64,000 nt of DNA from the NCBI GenBank assembly GCA_050486285.1, contig JBJHCZ010000015.1, positions 4,294 through 68,293 on the forward strand, in the 5' to 3' direction. Below, one piece after another: positions 1 to 64,000 of this stretch. The position numbers and the translations under genes were made by a program. The stretch comes from Chromatiales bacterium. Lineage in GTDB: Bacteria > Pseudomonadota > Gammaproteobacteria > SZUA-140. Under the pieces are notes generated by a model, which saw nothing but the letters and a program-made list of their open reading frames with translations, searched no databases and was not told the origin of the DNA. How positions within the stretch are numbered: position 1 is the stretch's first letter; each line of letters opens with the position of its first letter.

Positions 1-518
<518 letters not shown>

Positions 519-530
519 CGGTCCCGGGCG

Positions 531-2918
531 ATGAAATTCAGCGAACGCTGGTTGCGCGAATGGGTCGATCCCGGCATCGATACCGCAGTGCTCGCCGAGC
601 GCCTGACGATGGCCGGCCTCGAGGTCGATGCGGTGACGCCGGTCGCGCCGCCGTTCGATGGCGTCGTCGTCGGTCATGTCCTCGAGGTCGGCCCGCATCC
701 GGAGGCCGATCGCCTGCGGGTGTGCCGCGTCGATGCCGGCATGGACGAACCGCTGACGATCGTCTGCGGCGCCGCGAATGTCGTCGCCGGCATGCGCGCG
801 CCGACGGCGGTGGTCGGCGCGACGCTGCCGGACGGCACGAAGATCCGCCGCGCGAAGCTGCGCGGCGTCGAGTCCTCCGGCATGCTGTGTTCGGCGAGGG
901 AACTCGGTCTCGGCGAGGGCGGCGAAGGACTGATGGCACTGCCGGACGATGCGCCGACGGGCATGGACCTGCGTGCGCTGATGGAGCTCGACGACGTCAC
1001 GATCGAACTCGGACTGACGCCGAACCGCGGCGATTGTCTCGGCGTCGCCGGCATTGCCCGCGAGGTCGGCGTGTTGTGCCGCGCCGGGGTCGGCGGTCCC
1101 GCGATGACGCCGGTCGTGGCGGCGAGCGACGAGCGCATCGCGGTCGGGTTGCGCGACCCGGCGGCCTGTCCGCGCTATCTCGGACGAATCATTCGCGGTA
1201 TCGACCCGGCCGCGCGCACGCCGCTGTGGATGCAGGAACGCCTGCGCCGCAGCGGGCTGCGCAGCCTCGGCGCGGTTATCGACATCACCAATTATCTCCT
1301 GCTCGAACTCGGCCAGCCCATGCATGCCTTCGATCTCGCGCGCATCGAGGGCGGCATCCAGGTACGCAAGGCCCGGGCGGGCGAGATGCTGACGCTGCTC
1401 GACGGCCGGCAACTCACGCTCGACGACGACATGCTGGTCATCGCCGACGACCGCAAGGCGCTTGCGCTCGCCGGCATCATGGGCGGGGAGGACAGCGCGG
1501 TCGGCGAAGCCACGAGTTCACTGTTTCTCGAATGCGCATTCTTCGCGCCGTCCGCGATCAGCGGGCGCGCGCGCCGGCTCGGCCTGCATACCGATTCCTC
1601 GCACCGCTTCGAGCGCGGGGTCGACTTCGATCTGCCGCTGCGCGCGATCGAACGCGCGACCCGGCTGATCCTCGAAATCGCCGGCGGCACGCCGGGTCCG
1701 GTCATCGACGCGACTTCGCCCGCGCACCTGCCGCCGCGTCCCGCGTTGCGCCTGCGCGCCGAACGTCTGCGCCGATTGCTCGGCTACGAGATCGAGCCGG
1801 CTGCGGTCGGCGACATCCTCACGCGTCTCGGCATGACGGTCCGTCATGACGCCAAGGCCGCCGGCTGGGAGGTGACGCCGCCGTCGTTTCGCTTCGATAT
1901 CGCGATCGAGTCGGACCTGATCGAGGAGATCGCGCGCGTGCACGGCTACGAAGCGATCCCCGCCCGCGCGCCGCATGCGGGTCTGCGCATTCGCACGCCG
2001 GACGATGCCAGCGAACGCAAGACCGCCGCGCGCTGCCTGCTCGCGGCGCGCGGCTGGCAGGAGGTCGTGACCTTCAGCTTCATCGATGCCGACAGCCAGG
2101 GACTGTTCGATCCGGACAACGCGCCGCTCCGGCTCGCGAATCCGATCTCGGTCGATACCTCGGTGATGCGTACCAGCCTGTGGCCCGGCCTCGCGCGCGC
2201 CTGCGCCCACAACCTGAATCGCCAGCAGGGACGCGTCCTGTTCTTCGAGCATGGCTCGAAATATATTTCTCAAGACAATGTAATAAAAGAAGAAAATACT
2301 TTGTCCGGCCTGGCCTGCGGCAATGCCGACCCGGAGCAGTGGGGCTTGCCGGAACGCGCTGCCGACTTCCATGACATCAAGGCCGATGTCGAGGCCGTGC
2401 TTGCGGTCCTCGGCGGTGCGCAGGCCTGGCGCTTCACGCCCGCCGCCCATGCGGCCCTGCATCCCGGGCAATCCGCGCGCATCGATGATGCCGATGGGCG
2501 CGAGATCGGGTGGATCGGCAGTCTGCATCCGCAGCTTTCGCAGCGACTCGATATCCATCGCAATGTCGTCGTGTTTGAACTCCTCATCGATCGCATTGCG
2601 CGACGCGCGACGCCGGCATTCCGTGAACTGTCGCGCTTCCCGTCCGTGCGTCGCGACCTTGCGCTGATCGTCGACGATGAGATTGCCGCCGGCGCGATCC
2701 TCGATTGCGTGCGCGAGACCGCCGGCCCGTTGCTTCAGAGCTTGACCCTGTTTGATATCTATCGAGGTAAAGGTATTGATTCCGGGAAGAAAAGCATCGC
2801 TTTGGGCTTGACCTTGCAGGATTTTTCCCGCACTCTTGTCGACGGGGAGACGGAGGTTCTGATCGCTGCGGTGCTCGAGCAGTTACAGGACCGGTTCGGG
2901 GCAACACTGAGAGAGTGA
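531..2918 (+). CDS. pheT: Phenylalanine--tRNA ligase beta subunit
   Basis: MKFSERWLREW N-terminus, TPNRGDC, RFERGVD, SRFPSVRRDLA; 795 aa. Confidence 0.98.
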   Translation: MKFSERWLREWVDPGIDTAVLAERLTMAGLEVDAVTPVAPPFDGVVVGHVLEVGPHPEADRLRVCRVDAGMDEPLTIVCGAANVVAGMRAPTAVVGATLPDGTKIRRAKLRGVESSGMLCSARELGLGEGGEGLMALPDDAPTGMDLRALMELDDVTIELGLTPNRGDCLGVAGIAREVGVLCRAGVGGPAMTPVVAASDERIAVGLRDPAACPRYLGRIIRGIDPAARTPLWMQERLRRSGLRSLGAVIDITNYLLLELGQPMHAFDLARIEGGIQVRKARAGEMLTLLDGRQLTLDDDMLVIADDRKALALAGIMGGEDSAVGEATSSLFLECAFFAPSAISGRARRLGLHTDSSHRFERGVDFDLPLRAIERATRLILEIAGGTPGPVIDATSPAHLPPRPALRLRAERLRRLLGYEIEPAAVGDILTRLGMTVRHDAKAAGWEVTPPSFRFDIAIESDLIEEIARVHGYEAIPARAPHAGLRIRTPDDASERKTAARCLLAARGWQEVVTFSFIDADSQGLFDPDNAPLRLANPISVDTSVMRTSLWPGLARACAHNLNRQQGRVLFFEHGSKYISQDNVIKEENTLSGLACGNADPEQWGLPERAADFHDIKADVEAVLAVLGGAQAWRFTPAAHAALHPGQSARIDDADGREIGWIGSLHPQLSQRLDIHRNVVVFELLIDRIARRATPAFRELSRFPSVRRDLALIVDDEIAAGAILDCVRETAGPLLQSLTLFDIYRGKGIDSGKKSIALGLTLQDFSRTLVDGETEVLIAAVLEQLQDRFGATLRE
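2808..2836 (+). promoter_or_regulatory. Possible internal sigma70 promoter for ihfA within the 3' end of pheT
   Basis: TTGACC-N17-CACTCT in a locally AT-richer stretch; E. coli ihfA is known to have a promoter inside pheT. Confidence 0.35.
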
Positions 2919-2924
2919 ACAAGA

Positions 2925-3227
2925 ATGGCGCTGACCAAGGCTGACATGGCCGAGCGCTTGTTCGAGGAGTTCGGGCTGAACAAGCGGGAAGCCAAGGATC
3001 TCGTCGAGATGTTCTTCGAGGAAATCCGCAATGCCCTCGAGACCGGGCAACAGGTCAAACTGTCCGGCTTCGGGAATTTCAACCTGAGAGAGAAAAACGA
3101 ACGGCCTGGCCGCAACCCGAAGACCGGGGAAGAAATCCCGATTACGGCACGCCGGGTGGTTTCGTTCCATCCTGGGCAAAAACTAAAAGCAAGAGTCGAG
3201 GCCCATGCTGGAACCCAGCGGGAATGA
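2925..3227 (+). CDS. ihfA: Integration host factor alpha subunit
   Basis: [39 protein letters not shown]; synteny after pheT. Confidence 0.98.
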
Positions 3228-3561
3228 CGCGTTGCCCCCGATCCCCGGGAAGCGCTATTTCACGATAGGGGAAGTCAGCGATCTGTGCGGCGTCAAGCCG
3301 CATGTGTTGAGATACTGGGAGCAGGAGTTTCCGCAACTCGCGCCGATCAAACGGGCCGGCAACCGCCGCTACTACCAGCGTCATGATGTGATGCTGGTGC
3401 GCCAGATCCGCGATCTGCTCTACCAGCAGGGGTTCACGATCGGCGGCGCCCGGCAAAAGCTCTCCGGCAAGGAGGTCAAGACCGATGCCAGCCGCAGTCG
3501 CCAGGTGGTGCGCCAGATGCGGCAGGAACTCGAGGATCTGCTGAAGACCTTGAAGACCTGA
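3205..3561 (+). CDS. MerR-family transcriptional regulator
   Basis: [10 protein letters not shown]...[10 protein letters not shown]...RRYY; conserved ihfA-merR-tRNA-Pro synteny. Confidence 0.95.
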
Positions 3562-3631
3562 GCGGCATCCTTCATCATCCGCAGGCTGCCGATCATCCGG
3601 GCGGCCTTCACCGGCACAACGACAGTTCAAT

Positions 3632-3709
<78 letters not shown>

Positions 3710-3908
3710 TTCTCTCAATGAGTCACAGCATCAAGCCCTGGCCCGGATTGCGGCTCGGCACCGTCTTGCGCGCCGGGGCGGACAGGCATAGGATTTCTCC
3801 ACCACGGTCTTCAAACCATCCCCTTGAACGACGCGGGTCAGTCCCGTGCAAACCATACAGGAGCTTTCCACCACTGAAATAACACTGGCTGAAAAAGGAG
3901 GGGCGACG

Positions 3909-4010
3909 ATGAGCGATACGGAAGATGTCATCACCAACGTAATCATCGGTCTGGTCCTGATGTGCGGTCCGGTCGGGTACCTGCTGTTCAGTATCCTGTT
4001 CACGATCTGA
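3909..4010 (+). CDS. Putative 33-aa single-pass membrane small protein
   Basis: AAGGAGG RBS upstream; MSDTEDVITNVIIGLVLMCGPVGYLLFSILFTI; followed by a GC hairpin; too short for the ORF track. Confidence 0.55.
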   Translation: MSDTEDVITNVIIGLVLMCGPVGYLLFSILFTI

Positions 4011-4017
4011 CCCAGCC

Positions 4018-4038
4018 GGCCTCCGGCAGACGGAGGCC
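4018..4038 (+). terminator. Stem-loop after the small ORF
   Basis: GGCCTCCG-GCAGA-CGGAGGCC; no U-tract. Confidence 0.35.
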
Positions 4039-4173
4039 TCCATCCCCTGCAAGTGGCGCCGGACGCCGCACCTTCCTGTCGCGCCCGAGATAACCCCTTA
4101 TTTATAATGTGGTTAATGATCCTGGTCCGCAACCAGGCAGGCCTGCGAAATGCCGATGCTGCACGGTTTGCCC

Positions 4174-4200
4174 TCACGAAATCCCGCAATCGTCCGATGA
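4174..4200 (+). promoter_or_regulatory. Possible sigma28 (FliA)-type promoter of the HDOD-GGDEF gene
   Basis: TCACG-N14-TCCGATGA resembles TCAAG-N14-GCCGATAA; about 70 nt upstream of the ATG at 4272. Confidence 0.35.
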
Positions 4201-4271
4201 TATCCGTATGTCCGGACGCCGTTCGGCGCGCCTGCGCCCCCGGCCACTGCAAGACAAAAAGAAGACGCAGC

Positions 4272-5849
4272 ATGTCGACCAGAAAACCTTCCGTCCCGAT
4301 CCTGGGCGCTCCGATCCAGGACAAGGAACTGCTGAAGCGCATCAGCCAGTGCGCCGATCTGCCGAGTCCGGTCGGCGTCGTCATGCGGGTGCTCGAACTC
4401 GGACAGGATCCCGAGGTCTCGATCGGCGAGGTCGCGAAGGTCATCAATCTCGACCCGGCGCTGACCGCGAAGATGCTGCGCATGGCGAATTCCCCGCTGT
4501 ATGCGCGCCAGCGCAAGACCGAGAACCTGCGCCAGGCGATCACGCTGTTCGGTCTCGAAGGCACGATTACGCTGGCGCTCGGTTTCTCGGTCGTCAACAA
4601 CCTGAGTCGCGGCCGGGATTCGCAATTCGATTATCCGGTCTTCTGGCGACGCTCGCTCGCCGCCGCGACCTGCTCCCAGGTCCTTGCCGACCGCCTGGCG
4701 CTGCCGAACCGGGAGGACATGTTCCTTGCCGGTCTGCTGATGGACATCGGCATGCTGGCGCTGACGCGCGCGCTGCCGGAGCTCTATCGCGGAACGATCT
4801 CACGCAAGTCCACTCACGAGTCGGCATGCCGCCGCGAGCGCGAGTCCCTGGGCGTCGATCATGCCGAAATCGGCGCATGGCTGCTGCAGCAGTGGAACTT
4901 CCCCGACAACCTGCGCGCGCTGGTCCTGCACAGTCACAACAGCGATGCGTCCAGGCTCGCCGACTGGCCGGCGCTCGAGCAGCAGGTGCGCATCATTGCG
5001 CTGGCCAGCGACATGGCCGACCTCTGGTGCGTCACCGACAAGGAAGAGGTTCTGCCGAAGGTCATGAAGCAGGCCGCGCAATCGCTCGGCATTCGCGATC
5101 AGTCCTTCGTCGAGATCCTTGAGGGCGTCAGCGCCGCGATCGCGGAGATCGCGCCGCTGTTCGACATCGAGCTCGACGAGCATGGCAATCCCGATCTGAT
5201 CATCAACGAGGCGCGCGAGCTGATTCTGCTGAGGCATATCAAGGTCATGCAGAAATCGATGATGCTGGAAAAGGCCGCGCGCATCCTCGAGAACCGCACG
5301 ATCAAGCTCGAGGAAGAGAATCGCCGCGATGTGTTGACCGGCCTGTTCAACCGCTCCTACCTGCAGCGCGCGCTGTTCGACGAGCTCGAGCTCGCGAACG
5401 AGCATGGCTGGCCGCTGTCGGTGATCTTCATCGATCTCGATCGCTTCAAGGCGGTCAACGACGAGCATGGTCACCTCGCCGGCGATCACATCATTCGCGA
5501 AGCGGCGCGCCTGCTCCGCCATCATACCCGCGGCAGCGACATCATCGCCCGCTACGGCGGCGAGGAGTTCGTCGCGATCCTGCCTGGCTCGGGTAACGAC
5601 AGCGCCCGGCGCAGTTGCGAGCGTTTGCTCGAGGCATTCCGCACGACACGGCACCAGATCTCGTCCGAAGCCGAAGTGACGGTCACGGCGTCGCTCGGCA
5701 TCGCGGTCCATGGCGAATCGGCGAAGTTCCAGACCATCGAGGATTTCCTGCGCGCGGCCGACAACGCGCTCTACGAGGCCAAGCGCCAGGGCCGCGATCG
5801 CGCCGTGTTCCACCGGATCGATCCGGGCGCCTCCCGCGTCGCCGTCTGA
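4272..5849 (+). CDS. HDOD domain + GGDEF diguanylate cyclase
   Basis: LPSP..DPALTAKMLRMANSPLY (HDOD); DVLTGLFNR, DLDRFKAVND, RGSD I-site, RYGGEEF; ATG at 4272 preferred over the 4053 start. Confidence 0.92.
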   Translation: MSTRKPSVPILGAPIQDKELLKRISQCADLPSPVGVVMRVLELGQDPEVSIGEVAKVINLDPALTAKMLRMANSPLYARQRKTENLRQAITLFGLEGTITLALGFSVVNNLSRGRDSQFDYPVFWRRSLAAATCSQVLADRLALPNREDMFLAGLLMDIGMLALTRALPELYRGTISRKSTHESACRRERESLGVDHAEIGAWLLQQWNFPDNLRALVLHSHNSDASRLADWPALEQQVRIIALASDMADLWCVTDKEEVLPKVMKQAAQSLGIRDQSFVEILEGVSAAIAEIAPLFDIELDEHGNPDLIINEARELILLRHIKVMQKSMMLEKAARILENRTIKLEEENRRDVLTGLFNRSYLQRALFDELELANEHGWPLSVIFIDLDRFKAVNDEHGHLAGDHIIREAARLLRHHTRGSDIIARYGGEEFVAILPGSGNDSARRSCERLLEAFRTTRHQISSEAEVTVTASLGIAVHGESAKFQTIEDFLRAADNALYEAKRQGRDRAVFHRIDPGASRVAV

Positions 5850-5907
5850 TCCCCTGCCGGGGCGCCGGGGATTGATCGCCCGCCTGCAATCGGGCATCTT
5901 CGCGATC

Positions 5908-6588
5908 ATGCGCCTGCCTTCACTTCCGCTGCTGTTGCTGGCACTCCTTTCCGTCGAGGCCGTGGCGGCCGATATCGCGATCGGCATCCCGCCCGGCGGT
6001 CTCGGCGTCGATCTCCATCTCGCCCGCGACGAATACGATCTGGCTGATGGCGGCCTCTCGACCGAGACCCGGCTGTCCCGCGCCGGTATCACGCTGTCCG
6101 AGACGGTCGGCGATGGCCTGTCGATCGGCCTGCTGCTCGGCTATGCCTCCGCGAGCCAGCGCGGACAAGCGCTGACCGCGGGCATGCGCTTCACCGGCAA
6201 TTATCTCGGCGTCGATCTGCACGGGGCGATCCCGCTCGGCAGGCGCTTGCGCGTCGGACTCGGCGGGCAATTCCTGTATCACTGGCTGCGGGACCGCATC
6301 GACGGACAGAAGGTCGAACTCGAGTGGGCGCAGGCCGACGCGACGCTGACGCTGCAAGCCGATCTGACACCGGCGCTGACCGCGTATGCGGGACCGCTGT
6401 GGTCGACGATCGATGTCGACCAGCAGGCCAGCGGCGGCGTCAACGAGACGCTGGCGCTGGTCAATCACCGGACTTCGGGCGGCGTCGCCGGTCTGTTGCT
6501 CGAGGTCGACTGGCGCGGCTGGATCGGTCTCGAGGTTCGGCGTGGACCGTATGATGGCGTCGCGCTGTCGTTCCAGAGGAGATTCTGA
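5908..6588 (+). CDS. Putative outer-membrane beta-barrel protein
   Basis: Signal peptide MRLPSLPLLLLALLSVEAVAA, alternating amphipathic strands, C-terminal Phe. Confidence 0.6.
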   Translation: MRLPSLPLLLLALLSVEAVAADIAIGIPPGGLGVDLHLARDEYDLADGGLSTETRLSRAGITLSETVGDGLSIGLLLGYASASQRGQALTAGMRFTGNYLGVDLHGAIPLGRRLRVGLGGQFLYHWLRDRIDGQKVELEWAQADATLTLQADLTPALTAYAGPLWSTIDVDQQASGGVNETLALVNHRTSGGVAGLLLEVDWRGWIGLEVRRGPYDGVALSFQRRF

Positions 6589-7566
6589 ATGGAGCGGGGC
6601 GTGTTTCTGGACAGCGGCTCGCTCGGGCCGGACATCGATCTCGACGGGATCGCCGCGACGCTGCCGCAGTGGTCGTTCCATGAGGAGACGGCGCCTGCCG
6701 AGACCGGCGAGCGGATCCGCGATGTCGACGTGGTCATCACCAACAAGGTCGTGCTCGATGCCGGTGCGCTCGCCGCGGCCCGGCGCCTGCGCCTGGTCTG
6801 CGTCGCCGCGACCGGGGTCAATAACGTCGATCTCGACGCCGCGGCGCGCCAGGGGATCACGGTCTGCAACGTCACCGCCTACGCGACGCCTTCGGTCGTT
6901 CAGCATGTCTTCGCGCTGATGCTGGCGCTGGCGACGCGGCTGGCGGATTATCGCGAGGCGGTCAGGGCAGGGGACTGGCAGCGCAGCCGGCATTTCGCGC
7001 TGCTGGATTATCCGGTCACCGAACTCGCCGGACGCACGCTGGGTATCGTCGGGCATGGCGAGCTCGGACGCGCGGTCGCGACCGCGGCCGGCGCCTTCGG
7101 CATGCGGGTGCTGATCGCGGCGCGCCGCGGATCTGCGCCGGGGGAGGGGCGGGTGGCGTTCGATGAATTACTCGGCCGGGTGGATGTGCTGAGCCTGCAT
7201 TGCCCGCTGACGGAGGCGACCCGCGGCCTGGTCGGTGCGCGCGAGTTCGGCATGATGAAGCGTGATGCGCTGCTGATCAATACCGCGCGCGGCGGCATCG
7301 TCGACGAGGCGGCGCTGGCGACAGCCCTGCGTGCCGGGGTCATCGCCGGCGCCGGTATCGATGTGCTCGCGAGCGAACCGCCGCGCGCGGGCAGCCCGCT
7401 GCTCGCGGCGGACATTCCGAACCTGATCGTGACGCCGCACATTGCCTGGGCCAGCCGGGAGTCGCGCCGGCGGCTGGTCGCGAGTCTGCAGGAGAATATA
7501 GAGGCCTTCGGCGCCGGACGACCGCACAACGTGGTGTCCGGGCCGGTCACCGGCGGGCATGTCTAG
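6589..7566 (+). CDS. D-2-hydroxyacid dehydrogenase (glycerate dehydrogenase/HprA-like)
   Basis: GIVGHGELG Rossmann motif, LHCPLT, INTARGG, TPHIAWAS. Confidence 0.9.
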   Translation: MERGVFLDSGSLGPDIDLDGIAATLPQWSFHEETAPAETGERIRDVDVVITNKVVLDAGALAAARRLRLVCVAATGVNNVDLDAAARQGITVCNVTAYATPSVVQHVFALMLALATRLADYREAVRAGDWQRSRHFALLDYPVTELAGRTLGIVGHGELGRAVATAAGAFGMRVLIAARRGSAPGEGRVAFDELLGRVDVLSLHCPLTEATRGLVGAREFGMMKRDALLINTARGGIVDEAALATALRAGVIAGAGIDVLASEPPRAGSPLLAADIPNLIVTPHIAWASRESRRRLVASLQENIEAFGAGRPHNVVSGPVTGGHV

Positions 7567-7660
7567 CAGTCTGTCGGGAAAGGCTCCCGGCGGCTTTCCT
7601 CCGCGAATGGCTCGCCTCGCTGCGTAAAGCCGCCGGGAGCCTTTCCCGACAGTCTGCTAG
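7563..7660. mobile_element. MITE-like element with 35-bp terminal inverted repeats bounded by CTAG
   Basis: CTAGCAGTCTGTCGGGAAAGGCTCCCGGCGGCTTT ... AAAGCCGCCGGGAGCCTTTCCCGACAGTCTGCTAG, one mismatch. Confidence 0.6.
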
Positions 7661-8385
7661 AGCCGCTCGATCAGCCACTCCGGCGTGAGGTTGATGAAGA
7701 ATGTGTTCATCGTCGCGAGCTGACCGCTGACCAGCAGCAGGCCGACGCCGATCAGGAACACGCCGCTGACGCGCTGGACGATATGGGCGTGGCGGTTCAG
7801 CCGCCGCAGGAAATCCGTCGCGCGCGTCAGCAGCAGCGCGGTCAGCAGGAACGGCAGCGCCAACCCCATCGCGTAGACGAAGGTGAAGAACGCGCCGGTG
7901 CGCGGTTCGGTGAAGGCCATCGTCATCACCGCGCCGAGCAGCGGGCCGATGCAGGGTGTCCAGCCGGCGGCGAAGGCGATGCCGATCAGACCGGAGCGCA
8001 GATAGCCGGGCGTCACGCCGGGATCGATCTGCATCTGGCGGGTCATGTTCAGGAACGGGATCGTGAACAGGCCGATCGTGTGCAGGCCGAACAGGATCAG
8101 GATCGCGCCGCCGACCTGGGCGATGATCGTGCTGTAGTGGTTCAGCGTGGCGCCGAGCAGCGTCGCCGGCAGCCCGAACACGACGATGAACACCAGCGTG
8201 AAACCGAGCACGAACAGCACCGCATGGGTGAAGACCTGCGCGCGATTGACCTGCTGGTCGTCGTGGATCGCGCTGCCGGACAGGTAGCTGAGGTACACCG
8301 GCACCAGCGGCAGGACGCACGGTGACAGGAAGGACAGCGTCCCCGCGAGGAAGGCGAGCGGAATCGTGACGGACGTCATTTCCAT
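7657..8385 (-). CDS. ccdA: Cytochrome c biogenesis/thiol-disulfide transporter CcdA
   Basis: SFLSPCVLPLVP and GWTPCIGP motifs, multiple TM segments. Confidence 0.92.
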   Translation of the reverse strand: MEMTSVTIPLAFLAGTLSFLSPCVLPLVPVYLSYLSGSAIHDDQQVNRAQVFTHAVLFVLGFTLVFIVVFGLPATLLGATLNHYSTIIAQVGGAILILFGLHTIGLFTIPFLNMTRQMQIDPGVTPGYLRSGLIGIAFAAGWTPCIGPLLGAVMTMAFTEPRTGAFFTFVYAMGLALPFLLTALLLTRATDFLRRLNRHAHIVQRVSGVFLIGVGLLLVSGQLATMNTFFINLTPEWLIERL

Positions 8386-8477
8386 GGGGTCATTCCGGGA
8401 TGACGGGCATGTCGGTGGCGGATACGCCCGTTATTATACGGCCTGCGCGCCGGGTACCGCCACCGGCGAGCCCGGCG

Positions 8478-9338
8478 TCAGCGCGGGGACGCGCCGCGGC
8501 GGCGATGGCGCCGGTAGAGGATGAAGGTCAGGTCGTCCGGTTTCGACGGCGCGCCGACCGTCGGCTGCGCCATGCGGGCTCGGCAGGCCTGCGCGAGGGC
8601 GCGCATCGCGCGATCGAGCGGCCCGCTGCGGATATGATCGGTGATCTCCTCGATGTACAGGTTGTCGAACAGGCCGTCGCTGGCCAGCAGCACGGTGTCG
8701 TAGGGATCGAGGCGCAGCGCATGGCCGAGTTCGATGCGCATCTTCGGCAGGCCGACATAGTTCGAGACCAGGTTGCGCTCGTCGTGGTGCATCGCCTCGT
8801 CCTCGTCGAGAATGCCGGCCTCGACCGCATAGCCGACCGGCGAGTGCGATACCGTCTGCAGCTTGATGCGGCCGCGGTTGCCGGTGACGAGGATCATCGA
8901 GTCGCCGACATGACAGGCGCGGATCGCGTCGGCGCCGATCTCGACCGCCGCGACGGTGGTGCCGGCGCCGAGGGCGTTGATGCGCGCGTTCGCGCGGTCG
9001 ATCGCGTCGATCAGGCGTTCTCGCAGCCCCATGTCGCCGCCGGCGCCGCGATTCGCCAGTTCATTGCGGATCGCGTCGATCAGCAGGCCCGAGGCCTGGT
9101 GACCCTGCGGCATGCCGCCCATGCCGTCGGCGACGACCAGCAGTCCCGAGCCGTTCGGAAAGCAGAAGGCCGCGGCGGCATCCTCGTTGGGGGCATCGGT
9201 CTTGTACGGCGCGCGCGCGCTGTAGATCGCGACCTGTCCTGCGGCGCAGTCATGGATCACGCCGCGGTCGCCCATGTCGTGATCGAGATAACTCCAGTGC
9301 TGGAATGCCGGCGCGCCGGCATCGGGCGATGCGGTCAA
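8478..9338 (-). CDS. PP2C-family Ser/Thr protein phosphatase
   Basis: NED, VADGMGG, HVGDS, ASDGL, DDLT motifs; start codon uncertain (TTG). Confidence 0.88.
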   Translation of the reverse strand: MTASPDAGAPAFQHWSYLDHDMGDRGVIHDCAAGQVAIYSARAPYKTDAPNEDAAAAFCFPNGSGLLVVADGMGGMPQGHQASGLLIDAIRNELANRGAGGDMGLRERLIDAIDRANARINALGAGTTVAAVEIGADAIRACHVGDSMILVTGNRGRIKLQTVSHSPVGYAVEAGILDEDEAMHHDERNLVSNYVGLPKMRIELGHALRLDPYDTVLLASDGLFDNLYIEEITDHIRSGPLDRAMRALAQACRARMAQPTVGAPSKPDDLTFILYRRHRRRGASPR

Positions 9339-9348
9339 GGATGTCGCC

Positions 9349-10074
9349 CTATTGCCATTGCATCGTTTCGAGGTATTCGCGCAGCATGCCGGCCGACCTG
9401 AACTTTTTCAGGATCAGACTGCGCTTGAGGCCGCAGCAGATGGCCTTGATCTCGGGCGGCAGCCTGGCGTAGTGGCGCTGGCCGCCGAGGGCGTCGTAGA
9501 ACAGACGGATGAGGTCACAGACGTCGTCATGGATGTTCTTCTTTTTCGCGGCGCCCCAGTGAAACATGTCGAGCAGCTTGAGATTATAGCCGAGACCGAA
9601 GCGCTGGATGACGATATTGTCGGTGTGCAGGTCGCCGTGATACTCGTGCATGTGGTGAATGCTCTCGATGCCGGCGGCCAGCGCATGCAACAGGTGCAGC
9701 CCCTGGAACGGCGACAGCCGCTTGCCGGGATGGCGCGAGAGGAAATTGCTGAGCAGCTCTCCCTCGACATATTCCGAGACCAGGAAGGTGATCGGTATGC
9801 CGCGGTAGCGGATCGTTTCCTGGGTGTGGTACTGGATCAGGATCGGCGAGTGGCGCAGCTTGTGCAGCTTCTTCGCGTAGAACGACAGCGTGCGATTGCC
9901 GGGGTTGCGCTGCGGGAAGAAGAATTTCGCGGCGCGCTCGATGCCGGTGACCTGCTCGCGGACGAGATAGACCTCGCCTTCCCAGCCGGCGCCGAGATTC
10001 TTGATGACCTGGTACTTGTTCGCGAGCACCCGCCCGCTGTGGAGCCGGAAGCTGTCGATGACGGGTTTTGTCAT
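9349..10074 (-). CDS. Small protein-kinase-like protein
   Basis: YQVIKNLGAGWEGEVYLV, AAK, HGDLHTDN, LLDMF; short C-lobe. Confidence 0.82.
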   Translation of the reverse strand: MTKPVIDSFRLHSGRVLANKYQVIKNLGAGWEGEVYLVREQVTGIERAAKFFFPQRNPGNRTLSFYAKKLHKLRHSPILIQYHTQETIRYRGIPITFLVSEYVEGELLSNFLSRHPGKRLSPFQGLHLLHALAAGIESIHHMHEYHGDLHTDNIVIQRFGLGYNLKLLDMFHWGAAKKKNIHDDVCDLIRLFYDALGGQRHYARLPPEIKAICCGLKRSLILKKFRSAGMLREYLETMQWQ

Positions 10075-10149
10075 TGTTCTGCGCGGTCCGCCTGCGCTTG
10101 CGGATCAACTACCATAACCGCCGCCTCTGCCGGCGTGCAAGCGCGGAAA

Positions 10150-10192
10150 TTGCATCTCCGGCCGACCCCGATATAATACCAAAGTATTATAT
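10150..10192 (+). promoter_or_regulatory. sigma70 promoter overlapped by a perfect palindromic operator
   Basis: TTGCAT(10150)-N16-TATAAT(10172); ATATAATAC-CAAA-GTATTATAT at 10171-10192. Confidence 0.7.
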
Positions 10193-10221
10193 TCGCCCGG
10201 GTCCGGGCACGGGGAGGGGGA

Positions 10222-10542
10222 ATGGCCGCCTATTTGCTGATCGAGTCTCGCGATCCCCGCGAGGCCGCCGCGGTCGCGCATGACCGGCGGCTCGCCCTGG
10301 ATCTGGTCCGCGCCGGGCATGCGGTGACGCTGTTCCTGGTGCAGAACGGCGTGTTCCCCGCGCGCGCCGGCGGTCCCGATACGGGCTTGCGCGCGCTGGT
10401 CGACGGCGGCGTCGCCGTGCTGGGTGATGAGTTCTCGTTGCGCGAGCGCGGCATCGGCGAGGTCGCGGGCGGCATCCGCGTCGCGCCGCTCGACATCGTC
10501 GTCGACGCGCTCGGGCGTGGCGACCGGACGCTGTGGCTGTAG
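10222..10542 (+). CDS. DsrE/DsrH-like protein (no Cys)
   Basis: VTLFLVQNGV, DEFSLRERGI pattern typical of the DsrEFH fold; GGGGAGGGGG RBS. Confidence 0.7.
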   Translation: MAAYLLIESRDPREAAAVAHDRRLALDLVRAGHAVTLFLVQNGVFPARAGGPDTGLRALVDGGVAVLGDEFSLRERGIGEVAGGIRVAPLDIVVDALGRGDRTLWL

Positions 10543-10550
10543 GGCCTGCG

Positions 10551-10964
10551 ATGAGCGCCGCGGCGACCCTGACCTTCGTGCTGATGGACCCGCCGTTCGA
10601 GCAGGCCCGCACGGTGACGGCGATGCGTCTGATCGACATTGCCGCGCGGCGCGGCTGCCGCATTCGCGTGTTTGCCTACGAGGGCGCGGTCGCGCTGCCG
10701 TTCGCGCGCCAGCGGGGGCATGCGAATCCGGTCCATGGTCATGACCTGCCGGAAGAGGATCATCCGCTGTCGAGCGAATGGATCGCGGCGCTGATGCGCA
10801 CCGCCCGCGAGCATGGCGGTGAACTCGACTGGATCAATTGCGGCCTGTGCGTCGACGAACGCGGCGTCGGCGAGACGATCGACGGATGCCGGCGCGGCAC
10901 GCCGGTCGACCTGCTGAAGTCCGCGCTCGCTTCCGGCAACACGCTGGTCATCGGGACTCGCTAG
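10551..10964 (+). CDS. DsrE/TusD-like protein with CGLC motif
   Basis: LMDPPF, VFAYEGAV, NCGLCVDERG. Confidence 0.75.
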   Translation: MSAAATLTFVLMDPPFEQARTVTAMRLIDIAARRGCRIRVFAYEGAVALPFARQRGHANPVHGHDLPEEDHPLSSEWIAALMRTAREHGGELDWINCGLCVDERGVGETIDGCRRGTPVDLLKSALASGNTLVIGTR

Positions 10965-10974
10965 GACGGATGCG

Positions 10975-11355
10975 ATGAAGATCCTGCAGGTCATCAATTC
11001 CGCCTATCGCTGCACGATCGAGGAGCAGGACGACCCGGTGGTCTGGATCACGCACGCAATGTCGGGGGCGGGCGCCGGGTTCGCCGTGCTGCTGCGCGGG
11101 AATGCGGTCAACTACGCGGTCGGCGGACAGGACGCCGGCGGCCTCGTCATCGGCGGCCGCACGCAGAAGCAGCCACCGCGACTCGCGCGCGACATCGGCG
11201 CGCTGCTCGGCAAGGGCATCGCGGTCCATGCGGTGCGCGAGGATTGCGAGGAACTGGGCCTGCGCCCGGCGGCGCTGATCGAGGGCGTGGAGACGGTGGC
11301 GCGCGCTGACCTGCCGGCGCTGTTCGACGGCTTCGACGCGGTCTGGAACTGGTAG
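10975..11355 (+). CDS. DsrE/DsrF-like protein
   Basis: LLRGNAVNYA, VREDCEELGL, FDAVWNW; third gene of a tightly packed triad. Confidence 0.7.
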   Translation: MKILQVINSAYRCTIEEQDDPVVWITHAMSGAGAGFAVLLRGNAVNYAVGGQDAGGLVIGGRTQKQPPRLARDIGALLGKGIAVHAVREDCEELGLRPAALIEGVETVARADLPALFDGFDAVWNW

Positions 11356-11368
11356 GGCGCGCGCGGCC

Positions 11369-12130
11369 TCAGAGGTGCAGGCCGCACTCGGTCTTCGGGC
11401 TGTTGTTCCAGCGCCCGCTGCGGTCGAGGCCCGGCGAGGTGCAATGGGTGCAGCCGATCGACGAGTAGCCGACCGCGACCAGCGGGTGGAACGGCAGCTG
11501 GTGCTCCTTGATGTAGGCGTCGCGCTGCTCGCGGGTGACGTCGATCAGCGGATAGAACTTGATGATGCCGTTGCGCACCTCGAAGATGTCGAGCGACGCG
11601 CGATGTTCGGTCTGCCAGCGCATCAGCCCCGAGGCCCACACGTCGAAGTCGTGCTTGATCGCGTACAGCGGCTCGACCTTGTTGATCGAGCAGCAGAAGT
11701 CGGGATCCTTGCGCCAGGTCTCGTCCTGCACCGTGAACTGGTGCTTCCAGTCCTCGGCGCGGATATCGACGACCTTGAGGCCGAACAGATCGATCAGCTT
11801 CTGCTTGTACTCGAGCGTCTGCGGGAAGTGATAGCCGGTGTCGATGAAGAACACCGGCTGGTGCGGGGCGACCCGCGAGAAGACATGCAGCAGGAACGCC
11901 GAGGTCGCCGCGAACGACGAGGTCAGCATGACCTTTTCGACCGGGAAGTCGTCATAGAGCGCGCGGATGCGCTCGTCGACCGACAGCGGGCGGTACCGCT
12001 CATTCAGGGCCGCGATCCGGTCGGCGTCGAATTCGCGCTCGGCGGGCCTGTCGGCGTGCGCCGGGGCCGCGGTCTTGCTGTCGCCTTCCTTGTCCGTGAG
12101 ATCCAGGTGCGTCGCTCGATTCAGGCTCAT
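11369..12130 (-). CDS. cysH: APS/PAPS reductase (CC-CxxC Fe-S type)
   Basis: DTGYHFPQT, DFCCSINKVEP, SIGCTHCT, RSGRW, C-terminal ECGLH. Confidence 0.92.
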   Translation of the reverse strand: MSLNRATHLDLTDKEGDSKTAAPAHADRPAEREFDADRIAALNERYRPLSVDERIRALYDDFPVEKVMLTSSFAATSAFLLHVFSRVAPHQPVFFIDTGYHFPQTLEYKQKLIDLFGLKVVDIRAEDWKHQFTVQDETWRKDPDFCCSINKVEPLYAIKHDFDVWASGLMRWQTEHRASLDIFEVRNGIIKFYPLIDVTREQRDAYIKEHQLPFHPLVAVGYSSIGCTHCTSPGLDRSGRWNNSPKTECGLHL

Positions 12131-12165
12131 CGGCAGGCTTCCTTCTGTCGGTTTATCCCCGGGTT

Positions 12166-12217
12166 TATAACCAGGGCTTATAGCAGGTTCAGGCTTGTTT
12201 ATATAACCAATTTCTAT
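12166..12217. promoter_or_regulatory. LysR-type (CysB-like) T-N11-A boxes upstream of cysH
   Basis: TATAACCAGGGCTTATA (12166-12182) and ATAACCAATTTCTAT (12203-12217) in an AT-rich divergent intergenic region. Confidence 0.4.
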
Positions 12218-12326
12218 GATAAAGCCGATTTTAATACATTCCAGTTATCTAGACAATCCTTGCCGGCCCCCGGTTACTCAGCGTATCGTGCTAACAGCCT
12301 ATCGACCGATGTAGCGTGATTCCCGC

Positions 12327-12968
12327 ATGAAACTGACCCTGCCGACCGCGACCGAGGCCCTGCCGGGCCGCGCCGAGCCGCTTGCGATCGAGAACCGCCA
12401 TTTTGTCTCTGGCCGGCCGTTGCTGCCGCCGTTCCCGGACGGGCTGGCGCTGGCGCTGTTCGGCATGGGTTGCTTCTGGGGCGCGGAGCGCTGCTTCTGG
12501 ACCCGACCCGGGGTCTGGGTCACCGCGGTCGGCTATGCCGGCGGCCTGACCCCGAACCCGACCTACCGCGAGGTCTGCAGCGGCCTGACCGGCCACAACG
12601 AGGTCGTCCGCGTCGTCTACGATCCGGCGGAGATCGCCTACGAGACGCTGCTCGCGCTCTTCTGGGAAGGTCACGACCCGACCCAGGGCATGCGCCAGGG
12701 CAACGACATCGGCACCCAGTACCGTTCCGGCATCTATGTCCACGACGCCGCCCAGCGCGCGGCGGCGTTGCGCTCGCGTGAACGCTACCAGCAGGCGCTT
12801 GCGGCCGGCGGTCGGGGCGCGATCACGACCGAGATCGTCGATGCGCCGGCGTTCTATTACGCCGAGGATGGGCACCAGCAATATCTCGCGAAGGAACCCG
12901 GCGGCTACTGCGGTCTCGGCGGCACCGGCGTCGCCTGTCCGGCGCTGAAACCCGGCGCGATCGCCTGA
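12327..12968 (+). CDS. msrA: Peptide methionine sulfoxide reductase A
   Basis: [33 protein letters not shown]. Confidence 0.97.
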
Positions 12969-12972
12969 CGAC

Positions 12973-13764
12973 ATGCCCGGCGATGCGCGACAGACCCGCA
13001 GCGTCGAGTTTCCGAATGCGCGCGGCGTCCGCCTGCGCGGCAGCCTCGAACGACCGGCCGATCGCCAACCGGTGGCCTTCGCGCTGCTCGCGCATTGTTT
13101 CACCTGCAACAGCGATTACCGCTTCATTCGCCTGATCGCGCGCGAACTCGCGGAACAGGGTTTCGCCGTGCTGCGCTTCGACTTCACCGGGCTCGGCGGC
13201 AGCGGCGGCCGCTTCGAGGACAGCAACTTCACGACCAATGTCGAGGACATCGAGGCGGCGGCGCGCTTTCTCGAGGGCGAGCTGTCGGCCCCGCCGCGGC
13301 TGCTGATCGGCCATTCGCTCGGCGGCGCGGCGGTACTGGCGGCCGCCGGCCGGATTCCCTCGGTGCGCGCGGTCGCGACCATCAATGCGCCGTCGACGCC
13401 GGATCATGTCCTCGGGCATCTCGAAGGCGCGGTCGCCGAGGCCGCACGCCACGGCGTCGGCGAGGCCGAGATCGGGGGGCAGCGCTACCCGATCACACAG
13501 CAACTGATCGACGATCTGCGCGCGGCGGACCTCGGCGCGGCGATCCGCGCGCTCGATGCCGCGCTGCTGGTGCTGCACTCACCGGTCGACCGTACCGTCG
13601 ATATCGCCCATGCGAGCCGCATCTTCGAGACCGCGCGCCATCCGAAGAGCTTCGTCGTGCTCGACGGCGCCGACCATCTGCTCGGCCGCGAGGCCGACGC
13701 GCGCTATGCGGCACGGATCATCCGGACCTGGGCCTCGGCCTATCTCGATCCGGTCCGGGCCTGA
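12973..13764 (+). CDS. Alpha/beta hydrolase (type usually fused to OsmC)
   Basis: AHCFTC, RFDFTGLG, GHSLGG, HPKSFVVLDGADHLL. Confidence 0.85.
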   Translation: MPGDARQTRSVEFPNARGVRLRGSLERPADRQPVAFALLAHCFTCNSDYRFIRLIARELAEQGFAVLRFDFTGLGGSGGRFEDSNFTTNVEDIEAAARFLEGELSAPPRLLIGHSLGGAAVLAAAGRIPSVRAVATINAPSTPDHVLGHLEGAVAEAARHGVGEAEIGGQRYPITQQLIDDLRAADLGAAIRALDAALLVLHSPVDRTVDIAHASRIFETARHPKSFVVLDGADHLLGREADARYAARIIRTWASAYLDPVRA

Positions 13765-16625
13765 TCCCCGTTCGCCGGCGGCCGCGACTCGAGCAGCGGC
13801 GGTTCCCCGCAGTGCGCGAGCAGCGCGGCGTAGGCCTTGTCCCGCAGGACCAGCGCGCGCGACCACTCGTCGGCCTCCATCGGCACCGCGATCGGCGGCA
13901 GGAAGCGGATCGTTGCCGTGCCCGGGCTGGGGCTGCGGCTGCCGTCGCGCAGCAGCGCGCGGCTGCCGCGAAGGGCAACCGGATGCAGCGGCAGACCGGT
14001 TGCGGCCGCGGTCGCGAAGGCGCCCATGCGAAACGGCCGCAGACCGGGCGCGCGCGTGAAGGTCCCCTCCGGGAAGAACAGCAGGCGTTCACCGGCGCGC
14101 GCCCGTTCGATGAGATCCCGGGTGTCGCTCGCGCCCTGGCGGGTGTCGAATCGCTCGACGAAGACCGCGCCGAGGCGTTGCAGCAGGAGCCGGGCAAACG
14201 CGCGGTCGCGCAGTTCCGATTTCGCGACGAAGGCCACCGGCGCCGGCAATGCGCGGATCAGCAACAGCGCATCGAGATAACTGGCATGGTTCGCGACGAT
14301 GATGCCCCCGCGATCTGCCGCCGGCCGGTGTTCGCGGCCCTGCAGGTCGACACGAATCCCGATCGCCGGCAGCAGCACGGCGGTCGCGGCGCGCGCCGTC
14401 TTCCAGCGCAGCGCGCGCGTCGGCATCACCACGACGACGAGCAGCCAGGTCAGCAACAGGATCGGCCAGGCCACCGCGTGCGCCCAGGCGCCGCGCAGCG
14501 CGGGCGATATCTGCCGGGTAAACCGTCGCGACTGCTGCGGCAGCGCGCCGGCGACGACCCGCAGCAGTTGTCGCCAGACCGCTTGCGGCGGTCGTTCGAG
14601 TTCGCCGCGTTCATAACGCTCGCGACAGGCCGCGCGCCGGATCTTGCCGCTCGGCGTCTTCGGCACCGTCCCCGGCGCGGCGAAGACGACATCGTCCGGC
14701 GGCGCCCCGCACAGCGACGTGACGGCCTGGCGCACGCGCGCGCGCAACGCCGACCGCGTATCGGGATCGCGCACACGCGTTTCGGCGACGACGACCAGTC
14801 GTTCGCTGCCGAGCGCGGGGTCGCGCGCGCCGAAGGCCGCGACGCGGCCCGCGCGTACGCCGTCCAGTTGTCCGACCGCCTCCTCGATCTCGTGGGGATA
14901 GAGGTTGCGTCCCGCGTGAATGATCAGGTCCTTCGCGCGCCCGGTCAGATAGATCTCGCCGCCCGCAGCGTAGGCGAGGTCGCCGGAGTCGAGCCAGTCG
15001 CCCTGGAACAGCCGGCGGGTCGCAGCCGGGTTGCGGTAATAGCCCTGCGTCGCCGACGGGCCGCGAAACTGCAGGTGTCCGGTACGGCGGTCAGGCAGGG
15101 GGCGTCCGTCGTCATCGACGATGCGCAGCGCGTGGCCGGCCAGCGGCGCGCCGCAACTTGGGAAGCGCAGTGCCGATGCGTCGTCCGGGTCGGCGGGCTC
15201 CGCGCGACCGTCGCCCAGAAACGGCTCGCGGCGGATGCGGTCGATCAGCGGGCCGCGGCCAAGCGGCGGGAAGGTCAGGCCGACGCTGCATTCGGCGAGG
15301 CCGTAGACCGGCATCAGCGTCTCGCGGTGCAGGCCAAAGGGCGCGAAGCGGGCGTGAAAGCGCTCGAGGGTATCGGGGCTGACCGGCTCGGCGCCGTTGC
15401 AGGCGACGCGCCAGCGCGAGAGGTCGAGGCCGGCGAGTTCCTCGTCGGCGATACGCTGCAGGCACAACTCATAGCCGAAATTCGGCGATGCCGAGATCGT
15501 CGCGCGATGGCGATGCAGCGCCTGCAGCCAGCGCAAGGGCCGGTTGATGAACGCGATCGGCGACATCACGACCAGCGGCGTCGCGCAATACAGACTACCA
15601 AGCCAGGCGCCGATCAGGCCGAGGTCATGATATAGCGGCAGCCAGCTGACGAAGACATCGTCAGGCGTCGCTTCGACTTGCGCGGCCATCGCGCGGATAT
15701 TCGCGAGCAGGTTTGCGTGCGTCAGCATGACGCCCTTCGGCGCGCCGGTGCTGCCGGAGGTGTATTGCAGGAAGGCAAGGTCGTCGGCACCGATCGCCGG
15801 GCGCGCGAGCGGCACCGTCGCCGCGGCGACCAGCTCGGCCGGCGTCACGACGTCGCGCAGGCGGTCGACGCGCGATTTCAGCAGGCGCGCGACCGTACGT
15901 CCCGCGGGCAGCGTGATCAGGATCGGCGCCGCGCAATTGTCGACGATCGCGGCCTGGCGCAGCAGGTGATCCTCGATCTGGTCGGGGCGCGCCGGCGGAT
16001 AGATCGGCACCGGGATGCCGCCGGCGAGCAGGATGCCGAAGAAGCAGAAGAAGTAGTCGGGTTCGGTCTGCAGCATCAGCACGACCGGCTCGCCGCGTTC
16101 GAGCCCGAGCGATTGCAGGCCGCTCGCTATCCTGCGAGCCCCGCTCAGGAGTCCGTTATAGCTGATTGTCTTTCCATCAGTATTATCTTCATAAAAGCGG
16201 ACATGGACGCGTTCCGGATGGTGTTCGGCATGCCATTCGAGGACCGCCGTCAGGGTCTGCAGACCGCCCGGCGCCGGAGTCGCCGCCGGCCGCGTGTCCG
16301 CGGAATCGTCGCCGGCCGCGGCGGGGGCCGCTTGCGCATGGCTGCCGGCGCGCGTCAGCGCCCCGAGCAGCGCGCGCGGGGTACGCGCCTCGGCGAAGAC
16401 GCGGTCGTCGAGGACGACGCCGAAGCGCTTCTCGACGCGACTCAGCAGCTCGACGCGCGCGAGGCTGTCGAGACCGAGATCGGCGTCGAAGTCCATGTCG
16501 AGCGAGACGCGCGCCGGGACGGCATCCCGACGCGGGCGCGATTCCGCGAGCAGGGCAGAGATCAACGCGGTCAGGCGCTCCGCGGCAGGCGCCGCCGTGG
16601 TCAGGTCCTGTTCCGAAGCCGTCAT
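13740..16625 (-). CDS. ACP + fatty acyl-AMP ligase-like adenylation domain + PlsC-type acyltransferase fusion
   Basis: LGLDSL (Ppant Ser), [47 protein letters not shown]. Confidence 0.9.
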
Positions 16626-16721
16626 GGATATTCCCTTGTCTCTACTCCTGTGAGCTACTCAGGCACCCCGCGTTTACGTTATCATGAGCGGCCCCGGGTA
16701 GCGGAACGCCGATTTCACGTC

Positions 16722-17345
16722 ATGACTAGCTTCAACGAGGCCGCCGAGGCACTGGTCGCCGCCGGCCGAGCGATCGCGGCAGAGGGTTGGGTGCCGGCGA
16801 CCAGCGGCAATTTCTCGCTGCGCCTGCCCGGCGACGCGGTCGCGATCACGGTCTCGGGCGCGCACAAGGGCCGGCTCGGCGTCACGGACATCATGCGCGT
16901 GGATCTCGACGGCCGTCCGCTCGAGGACAAGCGCCCGTCGGCCGAGACCCTGCTGCACGTCCAGCTCTATCGCCACGATCCCGCGATCGGCGCGGTGCTG
17001 CACACCCATTCGGTCAATGCGACCGTCGTGTCGCGGCTCGCCGGCGATGCCCTCGAACTCGAGGGGCTCGAGATCCTCAAGGCCTTCGCCGGCGTCGTCA
17101 CCCATGAAACAAGGCGCCGGGTGCCGGTCTTCGACAACGACCAGGACATGCCCCGACTCGCGCGCCAGGTCGAGGCCTGGCTCGGCGAGCGGGCGTCGGC
17201 CCCCGATCTCATGATCCCGGGTTATCTGATCAGGGGGCACGGACTCTATACCTGGGGACACACGCTGCCCGAGGCGATGCGCCACCTCGAGGCCTTCGAG
17301 TACCTGTTCCGCTGCGAACTCGAGACAAGGAGGGTAATGCCATGA
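16722..17345 (+). CDS. mtnB: Methylthioribulose-1-phosphate dehydratase
   Basis: [28 protein letters not shown]. Confidence 0.95.
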
Positions 17346-17899
17346 GCTTTCTGATCATCCATGACGAGCACGCCGGCGAGATCGAGCGCGTCGTCGACCA
17401 TGACCTGATCGGCGAGCGCCTCGCCGAAATCGGCGTCGCCTTCGAGCGCTGGGAGGCGAGTCGTCCACTGCAGGCGGATTCCTCGCAGGAAGAGGTGCTG
17501 GAGGCCTATGCCTCCCAGGTCGAGCGCCTGAATGCGGCCTACGGCTTTCGCACCGTCGACGTCGTGGCGCTGCGGCCGAGCCATCCGGAACGCGAGGCGA
17601 TGCGCGGCAAGTTCCTCAATGAGCATACCCACGACGACTTCGAGGTGCGCTTCTTCGTCGAGGGTCGGGGCATGTTCTATCTCCACGTCGGCGAGCGGGT
17701 CCATGCGGTGCTGTGCGAACAGGGCGACCTGATCAGCGTGCCGGCCGGCACCCGCCACTGGTTCGACATGGGTTCGGCGCCGGACTTCAAGTGCATCCGC
17801 TTCTTCACGACGCCGGAGGGCTGGGTCGGCAACTTCACCGGCAGCGACATCGCAAGCCGTTTCCCGACCTTCGACAACCTGATACGCGAGGCTGCATGA
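17342..17899 (+). CDS. mtnD: Acireductone dioxygenase
   Basis: [22 protein letters not shown]; ATGA overlap with mtnB. Confidence 0.95.
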
Positions 17900-18573
17900 C
17901 CCGTGCGGTGCTGACCGACATCGAGGGCACGACCTCGTCGCTGTCGTTCGTCAAGGAAGTGCTGTTTCCGTACGCGCGCCGCCACCTCGCGGATTTCGTC
18001 CGCGAGCATGACGGCGATCCGGAGGTGCGCGCGCAGCTCGACGCGGCGCGTGCGCTCGCCGGTATCGAGGGCGCCGACGATGCCCGCGTCGTCGGTGAAC
18101 TGATCGCGTGGATCGACGCCGACCGCAAGGCGACGCCGCTGAAGGCCCTGCAGGGCCTGATCTGGGAGCACGGTTATCGCGTCGGTGATTTCCAGGGCCA
18201 TGTCTATGAGGACGCGGTCGCCGGCCTGCACCGCTGGCACGCCGCCGGGATCGCGCTCTACGTCTATTCCTCGGGGTCGGTGCATGCGCAGAAGCTGCTG
18301 TTCGCGCATACCGCGTTCGGCGACCTGACGCCGCTGTTCAGCGGCTATTTCGATACCCGCATCGGCGCCAAGGGCGAGGCCGAATCCTATCGCAGGATCG
18401 TCGCCGCGACCGGTATCGAGGCCGGCGACATGCTGTTCCTGTCCGACATCGTCGCCGAACTCGACGCCGCGCGCGCGGCCGGGCTCGAGACCTGCCAGCT
18501 CGTCCGCGACGGCGAGCCTGATCCTGCCGCGTCACATCGGCAGGTCCGTTCCTTTGACGAGATTACGCCCTGA
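17896..18573 (+). CDS. mtnC: Enolase-phosphatase E1
   Basis: TDIEGTTS, LFPYAR, LKALQGLIW, YSSGS, FLSD. Confidence 0.95.
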   Translation: MTRAVLTDIEGTTSSLSFVKEVLFPYARRHLADFVREHDGDPEVRAQLDAARALAGIEGADDARVVGELIAWIDADRKATPLKALQGLIWEHGYRVGDFQGHVYEDAVAGLHRWHAAGIALYVYSSGSVHAQKLLFAHTAFGDLTPLFSGYFDTRIGAKGEAESYRRIVAATGIEAGDMLFLSDIVAELDAARAAGLETCQLVRDGEPDPAASHRQVRSFDEITP

Positions 18574-19043
18574 TGATATCGATTGCCCTGATGTTGCATC
18601 TGCTCGCCGCCGTGGTCTGGGTCGGCGGCATGTTCTTCGCGTGGATGATCCTGCGCCCGGTTGCGGCAGCGCAGCTCGAGGCGCCGCAGCGCCTGACGCT
18701 GTGGCGCAACGTCTTCCAGCGTTTCTTCCCGTGGGTCTGGGCCGCGGTCGTGGCCCTGCCGGTGACGGGCCTGTGGATCGCCTTCGATCTGTTCGGCGGC
18801 ATCGGCACCAGCCCGCCGCGGGTGCATGTGATGTTGTTGCTCGGGATCGTGATGATCCTGATCTATCTGCACGTCTTCTTCGCGCCGTGGCGGCGCCTGC
18901 GCGCCGCGGTCGCCGCGAGTGACTGGCCGGCGGGCGGCAAGGCGCTGGCGACGATCCGCCGCCTCGTCGGTGTCAACCTGGTCATCGGCCTGATCGTGCT
19001 CGCGGTCGTCAGTTCGGGCCGCTACGGTTTCGGCTTCGGTTAG
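18573..19043 (+). CDS. CopD-like integral membrane protein
   Basis: HLLAAVVWVGGMFFA, four TM helices. Confidence 0.7.
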   Translation: MISIALMLHLLAAVVWVGGMFFAWMILRPVAAAQLEAPQRLTLWRNVFQRFFPWVWAAVVALPVTGLWIAFDLFGGIGTSPPRVHVMLLLGIVMILIYLHVFFAPWRRLRAAVAASDWPAGGKALATIRRLVGVNLVIGLIVLAVVSSGRYGFGFG

Positions 19044-19057
19044 GCGTATTCGCCGCG

Positions 19058-19348
19058 ATGGCGACGGTCCATATCGCCCTGCTGACCTTCGATCTGATGA
19101 TCCCGCATTCGGCGTCGCTGAAGGACAAGCGCCGCGTCGTCAAGGGGCTCAAGGATCGCCTGCGTGCGAAGTTCAATGCCGCGGTCGCCGAGATCGACTG
19201 TCTCGATGAGTGGCAGCGTGCGCGCATCGGCGTGACGATGCTCAGCAACGATCGCCGGCATCTCGAGAGCTCGCTCAGCGCGGTCAGCCGGATGGTCGAG
19301 GAGACCGCCGACATCCGCCTGATCGATACCCGCATCGAGTGGTTGTAG
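19058..19348 (+). CDS. DUF503 (YlxP-like) protein
   Basis: SLKDKRRVVK...KFNAAVAE. Confidence 0.85.
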   Translation: MATVHIALLTFDLMIPHSASLKDKRRVVKGLKDRLRAKFNAAVAEIDCLDEWQRARIGVTMLSNDRRHLESSLSAVSRMVEETADIRLIDTRIEWL

Positions 19349-19361
19349 GCGACAGGCTGTC

Positions 19362-20717
19362 ATGAGGACCTTCCAGCCGCGTCCCGGTGCGGGCAGGGGA
19401 CCGATTGAGAGGCATGACGCGGTCATCGATGCGCTCGATGACGATGGCCGCGGCGTCGCCCGCATCGACGGCAAGGTGACCTTCATCGACGGCGCGCTGC
19501 CCGGCGAGACGGTACGCGCCGAGGTCATGAAGTCGAAAAAGAGCTTCGACCAGGGGCGCGTGCTGGAGATCCTGTCGGCGTCGCCGGAACGCGTCGATCC
19601 GGTCTGCGCGCATTTCGGCGAATGCGGCGGTTGCAGCCTGCAGCATCTGGCGCCGGCGGCGCAGTTGCGCGAGAAGCAGGCGCAGTTGCGCGCGCTGCTG
19701 GTCAAGGCCGGCGACGTCGTGCCGGCGCGCTGGCTGACGCCGCTCGAAGGGCCGGTCGAGCATTACCGGCGCAGCGCGCGCCTCGGCGTACGCGACGTGC
19801 CGAAGAAGGGCGGGATCATCGTCGGCTTTCGCGAGCGCCGCAGCAGCTATCTCAATCCGACCCGCGAATGCCGCGTGCTCGACGCCCGCGTCGCGCGCGT
19901 GCTGCCGCTGTTGCCCGGACTGATCGAGGGCCTCTCCTGCAAGCGGCGCCTGCCGCAGATCGAAGCGGCCTGTTCGGACGAGGCCGCGGTGCTGGTGTTC
20001 CGCCATCTCGAGCCGCTGACCGCGGATGATCGCTTGCGACTCGGGGCGTTCGCGCACGAGCATGCCATTCAGGCCTGGTCGCAAGCGGGCGGCCCGGAGA
20101 CCGTGGTGCCGCTATGGCCGGAAGACCCGCCGCCGCTCGAATATCGTCTGCCGGCGTTCGACCTGACCCTGCGTTTCGTGCCGGCCGACTTCGTCCAGGT
20201 CAACGCGGAGATCAACCGGCAAATGGTGACGCTCGCGGTCGAGCTGCTGGCGGCCGACGTGAGCGAGACGGTCCTCGACCTGTTCTGCGGGCTCGGTAAT
20301 TTCACGCTGCCGCTGGCGCGGGGGGCGGGACGCGTGATCGGCATCGAGTCTGATCAGCGCCTGATCGACGGCGCGCGCGCGAACGCGGCGCGTAACGGCA
20401 TCGCGAATGCGGAGTTCCGGCGTCTCGATCTGTTCGACGAGTCGGCGGTGGCGACGTTCATGGACGGCACCGCCTTCGATCGCCTGCTGCTGGATCCGCC
20501 GCGCAGCGGGGCGATCGAGGCGCTGAAGCATCTGCCGGCGAACCCTCCGCGCCGGATCGTCTACGTCTCCTGCAACCCGGCGACGTTCGCGCGCGACGCC
20601 GAATATCTCGTCAATGCCGCCGGCTACCGGCTGTCCGCCGCCGGTGTCATGGACATGTTCCCGCACACCAGCCATGTCGAGTCGATCGCTGTCTTCGACC
20701 TCATGGGGTCAGAGTAG
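19362..20717 (+). CDS. rlmD: 23S rRNA (uracil-1939-C5)-methyltransferase
   Basis: TRAM domain, CAHFGECGGC Fe-S motif, DLFCGLGNF, LDPPRSGA, YVSCNP, DMFPHTSHVE. Confidence 0.93.
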   Translation: MRTFQPRPGAGRGPIERHDAVIDALDDDGRGVARIDGKVTFIDGALPGETVRAEVMKSKKSFDQGRVLEILSASPERVDPVCAHFGECGGCSLQHLAPAAQLREKQAQLRALLVKAGDVVPARWLTPLEGPVEHYRRSARLGVRDVPKKGGIIVGFRERRSSYLNPTRECRVLDARVARVLPLLPGLIEGLSCKRRLPQIEAACSDEAAVLVFRHLEPLTADDRLRLGAFAHEHAIQAWSQAGGPETVVPLWPEDPPPLEYRLPAFDLTLRFVPADFVQVNAEINRQMVTLAVELLAADVSETVLDLFCGLGNFTLPLARGAGRVIGIESDQRLIDGARANAARNGIANAEFRRLDLFDESAVATFMDGTAFDRLLLDPPRSGAIEALKHLPANPPRRIVYVSCNPATFARDAEYLVNAAGYRLSAAGVMDMFPHTSHVESIAVFDLMGSE

Positions 20718-20737
20718 ACGTTGTCTACTCTGACCCC
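20705..20737. repeat. Perfect 15-bp REP-like palindrome overlapping the rlmD stop codon
   Basis: GGGGTCAGAGTAGAC-GTT-GTCTACTCTGACCCC. Confidence 0.7.
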
Positions 20738-20828
20738 GATTTGTTCAGCTTCCGTTCAGGCTGTGCCCGTTATGCTCGTTTCCGAAAGATCGGAAAAGGC
20801 CCGGCACGGGCGTAACGGGAGGTGTGAG

Positions 20829-21170
20829 ATGAGCGGATTCAGAACGGTTACCGGTGCGATAGCAGGGTTGGCGATGCTGGCCGGCGGGGCTGCAGCGCTG
20901 GCGGCGGACATGCCGGCGTCGGCGGCGACGGCCGGGTGCGTCGCCTGTCACAAGATCGACCAGAAGCTGATCGGGCCGGCGTGGCAGGATGTCTCGGTCA
21001 GGTATAAGGGCGATCCGGCGGCGCGCGAGAGGCTGATCGAGAAGGTCAAGAAGGGCGGTAGCGGCAACTGGACCGAGGTCACCGGCGGCATACCGATGCC
21101 GCCGAACAGCCCGCGCGTGTCCGATGCCGACATCGCGTCACTGGTCGATTTCATCCTCGCGCTGGAATAA
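20829..21170 (+). CDS. Class I monoheme cytochrome c (c551/c552-like)
   Basis: Signal peptide, CVACH, IGPAW, distal Met in PMPPN; GGAGG RBS. Confidence 0.92.
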   Translation: MSGFRTVTGAIAGLAMLAGGAAALAADMPASAATAGCVACHKIDQKLIGPAWQDVSVRYKGDPAARERLIEKVKKGGSGNWTEVTGGIPMPPNSPRVSDADIASLVDFILALE

Positions 21171-21189
21171 GCCATCGAGGGATGTCAAA

Positions 21190-21217
21190 GGGGTCGGGCC
21201 CGAAAGGGCCTGACCCT
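21190..21217 (+). terminator. Hairpin downstream of cytochrome c (GGGGTC...GACCC type)
   Basis: GGGGTCGGGCCC-GAAA-GGGCCTGACCCT followed by GTTCGTT. Confidence 0.5.
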
Positions 21218-21310
21218 GTTCGTTCGCGCGTCGTGGTTCGGGGTGATCGGGCTGTGCTATCGTCAGGCAGCGGCCGTGCATGGCCGTGGTGACGATCGTG
21301 AGCGAAGGCG

Positions 21311-21991
21311 ATGCGGATATTGCTGGTCGAGGACGAGGCGCCGTTGCGCAGGCAACTGGTCGAGCGGCTGCGCGAGGCCGGCTGGGTCGTCGATGCGGCG
21401 GCGGACGGCGAGGAGGGTCTGTATTTCGGCCGGGAGTATCCGGTCGATGTCGCGATCGTCGACCTCGGCCTGCCGCGGCTGTCCGGCATCGAGGTGATAC
21501 GGCGACTGCGCGAGGCGGGGCGATCGTTCCCGATCCTGATCCTGACCGCGCGCAATCGCTGGCAGGACAAGGTCGACGGCCTCGAGGCCGGCGCCGATGA
21601 TTACCTGGTCAAACCCTTCCACGTCGAGGAGCTGCTCGCGCGGTTGCGCGCGCTGGTCCGGCGCAGTGCCGGCAAGAGTTCACCGCTCCTCAGCGTCGGT
21701 CCGGTCACGCTCGATACCACCGCGCAGAAGGTCAGCGTCGACGGCGCCGGGGTCGAGTTGACGTCCTATGAGTACCGGATGCTCGAACTGCTCATGCTGC
21801 GCGCCGGCGAGGTGCTGTCGAAGACCGAGCTGACCGAGCGCCTCTACGAAGAGGACGACAGCCGCGACAGCAATGTCATCGAGGTGTTCATCGGCCGCTT
21901 GCGGCGCAAGCTCGATCCGGACAATCGCCTGAATCCGATCGAGACGGTGCGCGGTCGGGGCTACCGCTTCAATCCGGACATCGGGGCGTGA
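21311..21991 (+). CDS. OmpR/PhoP-family response regulator
   Basis: LLVEDE, VDLGLP, DDYLVKPF, winged helix IETVRGRGY. Confidence 0.93.
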   Translation: MRILLVEDEAPLRRQLVERLREAGWVVDAAADGEEGLYFGREYPVDVAIVDLGLPRLSGIEVIRRLREAGRSFPILILTARNRWQDKVDGLEAGADDYLVKPFHVEELLARLRALVRRSAGKSSPLLSVGPVTLDTTAQKVSVDGAGVELTSYEYRMLELLMLRAGEVLSKTELTERLYEEDDSRDSNVIEVFIGRLRRKLDPDNRLNPIETVRGRGYRFNPDIGA

Positions 21992-23340
21992 GGCGCTCGC
22001 TCGGTACGCGGCTGCTGCTGGTCGCCAGCCTGGTGCTCGCGGTGTTCTTCGGCGCCACCGGCGCCGTCATCGAGCGCGCCCATTACGAGACTGCCGACGC
22101 AGCATTGAAGCAACGCCTGCAGTCGTTCGCCGCGATGCTGATCGCGGCGTCGGAGCCGGGCGCCGACGGCGGCGTCCGCATCACCCATCCGCTGCCGGAG
22201 ACCCGCTTCTTCCTGCCGCGCTCGGGGCTTTACGCGCGCATCCATCGCAATGATCACGCACACGGCTGGGACTCGCCGTCGCTCGATGGCGGCACGCTGG
22301 CATTCGCCGACGGCCTGCAGCGGGGACAGCGGCGTTTCGACACGCTGTACCTCGGCGACGGCACCGAACTGCGCGGTTTCAGCATCGGCGTCGCCTGGGA
22401 GGGGGACATGCCGGTCGCCGAGACCTACACCGTCAGCGTCGCCGAGGACGTCACCGAATTCAATGCCCAGGTCGCCGGCTTCCGGCGGACGCTGTGGGGG
22501 TGGTTGCTGATCGTCGCGGCCGCGCTGCTGGCGGTACAGTGGGCGGTGCTGCGCTGGGGGCTGTCACCCTTGCGCCGTGTCGCCGGTGATATCGCAGCGA
22601 TCGAGGCGGGTGCGAAGACGCGGCTCGACGGCGACTATCCGGTGGAGCTGCAACCGCTGACCGGCAATCTCAATGCGCTCGTGCAAAACGAACGCGAGCG
22701 GCGCGAGCGTTATCGTCATGCGCTCGGCGATCTCGCCCACAGCCTGAAGACGCCGCTCGCGATCCTGCGCGGCGCCGCCGAGGGCCGCGACGACGCGGCC
22801 TTGCGCGCGGCGACCGAGGAAGCGGTCGAGCGCATGAGCGGGATCGTCGATTACCAGTTGCGGCGCGCGGCGACGGCCGGACGCGGCGGTCTCAAGGCGC
22901 GTGTCGAGGTCGAGCCGGTCGTGCGCCGCGTCGTCGTGGCGCTCGGCAAGGCCTGGCGTGACAAGGCCGTCCGCTGCGACGTCGAGATCGACCCCGGCAC
23001 GCGCTTCGACGGCGATGCGGAGGACCTGGTCGAGATTCTCGGCAACCTGCTCGATAACGCCTTCAAGTGGTGCCGGTCGACGGTCGGCATCCGCGCGCGC
23101 CAGGCCGGCGCGCAGGCAGGCCGCGACGGCGGACTCGTCCTCGTCATCGAGGATGACGGTCCGGGCATCCCCGACGCGGTGCGTTCGGCGGTGTTCGGGC
23201 GGGGGGTGCGCGCGGATCCGGACCGTGAAGGCCATGGCATCGGGCTCGCGGTCGTCCGCGACATCGTCGATGCCTACCATGGCCGCATCGACATCGATCG
23301 CGGCGCGCGCGGCGGCGCGCGGGTGACCGTGACCCTGTAG
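21988..23340 (+). CDS. PhoQ-like sensor histidine kinase
   Basis: Two TMs, HAMP, DLAHSLKTPL, GNLLDNAFKW, DDGPGI, GIGL. Confidence 0.92.
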   Translation: MRRSLGTRLLLVASLVLAVFFGATGAVIERAHYETADAALKQRLQSFAAMLIAASEPGADGGVRITHPLPETRFFLPRSGLYARIHRNDHAHGWDSPSLDGGTLAFADGLQRGQRRFDTLYLGDGTELRGFSIGVAWEGDMPVAETYTVSVAEDVTEFNAQVAGFRRTLWGWLLIVAAALLAVQWAVLRWGLSPLRRVAGDIAAIEAGAKTRLDGDYPVELQPLTGNLNALVQNERERRERYRHALGDLAHSLKTPLAILRGAAEGRDDAALRAATEEAVERMSGIVDYQLRRAATAGRGGLKARVEVEPVVRRVVVALGKAWRDKAVRCDVEIDPGTRFDGDAEDLVEILGNLLDNAFKWCRSTVGIRARQAGAQAGRDGGLVLVIEDDGPGIPDAVRSAVFGRGVRADPDREGHGIGLAVVRDIVDAYHGRIDIDRGARGGARVTVTL

Positions 23341-23351
23341 CGGCGGCGCGG

Positions 23352-24110
23352 CTATTTCCCCAGCAGCAGATCCTTGGCCTGGTTGATCTTCGCCGCCAGC
23401 CACCCCGAGCCGCCGCGATCGGGATGCAGTTTCTGCATCAGGCGGCGGTGGGCGGCAATGATCTCCTCGTCGGACGCGCCCGCCTGCAGGCCGAGGATCT
23501 CGCGGGCCTCCTCGGGGCTCATCGCCCCGCCTGACGGCGGCGGACGCTGTTCGCCGCCGCTAGCGCCTTCGCCGGCCTGTGCCCGCCAGGTCGCGCCATG
23601 GACGCCATCGAGAAACGCCTGCACGAGCTGCGCGGCTTCCGGGTCCTCGATCCGGCATTCACGCAGCAGCTCGATCAACTGCTCGATCGTCAGCTCGGTC
23701 AGTCGCGCGCCCTTGAAGCGACCGTCGATGACCACGCCGTCGATCTCGCCGCTGTCGTGATTCAGACTCATGCGAATGTAACGGGTCTCGACCTGCGAGA
23801 CGCGGCCGGTCGCCGCGCCGCCGCCGGCCGCCTGCGCGGCCTTCGCCGCCTGGTAGCGCTTGTACAGGCCGCCGATGATCGGCAGGAACGGCAACAGCCG
23901 CGGCAGGAACGCAAACAATGTGCCGAGCACGACGAACAGCCAGTGCAGGCGTCCGCTCGCTGCGAGCCAGACCAGCACGCCGATGCCGACCGCGACCGCG
24001 ACGCGGCGCAGCACTCGCGCGACGTTCTGCGGCGGCGCGCGCAGGAACCAGGTCAGCAGCGCAAGCACGGCGAACAGGGCGGCCAGCGCGAACGCGAGCT
24101 TGGCGACCAT
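23352..24110 (-). CDS. Membrane-anchored C-terminal J-domain (DnaJ-like) protein
   Basis: N-terminal TMs; EAREILGL...LHPDRGGS...INQAKD. Confidence 0.85.
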   Translation of the reverse strand: MVAKLAFALAALFAVLALLTWFLRAPPQNVARVLRRVAVAVGIGVLVWLAASGRLHWLFVVLGTLFAFLPRLLPFLPIIGGLYKRYQAAKAAQAAGGGAATGRVSQVETRYIRMSLNHDSGEIDGVVIDGRFKGARLTELTIEQLIELLRECRIEDPEAAQLVQAFLDGVHGATWRAQAGEGASGGEQRPPPSGGAMSPEEAREILGLQAGASDEEIIAAHRRLMQKLHPDRGGSGWLAAKINQAKDLLLGK

Positions 24111-24116
24111 GACGGC

Positions 24117-24833
24117 CTAACCCTTGTCGATCTGTTGCGTGATCCGGCGCACGAGCGCGTCCGAGCGCCGGCTGTAGTCGGCGAGGGCCTGACGGCCGCC
24201 GGCGGCGTAGACCGCGACTGCGCTCAGCAGGTCGCGCAGTTGCGCCGGGCTCGCGGCATCGAACGCACAGTAGGCGCCGCGGCTCAGGCGCGCGATCTCG
24301 CGAAAGACATGGGCGGCGATCGGGTCGTCGCCCTCCTGGAACACGAAGGCGGGGAGGCCCTGCAGGCCGAGCTCGCCGGCCAGTTGCAGCAGCGTGCCGT
24401 GTTCCTCTTCCATGCAATCGCCGACGATGACCAGCGCATTGACCGGTGTCGCCCGCGTCTCACCGAGCGCATGCTCGAGGACGCGACCGATCTGGGTATG
24501 ACCCGCCTGGCAGCGCACCGAGGTCATCTCGCGCAACAGCCCTTGTGATTCCGCGGTCCACGGCGAGGCATGGAATTCACGATAGCCGCGGAACCAGCAC
24601 AACTGGATCTCGAGCCCGCCGAGCCGCGTCGTTTCATTGAACATCTCGGCCTGGATGTGGCAGGCGCGGTCCCACGCCGGCTCTCGACTGGCGGTCGCGT
24701 CCATCGCAAAGATCAGTCGACCGCGCCGGCCCGCCGGTTTGACCGTCGGCGTCGACGCCATTTTCTTCACGAAGGCATCGATCTCGGCGCGGGAGGATTT
24801 TTTCGCCAGCGGCTTGTCGTTTCCGTCCGTCAT
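24117..24833 (-). CDS. VWA-domain protein
   Basis: MIDAS-like [20 protein letters not shown]. Confidence 0.78.
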
Positions 24834-24902
24834 GGCCCGATTGCTCCTGCACAATTCACGTTATATTCTAGCCCATTACGATGTCGCGGAGGGCGCTCGG
24901 GG

Positions 24903-25454
24903 ATGGCTTCACTGGACGAATTCGAGCCTGACGGCCCCGGCGGGGAGCGGCTGACGGTCGTCGAGGGCGACATCACCCGGATCACCGCCGATGCGATCGT
25001 CAACGCCGCGAACGAGACGCTGCTCGGCGGTGGCGGCGTCGACGGCGCGATCCATCGCGCGGCCGGCCCCGGACTGCTCGAGGAATGCCGGATGCTCGGC
25101 GGCTGTGAAAGCGGCCAGGCGAAGCTCACCGGCGGCTATCGCCTGCCGGCGAGGCATGTCATCCATACCGTCGGACCGGTCTGGCGCGGCGGCGCCCACC
25201 GCGAGGACGAGATCCTGGCATCCTGCTATCGTGAATCGCTCAGACTTGCGGCCGGGTCCGGCCTGAAGAGCATTGCCTTCCCCGCCATCAGTTGCGGTAT
25301 CCACGGCTTTCCGCCGGAACGCGCCGCGCGCATCGCGGTTGCCGAAGCCCGCGCGTTTCTTGCCGGTGACACGACGCTCGAACGCGTGATCATGGTATGT
25401 TATGGCGATGAGATTCACGAGGCGTGGTTGAAGGCCGTGCATTCGCCGTCATGA
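24903..25454 (+). CDS. Macro-domain O-acetyl-ADP-ribose deacetylase (YmdB-like)
   Basis: [32 protein letters not shown]. Confidence 0.92.
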
Positions 25455-26305
25455 GCGAAGACAGAGAGTCGCCGCCGGAGAACGAACGCGTCCCGGTGCT
25501 GAAGTATTTCCTGGTCGGCGCCACCGCGGTCGCAGTGCTCGCGACCCTTGCCTGGTGGTGGTTGCGGGACGATGTCTCGTCCGAGTCGCCGCTTGCGCTG
25601 CCGCCGCCCGCGCTGGTCGAACCCGAACCACTGGTGCGGCATCCGATCCCCGAACCGAGGCCCGATGACACCGGCAGCGAGTCGCCGTCACCGTCGCCGC
25701 TCGCCGACGTGCTGCCGGCTTCACTGCCGGATCTCGACCGCAGCGATCAGGCATTGCTCGCGCTTGCCGGGCGCCTGATCGAGAATCCGCGATTCGTCGA
25801 GCTGTTGATCCCGCGGGACATGATCCGGCGCTTCGTCGTGACCGTCGACGGCCTCGGGACCAAGGTCGTCTCCCAGAACCGTCTGCCGGTGACGCCGCCT
25901 GACGGGCGTTTTCTGGTCGAGCCGCGCGGCGAGCAATTCGTCATCGATCCGCGCAATTACGAGCGCTACCGTCGTCATGTCGCGATGCTCGACCAACTCG
26001 ACAGCCGGCTGCTGGTCGAGGCCTACGTCCATGTCTATCCGCTGATCCAGCAGGCGTATCGTGAACTCGGTTATCCACAGGGCTTCTTCAACGACCGGTT
26101 GATCGCGGTGATCGACGAAATTCTGGCGACGCCGGAGACCGGCGATCCGGTCTGGCTGGAACAACCGGGCGTGTTCTACCTCTATGTCGACCCGGGACTG
26201 GAGGGGCTGACGGCGGGGCAGCGCTTGCTGATCCGCATGGGGCCGGACAGCGCGGCGGCGGTCAAGCGCAAGTTGCGGGAGATTCGTACCGGTTTGGCAC
26301 GCTGA
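25451..26305 (+). CDS. DUF3014-like membrane-anchored protein
   Basis: N-terminal TM, Pro-rich linker, [21 protein letters not shown]. Confidence 0.75.
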
Positions 26306-26410
26306 AACGCCGATGGACGGAGATTTTATTGTGTGCTAGTAATGGTGACGCGATACCTTCGGTTCGAAGGCCATCGGGTCAGGCTGAATAATGACAAAGA
26401 GGGACTCGAG

Positions 26411-26884
26411 ATGAAAGGGAAGTTATTGATGATCGCGGTATCCGGCATGTTCGTCGCAGGCGTCGCCCAGGCGGACAGCACCGGTTGTGGTCTCGGCACC
26501 ACGTTGTGGGAAGGCCAGTCCGGCATCGCGCCGCAGGTGCTTGCCGTAACGACCAACGGTACGCTCGGTAACCAGACCTTCGGCATCACCTTCGGCACGC
26601 TCGGCTGCAAGTCGGACGGCGTCGTGAAGTCGCCGATGGCGATGTTCACCGGCAGCAATATGGATCGGCTCGCGCGCGACATGTCGATCGGCGAAGGCGA
26701 GGCCCTCGAGACGCTGGCCGAGCTGATGGGCATCGAGGCCGGGCACAAGGGCGTGTTCTTCCAGGCCACCCGGACCCACTTCGGCGAAATCTTCGCGAAC
26801 GCCGATGTCACCGCGGAACAGGTGCTCGACGCCATCAACGACATGATGGCGCAGAACGCCACGCTCGCGCGTTACGCTGTCTGA
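26411..26884 (+). CDS. DUF3015-like secreted protein
   Basis: Signal peptide, GCGLG, TTNGT..NQTFGITFGTLGC, GEGEAL. Confidence 0.8.
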   Translation: MKGKLLMIAVSGMFVAGVAQADSTGCGLGTTLWEGQSGIAPQVLAVTTNGTLGNQTFGITFGTLGCKSDGVVKSPMAMFTGSNMDRLARDMSIGEGEALETLAELMGIEAGHKGVFFQATRTHFGEIFANADVTAEQVLDAINDMMAQNATLARYAV

Positions 26885-26895
26885 AGTCCCCGGCA

Positions 26896-26926
26896 TCCGG
26901 CGGCGCATTCCTGATGCGCCGCCGGA
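26896..26926 (+). terminator. 13-bp intercistronic hairpin
   Basis: TCCGGCGGCGCAT-TCCTG-ATGCGCCGCCGGA; no U-tract. Confidence 0.5.
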
Positions 26927-26947
26927 CCCCGTCAAACTCCGTCATCG

Positions 26948-28870
26948 ATGATGTGGCGCCGCGCGGGCCCAGTCCTGCTCGTTCTCGCAATGGCATTGCC
27001 CGCATCCGTCCACGCAGGACAGGATGACGGTTATGCTGAAATCCTGATCGAACGCGCCGTCGCGGCGCGGCTTGCCGAAGCGCCGTACTGGCTGAGGCTC
27101 GTCTACTATGTCCCGGCGCGCAATGCCAGCGGCTGGCGCAGCGAGGCCACCGCCGCGGATTTTTTCAACAGCCCCGGCGGCCGCGACGATCCTGCTGCGG
27201 AACTGAGCGCGACCTTGCGCGCGCTGTTCGCGCCGCCGCTCGATCCCGTCGACGAGGCCGCGGGCCGCCAGCATCCGCAGTGCGCGTTCATCGCGCGCTA
27301 TCACTGGCTGCGCGAACGCCTCGACATCGACGATGCCCGCCTGCCGCCCCAGCCCTGCGAACGCTTCGATGTATGGTTCGACGCGATCGACCCGGCGCGC
27401 GTCGCACTGGTATTCGCCGCCGACTATGTCGGCAATCCCTCGTCGGCGTTCGGACATACGCTGCTGCGCCTCGACCGGCCGTCGGAGGATGCAAGCCGGC
27501 TGGTGTCCTATGCGGTCAACTATGCGGCAATCGTCGGTGACGCGAATCCGGTCAGCTACGCATGGAACGGCCTGACCGGCGGTTATCCGGGGTACTACTC
27601 GCTGCTGCCGTACTACGACAAGGTGCGGGAGTACAACGATCTCGAAAGCCGCGACATGTGGGAATACGAGTTGACGCTTTCACCCGAGGAGATCGCGCGC
27701 ATGATGCGCCATCTGTGGGAGGCGGGTTCGGTCCCGTTCGACTACTATTTCCTCAAGCAGAACTGCTCGTACCGGCTGCTCGGGCTGCTCGAGATCGCGC
27801 GTCCCGAAGCGGCGCTGACGAACCGCTTTCCGGTCTATGCGATACCGACGGACACCGTGCGCGTCGCGCTGGAGGAGGAAGGCCTGCTGCGCGCGGTCGT
27901 CTTCCGACCTTCGGCGGAACGCCGCCTGAAGCACGGGGTCTCGCTGGCATCGGCCGGGATCAGGGGCGCGGCGCTGGCGGCAGCCAACCGCGAGGATGCC
28001 GATCGCGCGCTGGAAGCGCTGCCGCCGGCGGACCGCGCGCAGGCGCTCGAACTGGCGCATGACTATCTGCACTATCACTTCCTGGCCGGCCGCCTGCCGC
28101 GCGAGACCGCGGCGCCGCGCATGCACCGCCTGCTGGTCGAGCGCAGCAGGGTAGAAGCGCCTTCGCCGGTCCCTGAACCGCCACGGCCGGCGACGCGGCC
28201 CGACCAGGGACATCCGACCGGACGCCTCGGACTCGGCGCCGGCTACGCGCATGGCGCGCATTTCACCGAACTGCAGTGGCGCGCGGCCTATCATGACCTC
28301 GCCGATCCGCAACCCGGCTATCGCCAGGGGGCACAGATCGATTTTCTCGGCGCGAGCGCGCGTTATGAGCACGACCATCATCGCTGGCGCGTCGAGCGCG
28401 TCGATGTCGCCGAGATCTGGTCGCTGGCGCCGCGCAATGCCTTTCTGAAACCGGTGTCATGGAAGGTCGGCGGCGGCTTGATGCGCGATCCGTTGCTGAC
28501 GCCGGACCGGCCGCTGGTCGGCGAATTTCACGGCGGCGCCGGACTGGCCCGGGCCCTCGATCGCGATGAACGGCTGATCGTCTACGGGCTGGCCGAGGGT
28601 CGCCTGATTGCCTCCCGTCATACCGACGACCGCCTGCGGCTCGGCGCGGGTCCGCGCATCGGCGTCGTCCATGGCGGGCGACTCGGCTCGCTGCATGCGA
28701 CCGCAGTCGTGCGCCGGCATACCGATGGCCGGGATCTTCGCCGCGAGGCGCGGCTGGAACAGAGTCTCGCCTTGGGTGATCGCCTCGCGCTGCGCCTGCG
28801 ACTCGGCTGGGCGGAGGAGGGCGGCAGATATTATCGCGAGCGGATGCTGCTCGCGCACTGGTATTACTGA
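26948..28870 (+). CDS. DUF4105 (Lnb-like) domain protein with C-terminal beta-rich region
   Basis: Signal peptide, PSSAFGHTLLR, RDMWEYEL, YYFLKQNCSY. Confidence 0.78.
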   Translation: MMWRRAGPVLLVLAMALPASVHAGQDDGYAEILIERAVAARLAEAPYWLRLVYYVPARNASGWRSEATAADFFNSPGGRDDPAAELSATLRALFAPPLDPVDEAAGRQHPQCAFIARYHWLRERLDIDDARLPPQPCERFDVWFDAIDPARVALVFAADYVGNPSSAFGHTLLRLDRPSEDASRLVSYAVNYAAIVGDANPVSYAWNGLTGGYPGYYSLLPYYDKVREYNDLESRDMWEYELTLSPEEIARMMRHLWEAGSVPFDYYFLKQNCSYRLLGLLEIARPEAALTNRFPVYAIPTDTVRVALEEEGLLRAVVFRPSAERRLKHGVSLASAGIRGAALAAANREDADRALEALPPADRAQALELAHDYLHYHFLAGRLPRETAAPRMHRLLVERSRVEAPSPVPEPPRPATRPDQGHPTGRLGLGAGYAHGAHFTELQWRAAYHDLADPQPGYRQGAQIDFLGASARYEHDHHRWRVERVDVAEIWSLAPRNAFLKPVSWKVGGGLMRDPLLTPDRPLVGEFHGGAGLARALDRDERLIVYGLAEGRLIASRHTDDRLRLGAGPRIGVVHGGRLGSLHATAVVRRHTDGRDLRREARLEQSLALGDRLALRLRLGWAEEGGRYYRERMLLAHWYY

Positions 28871-28871
28871 C

Positions 28872-29705
28872 ATGATCAGGCTGCTGCTGTTGCCGATGTT
28901 GATCATGCAGTCCGCGTGCACACAGTTGTTCTTTCATCCGCTTGCGCAACCGGTGTTCGATCCCGCCGATGCCGGCATCGTCTACGAAACGGTGACCTTC
29001 GAGGCCACGGACGGCACGCGCCTGCACGGCTGGTTCCTGCCGTCGCGGCTGGAGGAAGCCCGGGCGACGATCCTGTTCCTGTACGGCAATGCCGAGAACA
29101 AGAGCACGCATATCGCCAGCGTCTACTGGCTGCCCGAGCACGGTTTCAATGTGCTGACGTTCGACTATCGAGGCTACGGCGGCTCGGCCGGACGGCCGAC
29201 GCTGCCCGGGATGCACGACGATATCGACGCCGCGCTGCGCCATCTGCTGTCGCGGCCGGAGCCGTCGGCGCAGCGCATCATCGTCTTCGGCCAGAGCCTC
29301 GGCGGCGCGCTGGCGCTGACCGCGGTCGCCGACTCGCCCTGGCGCGCGCATATCCATGGCGTCGTCGTCGAGGGGGCATTCAGCGGTTACCGGACGATCG
29401 CGCGCGAGAAGTTGTCCGGGTTCTGGCTGACCTGGCCGCTGGCCTGGCCGTTTTCGCTGACCGTCAGCGACCGCTACCAGCCGCTGGAGGCGGCCGCGCG
29501 GATCAGTCCGATACCGTTGCTGCTGGTCTATTCAACGGAGGATGACATCGTGCCCGCGCATCACGGTGACCGCCTCTATGAGGCGGCGCAGTCACCGAAG
29601 TATCTGTGGAAGATCGACGGGATTCCGCACATTGCCGCTTTCATCGATGATGATCGGCGGCATGAGCTTGTCTCGCTGATCAGACGCTGGCTTCAGGAAG
29701 GCTGA
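28872..29705 (+). CDS. Alpha/beta hydrolase, probable lipoprotein (YfhR-like)
   Basis: QSAC lipobox-like, FDYRGYG, GQSLGG nucleophile elbow. Confidence 0.85.
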   Translation: MIRLLLLPMLIMQSACTQLFFHPLAQPVFDPADAGIVYETVTFEATDGTRLHGWFLPSRLEEARATILFLYGNAENKSTHIASVYWLPEHGFNVLTFDYRGYGGSAGRPTLPGMHDDIDAALRHLLSRPEPSAQRIIVFGQSLGGALALTAVADSPWRAHIHGVVVEGAFSGYRTIAREKLSGFWLTWPLAWPFSLTVSDRYQPLEAAARISPIPLLLVYSTEDDIVPAHHGDRLYEAAQSPKYLWKIDGIPHIAAFIDDDRRHELVSLIRRWLQEG

Positions 29706-31047
29706 TTCCCCGATGCCGGCTGCGACGGTCGATCTCGTCGGCAAGGCACTGCAGCATGGGCGCGATCCCGACCGGATAGGCGGGTACCGATCCGGGTTCG
29801 CCGCCCGGCGGGAGGCGTGTCAGGGCGGCGAGCGTACGGTCCCGGATAATGGACAGGACCTCGGGCGCGGCCAGGCGTCGTCCCGCGCGCATGACCGTCT
29901 GTAACAGCGGATCGCCCGGCAGCGAGTCACTCGACAGCGTCAGCGTATCCGCGCACATGCGCCCGGCCGTGTCGTAACCACGCCAGACCTGCTTCCGCCC
30001 CGGCCACGTCTCCTTGCCCTCGGAGCGCTTGCGCCGGGGGATGCCGGCATATTCCTGCAGCTTGTACGCGCAGTCGAGATAAGGGGCGTCTGCCGAGGTG
30101 TCGAGTTTCGTGCCGATGCCGAAGCCGTCGATCGGCGCGCCGGCGCGGAGCAGCTTGCCGATGATCGCCTCGTCGAGACTGCCGCTGCAGAAGATCGCGG
30201 TGTCGCGCAGGCCGCCGTCGTCGAGGATGGCGCGCACGCGCAGGCTGTGTTCCAGCAGGTCGCCGCTGTCCAGGCGGACGGCCCTGATGCGGATGCCGCG
30301 TTCCCTCAATTGCGGCGCGAGCGCGACGACCTTGCGCGCGCCGGCCTCGGTGTCGTAGGTGTCGATCAGCAGCGTGACATTGTCGCGCATCGATTCTGCA
30401 AAGTGCTCGAAGGCCAGCGCCTCGTCGTCATGGGCCTGGATGTAGGAGTGGGCCATCGTGCCGTAGCTCGGAATACCGTAGCGGGCCTCGGCGAGCACGG
30501 TCGCGGTGCCGTCGAAGCCGGCGAGATAGCTCGCCCGCGCCGCGAGCAGCGCCGCCTCGGCGCCGTGGGCGCGGCGCATGCCGAAGTCGACCAGCAGCTT
30601 GCCGGGCGCCGCGAGGCGGCAGCGCGCCGCCTTGCTCGCGATCAGGGTCTGGAAATGCAGCAGATTGATGACGCGGCTCTCGATCAGTTGCGCCTCGGGC
30701 AGCGGCGCGACGACGCGCAGGATCGGTTCGTCGGCGAAGAAGACGGTCCCTTCCGGCATCGCGTCGACGTCGCCGGTGAATCGCAACGTCGCGAGCCGCT
30801 CGATGAAGCCGGCGGAAAACCGGCCGGTCCCGCGCAGCCAGGTGATCTCCTCGTCACTGAAGCGCAGGCGTTCCAGATAATCGAGGACCTGTTCGAGACC
30901 GGCGGCGACGAGAAACGCGCGTTCCGGCGGCAGCCGGCGCACGAAGAACTCGAACACCGCGGTGTCGTTCATGCCGCGGTCGTGGTAGCCCTGCAGCATC
31001 GTCAGCTGATACAGGTCGGTGAGGAGGGGGCTGGTCAGCGGGTCCAT
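29680..31047 (-). CDS. pncB: Nicotinate phosphoribosyltransferase
   Basis: LLTDLYQLTM, DFGMRRAHG, GTMAHS, LIDTYD, VRLDSGD. Confidence 0.95.
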   Translation of the reverse strand: MDPLTSPLLTDLYQLTMLQGYHDRGMNDTAVFEFFVRRLPPERAFLVAAGLEQVLDYLERLRFSDEEITWLRGTGRFSAGFIERLATLRFTGDVDAMPEGTVFFADEPILRVVAPLPEAQLIESRVINLLHFQTLIASKAARCRLAAPGKLLVDFGMRRAHGAEAALLAARASYLAGFDGTATVLAEARYGIPSYGTMAHSYIQAHDDEALAFEHFAESMRDNVTLLIDTYDTEAGARKVVALAPQLRERGIRIRAVRLDSGDLLEHSLRVRAILDDGGLRDTAIFCSGSLDEAIIGKLLRAGAPIDGFGIGTKLDTSADAPYLDCAYKLQEYAGIPRRKRSEGKETWPGRKQVWRGYDTAGRMCADTLTLSSDSLPGDPLLQTVMRAGRRLAAPEVLSIIRDRTLAALTRLPPGGEPGSVPAYPVGIAPMLQCLADEIDRRSRHRGISLPEASV

Positions 31048-31059
31048 CTTGCCTCCGGG

Positions 31060-31641
31060 TCAGACCGGCGCCAGCGAGGCAAGGTCGAGCACGGTTGCGC
31101 CCAGCGCCGCGATCTCGCGTTCCGCGTCTTCGCCGTCGCCGGGCTCGACGTTGACCGCGCGCGAGGCGTCGCTGAGATAGACGACAGTGAAACCGGCCGC
31201 GATCGCGTCGCGTACCGTCGCCAGCACGCAATAATCGGTCGCGAGTCCACCGATCCACAGGCGCCCGACGCCGAGCGTACGCAGGCGTTCGGTCAGGCCG
31301 GTACCGTCAAAACCCGAATAGGCGTCGCGATCCGGGTCGGTGGCCTTCGAGACGACGATCGATTCGTCTGGGAGCCTGAGCCAGGGCGCAAAGTCGGCGC
31401 CGGCCGTGCCGGCCACGCAGTGCGGCGGCCAGGGGCCGCCACGAGCCGTGAACGAACAGTGGTTCGGCGGATGCCAGTCGCGGGTCGCGATCACCGGCAG
31501 TCCGGCGCGCCTGAAGCGTTCGATGTAATGATTGAGCACAGGGACGACCTGGTCGCCGTCGGGCACGCCGAGTGCGCCGTCCGGCAGAAAGTCCTTCTGG
31601 ACATCGACGATGACGAGCGCATCGCCGTTGCGGGTCTCCAT
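31060..31641 (-). CDS. pncA: Nicotinamidase/pyrazinamidase
   Basis: VDVQKDFLP, DWHP, WPPHCV, YSGF, GLATDYCV. Confidence 0.93.
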   Translation of the reverse strand: METRNGDALVIVDVQKDFLPDGALGVPDGDQVVPVLNHYIERFRRAGLPVIATRDWHPPNHCSFTARGGPWPPHCVAGTAGADFAPWLRLPDESIVVSKATDPDRDAYSGFDGTGLTERLRTLGVGRLWIGGLATDYCVLATVRDAIAAGFTVVYLSDASRAVNVEPGDGEDAEREIAALGATVLDLASLAPV

Positions 31642-31715
31642 GACTGCCTCCGGCAATCCCGGGGAGGGATCGCTGTGATCCGTTCACCCGATCATAGCAG
31701 AAGCGGGGCGGCTGG

Positions 31716-34700
31716 CTAGCCCGGCGTTCTCGGCTTGAAGCGGGTGACGTTGTCACCGTTGGAGATGCGGTGATCGTCGTCGCGGGCGAGATACTTCTGC
31801 TCGAAGGCCTCCGGCGTGAGCGGCTCGCTGAAATAGAAGCCCTGCATGAAGTCGCAGCCGGCCTCGCGCAGCACGCGGGCCTGTTCGGCGGTCTCGACGC
31901 CCTCGGCGATGACCTCGAGACCGAGACCACGCGCCATCGCAAGCACGCCGGTCACGATCGCGATGTCCTCGCGGTCGTCGGGGATGTCATGGACGAAGGA
32001 GCGGTCGATCTTGAGGATATCGACCGGGAAGCGCTTGAGGTAGGCGAGTGACGAATAGCCGGTACCGAAGTCGTCGATCGCGAGATGAATGCCCATCTCC
32101 TTGAACTTGCGGAAGATCGAGATCATGTCCTCGGCATGTTCCATGATGACGCTCTCGGTGATCTCGAGTTCGAGCAGATCGGACGGCACGCCGGTTTCCC
32201 TGAGTACGCGGCTGACCGTGTCGATGATCTCGAACTTCTCGATTTGGCGTACCGAGAGGTTGATCGCCATGCGCAGCGGCGCGTGACCCTTGTCGAGCCA
32301 GGTCTTCAGCTGCCGGCAGGCCTTGAACATCACCTGGTCGCCGATGCGGCCGATCAGGCCGGTGTCCTCGGCCAGCGGGATGAAATCGGCCGGCGCGACG
32401 ATGCCGCGTTCCGGATGCATCCAGCGCACCAGGGCCTCGACGCCGATGACCTTGCCGCTGCGGGATTCGACCTGGGGCTGGTAATGGATCAGCATTTCGT
32501 CGCGATCGACGGCCCTGCGCAAATCACCCTCCATCTTCAAGCGTCGCGCGACGTCCGCCTCCATACCGTATTCGAAGAAGCGGAAGTCGTTGCGATAACG
32601 CTTGGCATTGAACATCGCGGTGTCCGCATGTTTCATCAGCGTCGCGATGTCCGAGGCATCGGACGGGAACATCGAGATGCCGATGCTCAGCGTGACGAAG
32701 ATTTCCTGCTCGAGGAAGGTTACCGGCTTCGAGAAGGCCGTGCATATCTTCCTTGCGATCGAGGCCAGCACCTCGCGCGAGCCGATGTCGTCGAGTACGA
32801 TCGTGAACTCGTCACCGCCAAGGCGCGCGACCAGGTCGCCGTCGCGGACGCAATGATGCAGCCGTTCGGCGACGATCTTCAGCAGCATGTCGCCGGCGTC
32901 GTGGCCGAGGGTGTCGTTGATCAGCTTGAAGCGGTCGACGTCGATGAACATCACCGCGAGAGGCTTGCCGGTCTCGCGGTTGGCGTCGAGCAGCGCGGTC
33001 AGGTGGCTGGTAAAGCGCATCCTGTTCGGCAGGCCGGTCAGAGAATCGCTGTAGGCGAGCTGGTGCATGTGACGCTCGGTGCGGCTCGCATGCATCAGGT
33101 GGGCAATGCGGCGGCGCAGCACGGAGATGTTGACCGGTTTCGGGATATAGTCGGTTGCGCCGACCGAGAAGGCCTTCTCGATCGAGTCCTCGTCCTCGAG
33201 ACCGGTGATGATCAGCACCGGGATGTGGGCGCTGTCCGCCTGCTGTTTCAGATACTGGCAGGCGGCAAATCCGTCCATGATCGGCATCTTGCCGTCCATC
33301 AGGATCAGGTCGGGGGGGTCGTTTGCGCACAGGTCGATCGCAGTGGTGCCGTTGTCGGCCTCGATGACCCGGTAACCTTCCTCCTCGATGATATTGCGGA
33401 ACATCAAACGCGTGTAGCGATCGTCGTCGACGACCAGAATCCGCCCGACATGACCGTGATGGCCCTGGGATCCGCTTTCGACCCGATTGCCGTCCAGCTC
33501 GCTCCGCAGCAATGTCAGCAAGGTCTGCGACTCGGCGACGGCGGTGTTGTAGAGCATCCGGACGGTATTGATATCATTGCCGCGGCCGGCGGATTCGATG
33601 TGCCGGCTGACATCGGCCAGCCGGCTGGCGCCGATATTCGCGGCGCTGCCCTTGACCGCATGGGCAATATTGGGGACGTTGTCGAGTCGGCCTTCCCTGA
33701 TCGAGGCGTCGAGATCCGCCAGATAGGCAGGCAGATCCTCGATGAAGACCTTGAGCATCCCGGTAAACGAATCGCCGATCGATTCCCTGAGCTCGTTGAA
33801 CATGGCCTCATCGAGCGTCTGTCCCGCCACTGCCCGGTCGCCGGCTTCACCGGGGGCGATCGTTGAGGCGGGCAGGGGGCGGGCGGCCTCACCGCGCAAC
33901 CACACCGACAGCTTGTCACGGATGATCTCGAGCTTCAGGGGTTTGGAGAGATAGTCATCCATGCCGGCGTCGAGGCATCTGCGTATGTCCCCGTCCTGGA
34001 CGTTGGCGGTCATCGCGATGATCGGCATTCGGCGTCCGCTGCCTTCCAGCGCGCGGATCCGGCGCGTCGTCTCGTAGCCGTCGAGGTCGGGCATGTTGCA
34101 GTCCATCAGGGCGAGGTCGAACGATTCCAGGCGCAGGGCCTCGATTGCTTCGTGTCCGCCGGCGGCGACAGTGGGGCGCAGGCCGAGACGTTCGAGCATG
34201 CCGGAAACGACGTACTGGTTTGCCCGGTTGTCCTCGACGATGAGGATTCGTGAACGCGGGAGCTTGTTCGTCTCTGAGTCCGCTGCCGGGTCATCCCTGG
34301 CCGGCAAGGCAGGGCGACTGCCGATCAGCATGTCGATCAGCAGGCCGTGCAGCGTGGACTTTCGCAACGGCTTTCGAATTGACCAGGCGCTGGCATTGCC
34401 GGTGGTGGCGGTCTCGGCATCCGCCATCCCGTTCGCCATCAGCGCGATATGGGCGACGCCGGTCAGTTCACCCGACCCGATGATGTCGGCGACGGGGCGT
34501 CCGAAGTTAGCCTTGAGGTCGGCGTCTATCAGCAGGGCATCGAAGCAAGGATTGCGGTCCCGGCGCGACTCGATGATCGTCGACATCTCCTGCGCAGTCT
34601 GTGCGACGACCGGTCTCATGCCGAACGACTCGCACAGCCGCCGTGCCTGTCGCCTGACCGTCTCGCTGTCGTCGACGATGAGGATGCTCTTGCCGGCAAG

Positions 34701-36242
34701 CCTGCTCTCGACCGCAGTAGCGGCGACGGCGGATTCGGGCCTGTCGAACGGCAGCCTGACGCGGAAGCTGCTTCCCTGTCCCGGCGCGCTCCTGACGCCG
34801 ATGTCGCCGCCCATGAACTCGACGAGTTGCTTGCAGATCGCCAGACCGAGTCCGGTGCCGCCGTACTTGCGGGTCGTCGAACCGTCGGCCTGGAGGAAGG
34901 GTTCGAAAATGCGCTGGTGCGCGTGTTCGGCGATGCCGATGCCGGTGTCCCTGACCTCGAACAGGAGTGCCGGGCGTTCGGCGCAGGATTGTTCCGCCGG
35001 TTCGACGGAAATCGTGATTTCACCCTTGTCGGTGAATTTGATCGCGTTGCCGACCAGATTGACGATCACCTGGTGCAAGCGGGCACGATCGCCGTTGACC
35101 ATGGCCGGACAGTCGCTGTCTATCACATAGCCGATATCCAGTCCCTTGGCGTTGGCCTGGGTACCGATCAGGCCGAGTATGTCGTCGAGGAAATCCGTGA
35201 GGCAGAAGTCCTCGCGGTTGACTTCGAGCTGGCCGGAATCGTTGCGCGAGAAATCGAGGATGTCGTTGACCAGGGCCAGCAGGGATTCTCCGGAGCTGCG
35301 CGCAACCTCGAGATAGTCCGCCTGCCGCTCATTGAGACCCATGCCCTGCAACAATTCAAGCATGCCGAGGACGCCGTTCAGCGGCGTCCTCAGTTCGTGA
35401 CTGACCGTCGCCGCGAACTCGCCCTTCAGGCGCGCGGTCTCGATGGCGGCGTCCCGGGCCCTGCGCAGTTCGATCTCGCGGGCCTCGAGCACGTTCATCA
35501 TCTTGTTGAAGGCCGTCTGCATTTCGTTGACATCGCGCGGACCCTCGATGCCGGCGCGGATCATCGTCTCGCCGGAAGTCGCCCGGTGCATCGTCTCGGC
35601 AAGGCGCTTGATCGGGCCGGTGACGCGGCGGGTCAGCAGCAGCAGGGCCGCGAGCAACGCCGCGGCCAGTATCGAGCTCACCGTGATATTGGTCTTGAGC
35701 AGGTCGCCGGTCAGCCCATGCATCGTCTCCTTGCTCATGGCGAGCTGGACATGACCGATCAGCTCCGGTTGTCCGGGATCGACGGTGAACGGAGAATCCT
35801 CATCGATCGACGGAGTGGTATAGACCGGCGAGATGAAGCGCCACTGCCGGTTGCCGTCCTCGATCATCAGTGTCTGTGGCGGGATGGCGCCGGCGTAATC
35901 ATCGAGCCTGTTGATCTCGCCCACGGCCAGCAGCGGATGGCGATCGGTGTCGTAGACCGCGATCGCAACGATGTCCGGCGAACTCAGCACCGCCTCGGCG
36001 TAGTCCTGCACGTTTTCCGGACTGTGCAGCAGCAGCGCCAGAGTACTCTGCGAGGCCAGCGTCTCGGCGGTCTGATGCCCCTCGAACACGAAGCGATCGC
36101 GGATGGTCTGTCCGGACAGCCAGGTGATCGCGATCGACGATATCAGCGATGCGAGCAGGATACCGGCGACGAAGATCAGCGCCAGTTGCTGGCGGAATCC
36201 CATGCGGCCGTATCTGTTGGTCTTGTTCAGGTCCATTGCCAC
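31716..36242 (-). CDS. Hybrid sensor: TM-periplasmic-TM-HAMP-HisKA-HATPase-REC-REC-HPt-REC-GGDEF-EAL
   Basis: SHELRTPLNG, NAIKFT, GGTGLGL, LMDCNMP, AHAVKGSAANIG, LMDGKMP, RLGGDEF, EALVRW, DDFGTGYS; start at 36242 or 36236. Confidence 0.93.
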   Translation of the reverse strand: MAMDLNKTNRYGRMGFRQQLALIFVAGILLASLISSIAITWLSGQTIRDRFVFEGHQTAETLASQSTLALLLHSPENVQDYAEAVLSSPDIVAIAVYDTDRHPLLAVGEINRLDDYAGAIPPQTLMIEDGNRQWRFISPVYTTPSIDEDSPFTVDPGQPELIGHVQLAMSKETMHGLTGDLLKTNITVSSILAAALLAALLLLTRRVTGPIKRLAETMHRATSGETMIRAGIEGPRDVNEMQTAFNKMMNVLEAREIELRRARDAAIETARLKGEFAATVSHELRTPLNGVLGMLELLQGMGLNERQADYLEVARSSGESLLALVNDILDFSRNDSGQLEVNREDFCLTDFLDDILGLIGTQANAKGLDIGYVIDSDCPAMVNGDRARLHQVIVNLVGNAIKFTDKGEITISVEPAEQSCAERPALLFEVRDTGIGIAEHAHQRIFEPFLQADGSTTRKYGGTGLGLAICKQLVEFMGGDIGVRSAPGQGSSFRVRLPFDRPESAVAATAVESRLAGKSILIVDDSETVRRQARRLCESFGMRPVVAQTAQEMSTIIESRRDRNPCFDALLIDADLKANFGRPVADIIGSGELTGVAHIALMANGMADAETATTGNASAWSIRKPLRKSTLHGLLIDMLIGSRPALPARDDPAADSETNKLPRSRILIVEDNRANQYVVSGMLERLGLRPTVAAGGHEAIEALRLESFDLALMDCNMPDLDGYETTRRIRALEGSGRRMPIIAMTANVQDGDIRRCLDAGMDDYLSKPLKLEIIRDKLSVWLRGEAARPLPASTIAPGEAGDRAVAGQTLDEAMFNELRESIGDSFTGMLKVFIEDLPAYLADLDASIREGRLDNVPNIAHAVKGSAANIGASRLADVSRHIESAGRGNDINTVRMLYNTAVAESQTLLTLLRSELDGNRVESGSQGHHGHVGRILVVDDDRYTRLMFRNIIEEEGYRVIEADNGTTAIDLCANDPPDLILMDGKMPIMDGFAACQYLKQQADSAHIPVLIITGLEDEDSIEKAFSVGATDYIPKPVNISVLRRRIAHLMHASRTERHMHQLAYSDSLTGLPNRMRFTSHLTALLDANRETGKPLAVMFIDVDRFKLINDTLGHDAGDMLLKIVAERLHHCVRDGDLVARLGGDEFTIVLDDIGSREVLASIARKICTAFSKPVTFLEQEIFVTLSIGISMFPSDASDIATLMKHADTAMFNAKRYRNDFRFFEYGMEADVARRLKMEGDLRRAVDRDEMLIHYQPQVESRSGKVIGVEALVRWMHPERGIVAPADFIPLAEDTGLIGRIGDQVMFKACRQLKTWLDKGHAPLRMAINLSVRQIEKFEIIDTVSRVLRETGVPSDLLELEITESVIMEHAEDMISIFRKFKEMGIHLAIDDFGTGYSSLAYLKRFPVDILKIDRSFVHDIPDDREDIAIVTGVLAMARGLGLEVIAEGVETAEQARVLREAGCDFMQGFYFSEPLTPEAFEQKYLARDDDHRISNGDNVTRFKPRTPG

Positions 36243-36251
36243 TGGTCGCCG

Positions 36252-37235
36252 TTACTGGGGCGGAAATATCAGGTCGAAGCGGGCGAGGTCATCCCGCGTG
36301 TAGCGAATGCCGAGACGGCTTGCGGTGCGAACATTGAACGCCGTATGCAAGGCATCGAGCAGGCGTATCCCGACCGGATTTTCTGCGCGGCCGTGCGCAC
36401 GATGCTCATGGACTTCCATGGCCAGCGCGCCGATGCTGCGTCCCATTCTGTGATTATCCGGATACATCGCGAACAGGACGCCGCGCCTGACATGTGAAGG
36501 ATTGTTGGAGAAAACGATCAGTTTGCGATCCCATGACTCCTTGAGAATCATCGGCAGGATGGCCTGCTCGTCGAGCACCATGCTGTCCTGGGACAACCAC
36601 AGGGCCTCGGTGCCGCTTTTCTGGGTGGCGAGGATATCCCGATAACTGCTCGCAGCTTCCTGGGGCCTGTCGACCGGAATCGGATTCAGCGTGATGCCAT
36701 GCTTCGCGGAGGCCGCCCTGGCGCGATCGATCAACCACTGTTCCCGCTCACGGTGGTAGATGATATTGACGCGCTCCACCCCCGGTGCCAGCGCCTTCAG
36801 ACGATGGAGAAGGATTTCGGGATCAGGGTTCAGCGCGATGCCGTAGTAAGAATTGGCGAGCAGCCCGTCCGACATGTGGATGGCGCCGATTACCACGGGA
36901 ATCCTCGGTGACAACTCCTTGCTCAGATCCTGCCCCCGGCTGCCGAGCACCACCGCGATCCCGATATCGTTCCGGCCGAGCCAGGAAGTCAATGCCTCAG
37001 CTGTTTCTTCATTCGTGATGGGGCGAACATTGACCTGTCCGCCGAGCGTCTCGGCGATTCCTTCCGCGATAGTCGTGAAGACACTGCGGAACGGCTCCCT
37101 GATCTCGGGGAAGAGGACGGCGGTGACCGGGGTGTCGGCCGAGGCGGGCTGAACGATGAACAGGGGTAAAGCCGTAACAACAACCAGGCTGGCCTTTAAA
37201 GCAAAAGAGAACAAATGCTTAAGAGAGTAGGCCAT
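36252..37235 (-). CDS. Periplasmic substrate-binding-like protein (ABC_sub_bind-like) with no cognate permease
   Basis: Signal peptide ending ASA; P-loop-free alpha/beta pattern; C-terminal FNVRTASRLGI typical of this SBP family. Confidence 0.72.
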   Translation of the reverse strand: MAYSLKHLFSFALKASLVVVTALPLFIVQPASADTPVTAVLFPEIREPFRSVFTTIAEGIAETLGGQVNVRPITNEETAEALTSWLGRNDIGIAVVLGSRGQDLSKELSPRIPVVIGAIHMSDGLLANSYYGIALNPDPEILLHRLKALAPGVERVNIIYHREREQWLIDRARAASAKHGITLNPIPVDRPQEAASSYRDILATQKSGTEALWLSQDSMVLDEQAILPMILKESWDRKLIVFSNNPSHVRRGVLFAMYPDNHRMGRSIGALAMEVHEHRAHGRAENPVGIRLLDALHTAFNVRTASRLGIRYTRDDLARFDLIFPPQ

Positions 37236-37304
37236 GTCTCGGCAGTGCTTGTCTGGCTAAATGGAGTCCCTGCCGGTATTCGCGGGATACCGGCCCGTGC
37301 ATAG

Positions 37305-37331
37305 TTATCGGCCTTGAGTGTCAGCCCTGAA
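37305..37331 (-). promoter_or_regulatory. Possible sigma28 (FliA)-type promoter for the SBP-sensor genes
   Basis: Minus strand TTCAG-N14-GCCGATAA with a perfect -10; 70 nt upstream of the SBP start. Confidence 0.45.
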
Positions 37332-37357
37332 CCATGAAACGGCCGCCAGCAGGCGGC

Positions 37358-39463
37358 CTATCGGCCACCCAGCCAGTCCAGGTGATAGCGCGCTTCGACG
37401 AAGTAGTGGCGGCCGGCCAGCGGGAGGTCCCCGGGAATTGCCCCCGGCGCAGGGCTTGGCTCAAAGGCTTCCTCATCGAAGATGTTGCGACCGGATAACG
37501 CAAACTCCCAGGGCGAACCCATGCCTCGGTACCTCAGGGTGATGTCCGTAAGCAGATAGTCATCGACCTGCGTTCTCGGATCGGCAACCTCACGTTTTCT
37601 GTCTGCGACCCAGTTGACCTGCGCATTCAGTCGCCAATTCGGGAGGAATCGCCAATCTGAACGGATATAGATTTGATGCTGTGGCGCATTGGCAACGTTG
37701 GAGTCTGTATCTTTTTCCCTGGATTTCTGGAAGGCATAGTTACCCAATAATGTCAGTTTGGCCGTGGCTTCATAATGAGCCTCGAATTCAGCGCCATAGC
37801 CGTTACGACTACCTGAGTTCTGTGCAGTCACAGTGGTAGCAGGCGCAGCATCAGGGATAAACCGGAGGATATCATCCATTTCGTACCTGAAGAGGTTGAG
37901 TCCGGTCCTCAGCTTGTCTGAATTCTGTTTTGTGAAGGCGATCTCATAGGTATCAATGGTTTCGGGCTTGAGATCCGGGTTACCCAGCGCCACGGGATTA
38001 TTGATGTTATAGAGCTCGTTAAATGCTGGCGCACGAAATGCACGACCATACAGCAACTTCGTTGTTATGCCAGGAGTAGTCTGCCATACGAGCGCCAGCC
38101 TCGGGTTTGTAGTATTGCCGAAGTCAGAATAATCGTCATAGCGAATGCCGCTCGTCAGCGTCCAGTGGCTGGCAAGTCTCCATTCATCCTGTGCGAACAG
38201 ATAGTATACCTGTCGATCTTGTGGGCGGATGAAGACATTGTTCGGATTGTTGCTTTCATCCACTAATCCCCCTGGTAACGGGATCGGTATACCGCCGGGA
38301 GCAAAGGTGTAGTTCTTTACCTCCCGGACCTTGTACATATCGCTGTTTATGGCGCCGGCACCTATCCGAATACTGTGGTTGGAAAGCCCGTGGTAGAAGG
38401 CAGACAATCCCAGACGAGTATGTCGTTCATATACGTACGGACGAGCAATCATGCCATCCGGGAAGGCGCCGCCAAAGGATCCGGGAGGATAAAGCACAAG
38501 ATTAGGCTCTGCGCTTGTGTCGAAGTAGCTCAGGACCGCTGTAAGATCCCAATGCTGGCTGACCGCGTTGTTGTATGTCAGGTCGGTATTAATTCTCTGA
38601 CTTTTCCCCGACGCCTGAGGGTCGAGAGCCTGTGCAACTCCGGCGCCGCTGCCGAGTTCCTGCCTTCCCTGAAAGCCGGCTCTGAATCTCCAGTTACCCC
38701 GGGCAAGGTCGAATCGTGCGTCGATGGTGTCTCTCTGAAGATTTACCGGACCAGGAGCATAGGAGACATTTGACAGAAAAAGTTGATCAAGGAATGTTTG
38801 AGCATCCGCCTCGATGGTTTCCCTGTGGCCATCGGTAGTCATGTACTGGAGTGAAAACGCGATATCGTTCCCGTTCCACCTCCCGCCATGAAGCATCCAC
38901 CCTTCGCGTGTACTGAATGAGCCGGAACGGGCTCCAAACTCGGTTCCATTGATATCATCAGCAGACTTGGTGATGATGTTGATCGTACCGGCAAAGGCAT
39001 CAGCGCCGTACACGGCGGAGCCGGGGCCGCGGATTATTTCGATACGCGCGATGTCATTGACAGGCATGCCGCCCCATAGTTCTCCCCTGTTTCCTACAAA
39101 CAGATTGGTGATCGGGATGTCGTTGATCAGAATCAGAACCTGCGGGTTGTTTTCGGAATATATGCCTCTTACGGTGTACAGTGGCAGATAGCCACGCGGC
39201 GCGACGGACACATGGAGTCCGGGGATGGATTCCAGGACCTCGTCAAGGTCGCGAGCGCCCATGTCCCGGATGTCCTTTTCAGTGATGACGGAAGCTACTG
39301 CCGGGGCCCTTGAAATTGGTTGAAGTGACCCCGTAGCGATACTGATAAACTGCTCGTCACCGAAAGCGCGCATCAGCGCATCTTCCTCAGTGCCTGATAT
39401 GGCGTTGCCGCCATGAGTCGACATGATCAGGGCCGCACAGGCAAGGCATGAGAGTCTGGACAT
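37358..39463 (-). CDS. TonB-dependent outer-membrane receptor
   Basis: Signal peptide, plug APAVASVIT...RIEIIRGPGSAVYGADAFAGTINIITK, NPDLKPE, RNIFD, C-terminal beta strand. Confidence 0.93.
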   Translation of the reverse strand: MSRLSCLACAALIMSTHGGNAISGTEEDALMRAFGDEQFISIATGSLQPISRAPAVASVITEKDIRDMGARDLDEVLESIPGLHVSVAPRGYLPLYTVRGIYSENNPQVLILINDIPITNLFVGNRGELWGGMPVNDIARIEIIRGPGSAVYGADAFAGTINIITKSADDINGTEFGARSGSFSTREGWMLHGGRWNGNDIAFSLQYMTTDGHRETIEADAQTFLDQLFLSNVSYAPGPVNLQRDTIDARFDLARGNWRFRAGFQGRQELGSGAGVAQALDPQASGKSQRINTDLTYNNAVSQHWDLTAVLSYFDTSAEPNLVLYPPGSFGGAFPDGMIARPYVYERHTRLGLSAFYHGLSNHSIRIGAGAINSDMYKVREVKNYTFAPGGIPIPLPGGLVDESNNPNNVFIRPQDRQVYYLFAQDEWRLASHWTLTSGIRYDDYSDFGNTTNPRLALVWQTTPGITTKLLYGRAFRAPAFNELYNINNPVALGNPDLKPETIDTYEIAFTKQNSDKLRTGLNLFRYEMDDILRFIPDAAPATTVTAQNSGSRNGYGAEFEAHYEATAKLTLLGNYAFQKSREKDTDSNVANAPQHQIYIRSDWRFLPNWRLNAQVNWVADRKREVADPRTQVDDYLLTDITLRYRGMGSPWEFALSGRNIFDEEAFEPSPAPGAIPGDLPLAGRHYFVEARYHLDWLGGR

Positions 39464-39539
39464 GATGCCACCATCTGTTTATGCAGGAGGGACCTGCCTT
39501 CTAATGGTGGTTTTAGCGACAACCGCAGGCTAATACTTT

Positions 39540-39622
39540 AGTGTAGAGAGGGGTGTGGCCAGGCTTCAGTATCTGGCCGGGTGCCAGGGGGTAATAAAAT
39601 ATTAAATAAAAACAAAATATTA
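39540..39622 (-). promoter_or_regulatory. AT-rich regulatory region upstream of the TonB receptor (sigmaS-like -10, IHF-like site)
   Basis: Minus-strand CTACACT at 39540-39546; AAACAAAATATTA at 39610-39622 has one mismatch to WATCAANNNNTTR and an adjacent A-tract. Confidence 0.35.
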
Positions 39623-39643
39623 AAACGGTTTATTGGAGATAAA

Positions 39644-40462
39644 TCAAGATTGATCGCGATCCCAGGGGCGATGCCCGTGACCGTTGTACTCGATACGCTC
39701 ACACGACATCGGGAGGAAGGAGCCTTCTACCCGCTCCGCTGCTTCCATATAGCAGGGGATCATACCTGCGACGAATGATGGTATCAGGTACAGGTAATAC
39801 TCATAAGTACTCAGCCCCTGATCGGCCGCCAGCGCCGCACCCAGTGCAGCGGCATTCATTCTGAATCGATAGCGGGAACTGATCAGTATCTCCTCGATCT
39901 CGAAGATCAATCTGAGGTGGCGGCCGTTTCCAAAGCCCAGCGATTCAGCGACTTCGCAGACAGGTTTGATGCGTTCGTCAGCATTGACAAGTGGTCTGCC
40001 ATAACCCGCGATACCGCGATGCCGCGCCAGTTCGTTGGTGACGATGATGGACAGGTCAGCACCGGAATCGAGTTTTTCGGTAGTTCTGTAAAGAAAATCT
40101 ATCGCTCTGACATCAGGGCGACGTCCGTAAACCGAGGCCTCCGATACTGACAACGCGGCACAGATACCCAAGTTGGCGGTGCTGCGCACAGTCCCGGCTA
40201 GGGAAGCAACGCGGTTATTCCAGATCCGCGGGTCGGGATAACTGGTCCCCAGCGACCATATGCACTCAAAAAGCCGAATCTGGTTGTCGGTGAATTCCCG
40301 CCCGGTAATTCCATATAAAAAGATTTCCATCCATCTCGCGTTTCTGAGGTCGGTGAACAGGTCTTTGCCTCTGAAAACGACGCGTTCTCCGGGGAAGACG
40401 AGTCCCATCGAGGTTTTCCAGTTATCTTCCTGGGAAGCCAGGTAATCCGGACCGGTCATCAA
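39644..40462 (-). CDS. Divergent citrate synthase/citryl-CoA lyase-fold protein B
   Basis: WKTSMG..VVFRGKDL, GIAGYGRP, DER, MNAA; about 270 aa like citryl-CoA lyases. Confidence 0.65.
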   Translation of the reverse strand: MMTGPDYLASQEDNWKTSMGLVFPGERVVFRGKDLFTDLRNARWMEIFLYGITGREFTDNQIRLFECIWSLGTSYPDPRIWNNRVASLAGTVRSTANLGICAALSVSEASVYGRRPDVRAIDFLYRTTEKLDSGADLSIIVTNELARHRGIAGYGRPLVNADERIKPVCEVAESLGFGNGRHLRLIFEIEEILISSRYRFRMNAAALGAALAADQGLSTYEYYLYLIPSFVAGMIPCYMEAAERVEGSFLPMSCERIEYNGHGHRPWDRDQS

Positions 40463-41283
40463 TCTGTGCCTGCTGTCATGGAGTCACCCGACATCGGGTC
40501 GTTGACCAGGTGGACTGCATTTCTGTAGAAAGGAAAGTTCCTGAAACCGATTTCATACTGCTCTATTGCATGCACGGCAGCGCCGGGGAGTCTCAGCAGC
40601 AGGTAGATCATTTCTCCCTGGCGTACATTCATCCCGAGATCGTTGAAAGCGGCGGCCGCAACCCCGCTCATGGACAGTGAGCAGCCTGCAATCGCTTCAA
40701 GTTCCATTCTGTTTGTCTGTAACCACTGCAGCGAAGCGCACGAGGAAGTGACAGCGAGGTGCTGTAACGTCATTCTGACCGGAGTCGGACACTGAGGTTT
40801 GTGCGGGTCGAAGCCGGGAGGATGCCCGATAACGGGCCAGACATCGGCACGTTCAGACCGTTGCGGGGAGCTGAGGTTGCGCTTCCAGTCAGGCAGGTTG
40901 GTGCCGCAGAGATTCCAAAGTTCCATCGATAGCGCAACTTCTCGTGCTCCGCCCAGCTGTCCCGCTCCTGTGGCGAGCGCTGCCATCAGGCATGCGGCGC
41001 TGTCGGATCCGCCTACACCCCCATTCATTGCAGCCATTACGCTATGATCACGAGGGCCGGGGTTTGCGATTGCAATTGCCAGGTCTCGCAACAACTCGAC
41101 TTGTTGTTTGTCGGGCCGCTCACCCATGAATAGCAAGAAGAGGTATTCGATCCAATCCGCTTTTCCGAGCAGATCGCCGTATACATCGTAACCGTGACAG
41201 TAGCAAGCCGATGCAGAATAAGGGTCGCTGACCTCGGGCGTTTCACGCCATATCCGTGTTTTAATGGTTTCTTTGCTGGTCAC
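40459..41283 (-). CDS. Divergent citrate synthase/citryl-CoA lyase-fold protein A
   Basis: IKTRIW..HGYDVYGDLLG, FLLFMGERP, LGGA, PPGF, LLRLPGAAVHAIEQ; overlaps the next gene by 4 nt. Confidence 0.68.
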   Translation of the reverse strand: MTSKETIKTRIWRETPEVSDPYSASACYCHGYDVYGDLLGKADWIEYLFLLFMGERPDKQQVELLRDLAIAIANPGPRDHSVMAAMNGGVGGSDSAACLMAALATGAGQLGGAREVALSMELWNLCGTNLPDWKRNLSSPQRSERADVWPVIGHPPGFDPHKPQCPTPVRMTLQHLAVTSSCASLQWLQTNRMELEAIAGCSLSMSGVAAAAFNDLGMNVRQGEMIYLLLRLPGAAVHAIEQYEIGFRNFPFYRNAVHLVNDPMSGDSMTAGTD

Positions 41284-41290
41284 GGGATTA

Positions 41291-42337
41291 TCAATACTTG
41301 TGGCCGGTTATCAGGCTGTAATAGCCGTAGCCGGAGGATATGTCAATATTCGAAAAGCCGGCCTCGTCAAGCAGAGTAACCAGTTCCGGGCCAGTAAATT
41401 GCTTGCCTTCCGTCACCATCAACATAGCCAGAGAGTAGGCATTTCCTGTAACAGGACCGCATGCGTCGTCGTCGAGAAGAACTTCATTGAGAATGATGCG
41501 CCCACCGGGAATCAGGCTGTCTAATGCCTTGCGAGCAAGAGCAAGGCACATATCCCGATTCCAGTCATGAACGATGTCACTCATGAATATTGCATCAAAA
41601 CCCGTGGGCCATGAGTCACGAAACATGTCGAGTGGCAAGACTTCAATCCTGTCAGAAAGCCGATAGGTCTTGATATATTCCCTGGTATGGTGACAGACAG
41701 TTTCCAGGTCCATGACTACGCAAGTCATATCAGGATGTGTGGCTGCGAGAGAAATAGAATAACACCCGGAGCCGCCACCGACATCGAGCAGGCGGTTGAT
41801 ATTCTCGACACAGGGGGATCTTGCCAGCGCGATCGCAGAGGCAAACCCGTGGCTATGCATTTTTGCAGTGAAGCTCCTGGCCTGTTCCGGGGCAAGTGTT
41901 GAATCCTTCCACATATCCGTGAATCGCCTGCCAGACCCGCGGGCAGGGTGTGCCGCATCACCCCTGATCGCATCCATGATCATTGAATGACTGACCGGAT
42001 TGTCCTTGACTGTGTGAAGGACGCCGCCCCAGTAGTGAGGGCTGTCAGGTAACAGGTAGCTGCCTGAAAGATCGGTGATATGGAATTTTTTATTGTGTCT
42101 GGCAAGGAAACCCATTGCAGTAAGCATATTCAGTAATGCCTCGGCGGAGCGTTCACTCAATCCGAGGTCATTGGCAAGCTCGTTAGCGGTAGAAGGGGTT
42201 TCCCGGAGTCTCTGAAATATACCCAGCTCGTCGGCGACAGTAAGCGCGGGTAGTCTGAACCCTGACAACCAGATGTCCCAAAGCGGCCGGTTGTCTGTGG
42301 GCGGCAACGGCGGGAGGTTATGCTCCGGAGGCGACAT
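41291..42337 (-). CDS. SAM-dependent O-methyltransferase (COMT/HIOMT-like, dimerisation domain)
   Basis: LGIFQRL winged-helix N-terminus, LLDVGGGSG, MDL, DMF, IVHDW; start at 42337 (ATG) or 42349 (GTG). Confidence 0.9.
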   Translation of the reverse strand: MSPPEHNLPPLPPTDNRPLWDIWLSGFRLPALTVADELGIFQRLRETPSTANELANDLGLSERSAEALLNMLTAMGFLARHNKKFHITDLSGSYLLPDSPHYWGGVLHTVKDNPVSHSMIMDAIRGDAAHPARGSGRRFTDMWKDSTLAPEQARSFTAKMHSHGFASAIALARSPCVENINRLLDVGGGSGCYSISLAATHPDMTCVVMDLETVCHHTREYIKTYRLSDRIEVLPLDMFRDSWPTGFDAIFMSDIVHDWNRDMCLALARKALDSLIPGGRIILNEVLLDDDACGPVTGNAYSLAMLMVTEGKQFTGPELVTLLDEAGFSNIDISSGYGYYSLITGHKY

Positions 42338-42349
42338 GGAGAGATGCAC

Positions 42350-44269
42350 TCAGAACATGTGCAATTCAGTCACCAGCATCTGCATCCTTTCAGCCAGCGG
42401 TGGCACTTCATCGCCGTCGATATGGACATCGATCAGCGCCGGCGCCTGGCGGCGGCACAGGTGCGCGATGTCGATGTCGTCGAAGTCGGCCGCCGTCCTG
42501 ACGGTCCAGGCCTCGACGCCCATGCCGCGGGCGACGGCGGCATAGTCGACCGGCGGCAGTTCGTAACCGACGGGCTCGGCGTGCGCCAGTTGCTGGCCGT
42601 GGCGGACGGTGCCGAGCATCCGGTCGTTCAGGATGATGAAGAGGGTCTTGAGCCGGTGTTGCACCGCAGTCGTCAGTTCCTGGCCGCTCATCAGGTAGCT
42701 GCCGTCGCCGACGATGCAGACCACCGGCGCGCGCTGGTTGGCGATCGCGGTGCCGACGGCGGCGCCGATCGCCCAGCCCATCGAGGCGAAGCCCATGCTG
42801 GTGCGGAACCAGTCCAGGTCGCCCGCGCGTTGACCGTTCTCCGGATGCCAGGGGTGCAGATAGTGGATGCCCCACAGGAAGCTGTTGCCGATGTCGGCGA
42901 GGAAGCGGGTGTCCGGCGGGAATAGCCGCGACAGCTCGTACATCAGGCGCTGCGGGCGCAGAGGTTCCGAGTCCTCGATGTATTTGGCTTCGTCGGCGAG
43001 CGAGAAGCGACGGCTGAACAAGGGCGTGCCGTTGCCGTTGCGGCGCTCGCGCCTGCGCCGGTCGTTGCCGTCTTCGGAGCCCGCGACATGACCGCGGCGG
43101 TCGCGGTTGCGGCGGTCGAAGGTGACGACGTTCGGGTAGCAGGACAGCCGCTGGTTGCCCATGTCCCAGGGCGGCAGGCGTGTCACGCCCGAGCCGGACA
43201 GCACATCGATCAGGTCGCGGAACAGGGTCTCGATATCGCCGCAGACATGCAGGTCGGCGTTCTGCGAACGCACGAAGTGGCGGGCGAGGCTGTCGACGTG
43301 CACGAGTTTGCCGTCGAGCTTGCCGGAATGCAGCCAGCCCTGACCGGCCTGTTCATCGAGCGCGGAACCGGCGATCAGCACGAGGTCGGTCGAGGGGTGC
43401 AGCAGGCGCTCGGTCGCGCTGCGGTGGCCCGCGAGTCCGCACACGCCGCGGTAATGCGGATGGTAGGCGTCGATGAGGCCCTTGGCCTGCGGCGTCGTGA
43501 CGATGACCGCGCCGCGGCTCTCCGCGAATTCGAGCAGGGCTGCCATGGCATCGCGGCAGCCTTCGCCGACGACGACGACGATCTGGCCGGCGGCGCGGAC
43601 CCGGCGCGCAAGCAGATCGATGCGCTCGTGATCGGTCGTGCGCGGCTGGCGCATCAGCGAGGCGATATTGACCGGCCGCCCGCTGGCCTCCAGCGGCGAG
43701 CGCAGCAGGTCGAGCGGAATACTCAGGTGCGCCGGTCCACGAGCCTGGAAGGCCAGCGTGATCGCGGCGATGAGCTTGCGTTCGAGTTGCTTCAGGTGCG
43801 AGACCAGCGTGTTGTAATGCGTGCAGTGGTGCATCATCGCGACGGTATCGATCGCGGTGCACGAGGACTCCTGCACCGCGCCGTTGCCGAAGGTTTCGAG
43901 CGGCGTCTGCGCGGTGATGACGAGCATCGGCGTGTTGTCCTGGTAGGCGCTGGCGACGCCGGTGATCAGGTTGGTCGCGCCGGGCCCGGTGGTCGCGCAG
44001 CAGACCCCGAGGCGGCCGGTCTCGCGCGCGTAGCCGTCGGCCATGAAGGCGGCGCCGGCCTCGTGACGGGCGACGACCGGCGTGATGCGGCCGCGGCGCT
44101 GGCTGCGCGCAAGGGCGTTGTAGAGGGGTTCGATCGCGCCGCCGGGGACGCCGAAGACATGGTCGACGCCGATCTGTTCGAGGTAGCGGACGATCAGATC
44201 CGACGCTTCCGGAAACAGACCGGGCAGGGCTTCGGCGAAGGTCTGCGTGGCCTCGAGGGACTTCGTCAT
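42350..44269 (-). CDS. Thiamine-diphosphate-dependent enzyme (acetolactate synthase-like, ScyA-type carboligase candidate)
   Basis: FGVPGGAI, RHEAGAAFMADGYAR, TTGPGATN, GAVQESS, ADIGNS, SMGWAIG, GDGSYLM...LND. Confidence 0.9.
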   Translation of the reverse strand: MTKSLEATQTFAEALPGLFPEASDLIVRYLEQIGVDHVFGVPGGAIEPLYNALARSQRRGRITPVVARHEAGAAFMADGYARETGRLGVCCATTGPGATNLITGVASAYQDNTPMLVITAQTPLETFGNGAVQESSCTAIDTVAMMHHCTHYNTLVSHLKQLERKLIAAITLAFQARGPAHLSIPLDLLRSPLEASGRPVNIASLMRQPRTTDHERIDLLARRVRAAGQIVVVVGEGCRDAMAALLEFAESRGAVIVTTPQAKGLIDAYHPHYRGVCGLAGHRSATERLLHPSTDLVLIAGSALDEQAGQGWLHSGKLDGKLVHVDSLARHFVRSQNADLHVCGDIETLFRDLIDVLSGSGVTRLPPWDMGNQRLSCYPNVVTFDRRNRDRRGHVAGSEDGNDRRRRERRNGNGTPLFSRRFSLADEAKYIEDSEPLRPQRLMYELSRLFPPDTRFLADIGNSFLWGIHYLHPWHPENGQRAGDLDWFRTSMGFASMGWAIGAAVGTAIANQRAPVVCIVGDGSYLMSGQELTTAVQHRLKTLFIILNDRMLGTVRHGQQLAHAEPVGYELPPVDYAAVARGMGVEAWTVRTAADFDDIDIAHLCRRQAPALIDVHIDGDEVPPLAERMQMLVTELHMF

Positions 44270-44375
44270 GGAGCCCGTCCTGTGATTATTATTCGTATGT
44301 TGCCGATGTTATTTCCAGAACAAGGTCAACATTAAAACTTCGATTATTGAATTGCAAGAATATTGGGTCGATTGG

Positions 44376-45713
44376 TCATGGGGTCGTCGATTTATTGACG
44401 TCGATGCGGGCGAACAGATCATGATCATCGCTCGCGGTGATCTCGACCTGGATCAGGTCACCGACTGCGATGCCGTTCGCGTCGCCGACATGGACGAGTC
44501 CGTCGATGCCGGGGGCATCGGCATGACTGCGGCCGAGCGCGCGGCCCTCATCGACTTCATCGACGAGGACCTCGATGCGGCGGCCGACGAAGCGCCGCAG
44601 GCGCGCTGCGCTGATTGCGGCCTGCGCGGTCATGAAGCGCTCGAGACGTTCCTGCTTGATGGCCTCGGGGACGTGATCGGGCAGCGCGTTCGCGGCGGCG
44701 CCGTCGACCGGCGAATAGGCGAAGCAGCCGACGCGATCGAGTTCGGCCTCGTGGAGGAATGCGAGCAGGCGCTCGAAGTCATCGTCGGTCTCGCCGGGGA
44801 AGCCGACGATGAAGGTGCTGCGCAGCGTCAGGTCGGGGCACAGCGCGCGCCAGCGCCCGATGCGTTCGAGCACGTTTTCGCTGCTCGCCGGCCGCTTCAT
44901 CGCCTTGAGTATGCGCGGACTCGCGTGCTGGAACGGGACGTCGAGATAGGGCAGGATGCGGCCCTCGGCCATCAGCGGGATGACTTCATCGACGTGCGGG
45001 TACGGGTAGACGTAATGCAGTCGGACCCAGATGCCGAGTTCGCCGAGCGCCTGCGCCAGCTCGAGAAAGCGCGTGCGCAGCGGCCGGCCGTTCCAGAAGC
45101 CGGTGCGATAGCGCAGGTCCGCGCCGTAGGCGCTGGTGTCCTGCGAGATCACCAGCAGTTCGCGGACGCCGGCCTTTGCCAGGCTCTCGGCCTCGCTCAT
45201 GACCTCGCCGATCGGCCGGCTGACCAGATCGCCGCGCATCGACGGGATGATGCAGAAGGTGCAGCGGTGATTGCAGCCCTCGGAGATCTTCAGATAGGCG
45301 TAGTGACGCGGCGTCAGCTTGAGGCCGTGGTCGGGGATCAGGCTGGTCATCGGATCATGGACGGCGGGCAGATGCCGGTGGATCGCGCCCATGACCTCGT
45401 CGAGGGCATGCGGGCCGGTGACCGCGAGGACATCGGGATGGGTCTCGCGGATGATATCGCCGCGGGCGCCGAGGCAGCCGGTGACGATGACCCTGCCATT
45501 CTCCGCCAGCGCCTCGCCGATCGCGTCCAGCGATTCGTCGACGGCGTCGTCGATGAAGCCGCAGGTATTGACGACGACGAGGTCGGCCTCATCGTAGCCG
45601 GCGCCGATGCCGTAGCCCTCGGCGCGCAAGCGGGTGATGATGCGTTCGGAGTCGACCAGCGCCTTCGGGCAGCCGAGGCTGACGAAGCCGATTTTCGGTA
45701 TCGATTTGTTCAC
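44376..45713 (-). CDS. rimO: Ribosomal protein S12 methylthiotransferase
   Basis: [35 protein letters not shown] domain. Confidence 0.97.
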
Positions 45714-45737
45714 GGAAGTTGCGTCAATCGTTGTCCG

Positions 45738-46922
45738 TCAATAGCCGACCAGTTCGACATAGCCGCGACCGCCGATGTCCCGGCCCTGGCGGCGGCCGCT
45801 GACGTCGACCGCGCCCTCCCAGTACGGAATCGACACGTCGAGTTCCTGCTGCGCGAGGATCGGGCGGACTTCGAGCTGGAGATCCTGCGCCGGCAGCGCC
45901 AGGCGCCAGCGCGCCGGGTAGACCGCGCCGCGCGGACTTTGCCAGAGGTCGAGCACGTCGAGGATCACCTCATCCGCGGCCAGCGTCACCGCGTTGCCGG
46001 CGGGGTCGGTCAGGGTGCCGCTGCTGAACGGGTCGATGGTGCCGTCGTCGCGGCGCAGCCGGTAGACCATCAGGTCGCTGCCGTCGTCGAGATGCAGCGC
46101 GAACCAGTCCCAGCCCTGCTGGTCGTCGGCGAGCGCGCTGGTACTCCATTCGCGATCGAGCCACGCAAGCCCGCGCACCGCATGGGTCTCGCCGCCGGCG
46201 CGGAGTATACCACGGGCATCGAGCCGGGTAAGGGCATAGTAATAGGACGCATTGCCGGGGGCGGCGCTCTTGCGGCTGAGTCCGTGTTCGCCGTTCAGCA
46301 CGACCGGCTTTTGCGGCCTGAGTTCGAGTTCGAACATCGCGTCGTCTTCGGCGGCGCGCAGGCGCCAGACGTCTTCCTGCGCATCGGTTTCGAGCGACCA
46401 GTCCTCGAGCCAGACCCGCAACGGCGCCGCTTCGGCGCCCGCCAGACCGGCGGCGCCGCGGGCGAAGCGCTCGTGATAATGAAACGCCTCGCGGGCGGGG
46501 TCGGTGATCGCGAAGTGCGCCATGTAGGCCTGGTTCGTGCCCCAGGCCGAGGCGCGCGGCGCGGCGTCGGGCGTCAGCGCCGCGCGGAAGATCACCCACT
46601 GAAAACCGAAGCGGCGGCCGTCCGCAGCTTCGAGATTGCCGGTGAAGTACCACCACTCGTTGCGGAAGTCGAGGTGGGGGCCGTGGTCGCGCGGAAACTC
46701 GAACGCGCGCGGGGCCATCGCCCGGGTGAAGCCGGCATCGGCGCCGTCGCCGCCAGATCCATTGCCGGCGCCGAGAATGCCGGACAGGTTGAAGGCCTCG
46801 CCGTTGCCGGATTCCGCCGGCGCGCGCTCTTCGAGCATTCGCGCCGGGATGATGATCAACGCGGCGATGATCGCGACGACCGCCAGGACGAGCAGGATTT
46901 TCAGCAACAGCTGCATGATCAT
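45738..46922 (-). CDS. Lipocalin-like/CrtC-like (AttH-type) secreted protein
   Basis: FPRDHGPH, EWWYFTGNL, WLDREWS, GWDWF, YWEGAV, GYVELVGY; ATGA overlap with the permease gene. Confidence 0.85.
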   Translation of the reverse strand: MIMQLLLKILLVLAVVAIIAALIIIPARMLEERAPAESGNGEAFNLSGILGAGNGSGGDGADAGFTRAMAPRAFEFPRDHGPHLDFRNEWWYFTGNLEAADGRRFGFQWVIFRAALTPDAAPRASAWGTNQAYMAHFAITDPAREAFHYHERFARGAAGLAGAEAAPLRVWLEDWSLETDAQEDVWRLRAAEDDAMFELELRPQKPVVLNGEHGLSRKSAAPGNASYYYALTRLDARGILRAGGETHAVRGLAWLDREWSTSALADDQQGWDWFALHLDDGSDLMVYRLRRDDGTIDPFSSGTLTDPAGNAVTLAADEVILDVLDLWQSPRGAVYPARWRLALPAQDLQLEVRPILAQQELDVSIPYWEGAVDVSGRRQGRDIGGRGYVELVGY

Positions 46923-49450
46923 TCCTCGCGCAATACCGCGCCGGGCGGCAGTCGGCTCATTTTCCATGCCGGGTAGAGGCCGGCGATCACTGCGGACAGC
47001 ACCGCAGTCAGTACACCGGCGGCGATGACCTCGGGCGACACCACGGTCTGCATCGTCCAGCCGAAGGCGCGCTCGTTGATGACATGGATGAGCAGCACGG
47101 CGAGCAGCAGGCCGGTCGGGATCGCGATCAGCCCGGCGATCATGCCCATCATCCCGGTCTGCAGCGTGACCATGCCATAGACCTGTCCCGGTGTGAAGCC
47201 GAGGGCGCGCAGTACGCCGATCTCGACGGCGCGTTCGAGCTGGAGCGCCATCAGCGCGCTCAGGATGCCGATGGCCGCGACGCCGACCGCGAGCAGGCGC
47301 AGGACCTCGGTGATGGTGAAGGTGCGATCGAAAATGCCGAGCGACAGTTCGCGCAGCTCGAGGTTCGAGCGCAGGTTGACCGCGCTGGCGGGGCCGGCGG
47401 CGATCTCGGCGCGGACGGCGCGCATCGCCTCATCGACCGTGACGCCCGCAGCGAGGTACAGCCCGAGGCCGCCGATGCCGGGGTCGTCGAAAAATCGCTC
47501 GTAGAGACTGCGCGGCATCAGGATTTCACCCTGCGACGAACTGTAGTCGACATAGATCCCGGCAACCGGAAACGGGCGCGGCCCGTCGGCGGTGCGCAGT
47601 TCGACCCGGTCACCGGGCGCGAGCGACCGCCGCCAGGCCATCGGTTCGGACACCAGCACCGCCTCGCCGCGCTCGAATGCGGGCCAGACCTCGTCGGGAC
47701 GCGCGTCCCTGAGCGGGTAGCGGGGCTTGAGTCCCGGCGACAGACCGAGGACGAAGACATCGGTATAACCGTCCCGGTCCTCGAGGCTGACGCTGCGCCC
47801 GGTCGAATGCGCGCGAAAGTGCGGCAACGCGAGGATGCGCCCGATCAGCTCCGGATCGAGCGCGCCGGCGGCGCGACGACTGCCGAGTCCGGGCGCGGAT
47901 ACGTAGATGTCGGCCTGCAGCGAGGCCTCGAGCCAGTCGGCGACGGAGGTGCGGAAGCTGTCGATCATCAGGCCGACGCCGATCGTCGTCGCGACCGCCA
48001 GCATCAGCGCGGCGAGCGCGACACCGGTGCGGCTCAGCGAGTCGCTGATGCCGCGTACCGCATGACGCAGCGCGACGCCGAAGGGGGCGAGGACGCGGCC
48101 GGCCAGACGGCTGATCAGGCCCGTGAACAGCGGCGTCAGGAAGGTCATGCCGAGGATGACGAGAAACAGCCCGGCAAAGCCGGCAAGCAGCGAGCGGGAA
48201 GACAGCGTGATCAACAGCAGCGCGGCGGCGAGCGCGAGCAGGCCGGCCAGCGCGAGCCTCGGCGTCAGCCGATGGCTCTTCGCCTCGAGCGTCGAGCGGT
48301 GCAGGGCGGCGCGCGGCGAGGTCAGTGCGGCCTCGAGCGCGGGCGTCAGCGCGGCAGCCAGCGTCGCGCCGATACCAAGCAGCGCGGCGATGATGAAGGT
48401 CGCCGGCGCAAACTGCGGCGCGGTCACTGTCACGACGAAATAGAGATCGTTGATCGTGCGCGTCACCAGCGCCAGCAGGGATTGTCCGAGCAGTACGCCG
48501 GCGGCCAGGCCGATCAGCGTGCCGGCGGCGCCGATCGCGAGCGCCTCGGCCAGCACGCCCGTCATTACTTCACCGCGGGTCACGCCGATCAGGCGCTGGC
48601 GCGCGATCACGCCGCGGCGTTGCACGACTGCGAAGGCCATCGTGTTATAGATGAGGAACATCCCGACGACCAGCGCGAGCAGGCTCATCGCGGTCAGGTT
48701 GATGTGAAAGGCGCGGCTCATGCCGGCGAGCGATTCCGCGCGCGCGTCCGCGGGGACGATCACGGCGTCCTGCGGCAGCAGCGCCTCGATCCGTGTCCGC
48801 TGGCGTTCCCCCGCCGCGCCTTCCGCCAGCCTGAGGTCGATCCAGCCGAGCCGCCCGATCATGCCGGTCAGTTCCTGCGCGGTCGCGAGATCGGTGATCA
48901 GCAGGCCGTCGATCGCCGCGTCACCGCCGTCGCCGGCCTCGATCAGACCGATGATGCTCAGGGTCTGCAGGCGACCGCCGATGCGCATCGGCAGGCTGTC
49001 GCCGATGTCGATGCCGAGGCGCCGCGCGGTCGGCGCGGCGAGAAAGGCCGTGTCCGGGCGGGCGATCAGATCGCTGTTGTTGGCGCCCCGCACATTGCCG
49101 AGGGTGTCGCGGAATTGCCCCTCCGCGAGCGCGTCGACGCCGAGCAGGCGCAGCGTCTCGCCGGCGGCGAGACCGTGCGCCTCGAGCATCGGCGCATTCG
49201 CGCGCAGGCCGGACAGGCGAAGGCGGGTGTACAGGCGTTCATCGAGACCGGCCGGGCCGCCGACGATCTGGTGGGTCGCGTCGCCGGCGATGCTATCCAT
49301 CGACAATGCGAATGCGCGTTTCGCGCTGCTGTTCGCGATATCGACCGCCGTGATCACCGCGACGCCGAGTGCGATGCCGGTGATCGCGAGCAGCAGTTGC
49401 CAGGGATGGCGGAGAAAATGGCGCAGCGAGGCGCGCAGCAGCAGGCTCAA
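46919..49450 (-). CDS. FtsX/MacB-like ABC permease (duplicated)
   Basis: GIALGVAV, two permease halves, IGVLRALG, LYPAW. Confidence 0.9.
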   Translation of the reverse strand: MSLLLRASLRHFLRHPWQLLLAITGIALGVAVITAVDIANSSAKRAFALSMDSIAGDATHQIVGGPAGLDERLYTRLRLSGLRANAPMLEAHGLAAGETLRLLGVDALAEGQFRDTLGNVRGANNSDLIARPDTAFLAAPTARRLGIDIGDSLPMRIGGRLQTLSIIGLIEAGDGGDAAIDGLLITDLATAQELTGMIGRLGWIDLRLAEGAAGERQRTRIEALLPQDAVIVPADARAESLAGMSRAFHINLTAMSLLALVVGMFLIYNTMAFAVVQRRGVIARQRLIGVTRGEVMTGVLAEALAIGAAGTLIGLAAGVLLGQSLLALVTRTINDLYFVVTVTAPQFAPATFIIAALLGIGATLAAALTPALEAALTSPRAALHRSTLEAKSHRLTPRLALAGLLALAAALLLITLSSRSLLAGFAGLFLVILGMTFLTPLFTGLISRLAGRVLAPFGVALRHAVRGISDSLSRTGVALAALMLAVATTIGVGLMIDSFRTSVADWLEASLQADIYVSAPGLGSRRAAGALDPELIGRILALPHFRAHSTGRSVSLEDRDGYTDVFVLGLSPGLKPRYPLRDARPDEVWPAFERGEAVLVSEPMAWRRSLAPGDRVELRTADGPRPFPVAGIYVDYSSSQGEILMPRSLYERFFDDPGIGGLGLYLAAGVTVDEAMRAVRAEIAAGPASAVNLRSNLELRELSLGIFDRTFTITEVLRLLAVGVAAIGILSALMALQLERAVEIGVLRALGFTPGQVYGMVTLQTGMMGMIAGLIAIPTGLLLAVLLIHVINERAFGWTMQTVVSPEVIAAGVLTAVLSAVIAGLYPAWKMSRLPPGAVLREE

Positions 49451-50130
49451 CGGCCGGCTCCGGTCGGCGCGAGCCGGCCGTCGGCGAGCACCATGACGCG
49501 ATCGGCACTCGCCGCCACCTCGCGGGCATGGGTCACGATCAGCAGGATGCCGCCGTTCTCGCGCGCGAGACGCATCAGGAGATCGAGGACCCGACGGCCG
49601 GTTTCCTCGTCGAGATTACCGGTCGGTTCGTCGGCCAGCACGAGGGCCGGTTCATGCACCAGCGCGCGGGCGATTGCGATGCGCTGCTGCTCGCCGCCGG
49701 ACAGGCGGTCGGGGAAGTCAGCGCCGCGGTCCGCGAGTCCGACCGCGTCGAGCAGCGCATGGGCGCGGCCGGGGTCGCGGCGGTTCAGCTCGAGCGGCAA
49801 CAGCAGGTTCTCGAGCACCGTCAGCGTCGGCAACAGGTTGAAGAACTGGTAAACGAAGCCGATGTGGCGGCGGCGGAACAGCGTGCGCACGCGTTCGTCC
49901 ATGCGCGTGAGGTCGAGGCCATTGACGATGACGCTGCCGCCGTCGGGCGGATCGATGCCGCCGATCAGATTCAGCAGCGTCGATTTGCCGGAACCGCTGC
50001 GACCGACCAGCGCGATGCATTCGCCGGCAACGGCATCGAGGTCAACCCCGCGCAGTACCTCGCGGACGCGGGCGCCCTCGCGCCAGGCATGGCGAAGACC
50101 GCGGATGAGCAGGGAAGGCGGGTCGTTCAT
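49447..50130 (-). CDS. ABC transporter ATP-binding protein (LolD-like)
   Basis: GRSGSGKST, LSGGEQQR, DEPTGNLD. Confidence 0.95.
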   Translation of the reverse strand: MNDPPSLLIRGLRHAWREGARVREVLRGVDLDAVAGECIALVGRSGSGKSTLLNLIGGIDPPDGGSVIVNGLDLTRMDERVRTLFRRRHIGFVYQFFNLLPTLTVLENLLLPLELNRRDPGRAHALLDAVGLADRGADFPDRLSGGEQQRIAIARALVHEPALVLADEPTGNLDEETGRRVLDLLMRLARENGGILLIVTHAREVAASADRVMVLADGRLAPTGAGR

Positions 50131-50150
50131 CGGCGATCCGGGATCATCCG

Positions 50151-50360
50151 TCAGCCGTCGCGTTCGATCTTCTCCAGGATCACCGAGGGATCCTCGTCGC
50201 GCCGGTAGTAGGGCGGGCGTGCCTGCATTTCCTGCCAGGCCTTGTCGCGTTCCTCCGGGGTATCGAACCAGCGGAAGCCCTCCCAGTCCGGGCCGAGCAG
50301 GTGTGGCGAGGCCATCGTATCGCCCGGCGGCAGGGTGACGCGGATGCCGTATCGTTTCAT
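50151..50360 (-). CDS. Small hypothetical protein
   Basis: Fills the gap in a co-oriented operon; protein-like sequence (HLLGPDW..RWF..YYR). Confidence 0.7.
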   Translation of the reverse strand: MKRYGIRVTLPPGDTMASPHLLGPDWEGFRWFDTPEERDKAWQEMQARPPYYRRDEDPSVILEKIERDG

Positions 50361-50364
50361 GGGT

Positions 50365-50694
50365 TCACTCCACGGATTTGTTCTGTTCGGAATCAGGCGC
50401 AGTGACGGGTCCTTGCAGGTGCAGCGCGGCCTTGGCCATCAGGTGCGCGCTGACCGGGGCGGTGATGAACAGGAACAGCATGATCAGCAGCTCGTGCAGG
50501 CTGACGCCCTCTTCATTGAAGCTGAAGTACAGCGCCGAGGCAATCAGCATGCCGCCGACGCCGAGCGTCGTCGCCTTGGTCGGTCCGTGCAGGCGGCTGA
50601 AGAAGTCCGGCAGCCGCATCAGGCCGATCGAGCCGATCAGCGCGAAGCCGGCGCCGCCGACCAGGAAAAAGGCAATCAGCCATTCATGCCACAT
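50365..50694 (-). CDS. mrpG: Mrp/Pha cation:H+ antiporter subunit G
   Basis: RLPDFFSRLHGPTKATTLG, TAPVSAH. Confidence 0.92.
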   Translation of the reverse strand: MWHEWLIAFFLVGGAGFALIGSIGLMRLPDFFSRLHGPTKATTLGVGGMLIASALYFSFNEEGVSLHELLIMLFLFITAPVSAHLMAKAALHLQGPVTAPDSEQNKSVE

Positions 50695-50706
50695 ATCCGC
50701 CTCCGC

Positions 50707-50976
50707 TCATTCTATGATATCGCCGCGCAGCAGGTATTTGCAGATCGCCACGGTGCCGACGAAGCCCATCATCGCAATCAGCAGCGCGGCCTCGAAATAC
50801 AGGTTGTCGCCGAGATGCACGCCGAGGATCATCAGCAGCGCGATGGTATTGATATACATCGTGTCGAGCGCCAGCGTGCGGTCGAGGATCGACGGACCCT
50901 GCACCGCCCGCCACAGATTCAGCAGCAGGGCGATACCCAGCATGGCGTAGGCGATCCAGATCGCGGCGGTCAGCAT
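50707..50976 (-). CDS. mrpF: Mrp/Pha antiporter subunit F
   Basis: GPSILDRTLALD, GFVGTVA. Confidence 0.92.
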   Translation of the reverse strand: MLTAAIWIAYAMLGIALLLNLWRAVQGPSILDRTLALDTMYINTIALLMILGVHLGDNLYFEAALLIAMMGFVGTVAICKYLLRGDIIE

Positions 50977-51461
50977 CCGAAGATCTCCCGCAGCGGTTGC
51001 TCGTACTTGCGCTTGATATCGGCGATCAGCGCATCCTTGTCCGACACGTCCAGCGCGTGGATGATCAGCGTGCGGCGATCCTCGCTGAGATCGGACGACA
51101 CCGTGCCAGGGGTCAGCGAGATCAGGCTGGCCAGCACCGTGATCGCGAACTCGTTGTCGATCTCGAGCGGATATTCGACGAAATCGGGTTTGATCCTGTC
51201 GACCGGCGAGAGGATCTGGCGGGCGACGGTGAAGTTCGCGATGACGATGTCCCTGAGCAGGCGCAGGGCCAGACGCAGGATCATGCCGGGCCGACCGATG
51301 TGCGGGCGCTCCGGCCAGAAGGCATTACTGAACAACGGGATCAGCACGCCGAGCACGGCGCCGAGCAGCACATGCGCGAACGAGATTTCGTTGACGAGCA
51401 GCAGCCACACCAGCATCAGCGCGATGCTCATCAACGGATGGGGGAGCAGTCTCTGTTTCAT
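50970..51461 (-). CDS. mrpE: Mrp/Pha antiporter subunit E
   Basis: ISLTPGT, IHALD, YEQPLREIF. Confidence 0.92.
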   Translation of the reverse strand: MKQRLLPHPLMSIALMLVWLLLVNEISFAHVLLGAVLGVLIPLFSNAFWPERPHIGRPGMILRLALRLLRDIVIANFTVARQILSPVDRIKPDFVEYPLEIDNEFAITVLASLISLTPGTVSSDLSEDRRTLIIHALDVSDKDALIADIKRKYEQPLREIFGC

Positions 51462-52987
51462 TCGACGGTTCCTCCGGCGCCGACTCCCTCGCCGAGCACG
51501 GCCTCGATGTAGCCGGCCGGGAATGCCAGTTGCAATGCCGTCGCCGCGGCGAAGTCATGGATCGGTTGCAGGAACAGTACCAGCACCGGGCTGGCGGCCA
51601 GCGGCAGCAGCATCGCGACCATGACGGGAGCCGGCGTCTGCAATACGCGCGGCTCGCCGGCGGCAGTCTTCCAGAAGATGCCGCTGCCGGCGCGGCTCAT
51701 CGCGACGATGCCGATCAGGCTGCCCGCGAGTATCGTCGCCCACAGCCAGGCGAGGGCCGGATGTCCCGTGCCGGCATCGAGGATCAGCACCTTGCCGAAG
51801 AAGCCGCTGAGCGGGGGCATGCCGGCCATCGAGATCGCGGCGATGAAAAAGATCGCGCTGAGCAGCGCCGGTCGCGTGACCGGATTGTCGGGATAAAAGC
51901 TGTCGCCCGCGGTCGGCCGCTGGCGGGCGATGACATCGGCCATCAGATAGAGACAGACCGTGATCAGCGTCGAATGGACCATGTAATACAGCGCGGCGTT
52001 GAAGCCATCGGCGGTGAACAGACCGACGGCGGCCAGCATCGTGCCGATCGATACGATCAGCAGATAGGAGACGAGCTGGCGCAGGTGGCGCGCGGCGAGG
52101 GCGCCGATCGCGCCGAGCGCGACGGTCGCCAGCGCGAGCGGCAGCAGCCAGGTCTCGGCGAGTCCGGCGGCGACGCCGCCATGGGCGCCGAAGACCAGCG
52201 TGAACACGCGCAATATCGAATAGACACCGACCTTGGTCATGATCGCGAACATCGCGGCGACCGCGGCGGCGGCGTTGCTGTAGGCGGCGGGCAGCCAGAA
52301 GTACAGGGGGAGGAGCGCCGCCTTCAGCGCGAACACCGCGAGGAGGATCAGTCCGCCGGCACGCAGCAGCGCGGCATCGCCGTCGCCAGCCGCGGCGACC
52401 GCCACGGCGAGATCGGCCATGTTCAGCGTGCCGGTGACGCTATAGAGGATGCCGACCGCGATCAGGAACAGCGCCGAGCCGGCGAGATTCAGTACGACGT
52501 AATGCAGGGTCGCGCGGGTGCGCGCGGGTCCGGCGCCTTCGCCGCGCAGCAGCAGGCCATAGGAGGCGATCAGCAGGATCTCGAAGAACACGAACAGATT
52601 GAACAGGTCGCCGGTGAGGAACGCGCCGTTCAACCCGAGCAGCAGGAACTGGAACAGGATATGGAAATACGGATCGCGGCGCAGCTCGCCGGTGAAGGCA
52701 TAGAGCAGGCTGAACAGCGCGACCAGCGAGGTCAGCACCAGCATCAGCGCGCTCAGGCGGTCGAGCACGAGGACGATGCCGAAGGGCGCCGGCCAGTTGC
52801 CGAGGGCGTAGACCTGGTAGTTGCCGGCGGCAGCGTCGGCGAGCAGCCAAATCGAAGCCAGCAGTACGACGAGGGTGGCGCCGAGATTGAGCTGCGCCGG
52901 CAGCGCGTCCTCGCGGCGGCTCAGCAGCAGCATCAATGCGCCGACCAGCAGCGGCACGAGTACCGGGATCGTGATCAGATGGCTCAT
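51458..52987 (-). CDS. mrpD: Mrp/Pha antiporter subunit D
   Basis: TGDLFNLFVFFEI, WLPAAY, TKVGVY, PPLSGF. Confidence 0.93.
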   Translation of the reverse strand: MSHLITIPVLVPLLVGALMLLLSRREDALPAQLNLGATLVVLLASIWLLADAAAGNYQVYALGNWPAPFGIVLVLDRLSALMLVLTSLVALFSLLYAFTGELRRDPYFHILFQFLLLGLNGAFLTGDLFNLFVFFEILLIASYGLLLRGEGAGPARTRATLHYVVLNLAGSALFLIAVGILYSVTGTLNMADLAVAVAAAGDGDAALLRAGGLILLAVFALKAALLPLYFWLPAAYSNAAAAVAAMFAIMTKVGVYSILRVFTLVFGAHGGVAAGLAETWLLPLALATVALGAIGALAARHLRQLVSYLLIVSIGTMLAAVGLFTADGFNAALYYMVHSTLITVCLYLMADVIARQRPTAGDSFYPDNPVTRPALLSAIFFIAAISMAGMPPLSGFFGKVLILDAGTGHPALAWLWATILAGSLIGIVAMSRAGSGIFWKTAAGEPRVLQTPAPVMVAMLLPLAASPVLVLFLQPIHDFAAATALQLAFPAGYIEAVLGEGVGAGGTVE

Positions 52988-53327
52988 TCGTCGCGCCCCC
53001 GGTCATGGCCGGCGCCGTCGACGTGATCGGTGTCGAGGTCGCCGCGCGCGCGCAAGGCGAGGATCACGAGGAAGGCGACCATGCCGAAGCCGATGACGAT
53101 CGCAGTCAGCACCAGCGCCTGCGGCAGCGGATCGGCATACTCGGTAACGCCGTCACGGATGACGCCGGGATGCCCGGTCACGAGTCCGCCCGAACTGAAC
53201 AGGAACAGGTTGACTGCGTAGGACAGCAGCGTCAGCCCGAGCACGACCGGGTAGGTGCGGGCGCGCAGCATCAGATAGATGCCGCAGGCGGTCAGCACGG
53301 CGATGCCGGCAGCGAACAGCGCTTCCA

Positions 53328-53328
<1 letters not shown>
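52984..53328 (-). CDS. mrpC: Mrp/Pha antiporter subunit C
   Basis: DPLPQALVLTAIVIGF; true start at 53328 (MEALF). Confidence 0.92.
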
Positions 53329-56144
<2,816 letters not shown>

Positions 56145-56329
56145 GACCAGTGATTAGTGCCCGGGTGTCCGGCATCCGTTCCGTCGATAAGCGCCACATG
56201 TTAACACGGATTCGTGTCGCCGCTGCCGCTCGACGATCGGCGCGGCGCTTGCGATCGTCACCGTACACGCACGACAATGGGGGTTTTACGACCTCGATGA
56301 AGCAGCGATGACCGGGAGGGCGAGTTGAC

Positions 56330-57340
56330 ATGAGGGCGGTCGTGATGACCGGCGTGGGTGGGCCGGGGACGCTGGCATTGCGCGAGCTGCCGGAACCGGC
56401 GATCGATGCGCCGCGGCAGATCAAGGTGCGTTTGCGCGCCGCCGGCGTCAATCCGGTCGATGCCAAGCAACGCGCGCGCGGACTGTACGCGGCGGGCGCG
56501 CTGCCCGCGATACTCGGTTGCGACGGCGCCGGCGTCGTCGTCGAGACCGGCGCCGGGGTCACGCGCTTCCGGCCCGGCGACGCGGTGTGGTTCTGCGACG
56601 GCGGCATCGGCGGTGCGCAGGGTTGCTACGCGGAGTTCAAGGTCCTGCACGAGGACCATGCCAGGGCCAAACCGGCGTCGCTCGACTTCGTTCAGGCCGC
56701 CGCGGCGCCGCTCGCATTGATCACCGCGGCCGAGGCGCTGTTCGATCGCGCCCGCGTCCGGCCCGGCACCCGCGTGCTGATCCATGGCGGGACCGGCGGC
56801 GTCGGACATGTCGCGATACAGCTCGCCGTGATCGCGGGCGCGCGCGTCATCGCGACCGTCGGCAGCCGCGACAAGGCCGAGCATGCCCGCGCGCTCGGCG
56901 CGGAAGCGACCGTGGTCTATACGGAACAGGACTTCGTCGAGGCGGTCGCCGACTGGACCGCCGGCGCCGGCGTCGAGGTCGCGCTCGATACCGTCGGCGG
57001 CGAGGTGTTCGGTCGCACGATCCCGGCGGTCGCGCACTATGGCGATCTCGTCACGCTGCTCGAACCCCGCGCGGATACCGGCGCCGACGCCGGCTGGAAG
57101 GAGGCGCGCTTGCGCAATCTGCGCATCGGTTTCGTACTGATGCTGACGCCGATGATGCGCGGGTTGCCCGCCGCGCGCGCGCGCCAGGGGGAGATCCTCG
57201 ATGCCTGCGCCGGCTGGTGCGAGCAGGGCAGGCTCGCGATCGACGTCGGCGCCGTGCTGCCGCTCGCGGCGGCGGCCGAGGCCCACCGCCTGATCGAGCA
57301 GGGGCATACGCGCGGCAAGCTGGTGCTGGACATTGGCTGA
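56330..57340 (+). CDS. MDR-family NADPH:quinone oxidoreductase-like protein
   Basis: AAGVNPVD, HGGTGGVGH, GKLVL. Confidence 0.88.
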   Translation: MRAVVMTGVGGPGTLALRELPEPAIDAPRQIKVRLRAAGVNPVDAKQRARGLYAAGALPAILGCDGAGVVVETGAGVTRFRPGDAVWFCDGGIGGAQGCYAEFKVLHEDHARAKPASLDFVQAAAAPLALITAAEALFDRARVRPGTRVLIHGGTGGVGHVAIQLAVIAGARVIATVGSRDKAEHARALGAEATVVYTEQDFVEAVADWTAGAGVEVALDTVGGEVFGRTIPAVAHYGDLVTLLEPRADTGADAGWKEARLRNLRIGFVLMLTPMMRGLPAARARQGEILDACAGWCEQGRLAIDVGAVLPLAAAAEAHRLIEQGHTRGKLVLDIG

Positions 57341-58373
57341 GCGCAGACCGGCGCGTCGCGTCGCGGCCTTGCCTGCGAGAAGGGCGGGGCTTGCCTGTGT
57401 CGCGATCGCACTGGCGACGGTTGCCGCGGCGGCGACCGCCGATCCGCGCCTGCCGGCGACCTTCGTCACGATGAACCAGAATCCGTTCATCCAGGTCTTT
57501 CAGCTGCCCTGGTCGTCCGCTCCCGCGCCTCCTGCCTCCGGGTCATGGGCGTTCGGCTGGACGCTCGATGTCGCCAACAGCTCGATCAGCGAAGACTCGG
57601 GCGAGCGGCGCGTCGTCATCGACGGCGAGACCTGGCGCGCGAATCTCGCGATCACGCGCGGGTTGACGCCGCGCCTCGAGGCCGGGGTCGTCGTGCCGCT
57701 GGTCTCGCACCAGGCGGGGATCTTCGACGGCTTCATCCGCGACTGGCATGACGTGTTCGGGTTGACCAACAGCCGCCGTGACCGGTTCGAGGATTATTCA
57801 CTCGAGTATCGGTATACGGATGCCGGCGACGCGCAGGTCGAGGTGGTCTCGGCCAGCTCGGGCATCGGTGACGTGCGCCTGACCGCCGCCTGGCGGCTCG
57901 ACAGGGATGCCGGTGACGATCGCCGCCTGATGCTGCGCGCCGGCATCAAGCTGCCGACCGGCAGTGCCTCGCGCCTGCACGGCAGCGGCGGCACCGATCT
58001 GTCGCTGCAACTGCAGTCGACCGACGGGCGCACGCTGGCCTTCGCCGGCACGACGCTGTCATGGATGGTCGGCGTCATGAGGCTCGGACGCGGCGACGTG
58101 CTCGACGAACTGCGCCGCGACCATGTCGCGATCGGCAGCATCGGCATCGCGCAGCCGGTCTGGCGCAATCTGCTGCTCAAGGCCCAGTTCGATGCCCATG
58201 GGCCGTTCTATGACAGTGAACTCGAGGTCCTCGGCACGCGCGCGCTACAGTTCGTCATCGGCGGCGCGATCCTCCTGCCGCGCGGCGTCCTCGATTTCGG
58301 CCTGGTCGAGAACGTCGTCACCGACCCGACGCCCGACTTTGGCATACACTTCGCATGGCACACGCTGTTATAA
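57333..58373 (+). CDS. DUF3187-like outer-membrane protein
   Basis: Signal peptide, NQNPF, IDGE, DWHDVFGL, GIGDV, KLPTG..GSG; start uncertain. Confidence 0.6.
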   Translation: MAERRPARRVAALPARRAGLACVAIALATVAAAATADPRLPATFVTMNQNPFIQVFQLPWSSAPAPPASGSWAFGWTLDVANSSISEDSGERRVVIDGETWRANLAITRGLTPRLEAGVVVPLVSHQAGIFDGFIRDWHDVFGLTNSRRDRFEDYSLEYRYTDAGDAQVEVVSASSGIGDVRLTAAWRLDRDAGDDRRLMLRAGIKLPTGSASRLHGSGGTDLSLQLQSTDGRTLAFAGTTLSWMVGVMRLGRGDVLDELRRDHVAIGSIGIAQPVWRNLLLKAQFDAHGPFYDSELEVLGTRALQFVIGGAILLPRGVLDFGLVENVVTDPTPDFGIHFAWHTLL

Positions 58374-58414
58374 TGCGCCGTTTTCTGGAACGAACCGAGC
58401 ATCCCGCGCCGTCC

Positions 58415-59284
58415 ATGTCATACATCCGGCTGTTCGCCGCCCTGATCCTGCTGTCGCTGCCGGCCGTCGCCGCGGCCGGCGCCTTTTCGCCCTCGCTGCT
58501 GCTGTCGCCGACCTCGCTCGCCGAGGCCGATGATGTCGCCGCCGGGGACGGCGACTGGCGCCTGCCGGAAGGGACGCTGCGCGCCTCGCGTCTGCCCAAT
58601 GGCTTCGAGATCCCCGACCAGCCGGACCGCGACGGCCTCCGCAAGGACACCTATTATTTCGTGTTCAGCCAGTTCTTCGTCATCGGTATCCTGTATGTGA
58701 TGCCGGAGGACATCTCCGGCTGGACCGACGAGCAGAAGGACAACTTCACGCTCTCGAAGTACACCGACAACATCAGCGAGATCCGCTGGGACTCCGATCG
58801 CTGGTGGATCAACTATGTCCTGCATCCCTACTGGGGCGGCGCCTACTATGTGCGGGCGCGGGAGCGCGGCTACGATGACGACCAGGCCTTCTGGTACTCG
58901 GTGCTGCTGTCGACGATGTTCGAGTACGGCGCCGAGGCGATCTTCGAGGTGCCGTCGATCCAGGACCTGATACTGACGCCGGGGCTCGGCTATTTCTTCG
59001 GCCGCTACATGATGGGCCTGCGCGACGACCTGCGCGCGCAACTGCGCGCCGGCCATGAACTGAGCGCCGGCGATCGCGCGATGCTGTTCGTGACCGATCC
59101 GCTCGGGTCGGTCAACAAGGCCCTCGATCGCATGTTCGGGATTCGCGGCGACTATCAGTTCTCGCCGTTCATGGTCACGCCGTCGGCGCAGTCCGCCTTT
59201 CACCAGGACGACCTCGACGAAGGTCCGCATGCCGTGGTCGCCGGCACCATCGCGCCGGGCCTGCAACTCCATCTGCGCTGGTAG
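58415..59284 (+). CDS. DUF3943-like exported/membrane protein
   Basis: Signal peptide, WDSD..WINYVLHPYWG..YY..AR, FEYGAE, PSIQDL. Confidence 0.65.
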   Translation: MSYIRLFAALILLSLPAVAAAGAFSPSLLLSPTSLAEADDVAAGDGDWRLPEGTLRASRLPNGFEIPDQPDRDGLRKDTYYFVFSQFFVIGILYVMPEDISGWTDEQKDNFTLSKYTDNISEIRWDSDRWWINYVLHPYWGGAYYVRARERGYDDDQAFWYSVLLSTMFEYGAEAIFEVPSIQDLILTPGLGYFFGRYMMGLRDDLRAQLRAGHELSAGDRAMLFVTDPLGSVNKALDRMFGIRGDYQFSPFMVTPSAQSAFHQDDLDEGPHAVVAGTIAPGLQLHLRW

Positions 59285-59355
59285 CGCGCACCGCTGACAG
59301 GACCCGGCGACGGGTGTATCCTGAGGTTTGATACCCCCTGCAGGAGGGCCTGCCG

Positions 59356-59907
59356 ATGTCCGCGATCCGGATGTTCCTCGCCGCTTCATTGAGCCTTTCG
59401 CTGTTTGGCCTCGGCACGGCCGCCAAGGCCGGCGACCTGCGCGTCGGCGCCGCGGCGCCCGATTTCATGCTGAGTGACCAGCATGGCCGCACCCACCGGC
59501 TGTCCGATTATCAGGGGCGCTGGGTCGTCCTCTATTTCTATCCGAAGAACGACACCCCCGGCTGCACCGAGGAGGCCTGCCGTTTCCGCGACGATATCGC
59601 CTATTTCAACTCGATCGGCGCGCAGGTCTTCGGCGTCAGCGTCGACAGCGTCGAAAGCCATGCGGCCTTTGCCGAGAAACACAGCCTGCCGTTCCCGCTG
59701 CTGTCCGATGCCCAGGGCGCGACGGCGCAGGCCTATGGCTCGCTGCGCAATTTCGGGCTGTTCAAGCTCGCGCAGCGCCACAGCTTCATCATCGATCCCG
59801 CCGGCAGGATCGCGAAGATCTACCGCCAGGTCTCGCCGTCCACACACAGCGCGGAGGTCATCGACGACCTGACGGCCCTGTTGCGCGAGCGCCCGGCCGC
59901 CTCCTGA
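59356..59907 (+). CDS. Peroxiredoxin (BCP/PrxQ-like) with signal peptide
   Basis: YFYPKNDTPGCTEEAC. Confidence 0.92.
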   Translation: MSAIRMFLAASLSLSLFGLGTAAKAGDLRVGAAAPDFMLSDQHGRTHRLSDYQGRWVVLYFYPKNDTPGCTEEACRFRDDIAYFNSIGAQVFGVSVDSVESHAAFAEKHSLPFPLLSDAQGATAQAYGSLRNFGLFKLAQRHSFIIDPAGRIAKIYRQVSPSTHSAEVIDDLTALLRERPAAS

Positions 59908-60006
59908 GGCGCGGTCGTCAAGATTCCGTCGGGCGCAGGACGACGCACCGAAGTCTTCAGAATCCTTGCGATTGGTCGATAGACTGGTGACTCAGGAGCA
60001 CACCCG

Positions 60007-60333
60007 ATGATCACCATTTCAAGCGAATTCAACGAGCCGATCCCGGCGTGGGACGTCGCCCTCGAGGCCCTGATCCGCGAGGAGACCCGGAACCTCGGTC
60101 GGCCGCTGTCGCTCGGCGATTTCCAGCGACTGTCGCGGCAGCACGCGATCCGTTTCGACGACCTGATGGCGACGCTGTTCGAGCTCGCGATCCACGGCCG
60201 CTGGGCCTATCGGGACGAGCAGGGCGCGACCGTCGATATCACCCGCGATCTCTATGAGTCGCTGCGTCGTAACGGGCGCATCGAGGTCGCGGACGTCAGG
60301 GAGTTCACCGGGGACTGGCGGGCGACCGCCTGA
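60007..60333 (+). CDS. Hypothetical protein
   Basis: AGGAG RBS, host-like codon usage. Confidence 0.7.
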   Translation: MITISSEFNEPIPAWDVALEALIREETRNLGRPLSLGDFQRLSRQHAIRFDDLMATLFELAIHGRWAYRDEQGATVDITRDLYESLRRNGRIEVADVREFTGDWRATA

Positions 60334-60342
60334 GTCGCGGCG

Positions 60343-60960
60343 ATGACCCGCTACGACCTCGTCTTCAGCGGTGAACTGATCGAGGGCTGCGACCCGGCCC
60401 AGGTGCGCCGCGATCTCGAGCGCCTGTTCCGCGCCGACGCCAACGCCGTCGCGCGTCTGTTCACCGGCAAGCCGGTCGTCATCAAGCGGGACCTCGACGA
60501 ACAGGCGGCGAGGCGCTATCGCGCGGCGCTGCAGCAGGTCGGTGCGCTGTGCCGCCTCCATCCGTCCGCCGCCGAGCCGGCGCCGACGGAGAGACCGGCG
60601 CCGGCGCGCTCCGCCGGCGCGCTCGCCGGAACCGAGATCCTGCCGCCCGGCTCGATCCTGACCGAGCCGCAGACGATCCATCCTCCCGACTTCGACCTTT
60701 CCGCGTTCAGTATCGCGCCGACCGGGGTGACGCTGGTCGAGCATGAGACCCCAGTCGTGGTCGCGCCGGCGCCCGGCGCCTTCGATGTCGCGCCGGCCGG
60801 CGCCGATCTCGTCGATCCGCGGCCGGTCGCGCCGGCCCCGATCCCCGATATCAGCGCCTTGTCGATGGCCCCGCCGCGGACCGAGGTGCTGACCCCGGAG
60901 GAGCGCGCGAAACCCGCGCCCCCCCCGCCCGCCGTGCCCGACCTGAAACTCGCCGACTGA
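60343..60960 (+). CDS. Hypothetical protein with N-terminal globular domain and Pro-rich repeats
   Basis: YDLVFSG...LFTGKPVVIKRDL..A.RY; repeated hydrophobic-A/L-P-x-G units. Confidence 0.7.
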   Translation: MTRYDLVFSGELIEGCDPAQVRRDLERLFRADANAVARLFTGKPVVIKRDLDEQAARRYRAALQQVGALCRLHPSAAEPAPTERPAPARSAGALAGTEILPPGSILTEPQTIHPPDFDLSAFSIAPTGVTLVEHETPVVVAPAPGAFDVAPAGADLVDPRPVAPAPIPDISALSMAPPRTEVLTPEERAKPAPPPPAVPDLKLAD

Positions 60961-61008
60961 TCCCGCTTCCCGCTGTTCAGCCCCGGCAGGTTTCATCTGC
61001 TGTCGTCA

Positions 61009-61167
61009 GTCCGTATTATTCATGAACCGCATAAATCTTTCCGGAGGGCCGTGGTCGGGGTGACCTTTTCAGGGGCCTCCGGGACAGGATGTCTCGGCGG
61101 CCCCTGAAAAGGTCACCCCGACCACGGCCCGGAGCGCACGGGCATCGAATTCATGAATAATACGGAC
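61009..61167. mobile_element. MITE-like element with nested inverted repeats
   Basis: Perfect 18-bp TIR GTCCGTATTATTCATGAA (61009-61026 / 61150-61167) and perfect 32-bp inner IR (61046-61077 / 61099-61130). Confidence 0.65.
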
Positions 61168-61211
61168 GAAGTACCAGCTGTAACTGACTAATCAGAAAGG
61201 AGAGAATCATA

Positions 61212-62003
61212 ATGCATGCGAGATGGCTCTGTGGGCTGATGATCGGACTGCTGGCGCTGCCGCTGCACGCGGCGGTGGTGACCAAGGACGTCGAATACGA
61301 GGCGGGTGGGGCGCGCATGATCGGCTACCTGGCCTGGGACGACGCCATCAAGGGCCCGCGCCCCGGCGTGCTCGTCGTCCACGAGTGGTGGGGGCTGAAC
61401 GACTATGCGCGGTCGCGCGCCCGCCAGCTCGCAGAACTCGGCTACACCGCGCTCGCGGTGGACATGTACGGCGATGGCCGCCAGGCCGACCACCCCGAAC
61501 GCGCCGGCGCGCTGGCCCAGGAGGTCAACTCACGCTGGGACGACGCCCGCGCGCGTTTTGCCGCCGCGCTCGAACTGCTGCGCGCCCAGGAGACCACCGA
61601 CGATGCCCGTACCGCCGCGATCGGCTACTGCTTCGGTGGTGGAATGGTGCTCAATATGGCGCGGGAAGGCTTTGATCTGGATGGCGTTGTCAGTTTCCAC
61701 GGCAGCCTCGGCGCGCATACGCCGGCGGCGCCCGGCCAGGTTGTCGCCAGGGTGCTGGTGCTGCACGGGGCCGATGATCCCTTCGTGCCCGACGACGAGG
61801 TCGCGGCGTTCAAGCGCGAGATGGACGCGGCCGGGGTCGATTACCGCTTTATCGCCTACCCGGGCGCGGTGCATGGCTTCACGAATCCGGATGCCGACCG
61901 TTTCGGCGCCGAGTTCAACCTCCCGCTGGCCTACGACCCTGAGGCCGACCGCGCCTCGTGGGCCGAGATGCAGGACTTCTTCAACCGGATCTTTTCGCGT
62001 TGA
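61212..62003 (+). CDS. Dienelactone hydrolase family protein
   Basis: Signal peptide, HEWWGLN, GYCFGG, HGFTNP. Confidence 0.92.
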   Translation: MHARWLCGLMIGLLALPLHAAVVTKDVEYEAGGARMIGYLAWDDAIKGPRPGVLVVHEWWGLNDYARSRARQLAELGYTALAVDMYGDGRQADHPERAGALAQEVNSRWDDARARFAAALELLRAQETTDDARTAAIGYCFGGGMVLNMAREGFDLDGVVSFHGSLGAHTPAAPGQVVARVLVLHGADDPFVPDDEVAAFKREMDAAGVDYRFIAYPGAVHGFTNPDADRFGAEFNLPLAYDPEADRASWAEMQDFFNRIFSR

Positions 62004-62203
62004 CAGGCTTGCCGTCGGTCCTTGATCCGCCGACGGAGAATTTGCCGGCAGGGGGTTGATTTGACATTCAATATGCCGATAGTCTTGTATTCGATCCGGA
62101 CATTCCGACGGTTAACTGCGATGCAATCGACAGTTAGCAGGCGAATTACACGTTATTTGTAACTTGATGTTCACCGCGAACAAGGGGTGGAACCCCGCGA
62201 CCG

Positions 62204-62917
62204 ATGCAGACGATTCTGGTACTGAACTCGAAAGGCGGCTGCGGCAAGTCGACGATCGCCGTCAATCTCGCGAGCTATTACGCCTCGTGCGGATTGAAGG
62301 CGGCGCTGGTCGATTACGACCCGCAGGGCTCGAGTCTGCAATGGCTCAGTCTTCGTTCAGGCGAGTTCGCGCCGATTCATGGCGTCAATGCCTGTCGCAC
62401 GCGCACCGGCATGACCCGCACCTGGCAGATGCGTCCGCCGCCCGATACCGATCACGTCATCATCGATGCCCCGGCAGGGACCACCGGCGGGGCGTTGCAG
62501 GAAATGCTGCGCCGCACCGATATCATCGTCGTGCCGGTGACGCCTTCGCCGATCGACATCCACGCGACCTCGGATTTCATCCGTGAATTGCTGCTGGTCG
62601 GCAAGGTCCGTTCGCGCGGCATCCATCTCGGCGTCATCGCCAATCGCGTGCGCCGCGACACGCCGCACTACGAACCGCTGAAGCGTTTCCTCGGCAGCCT
62701 GAATATCCCGTTCATCACCTCGCTGACCGATTCCGAGCATTACCTCAACGCAGTGGAATCCGGGGTCGGCATACATGAGCTGGACGAGCGGGAAACGGAA
62801 GTGGAACGGGAGCAATGGTTCCCGCTGATTCGCTGGCTCGCGAACCCCGAGCGCGATCCCGCGGTGAAGGAGCCGCGGCCGAAACTGAACGTGATCAGCG
62901 GATCGGCCGGCGGCTGA
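62204..62917 (+). CDS. Orphan ParA/MinD-family ATPase
   Basis: KGGCGKST deviant Walker A, DYDPQGS, IIDAPAG, PSPID. Confidence 0.88.
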   Translation: MQTILVLNSKGGCGKSTIAVNLASYYASCGLKAALVDYDPQGSSLQWLSLRSGEFAPIHGVNACRTRTGMTRTWQMRPPPDTDHVIIDAPAGTTGGALQEMLRRTDIIVVPVTPSPIDIHATSDFIRELLLVGKVRSRGIHLGVIANRVRRDTPHYEPLKRFLGSLNIPFITSLTDSEHYLNAVESGVGIHELDERETEVEREQWFPLIRWLANPERDPAVKEPRPKLNVISGSAGG

Positions 62918-62923
62918 GGTTGG

Positions 62924-63235
62924 TCAGTGCTCGAAGGTATCGAGCACGTCGTATAGCGTGTGTCTGTCCCCGCCGTCGTCGCCGCTGTCGAAGTCCGCGT
63001 CGAAGCCGCCGTCGAAGTCATAGCGCAGGCTGTCGTTATTTGCCGAGCGCGCCGAGATCGGTCGTAGTCCGGCCTCGAGCAGCGAGTCGAGATCCAGTTC
63101 CTCGATATCGCCGTCACGATACTCGATCTCGATCGCGTCCTCGTCCATGATATCGATGATCCTGAGTTCCCTGCCGTCGAACGTCCGGTACCACTGACCG
63201 GTCCTGATGCCGGGGATGTGCGCCAATCTGGCCAT
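62924..63235 (-). CDS. Small acidic hypothetical protein (GQWY...DGDIEELD)
   Basis: GAGGAGG RBS before the ATG at 63235. Confidence 0.7.
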   Translation of the reverse strand: MARLAHIPGIRTGQWYRTFDGRELRIIDIMDEDAIEIEYRDGDIEELDLDSLLEAGLRPISARSANNDSLRYDFDGGFDADFDSGDDGGDRHTLYDVLDTFEH

Positions 63236-63284
63236 TGTGGACCTCCTCATGAACTGTTACCGATCATGGAGTCGATAGGACCTG

Positions 63285-63518
63285 CTACCTGGCGTCTTCC
63301 TTTGACGTGAGAGAGACGTCCTTCATCACGTTGTTATTGGCGTGCTTGCCCTGCTGTTCCTGATTGATGCGGTCGTAGACTTCCTTGCGATGGATGCTGA
63401 CGTCCCGCGGGGCCTGGATGCCGATCCGGGCCTGGCTGTTCCGGATGGAGCAGATCGTGATCGTGATGTCATCGCCGATCATGAAGGTCTCGCCTACGCG
63501 TCTGGTCAGTATCAGCAT
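63285..63518 (-). CDS. csrA: Carbon storage regulator CsrA/RsmA homolog
   Basis: [32 protein letters not shown]. Confidence 0.93.
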
Positions 63519-63710
63519 GTCTCGTCCTCGAGTTTGCACCGCGCGCCAGCTTCATGCCGGGCCGGGCGGGTGGCTTCTGACGTCGGGCTCCCCGTCGGCG
63601 ACGGGTGGCATGACTCAAGCCTTACCGTGACGATAGGGATTTGGGTCGTGACAGTAAATTCCACAAATGGGGTATTTCGCGGGGTAGTTCAAAGAATCGT
63701 CGGAGGCGCG

Positions 63711-64000
63711 TCAGCGCTGGTTGTAGAGCAGCATCGCCTCGACCAGGGTGTGGACGTGAAGTTTCTGGTAGATATTCTTTAGATGGGTGCGCACGGTTTC
63801 GTAACTGATATGAAGCTCCTCGGCGACCTTCTTGGTGGTGTAGCCGCGCTTGATGAATTCGAGGATCTGGATCTCGCGCTTGGTCAGTTCGTCGAACTTG
63901 GTCTTGCGGGCATTTTGTATCGACGGATGAAAGGTCTCGAGCACCCGCTTGGCGATGACCCGCGACATCGGCGCGCCGCCGTCGACGACCTCCTGGATCG
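63711..64000 (-). CDS. NarL/LuxR-family response regulator (C-terminal part; runs off the window)
   Basis: GGAPMSRVIA, LTKREIQIL, ISYETVRTHLKNIYQKLHV. Confidence 0.9.
   Translation of the reverse strand, partial: IQEVVDGGAPMSRVIAKRVLETFHPSIQNARKTKFDELTKREIQILEFIKRGYTTKKVAEELHISYETVRTHLKNIYQKLHVHTLVEAMLLYNQR

What the first reader, a model, noticed from the sequence alone, without database searches (positions are those of the whole stretch)
31716..44269. Candidate undescribed signal-synthase / import / c-di-GMP sensing system (quorum-sensing-like)
Seen: seven co-oriented genes. In transcription order they are a ThDP enzyme, an O-methyltransferase, two citrate-synthase-fold proteins (these four with gaps of at most about 12 nt or a 4-nt overlap), a TonB-dependent receptor, a periplasmic binding protein and a membrane hybrid kinase ending in GGDEF-EAL. 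There is no ilvH/ilvC, no ABC permease or ATPase and no catabolic gene. Established: ALS-like ThDP enzymes such as ScyA (scytonemin) and CybE (cyanobacterin furanolide) couple 2-oxoacids into acyloins for specialised metabolites, and YfiR-YfiN shows periplasmic control of a diguanylate cyclase. Inference: the first four genes make a methylated acyloin-derived small molecule. The TBDR would bring it into the periplasm, and the binding protein would present it to the sensor that sets c-di-GMP. This would be a synthase-receptor pair unlike LuxI/LuxR, LuxS/LuxPQ or CqsA/CqsS.
Basis: partly seen in the sequence, partly recalled or inferred. Interest (0 to 1): 0.92.

Follow-up and report, generated by a model that had tools for sequence, protein, structure and literature searches.

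The report
Conserved enzyme–importer–sensor gene module
Seven neighbouring genes (an unusual three-part enzyme, a methyltransferase, an outer-membrane importer, a periplasmic binding protein and a membrane sensor that sets c-di-GMP) form a gene set that recurs across many bacteria. It has not been described in the literature I could search, and it probably lets cells make, re-import and sense a small molecule of their own.

Summary
In detail: seven co-oriented minus-strand genes with the stated domains.

- Among 43 related loci with full flanks, the counts are ThDP 43, CSb 43, TBDR 41, PF04392 protein 34, membrane sensor 39, GGDEF-EAL 36 and OMT 3.
- In an evenly drawn sample of 401 genomes of the class, 37 of the 40 genomes with CSa also hold the binding protein. 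In 28 the two lie within 14 kb.
- A divergent subfamily keeps the same gene set in other orders.
- Hahella/Marinobacter loci replace the PF04392/sCache_4 pair with YfiR-like/CHASE8.

New points:
- Natural ThDP-CSa and CSa-CSb fusions exist.
- By alignment, both citryl-CoA-lyase-fold proteins lack canonical catalytic residues.
- The OMT is accessory.
- OMT-CSa-CSb-TBDR form a low-GC3, hypervariable cassette between conserved ends.
- CSa/CSb divergence tracks TBDR divergence.

Best reading (0.5): a self-made small molecule is re-imported and sensed in the periplasm, mostly with a c-di-GMP output. The product and the ligand are unknown. No description was found in print.

The parts
42350..44269 (-). 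ThDP-dependent AHAS-like enzyme (639 aa), not an AHAS equivalog. It carries an Arg-rich insertion at about residues 360-425.
   Evidence: Pfam TPP_enzyme_N/M/C. TIGR00118 scores 284.7, under the cut-off of 538. Nearest solved chains are BbmA 8x3x (E 8.6e-87) and CsmA 8x3z, ahead of AHAS 6lpi (4.6e-64). Present in 43 of 43 full loci. Fused to CSa in 7 natural proteins. GC3 is 0.887.
41291..42349 (-). Family-2 small-molecule methyltransferase (352 aa). It is an accessory tailoring gene, not part of the core.
   Evidence: Pfam Methyltransf_2 plus Dimerisation. Nearest PDB chains are 5i2h, DsyB and SibL. Present in 3 of 43 full loci, at other positions. Present in G007, G003, G023 and G018; absent from G001, G006, G004 and G002. 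GC3 is 0.581.
40459..41283 (-). CSa: citryl-CoA-lyase-fold protein (274 aa) without the canonical catalytic His/Asp.
   Evidence: NCBIfam CCL E 1.9e-11, far under the cut-off. Profile against 6hxp gives E 5.1e-10. AF2 model pLDDT 93.1. Foldseek gives 6hxp TM 0.68 and the ACLY CCL module TM 0.73 at 14-17% identity. The family has 2927 hits and 472 representatives.
39644..40462 (-). CSb: second, more degenerate CCL-fold paralogue (272 aa). Its start overlaps CSa by 4 nt.
   Evidence: NCBIfam CCL E 4.7e-12. Profile against 6hxp gives E 1.1e-9. hhalign against CSa gives probability 96% at 19% identity. Beside CSa in 77 of 80 loci. CSa-CSb fusions P0196, P0204 and P0238.
37358..39463 (-). TonB-dependent outer-membrane receptor (701 aa) with no N-terminal signalling extension.
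   Evidence: Pfam Plug plus TonB_dep_Rec_b-barrel. No NCBIfam equivalog is reached. Present in 41 of 43 full loci. Its divergence co-varies with CSa and CSb after controlling for ThDP and HK (partial r 0.46 and 0.58, 0 of 999 permutations). GC3 is 0.594.
36252..37235 (-). Periplasmic PF04392 (ABC_sub_bind) binding protein (327 aa) with a Sec signal peptide and no cognate ABC permease.
   Evidence: Pfam PF04392, 34.1 bits. The N-terminal signal sequence was read. Present in 34 of 43 full loci; six of the others carry a YfiR-like protein instead. Its distances track those of HK (Spearman 0.63). The complex model with the HK sensor domain gives weak support.
31716..36242 (-). Membrane sensor (1508 aa): TM-sCache_4-TM-HAMP-HisKA-HATPase_c-REC-REC-Hpt-REC-GGDEF-EAL.
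   Evidence: Pfam. NCBIfam BarA 502 bits (cut-off 890), DibA-like GGDEF-EAL 485.6. GGDEF with an RxxD site five residues upstream, and EAL, DDFGTG and EGVE motifs, were read from the translation (motif meanings recalled).
44270..44375 (-). Upstream intergenic region with three sigma-70-like matches; the likely operon promoter.
   Evidence: 9 promoter-like sites in 14 kb against 4.2 expected, 3 of them here. Consensus matches only. Sequence read; I saw no convincing Fur box.
39464..39643 (-). AT-rich 180-nt spacer between CSb and the TBDR; possibly an internal promoter or regulatory region.
   Evidence: Sequence read. No Rfam match. No terminator-like site.

Best explanation
The locus is one member of a widespread, uncharacterised gene set found mainly in Gammaproteobacteria (GTDB sense, which includes the Burkholderiales).

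Shown: a cytoplasmic enzyme is encoded by three genes, an AHAS-like ThDP protein and two citryl-CoA-lyase-fold proteins (CSa, CSb). Natural fusions indicate that these work together. Lineage-specific tailoring enzymes accompany them: the methyltransferase here, a short-chain dehydrogenase elsewhere.

Inferred: this enzyme makes a small molecule from 2-oxoacid and perhaps acyl-CoA precursors, and the molecule leaves the cell. The dedicated TonB-dependent receptor brings it, or a metal-bound or modified form of it, back into the periplasm. No inner-membrane transporter is encoded, so it is read there. The PF04392 binding protein (in other lineages a YfiR-like protein) docks on the periplasmic sCache_4 domain (elsewhere CHASE8) of the membrane sensor. 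In this genome the sensor runs an internal His-Asp-His-Asp phosphorelay that controls a GGDEF-EAL output, and so sets c-di-GMP.

Within the genus, the genes that would fix the molecule's structure and its recognition (OMT, CSa, CSb, TBDR) form a hypervariable cassette. This suggests strain- or species-specific variants of the molecule with matching importers.
For: (1) Linkage. I examined 80 loci, the best 80 of 238 confirmed relatives of CSa. Of the 43 with at least 8 kb upstream and 9.5 kb downstream, ThDP is present in 43, CSb 43, TBDR 41, PF04392 protein 34, sensor N-terminal region 39, GGDEF-EAL 36.

(2) Unbiased sample. In 401 genomes drawn evenly from the class, CSa (E<=1e-20) is in 40 and the SBP (E<=1e-15) in 52. 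Both are in 37, where about 5 would be expected if independent. They lie on one contig within 14 kb in 28 (my tabulation).

(3) The set survives rearrangement. A subfamily with 30-35% CSa identity has ThDP-TBDR-CSa-CSb-SBP-sensor or SBP-sensor-TBDR-CSa-CSb.

(4) Analogous replacement. Six full loci (Hahella, Marinobacter, Oleiphilaceae) carry YfiR/HmsC-like DUF4154, CHASE8-HAMP-kinase, REC and REC-GGDEF-EAL in place of PF04392/sCache_4.

(5) Fusions. Seven ThDP-CSa proteins of 858-901 aa and three CSa-CSb proteins.

(6) No permease, exporter or transcription factor family recurs in 10 or more loci. The only extra family is an SDR, in 10 loci.

(7) Mosaic pattern. GC3 is ThDP 0.887 and HK 0.840, against OMT 0.581, CSa 0.600, CSb 0.615 and TBDR 0.594. 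Between the window and G007, the flanks, ThDP and HK are 86-91% identical, but OMT, CSa, CSb, TBDR and SBP are only 57-66%. The window's CSb is closest to that of the more distant G003, at 71%.

(8) Across 32 loci, CSa and CSb distances track TBDR distances after controlling for ThDP and HK (partial r 0.46 and 0.58; 0 of 999 permutations). SBP distances track HK distances (Spearman 0.63).

(9) Complex model of the SBP with the sensor domain: weak support. The score was 0.44 against a best control of 0.00. That mark was reached by 58 of 80 solved complexes and 2 of 110 mismatched pairs. At 0.60 or under it was reached by only 7 of those 80 and by both mismatches that passed. The runs agree in at least 67% of contacts, and the partner's pLDDT is at least 84. 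My own alignments were used.

(10) SBP-dependent stimulation of kinases and c-di-GMP enzymes is an established mechanism (PMC10443332, passages read).
Against: - No product, ligand or expression data exist.
- No exporter is encoded.
- CSa and CSb lack the canonical CS/CCL catalytic residues by alignment, so their chemistry, or even whether they catalyse anything, is open.
- SBP divergence does not track CSa, CSb or TBDR (partial r 0.11, 0.16 and 0.00; 96, 38 and 514 of 999 permutations reach it). This is not what a binding protein tuned to a variable product would show.
- The CSa/CSb-TBDR covariation may simply reflect co-transfer of adjacent genes.
- The enzymes occur without TBDR or sensor in Planctomycetota, Dongiaceae and Desulfuromonadaceae loci.
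- The TBDR-PF04392-sCache_4 trio occurs without the enzymes, in this genome (contig C1) and in L111, L113 and L116. Each half can therefore work alone.
- ThDP enzymes and CCLs also include lyases, so a catabolic role is not excluded.
- The 80 loci are the nearest relatives of CSa and are not phylogenetically independent.
Confidence: 0.5

Rival explanations
1. An uptake-and-utilisation locus for an exogenous compound, like the TBDR-based nutrient loci of Bacteroidota (PULs) and Xanthomonas (CUT loci). The TBDR imports an environmental molecule and the SBP/sensor reports it. The cytoplasmic ThDP/CCL-fold enzyme cleaves or converts it, and c-di-GMP adjusts lifestyle to its presence.
For: TBDR plus periplasmic sensing plus enzymes is the layout of known nutrient loci (recalled). 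ThDP relatives in the PDB list include lyases such as 2-hydroxyacyl-CoA lyase, benzaldehyde lyase and oxalyl-CoA decarboxylase. The CCL fold belongs to a lyase. The TBDR-SBP-sensor trio also occurs with other partners. SBP divergence does not track the enzymes.
Against: No inner-membrane transporter recurs in any of the 80 loci, so an imported substrate has no encoded route to the cytoplasmic enzymes. The output is signalling (mostly GGDEF-EAL), not a transcription factor. The accessory genes are tailoring enzymes, OMT and SDR. The enzymes stand alone among housekeeping genes in other phyla. Equidistant alleles at one chromosomal site within a genus fit social traits better than catabolism; this last point is inference.
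Confidence: 0.2
2. A metallophore system. The enzyme makes a small hydroxy-acid-type chelator, and the TBDR takes up its metal complex. The periplasmic sensor reports the loaded chelator, as enterobactin is reported by PfeS/PfeR or pyoverdine by FpvA signalling in Pseudomonas (recalled). This is a sub-case of the best explanation in which the primary role is nutritional rather than communicative.
For: TBDRs are typical metallophore importers, and the best NCBIfam hits are the heme, B12 and siderophore receptor subfamilies, all under their cut-offs. A hypervariable synthesis-plus-receptor cassette with odd codon use resembles the pyoverdine locus (recalled). Carriers include iron oxidisers (Gallionellaceae, Ferrigenium) and a genome from mine tailings.
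Against: No inner-membrane metal or chelate transporter, reductase or exporter recurs. I saw no convincing Fur box upstream (read by eye, 10 of 19 consensus positions at best). No known siderophore synthetase family is present.
Confidence: 0.15
3. Two independent units that are merely neighbours: a cytoplasmic metabolic enzyme, and a separate TBDR-SBP-sensor module for an unrelated ligand.
For: Each unit occurs without the other in some genomes.
Against: The units co-occur in 37 of 40 CSa-bearing genomes in the sample and lie within 14 kb in 28. The link survives gene-order changes and replacement of the periplasmic protein and sensor by non-orthologous ones.
Confidence: 0.05

Closest known systems
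NspS-MbaA of Vibrio cholerae (periplasmic binding protein controlling a membrane GGDEF-EAL protein; recalled, not tested here)
   Same: A periplasmic SBP without its own ABC transporter, encoded beside a membrane c-di-GMP enzyme. The ligand (a polyamine) can be self-made.
   Different: The SBP family differs (PF04392, not PotD-like). Here there are also a TBDR, a full phosphorelay and a dedicated enzyme cassette. No sequence relationship was tested.
YfiB-YfiN-YfiR (TpbB) and HmsCDE
   Same: A periplasmic protein controls a membrane c-di-GMP enzyme through its periplasmic domain. Variant loci of this gene set really do carry DUF4154 (YfiR/HmsC-like, E 5.9e-46) and CHASE8.
   Different: The window itself has PF04392 and sCache_4 instead. 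No YfiB-like gene was seen. The CHASE8 proteins here are histidine kinases that feed a separate REC-GGDEF-EAL. A TBDR and an enzyme cassette are present.
LuxP-LuxQ and TorT-TorS (SBP-dependent hybrid kinases)
   Same: An SBP sits beside a hybrid kinase. NCBIfam TorS scores 486 bits and LuxQ 371 bits on the kinase core.
   Different: Both scores are under the equivalog cut-offs. The SBP and sensor-domain families differ, and the output here is fused GGDEF-EAL. LuxS, LuxI and CqsA-type synthases are absent.
TBDR-coupled periplasmic sensing of siderophores (PfeA with PfeS/PfeR) and the pyoverdine locus (recalled)
   Same: Import by a dedicated TBDR is followed by sensing in the periplasm. A hypervariable synthesis/receptor region has atypical codon usage.
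   Different: There is no NRPS or NIS synthetase, no Fur-type signature was seen, and the output is c-di-GMP.
ThDP carboligases of specialised metabolism (ScyA, CybE) and the solved BbmA/CsmA
   Same: Same AHAS-like three-domain enzyme. NCBIfam ScyA-related scores 243 bits. BbmA 8x3x (E 8.6e-87) and CsmA (9.7e-80) are closer than any AHAS.
   Different: The scores are far under the ScyA cut-offs (1000 and 1020). None of these is known to me to pair with CCL-fold subunits. I found no paper on BbmA/CsmA in the library, so their reaction is unknown to me.
Citryl-CoA lyase and the CCL module of ATP-citrate lyase
   Same: The same fold (TM 0.68-0.73) and about the same length.
   Different: Identity is 14-17%. 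By alignment to 6hxp, the His of 'HGGA' is Leu in CSa and absent in CSb. The Asp of 'NVD' is Ser in CSa and Ala in CSb. CSb also lacks the 'GYGH' His. The roles of these residues are recalled.

Membership tests
Biosynthetic acetolactate synthase (AHAS, TIGR00118) | Scores at or above the equivalog cut-off | tested here: not met
   284.7 bits against a cut-off of 538.35. The genome's true IlvI on contig C4 scores 890.6.
Biosynthetic acetolactate synthase (AHAS, TIGR00118) | Encoded with the small subunit ilvH and with ilvC | tested here: not met
   Neither is in the locus. ilvH and ilvC follow the C4 paralogue.
ThDP-dependent decarboxylase/carboligase superfamily | N-terminal, middle and C-terminal ThDP-enzyme domains | tested here: met
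   PF02776, PF00205 and PF02775, all over their cut-offs. The GDG...ND motif and the HE glutamate were read (motif roles recalled).
Citrate synthase / citryl-CoA lyase | CS/CCL fold | tested here: met
   CSa model pLDDT 93.1. 6hxp TM 0.68 and 6hxo TM 0.73. For CSb, only sequence profiles were used.
Citrate synthase / citryl-CoA lyase | Family model cut-offs | tested here: not met
   PF00285 scores 21.2 and 17.3 against 27. NF004864/NF004866 score 43.5 and 45.6 against 261 and 245.
Citrate synthase / citryl-CoA lyase | Catalytic His, His and Asp | tested here: not met
   The HMMER alignments to 6hxp put Leu/none at the first His and Ser/Ala at the Asp. The second His is deleted in CSb and uncertain in CSa (invariant H154 lies two residues away). 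This rests on sequence alignment only, and the residue roles are recalled.
YfiR-YfiN type periplasmic control of a c-di-GMP enzyme | DUF4154 (YfiR) protein and a CHASE8 sensor | tested here: not met
   The window has PF04392 and sCache_4. Both features are met in the variant loci L043 and L076.
SBP-dependent membrane sensors (NspS-MbaA, LuxPQ, TorTS kind) | SBP gene beside the sensor gene, without an ABC permease or ATPase | tested here: met
   A 9-nt gap separates the SBP and HK genes. No ABC genes lie in the locus. The pair is adjacent in 34 of 43 loci.
SBP-dependent membrane sensors (NspS-MbaA, LuxPQ, TorTS kind) | Direct binding of the SBP to the sensor's periplasmic domain | tested here: inconclusive
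   The complex model gives weak support: 0.44 against a best control of 0.00, with the calibration counts given in the For line. SBP and HK distances correlate (0.63).
Known autoinducer synthases (LuxI, LuxS, CqsA/LqsA) | Homologous synthase in the locus | tested here: not met
   No such Pfam or NCBIfam family was found on any of the seven proteins.
TBDR nutrient-utilisation loci (PUL/CUT kind) | Inner-membrane transporter and degradative enzymes encoded with the TBDR | tested here: not met
   No transporter family recurs in 10 or more of the 80 loci. Whether the enzymes degrade anything cannot be tested here.
BarA/GacS-type unorthodox hybrid kinase | HisKA-HATPase-REC-Hpt in one chain, at equivalog score | tested here: inconclusive
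   The domains are present. BarA scores 502.3 bits against a cut-off of 890. The extra REC-GGDEF-EAL is not part of BarA.
TonB-dependent receptor | Plug plus 22-strand barrel domains | tested here: met
   PF07715 scores 79.3 bits and PF00593 scores 164.1 bits. No substrate-specific equivalog is reached.

The most novel reading that the evidence does not exclude
This is a new family of bacterial cell-to-cell signalling systems. A ThDP enzyme bound to a catalytically re-purposed citryl-CoA-lyase-fold heterodimer makes a family of small acyloin-type autoinducers. A dedicated TonB-dependent receptor gates their re-entry, and a periplasmic binding protein/sensor pair converts them into c-di-GMP levels. 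The OMT/SDR-CSa-CSb-TBDR cassette would act as a swappable specificity ('pherotype') module that keeps related strains on private channels.
Probability: 0.3. Interest if true: 0.92.

Novelty: new variant of a known kind. Interest (0 to 1): 0.8.

Why it matters
If the reading holds, roughly one in ten sampled genomes of the class carries an unrecognised route from a self-made small molecule to c-di-GMP, the main switch between motile and biofilm life. In one search, 40 of 401 genomes hold CSa, 26 of them at E <= 1e-87. The carriers include methanotrophs, iron oxidisers and marine oil degraders.

It would add three things:
- an enzyme type, a ThDP enzyme working with CCL-fold partners;
- a sensing layout, with signal entry gated by the outer membrane;
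- a possible example of specificity cassettes outside peptide pheromones and siderophores.

Carriers exist in culture according to record titles (Hahella spp., Marinobacter sp., Collimonas spp., Methylogaea oryzae), so the idea can be tested directly.

Tried and rejected
- Riboswitch or other known RNA in the locus: none. The only Rfam match is a chance hit, E 0.22.
- Terminators inside the operon: none convincing.
- Fur box upstream of the ThDP gene: read by eye, at best 10 of 19 consensus positions. Not convincing.
- First CSa structure from 14 close sequences: poor (pLDDT 62.1). It was replaced by a model from 83 diverse sequences.
- ESM Atlas look-up of CSa: only 'citrate synthase'-labelled clusters, nothing new.
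- Neighbours of the enzyme genes in Dongiaceae, Desulfuromonadaceae and Planctomycetota loci: unrelated housekeeping genes, no functional hint.
- OMT presence against TBDR similarity within the genus: no visible pattern.
- Expression: the look-up of sequencing runs listed no RNA holder. The only holder is a DNA run that may be the source of this assembly.
- Literature: eight searches found no description of this gene set. The term sets were citryl-CoA lyase/TBDR/acetolactate synthase; PF04392; BbmA/CsmA/thiamine; BbmA; YfiR/TBDR/citrate synthase; citryl-CoA lyase/diguanylate cyclase/TonB; the PDB codes 8X3X/8X3Z/8XOD; and YfiR/TonB-dependent/CHASE8.
- Limits of the literature search: I saw only search listings, apart from passages of PMC10443332. 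Subscription journals are not covered, so a description may exist, notably the paper behind BbmA/CsmA. Supplementary files were not consulted.
- Considered and rejected: an ordinary ilv operon, a canonical citrate synthase pair, and chance adjacency.

Full report
WHAT IS THERE

The window is contig C15 of a 2.8-Mb, 54-contig assembly. The only sequencing run that holds it is labelled a mine-tailings metagenome and may be its source.

Seven ORFs lie head to tail on the minus strand between 31716 and 44269. Pfam and NCBIfam give:
- an AHAS-like ThDP enzyme (639 aa);
- a family-2 methyltransferase (352 aa);
- two about 273-aa proteins with weak citrate-synthase / citryl-CoA-lyase (CCL) similarity, here called CSa and CSb;
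- a TonB-dependent receptor (TBDR, 701 aa);
- a PF04392 periplasmic binding protein (SBP, 327 aa) with a signal peptide;
- a 1508-aa membrane protein with sCache_4, HAMP, HisKA, HATPase_c, three REC, Hpt, GGDEF and EAL.

The translation shows an intact GGDEF with an RxxD site five residues upstream, and the usual EAL-domain motifs. The meaning of these motifs is recalled.

The flanks are unrelated. Upstream lie a MiaB-like radical-SAM enzyme, a CrtC-like lipocalin and a MacB/FtsX permease. Downstream lie an isochorismatase-family protein and NAPRTase. No Rfam family matches in the locus.

THE THDP ENZYME IS NOT THE CELL'S AHAS

It scores 284.7 bits on TIGR00118, whose cut-off is 538.35. A canonical ilvI (890.6 bits), followed by ilvH and ilvC, lies on contig C4.

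Its nearest solved relatives are BbmA (8x3x, E 8.6e-87) and CsmA (8x3z), ahead of any AHAS (6lpi, 4.6e-64). I could find no paper on these two in the library, so I do not know what they catalyse.

CSa belongs to a large family. There are 2927 hits in the 90%-clustered database, and the best 120 are at least 59% identical. In the 50%-clustered library there are 472 representatives.

A scan of one genome per species with a CSa profile gave 238 confirmed relatives. The best 80 were fetched with up to 10 kb of flank. By record title they come from:
- Chromatiales, Acidiferrobacterales, Methylococcaceae, Cycloclasticus, Porticoccaceae, Thiotrichales;
- Hahella, Marinobacter, Oleiphilaceae, Cellvibrionaceae;
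- Collimonas, Gallionellaceae, Rhodocyclales;
- and, outside this class, Dongiaceae, Geobacterales, Desulfuromonadaceae and a Planctomycetota genome.

I searched these loci by tblastn with the seven window proteins. Among the 43 loci with at least 8 kb upstream and 9.5 kb downstream, the counts are:

| Gene | Loci of 43 |
|---|---|
| ThDP | 43 |
| CSb | 43 |
| TBDR | 41 |
| SBP | 34 |
| Sensor N-terminal region | 39 |
| GGDEF-EAL | 36 |
| OMT | 3 |

The usual order is ThDP-CSa-CSb-TBDR-SBP-sensor.

Clustering all ORFs of the 80 loci found only one further family in 10 or more loci, a short-chain dehydrogenase in 10. No permease, exporter or transcription factor recurs.

These 80 loci are the nearest relatives of CSa, so I also used a sample not chosen by the feature: 401 genomes drawn evenly from the class.
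- CSa (E <= 1e-20) is in 40 and the SBP (E <= 1e-15) in 52.
- 37 genomes hold both.
- In 28 the two genes lie on one contig within 14 kb. In the other nine they lie on different contigs of fragmented assemblies (my tabulation).
- Two of the genomes in these counts (G063, G165) are unpublished.
- Independence would give about 5 genomes with both. Related genomes are not independent, but the 40 span 34 genera.

Thirteen of the 40 carry a distant CSa (31-36% identity). I fetched several of these regions. They hold the same gene families in other orders, such as ThDP-TBDR-CSa-CSb-SBP-sensor or SBP-sensor-TBDR-CSa-CSb.

Six full loci (Hahella, Marinobacter, Oleiphilaceae) have no PF04392 protein. 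Instead they carry a YfiR/HmsC-like DUF4154 protein, a CHASE8-HAMP kinase, a REC protein and a REC-GGDEF-EAL protein, with the TBDR on the other strand.

So the link between the enzyme genes and a 'TBDR + periplasmic protein + membrane sensor' unit survives both gene-order changes and replacement by non-orthologous parts. That is the strongest evidence for a functional tie.

LIMITS OF THE LINK

- The enzymes stand among housekeeping genes, without TBDR or sensor, in the Planctomycetota locus (where CSb is fused to a Polyketide_cyc2 domain), in the Dongiaceae locus and in the Desulfuromonadaceae locus.
- Conversely, the sensory trio occurs without the enzymes in L111, L113 and L116.
- It also occurs a second time in this genome. 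On contig C1, a TBDR, a PF04392 protein and an sCache_4 hybrid kinase sit beside a REC-GerE regulator and a MacAB-like exporter.
- The output varies. Three loci carry REC-PP2C-HATPase_c_2 upstream of the ThDP gene and a kinase without GGDEF-EAL. Gallionella-type sensors go straight from HAMP-PAS to GGDEF-EAL.

THE ENZYME

Seven natural proteins of 858-901 aa are ThDP-CSa fusions. In P0121, residues 25-593 are 45% identical to the window's ThDP enzyme and residues 612-871 are 56% identical to CSa. Three proteins of 516-574 aa are CSa-CSb fusions. CSa and CSb are distant paralogues (hhalign probability 96%, 19% identity). The three proteins therefore very probably form one enzyme.

A model of CSa from 83 diverse sequences is confident (pLDDT 93.1). 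It matches citryl-CoA lyase and the CCL module of ATP-citrate lyase (TM 0.68-0.73, 14-17% identity).

The HMMER alignments to the solved CCL 6hxp suggest that the usual active site is gone:
- At the His of 'HGGA', CSa has Leu and CSb has nothing equivalent.
- At the Asp of 'NVD', CSa has Ser and CSb has Ala.
- CSb also lacks the His of 'GYGH'.

The roles of these residues are recalled, and I had no residue-level structural superposition. The pair may have a new activity, since CSa has many invariant Cys, His, Arg and Glu residues. Or it may act as a substrate-binding or regulatory partner.

The methyltransferase here and the dehydrogenase elsewhere look like optional tailoring steps. That fits biosynthesis better than degradation, but this is inference.

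A VARIABLE CASSETTE

In six genomes of the same and the sister genus, the locus sits between the same flanking genes.

| Gene | GC3 |
|---|---|
| ThDP | 0.887 |
| HK | 0.840 |
| SBP | 0.735 |
| CSb | 0.615 |
| CSa | 0.600 |
| TBDR | 0.594 |
| OMT | 0.581 |

The relatives show the same dip in the central genes.

Between the window and its closest relative G007, NAPRTase, isochorismatase, HK and ThDP are 86-91% identical. SBP, TBDR, CSb, CSa and OMT are only 57-66% identical. The window's CSb is closest (71%) to that of G003, whose ThDP enzyme is only 64% identical. The OMT is present in some of these genomes and absent from others.

Across 32 loci, CSa and CSb distances track TBDR distances after controlling for ThDP and HK (partial r 0.46 and 0.58; 0 of 999 permutations). 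SBP distances track HK distances (0.63) and not those of CSa, CSb or TBDR.

Co-transfer of adjacent genes could produce the first correlation. The second result speaks against an SBP tuned to a variable product. The pattern resembles the pyoverdine locus and pheromone 'pherotype' loci. That comparison is recalled and serves as an analogy only.

SBP AND SENSOR

A complex model of the mature SBP with the periplasmic domain of the sensor (residues 42-184) gave weak support.
- The score was 0.44 against a best control of 0.00.
- That mark was reached by 58 of 80 solved complexes and 2 of 110 mismatched pairs.
- At 0.60 or under it was reached by only 7 of those 80 and by both mismatches that passed.
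- The runs agree in at least 67% of contacts, and the partner's pLDDT is at least 84.
- My own alignments were used.

PF04392 proteins with solved structures bind aromatic amino acids, and SBP-dependent stimulation of kinases and c-di-GMP enzymes is well established (PMC10443332, passages read).

READING AND RIVALS

Most likely (0.5): the enzyme makes a small molecule that leaves the cell, is brought back into the periplasm by the dedicated TBDR, and is read there by the binding-protein/sensor pair. In this genome the result passes through an internal phosphorelay to GGDEF-EAL.

Only the gene content, the linkage, the fusions, the fold and the mosaic pattern are shown. Product, export, import and binding are all inferred.

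The rivals are:
- a locus for sensing and using an exogenous compound (0.2);
- a metallophore version of the same scheme (0.15);
- mere neighbourhood (0.05);
- the remainder is unassigned.

No exporter or inner-membrane transporter is encoded. This argues against both the utilisation and the metallophore readings, but it also leaves export unexplained.

NOVELTY

The parts are of known kinds: SBP- or YfiR-controlled sensors, TBDR-coupled periplasmic sensing, and ThDP carboligases. I found no description of a ThDP enzyme coupled to CCL-fold partners, or of this enzyme tied to a TBDR-gated c-di-GMP sensor, in eight full-text searches. Those searches do not cover subscription journals.

I rate it a new variant of a known kind, with a 0.3 chance that it is a truly new signalling family.

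Noticed in passing
G000 contig C1, locus L135:6631-16827 (minus strand): A second, paralogous sensory trio in the same genome: TBDR, PF04392 protein and sCache_4-HAMP-HK-REC-Hpt hybrid kinase. It is preceded by a REC-GerE (LuxR-type) regulator and a HlyD/ABC/MacB-FtsX exporter, and has no ThDP or CS-fold genes. The TBDR-SBP-sCache_4 kinase trio therefore looks like a reusable sensing module.
   Followed up: partly
window 36252-42349: OMT, CSa, CSb and TBDR (and partly the SBP) have GC3 of 0.58-0.74, against 0.84-0.89 in the ThDP and HK genes on either side. The same dip occurs in relatives, with 57-66% identity where the flanks are 86-91%.
   Followed up: yes
window 42350-44269, about residues 360-425 of the protein: The ThDP enzyme carries an Arg/Asp/Gly-rich low-complexity insertion that is missing from the fused homologue P0121 (gaps in the alignment).
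   Followed up: no
L026:6319-8049, L028:5014-6750, L031:4654-6411: In three loci a REC-SpoIIE(PP2C)-HATPase_c_2 protein lies just upstream of the ThDP gene, and the sensor kinase lacks GGDEF-EAL. This looks like a partner-switching type of output in place of c-di-GMP.
   Followed up: partly
L069:10816-12102 (Planctomycetota MAG): CSb is fused to a C-terminal Polyketide_cyc2 (SRPBCC) domain, and the locus has no TBDR or sensor.
   Followed up: no
window 45738-49450: A CrtC-like two-lipocalin protein lies next to an 843-aa MacB_PCD/FtsX permease. The CrtC-like gene is kept as a flank of the locus in relatives.
   Followed up: no
window 26948-28870: A 640-aa protein with Lnb_N plus DUF7843/DUF7842/DUF7840 domains; function unknown to me.
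   Followed up: no
G000 contig C18:22028-23086: A second family-2 methyltransferase, 41% identical to the locus OMT. It has no NCBIfam match at E <= 1e-30.
   Followed up: no
L107 (G010, same family as the window): TBDR-CSb-CSa lie on one strand and YfiR-like, CHASE8 and GGDEF-EAL on the other. No ThDP gene was found within the 18 kb fetched.
   Followed up: no

Follow-up and report, generated by a model that had tools for sequence, protein, structure and literature searches.

The ALS-like ThDP-dependent enzyme encoded in the window, by which the whole analysed stretch of 64,000 nucleotides is meant, carries two tandem [DE]RRxx[DE]RR units in the linker before its C-terminal domain. The pattern of conservation indicates that this stretch is a real, selected and previously undescribed linear motif. 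By analogy with the CleD peptide, c-di-GMP is the leading candidate for the ligand of the loop that holds the motif, where it may be bound as a dimer in a CleD-like manner and alter the enzyme, a possibility that we regard as genuine but doubtful. The features concerned are collected in the table.

Features of the enzyme, its insertion and the surrounding cluster (positions are those of the window)
Feature	Position	Strand	Basis
ALS-like ThDP-dependent enzyme, 639 aa	42350..44269	-	ORF; Pfam TPP_enzyme_N/M/C; below NCBIfam ALS cut-offs
Insertion in the linker between the beta and gamma domains, residues 363-421, clade-specific	43007..43183	-	absent from BbmA; pLDDT; linker lengths
W368-D369, invariant flank of the insertion	43163..43168	-	kept in 35/35 close homologs
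F384 and unit 1 (D385-R-R-x-x-D390-R-R392)	43094..43120	-	alignment of 35 homologs
Hypervariable spacer G393-N402	43064..43093	-	column identity 0.14-0.37, indels
Unit 2 (D403-R-R-x-x-E408-R-R410)	43040..43063	-	alignment of 35 homologs
R420-x-F422-x-L424-x-x-E427, older family motif at the loop foot	42989..43012	-	R420, F422 and E427 kept in 35/35
O-methyltransferase, variable module member	41291..42349	-	Pfam Methyltransf_2; in 4/8 related loci
Citrate-synthase-fold / citryl-CoA-lyase-like protein A	40459..41283	-	weak NCBIfam and Pfam matches; syntenic
Citrate-synthase-fold / citryl-CoA-lyase-like protein B	39644..40462	-	weak NCBIfam match; syntenic
TonB-dependent receptor	37358..39463	-	Pfam Plug and beta-barrel
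Periplasmic binding protein (ABC_sub_bind)	36252..37235	-	Pfam
Hybrid sensor sCache-HAMP-HisKA-HATPase-Hpt-REC-GGDEF-EAL, 1508 aa	31716..36242	-	Pfam

Both units lie within F384-R410, 27 residues that codon arithmetic places at 43040-43120 on the minus strand, with F384 at 43118-43120 and R410 at 43040-43042; read as its reverse complement, 43040-43063 gives D R R R R E R R. A sequence-only reading had described two tandem D/E-R-R-x-x-D/E-R-R units in this linker, with exact coordinates, and the translation contains the 27 residues that it quoted. That reading had named unconserved low-complexity sequence as the finding that would speak against it. Instead, in an alignment of 35 homologs of 61-88% identity, whose mean column identity over the whole protein is 0.738, the unit arginines are kept in 34-35 and the acidic positions in 33-35 sequences. 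Unit 1 retains F384, R386, R387, R391 and R392 in 35/35, with an acidic residue at 385 in 35/35 and at 390 in 34/35. Unit 2 retains R404 in 34/35 and R405, R409 and R410 in 35/35, with an acidic residue at 403 in 33/35 and at 408 in 35/35. Among the homologs with two units, the gap between the RR pairs is 10 (6 sequences), 11 (8), 12 (9), 13 (8), 14 (1) or 16-24 residues (12). The near clade has gaps of 10-14, counted with the acidic residue that opens unit 2, and the distant clade members have spacers of 16-24 residues and often a three-residue gap in unit 2. At the codon level, 2-4 synonymous Arg codons are found at each unit Arg position in nine orthologs. Near-invariance at eight Arg and four acidic positions, together with a free spacer and synonymous variation of the Arg codons, indicates that the motif is under strong selection. 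Homologs that lack the insertion also have the R420-x-F422-x-L424-x-x-E427 motif of the loop foot.

The Arg-rich stretch sits between the Pfam domains TPP_enzyme_M (218-352) and TPP_enzyme_C (485-615). Residues 363-421 stand opposite only 13 residues of BbmA (8x3x), which gives a net insertion of ~46 residues. The linker measures 83 aa in the enzyme, against 40 aa in the ALS paralog of the same genome and a median of 46 aa for 80 members of the family that fall outside the insertion clade; the earlier claim that the stretch helps make the enzyme 639 aa long is thus borne out. AlphaFold2 gives a pLDDT below 50 at residues 388-416 of the enzyme and at residues 373-430 of one mid-clade homolog, and the model puts two short strands at the loop foot, 382-383 and 419-420. 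The insertion is predicted to be disordered, with the two units forming the core of a ~46-residue loop. After masking of the insertion columns, tree building recovered a 112-tip clade (support 0.948) in which 97 members carry at least two [DE]RR triplets, and outside this clade only 2/81 tips do. The insertion was therefore gained essentially once and then retained in the clade. Orthologous enzymes without the loop exist in the same module, including some from cultured Hahella and Aliikangiella, such as H. ganghwensis DSM 17046 and A. maris. A profile of the insertion only (10 sequences, 61 positions) gave 0 matches at E <= 0.001 among 1.84 billion representatives and missed its own family too; such a profile is too short for a library of this size, and the search is uninformative.

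The three-domain architecture of the enzyme is clear, since TPP_enzyme_N, _M and _C score 139, 88 and 111.5 bits against Pfam cut-offs of 26.8, 30.4 and 21.9; the only other Pfam match is a weak one to DXP_synthase_N. The catalytic Glu of the N domain and the GDG...N(N/D) ThDP/Mg signature of the C domain are present, with E47, G521-D522-G523 and N548-D549 invariant in 117 homologs. We take these to be the ThDP-binding and catalytic positions of ALS-like enzymes. The model for the biosynthetic acetolactate synthase large subunit (TIGR00118) gives 284.7 bits, under its cut-off of 538.35, and the NCBIfam ALS equivalogs listed all score under their own cut-offs (25/25 models).

The module of ThDP enzyme, two citrate-synthase-fold proteins, TonB receptor, binding protein and sensor is complete in the window, and the gene set and order of the cluster are those of the conserved module. 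It is also complete in four relatives and widespread among homolog loci. The module is a widespread, undescribed set for making, re-importing and sensing a small molecule. The GGDEF-EAL sensor that had been ascribed to the cluster is indeed present at 1508 aa with intact catalytic motifs: an RxxD (I-site) precedes the GGDEF motif by five residues, and EAL is likewise intact. The genome encodes 17 GGDEF proteins, the cluster's own among these, so a private c-di-GMP loop is an extra assumption; it also encodes 5 separate PilZ proteins. The expectation that the insertion would track GGDEF/EAL-linked clusters failed, as GGDEF/EAL genes lie nearby in 6/10 loci with the insertion and 42/61 without it, the misses being partly contig ends. 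Moreover, the presence of the loop does not co-vary with the methyltransferase (4/8 related loci), with fused or split sensor architecture, with GGDEF/EAL integrity, or with the net charge carried by the two proteins encoded downstream.

c-di-GMP binding is considered because the motif is selected, CleD-like, predicted to be disordered, gained essentially once, and located beside a GGDEF-EAL sensor with intact catalytic motifs. On this reading the disordered insertion, which separates the middle domain from the C-terminal (ThDP-binding) one, would serve as a regulatory ligand-binding site. Its ligand would be an intercalated dimer of c-di-GMP bound in the manner of the CleD peptide, with the guanines wrapped by two elements spaced 10-14 residues apart, DRR from unit 1 and RRxx[D/E] from unit 2. 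Folding of the loop on binding would shift the linker geometry and change enzyme activity or assembly. With c-di-GMP as the output of the module, product synthesis would be coupled to c-di-GMP levels. Several observations count against this reading. Each of the four [DE]RR triplets is invariant, whereas the CleD model requires two. Most family members work without the loop, and the insertion is not tied to GGDEF/EAL linkage. The long spacers and the unit 2 gaps of the distant clade members also count against it.

Similar repeats occur in other proteins, and two units are present in seven further proteins of Gammaproteobacteria. The [DE]RRxx[DE]RR repeats are found in a DUF3419 N-terminal tail, in a GYF_2-pentapeptide linker and in orphan small proteins. 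A small-protein family with invariant DRR and RRxxD adjoins holC/valS; that exactly these two elements are invariant in an unrelated family counts for the c-di-GMP reading. On the other hand, no GGDEF, EAL or PilZ was found near the seven proteins in the 36 of 67 called ORFs scanned within ~6 kb, in a survey whose ORF picking was crude and missed the motif ORF in 2/7 loci, and this counts against c-di-GMP. Conceivably, the tandem repeat is a portable receptor that folds on binding c-di-GMP or a related nucleotide messenger and was grafted independently into unrelated Gammaproteobacterial proteins, each time in a disordered loop or tail, a proposal that we consider distinctly improbable. If true, it would constitute a new class of linear second-messenger receptors, much wider than the alphaproteobacterial Cle proteins, and would place a ThDP carboligase directly under c-di-GMP control.

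The loop could in principle be a neutral, functionless low-complexity expansion, for which the composition of the genome (65.6% GC, 9.3% Arg) speaks. A test over ~2,800 frames likely to be coding in this genome, with 20 within-protein shuffles for comparison, puts a single unit near chance (3 observed, 1.15 expected). A pair of units within 40 residues is found in 1 protein, this enzyme, and in 0 of the 20 shuffles. The enzyme is also the only real protein with two units in a six-frame scan of the genome, where a looser version of the motif appears in one GYF_2-pentapeptide protein and the remaining matches are out-of-frame Arg-rich ORFs. Position-specific invariance in 35 homologs and synonymous codon turnover contradict neutrality, as do the retention of the insertion by most of the clade and the absence of a DNA tandem repeat under the motif, and this explanation is extremely unlikely. 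ORFs overlapping the motif in other frames on both strands have no Pfam match. The same chance test weakens the c-di-GMP reading at one point, as a loose Cle-like pattern is near chance in this genome (5 observed, 2.3 expected, maximum 6). A selected loop might also bind nothing, if the units form a salt-bridged hairpin by pairing mutually or with the surface of the enzyme, or act as a charged spacer on which linker length, solubility or domain spacing depends. The alternating acid-Arg-Arg pattern is self-complementary, and the modelled strands at 382-383 and 419-420 would put the units on opposite arms. However, AlphaFold2 shows no confident loop structure in two clade members, and a spacer does not need eight invariant Arg beside a freely varying centre; a loop without any ligand is therefore unlikely, though it keeps some weight.

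Binding of another polyanion, such as RNA/DNA, polyphosphate, or a nucleotide like (p)ppGpp, fits the general tendency of arginine-rich disordered segments to bind polyanions. It also suits the recurrence of the units in unrelated proteins with housekeeping genes nearby, where they lie in disordered tails or linkers, the conservation of all four RR pairs beyond the need of the CleD model, and the drift in spacer length over the clade. In contrast, nucleic-acid binding by a biosynthetic carboligase has no obvious reason, and the acidic residues are as strictly conserved as the Arg, which points to a specific hydrogen-bond geometry and not to bulk charge; we hold this alternative to be quite unlikely. 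Much the same standing is given to the view that the loop serves to dock a protein partner, be it protein A, a neighbouring subunit of the oligomer, or a sensor domain. Conserved short motifs in disordered loops are typical docking sites, the enzyme gene is tightly packed with the two citrate-synthase-fold genes, and protein A is acidic, with a net charge of ~-13. Nevertheless, the median charge of protein A is -10 (n=50) beside loop-less enzymes and -13 (n=7) beside those with the loop, with overlapping ranges, so that the partners are similar either way. A complex prediction of residues 355-445 with the two citrate-synthase-fold proteins scored 0.00, where the mark is 0.32, and counts neither way.

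If the c-di-GMP reading is true, no ALS-type ThDP enzyme would have been shown earlier to be under direct c-di-GMP control, and the loop would be the first Cle-like linear c-di-GMP site beyond CheY-like proteins and Alphaproteobacteria. It would be a missing link of the make/import/sense module, feeding back from sensor output to synthesis. The loop-less module orthologs, some of them from cultured Hahella and Aliikangiella, are natural controls. If c-di-GMP is not bound, a strikingly conserved motif that recurs in other proteins remains. A search of titles and abstract openings for c-di-GMP with acetolactate/acetohydroxyacid synthase, for the module, for the DRR motif, for disordered CleD-type RxxD, and for BbmA/CsmA gave nothing relevant.

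The PilZ consensus includes an N-terminal flexible RxxxR loop, and each unit of the enzyme, reading RRxxxR, resembles this arginine loop. The argument from PilZ made in the sequence-only reading is nevertheless weak, as the enzyme has no PilZ domain: PF07238 gives no match at E <= 0.001, and only the RxxxR half is present, with no second half-motif [D/N]xSxxG. R387-x-x-D390 and R405-x-x-E408 are RxxD-type turns as in the PleD-type I-site. That site, however, belongs to a folded GGDEF domain and needs extra arginines from other domains, whereas the enzyme loop has no GGDEF fold.

The premise taken from the Cle proteins was correct, and the match of the enzyme's DRR-x11-RRxxE to the CleD motif is closer than had been said. 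In CleD (PMC7382256), the linear motif DRR-x11-(R/K)RxxD binds a c-di-GMP dimer with a Kd of ~0.1 uM, the apo peptide is unfolded, and its RxxD is arranged as in the PleD I-site. The enzyme has D390-R-R, 11 residues and R404-R-x-x-E408, with Glu in place of the final Asp; this position is Asp in 26/35 and Glu in 9/35 close homologs. Across this proteome, such a pattern by itself does not exceed chance. Both are short linear Arg/Asp motifs that are unfolded alone, which for the enzyme is a prediction. The affinity of CleD depends on Y163 and G165, and neither these two residues nor the Cle [Y/F]xGP has a conserved counterpart in the enzyme loop, which counts against the c-di-GMP reading. F384, directly before unit 1, is the only invariant aromatic residue, and the spacer has no conserved aromatic.

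The Cle ARR is a tandem [Y/F]xGP[D/E][R/K]R repeat (PMC5677366), and 294/302 of its reported hits are in Alphaproteobacteria. Gly-Pro precedes neither [DE]RR, so the enzyme does not match the Cle tandem repeat as such. The ARR extends a CheY-like receiver at its C-terminus, while the enzyme motif is an internal loop between the domains of a Gammaproteobacterial ThDP enzyme. Like the Cle repeats, the [D/E]RR elements of the enzyme are in tandem, with a 13-residue period (D390 to D403), and the enzyme doubles each Cle element to give four [DE]RR.

Among ThDP enzymes, the HKA synthases BbmA and CsmA (PDB 8x3x, 8x3z) are the nearest solved structures, and they and the acetohydroxyacid synthases (6lpi) have the three-domain fold in common with the enzyme (phmmer E 8.6e-87; Foldseek TM 0.92, target-normalised). 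Regulation of acetohydroxyacid synthases acts via separate small subunits, with no built-in loop. BbmA/CsmA and the acetohydroxyacid synthases have ~13 residues where the enzyme has 59.

The ThDP enzyme has the three domains of ALS-like proteins, and all its scores against the NCBIfam ALS models are lower than the curated cut-offs (top score 284.7 bits vs 538.35). Among proteins of solved structure, the enzyme is closest to the ThDP-dependent HKA synthases BbmA/CsmA (phmmer E 8.6e-87; Foldseek target-normalised TM 0.92) and to E. coli AHAS I. In the alignment to BbmA, residues 363-421 lie opposite 13 BbmA residues, which gives a net insertion of ~46 residues in the linker preceding the C-terminal domain. 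Residues F384-R410 match nucleotides 43040-43120 exactly and comprise two [DE]RRxx[DE]RR units (385-392 and 403-410) separated by the spacer G393-N402. The sequence-only reading had placed an Arg-rich stretch in this linker, and that observation is confirmed and strengthened.

Coordinates of the ThDP enzyme, its module, and related features
Feature	Location	Strand	Description
ThDP enzyme ORF	window 42350..44269	-	639 aa, contains F384-R410
Pfam domains of the ThDP enzyme	residues 22-134 (N), 218-352 (M), 485-615 (C)		three domains of ALS-like ThDP enzymes
O-methyltransferase	window 41291-42349	-	downstream, between ThDP gene and first citrate-synthase-fold gene
Two citrate-synthase-fold proteins		-	citryl-CoA-lyase-like, downstream
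TonB-dependent receptor		-	downstream
Periplasmic binding protein		-	downstream
Sensor		-	1508 aa, sCache-HAMP-kinase-Hpt-REC-GGDEF-EAL, downstream
Whole cluster	window 31716-44269	-	ThDP enzyme to sensor
RimO, CrtC-like lipocalin protein, MacB/FtsX-ABC pair	window 44376-50130	-	upstream of ThDP gene
GYF_2 and pentapeptide-repeat membrane protein	contig C21:48202-49188	+	window's genome, outside the window
GGDEF gene	contig C21:47006-47476	-	adjoins the GYF_2-pentapeptide gene
Orphan-family member	locus L125:5899-6264 (genome G192)	+	~122 aa, between holC and valS

The genome composition is 65.6% GC and 9.3% Arg, and neither the single unit (3 observed vs 1.15 expected) nor a loose Cle-like pattern (5 observed vs 2.3 expected, maximum 6) is significant genome-wide. 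Two units within 40 residues occur in the ThDP enzyme only, and in none of 20 shuffles. Compared to these counts, sequence comparison is the stronger argument against chance or low complexity. The homolog search gave 120 proteins of 50-88% identity, mostly 600-660 aa long, and 35 full-length homologs (61-88% identity) were aligned, omitting the N-truncated homolog P0036. W368, D369, F384, R386, R387, R391, R392, R405, R409, R410, R420, F422, and E427 are identical in 35/35, and R404 in 34/35. An acidic residue is kept at positions 385 and 408 in all 35, at 390 in 34, and at 403 in 33, whereas identity in the ten spacer columns is 0.14-0.37, with indels, compared to 0.738 on average over the whole protein. 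Each of the eight unit Arg positions uses 2-4 different codons among nine orthologous genes, and the constraint is therefore at the protein level. No DNA tandem repeat lies beneath the motif, and none of the ORFs that overlap the motif region in another frame, on either strand, matches Pfam. With its near-invariant Arg and acidic positions and synonymous codons, the insertion is not the unconserved low-complexity sequence that was considered in the sequence-only reading. The same position-specific conservation and codon usage contradict a neutral expansion, which is highly improbable.

AlphaFold2 (117 homologs) models the core of the enzyme with confidence (mean pLDDT 86.9, pTM 0.89) and places two short strands at the loop foot (382-383 and 419-420). 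Residues 388-416 have pLDDT <50, as do residues 373-430 of the mid-clade homolog P0065, and the loop alone is thus predicted to be disordered. A 193-sequence tree, built with the columns of the insertion masked out and rooted on the genome's own ALS paralog, groups the insertion-bearing sequences into one clade of 112 tips (support 0.948). Of these tips, 97 have two or more [DE]RR triplets and 10 have fewer, while five could not be scored by the anchor pattern; the three inspected among the five all have both units. Outside the clade, only 2/81 tips have at least two triplets; this pair belongs to the same taxonomic family as the window, and its placement is weakly supported. The linker has a median length of 82 residues among near-clade sequences (n=36) and 88 across the clade as a whole (n=112), compared to 46 for sequences outside it (n=80). 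The motif form drifts within the clade: counting units with a gap of 2-3 residues, 97/112 tips have one or more and 53/112 have two, and RRxx[DE]RR is kept in 82/112. The gap between RR pairs in two-unit homologs is 10-14 residues (n=32) or 16-24 residues (n=12). One of the enzyme's domain linkers therefore holds two clade-specific acid-Arg-Arg units, conserved position by position, in a segment that the models predict to be disordered.

The synteny of the module is kept within the genus and family, and the module is present in 78 further loci from Gamma- and Betaproteobacteria, Desulfuromonadales MAGs, and a few cultured strains. It is widely conserved yet undescribed in the literature searched, which contains no report of a ThDP/citrate-synthase-fold/sensor module. 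The O-methyltransferase is an optional member, present in the window and in 4/8 related loci (L021-L028); in the remaining four, the ThDP gene abuts the first citrate-synthase-fold gene. Several genomes of the genus keep RimO, the CrtC-like lipocalin protein, and the MacB/FtsX-ABC pair in synteny with the module. In the sensor, both the GGDEF, which has an RxxD five residues ahead of it, and the EAL are canonical.

The expected tracking of the insertion with GGDEF/EAL-linked clusters did not hold. After dropping three duplicate loci and loci with a pattern-unscorable insertion state, GGDEF and/or EAL homologs were found in the fetched flanks of 6/10 loci with the insertion (5 with intact GGDEF and RxxD) vs 42/61 without it (37 intact), several misses being contig ends. 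The linkage of c-di-GMP genes to the enzyme is thus a whole-family trait, and the loop is a later gain in one clade. The loop does not co-vary with methyltransferase presence, with fused or split sensor architecture, or with the net charge of either downstream protein (median -13, n=7, vs -10, n=50, for the first of the two, protein A).

A DNA pattern for two units was searched against 401 Gammaproteobacterial genomes with the reversed pattern as a control. It occurs in eight genomes including the window's own, and the control gave no matches apart from 14 in one genome (G350), presumably within a repeat. The other seven proteins are mutually unrelated. Five are orphans; in a DUF3419 protein the repeats occupy the N-terminal tail, and in a GYF_2-pentapeptide protein, which has a homolog in the window's genome, they lie in a linker. 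No GGDEF, EAL, or PilZ was found among the 36 neighbouring ORFs scanned. One of the orphans is part of a family of 26 hypothetical proteins, and in the repeat region of 15 aligned members the only invariant residues are D-R-R and, 22 residues further along, R-R-x-x-D. This family has a conserved helical C-terminal half after the Arg-rich region and no Pfam/NCBIfam match. The DUF3419 tail (locus L115, contig C449 of genome G397) consists of at least five consecutive [DE]RR-type units. The GYF_2-pentapeptide protein of the window's genome has a similar ERR/DRR-rich linker, and its homolog in genome G191 (L117/L126) has no GGDEF among the scanned neighbours. The recurrence cuts both ways, since it indicates a reusable, selected motif but offers no independent link to c-di-GMP.

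The best single explanation, and a tentative one, is a candidate CleD-type site, in which the loop would fold on binding c-di-GMP and thereby regulate the ThDP enzyme. A ligand-free, self-paired charged hairpin or spacer is unlikely. Rather less likely still is the binding of a different polyanion (RNA, polyP, or ppGpp, for instance), and docking of a protein partner is equally doubtful. Predicting a complex between the loop and the two downstream proteins yielded no answer, which speaks neither for nor against docking. An insertion-only profile, too short for such a search, had zero matches among 1.84 billion representatives. Binding of c-di-GMP would not by itself imply a private loop with the cluster's own sensor; that takes an additional assumption, because the genome encodes 17 GGDEF domains over the cut-off and five PilZ proteins. 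The c-di-GMP interpretation is a plausible and specific hypothesis that lacks the genomic correlate proposed for it.

The literature searched contains no account of an ALS-type enzyme that binds c-di-GMP. In PMC5677366, the Cle arginine-rich region is described as a tandem [Y/F]xGP[D/E][R/K]R repeat, found in 302 proteins (294 alphaproteobacterial, 91% CheY-like) and sufficient for binding when grafted. According to PMC7382256, the CleD peptide is unfolded by itself and, through DRR-x11-(R/K)RxxD, wraps around an intercalated dimer of c-di-GMP. There, D154, R155, R156, Y163, R168, R169, and D172 contact the ligand, R157, G165, and R167 are needed as well, the RxxD turn is identical to that of the PleD I-site, and single deletions between the halves weaken binding without abolishing it. 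Similarly, the loop reads D390-R-R, eleven residues, R404-R-x-x-E408, and its [DE]RR at 390 and 403 share the 13-residue period of CleD. In contrast to Cle, the loop lacks Gly-Pro and its spacer lacks a conserved aromatic residue, and Glu408 stands where CleD has Asp (Asp in 26/35 homologs). Moreover, the CleD model leaves the equally invariant acidic-385-R-R and R409-R410 unexplained. The match to CleD is incomplete, and it is more specific than the RxxxR/PilZ argument proposed alongside it. A PilZ reading was rejected, as the enzyme has no Pfam PilZ domain. The ThDP enzyme belongs to none of the Cle, PilZ, and GGDEF families, and its loop would at most work in the manner of a Cle peptide.
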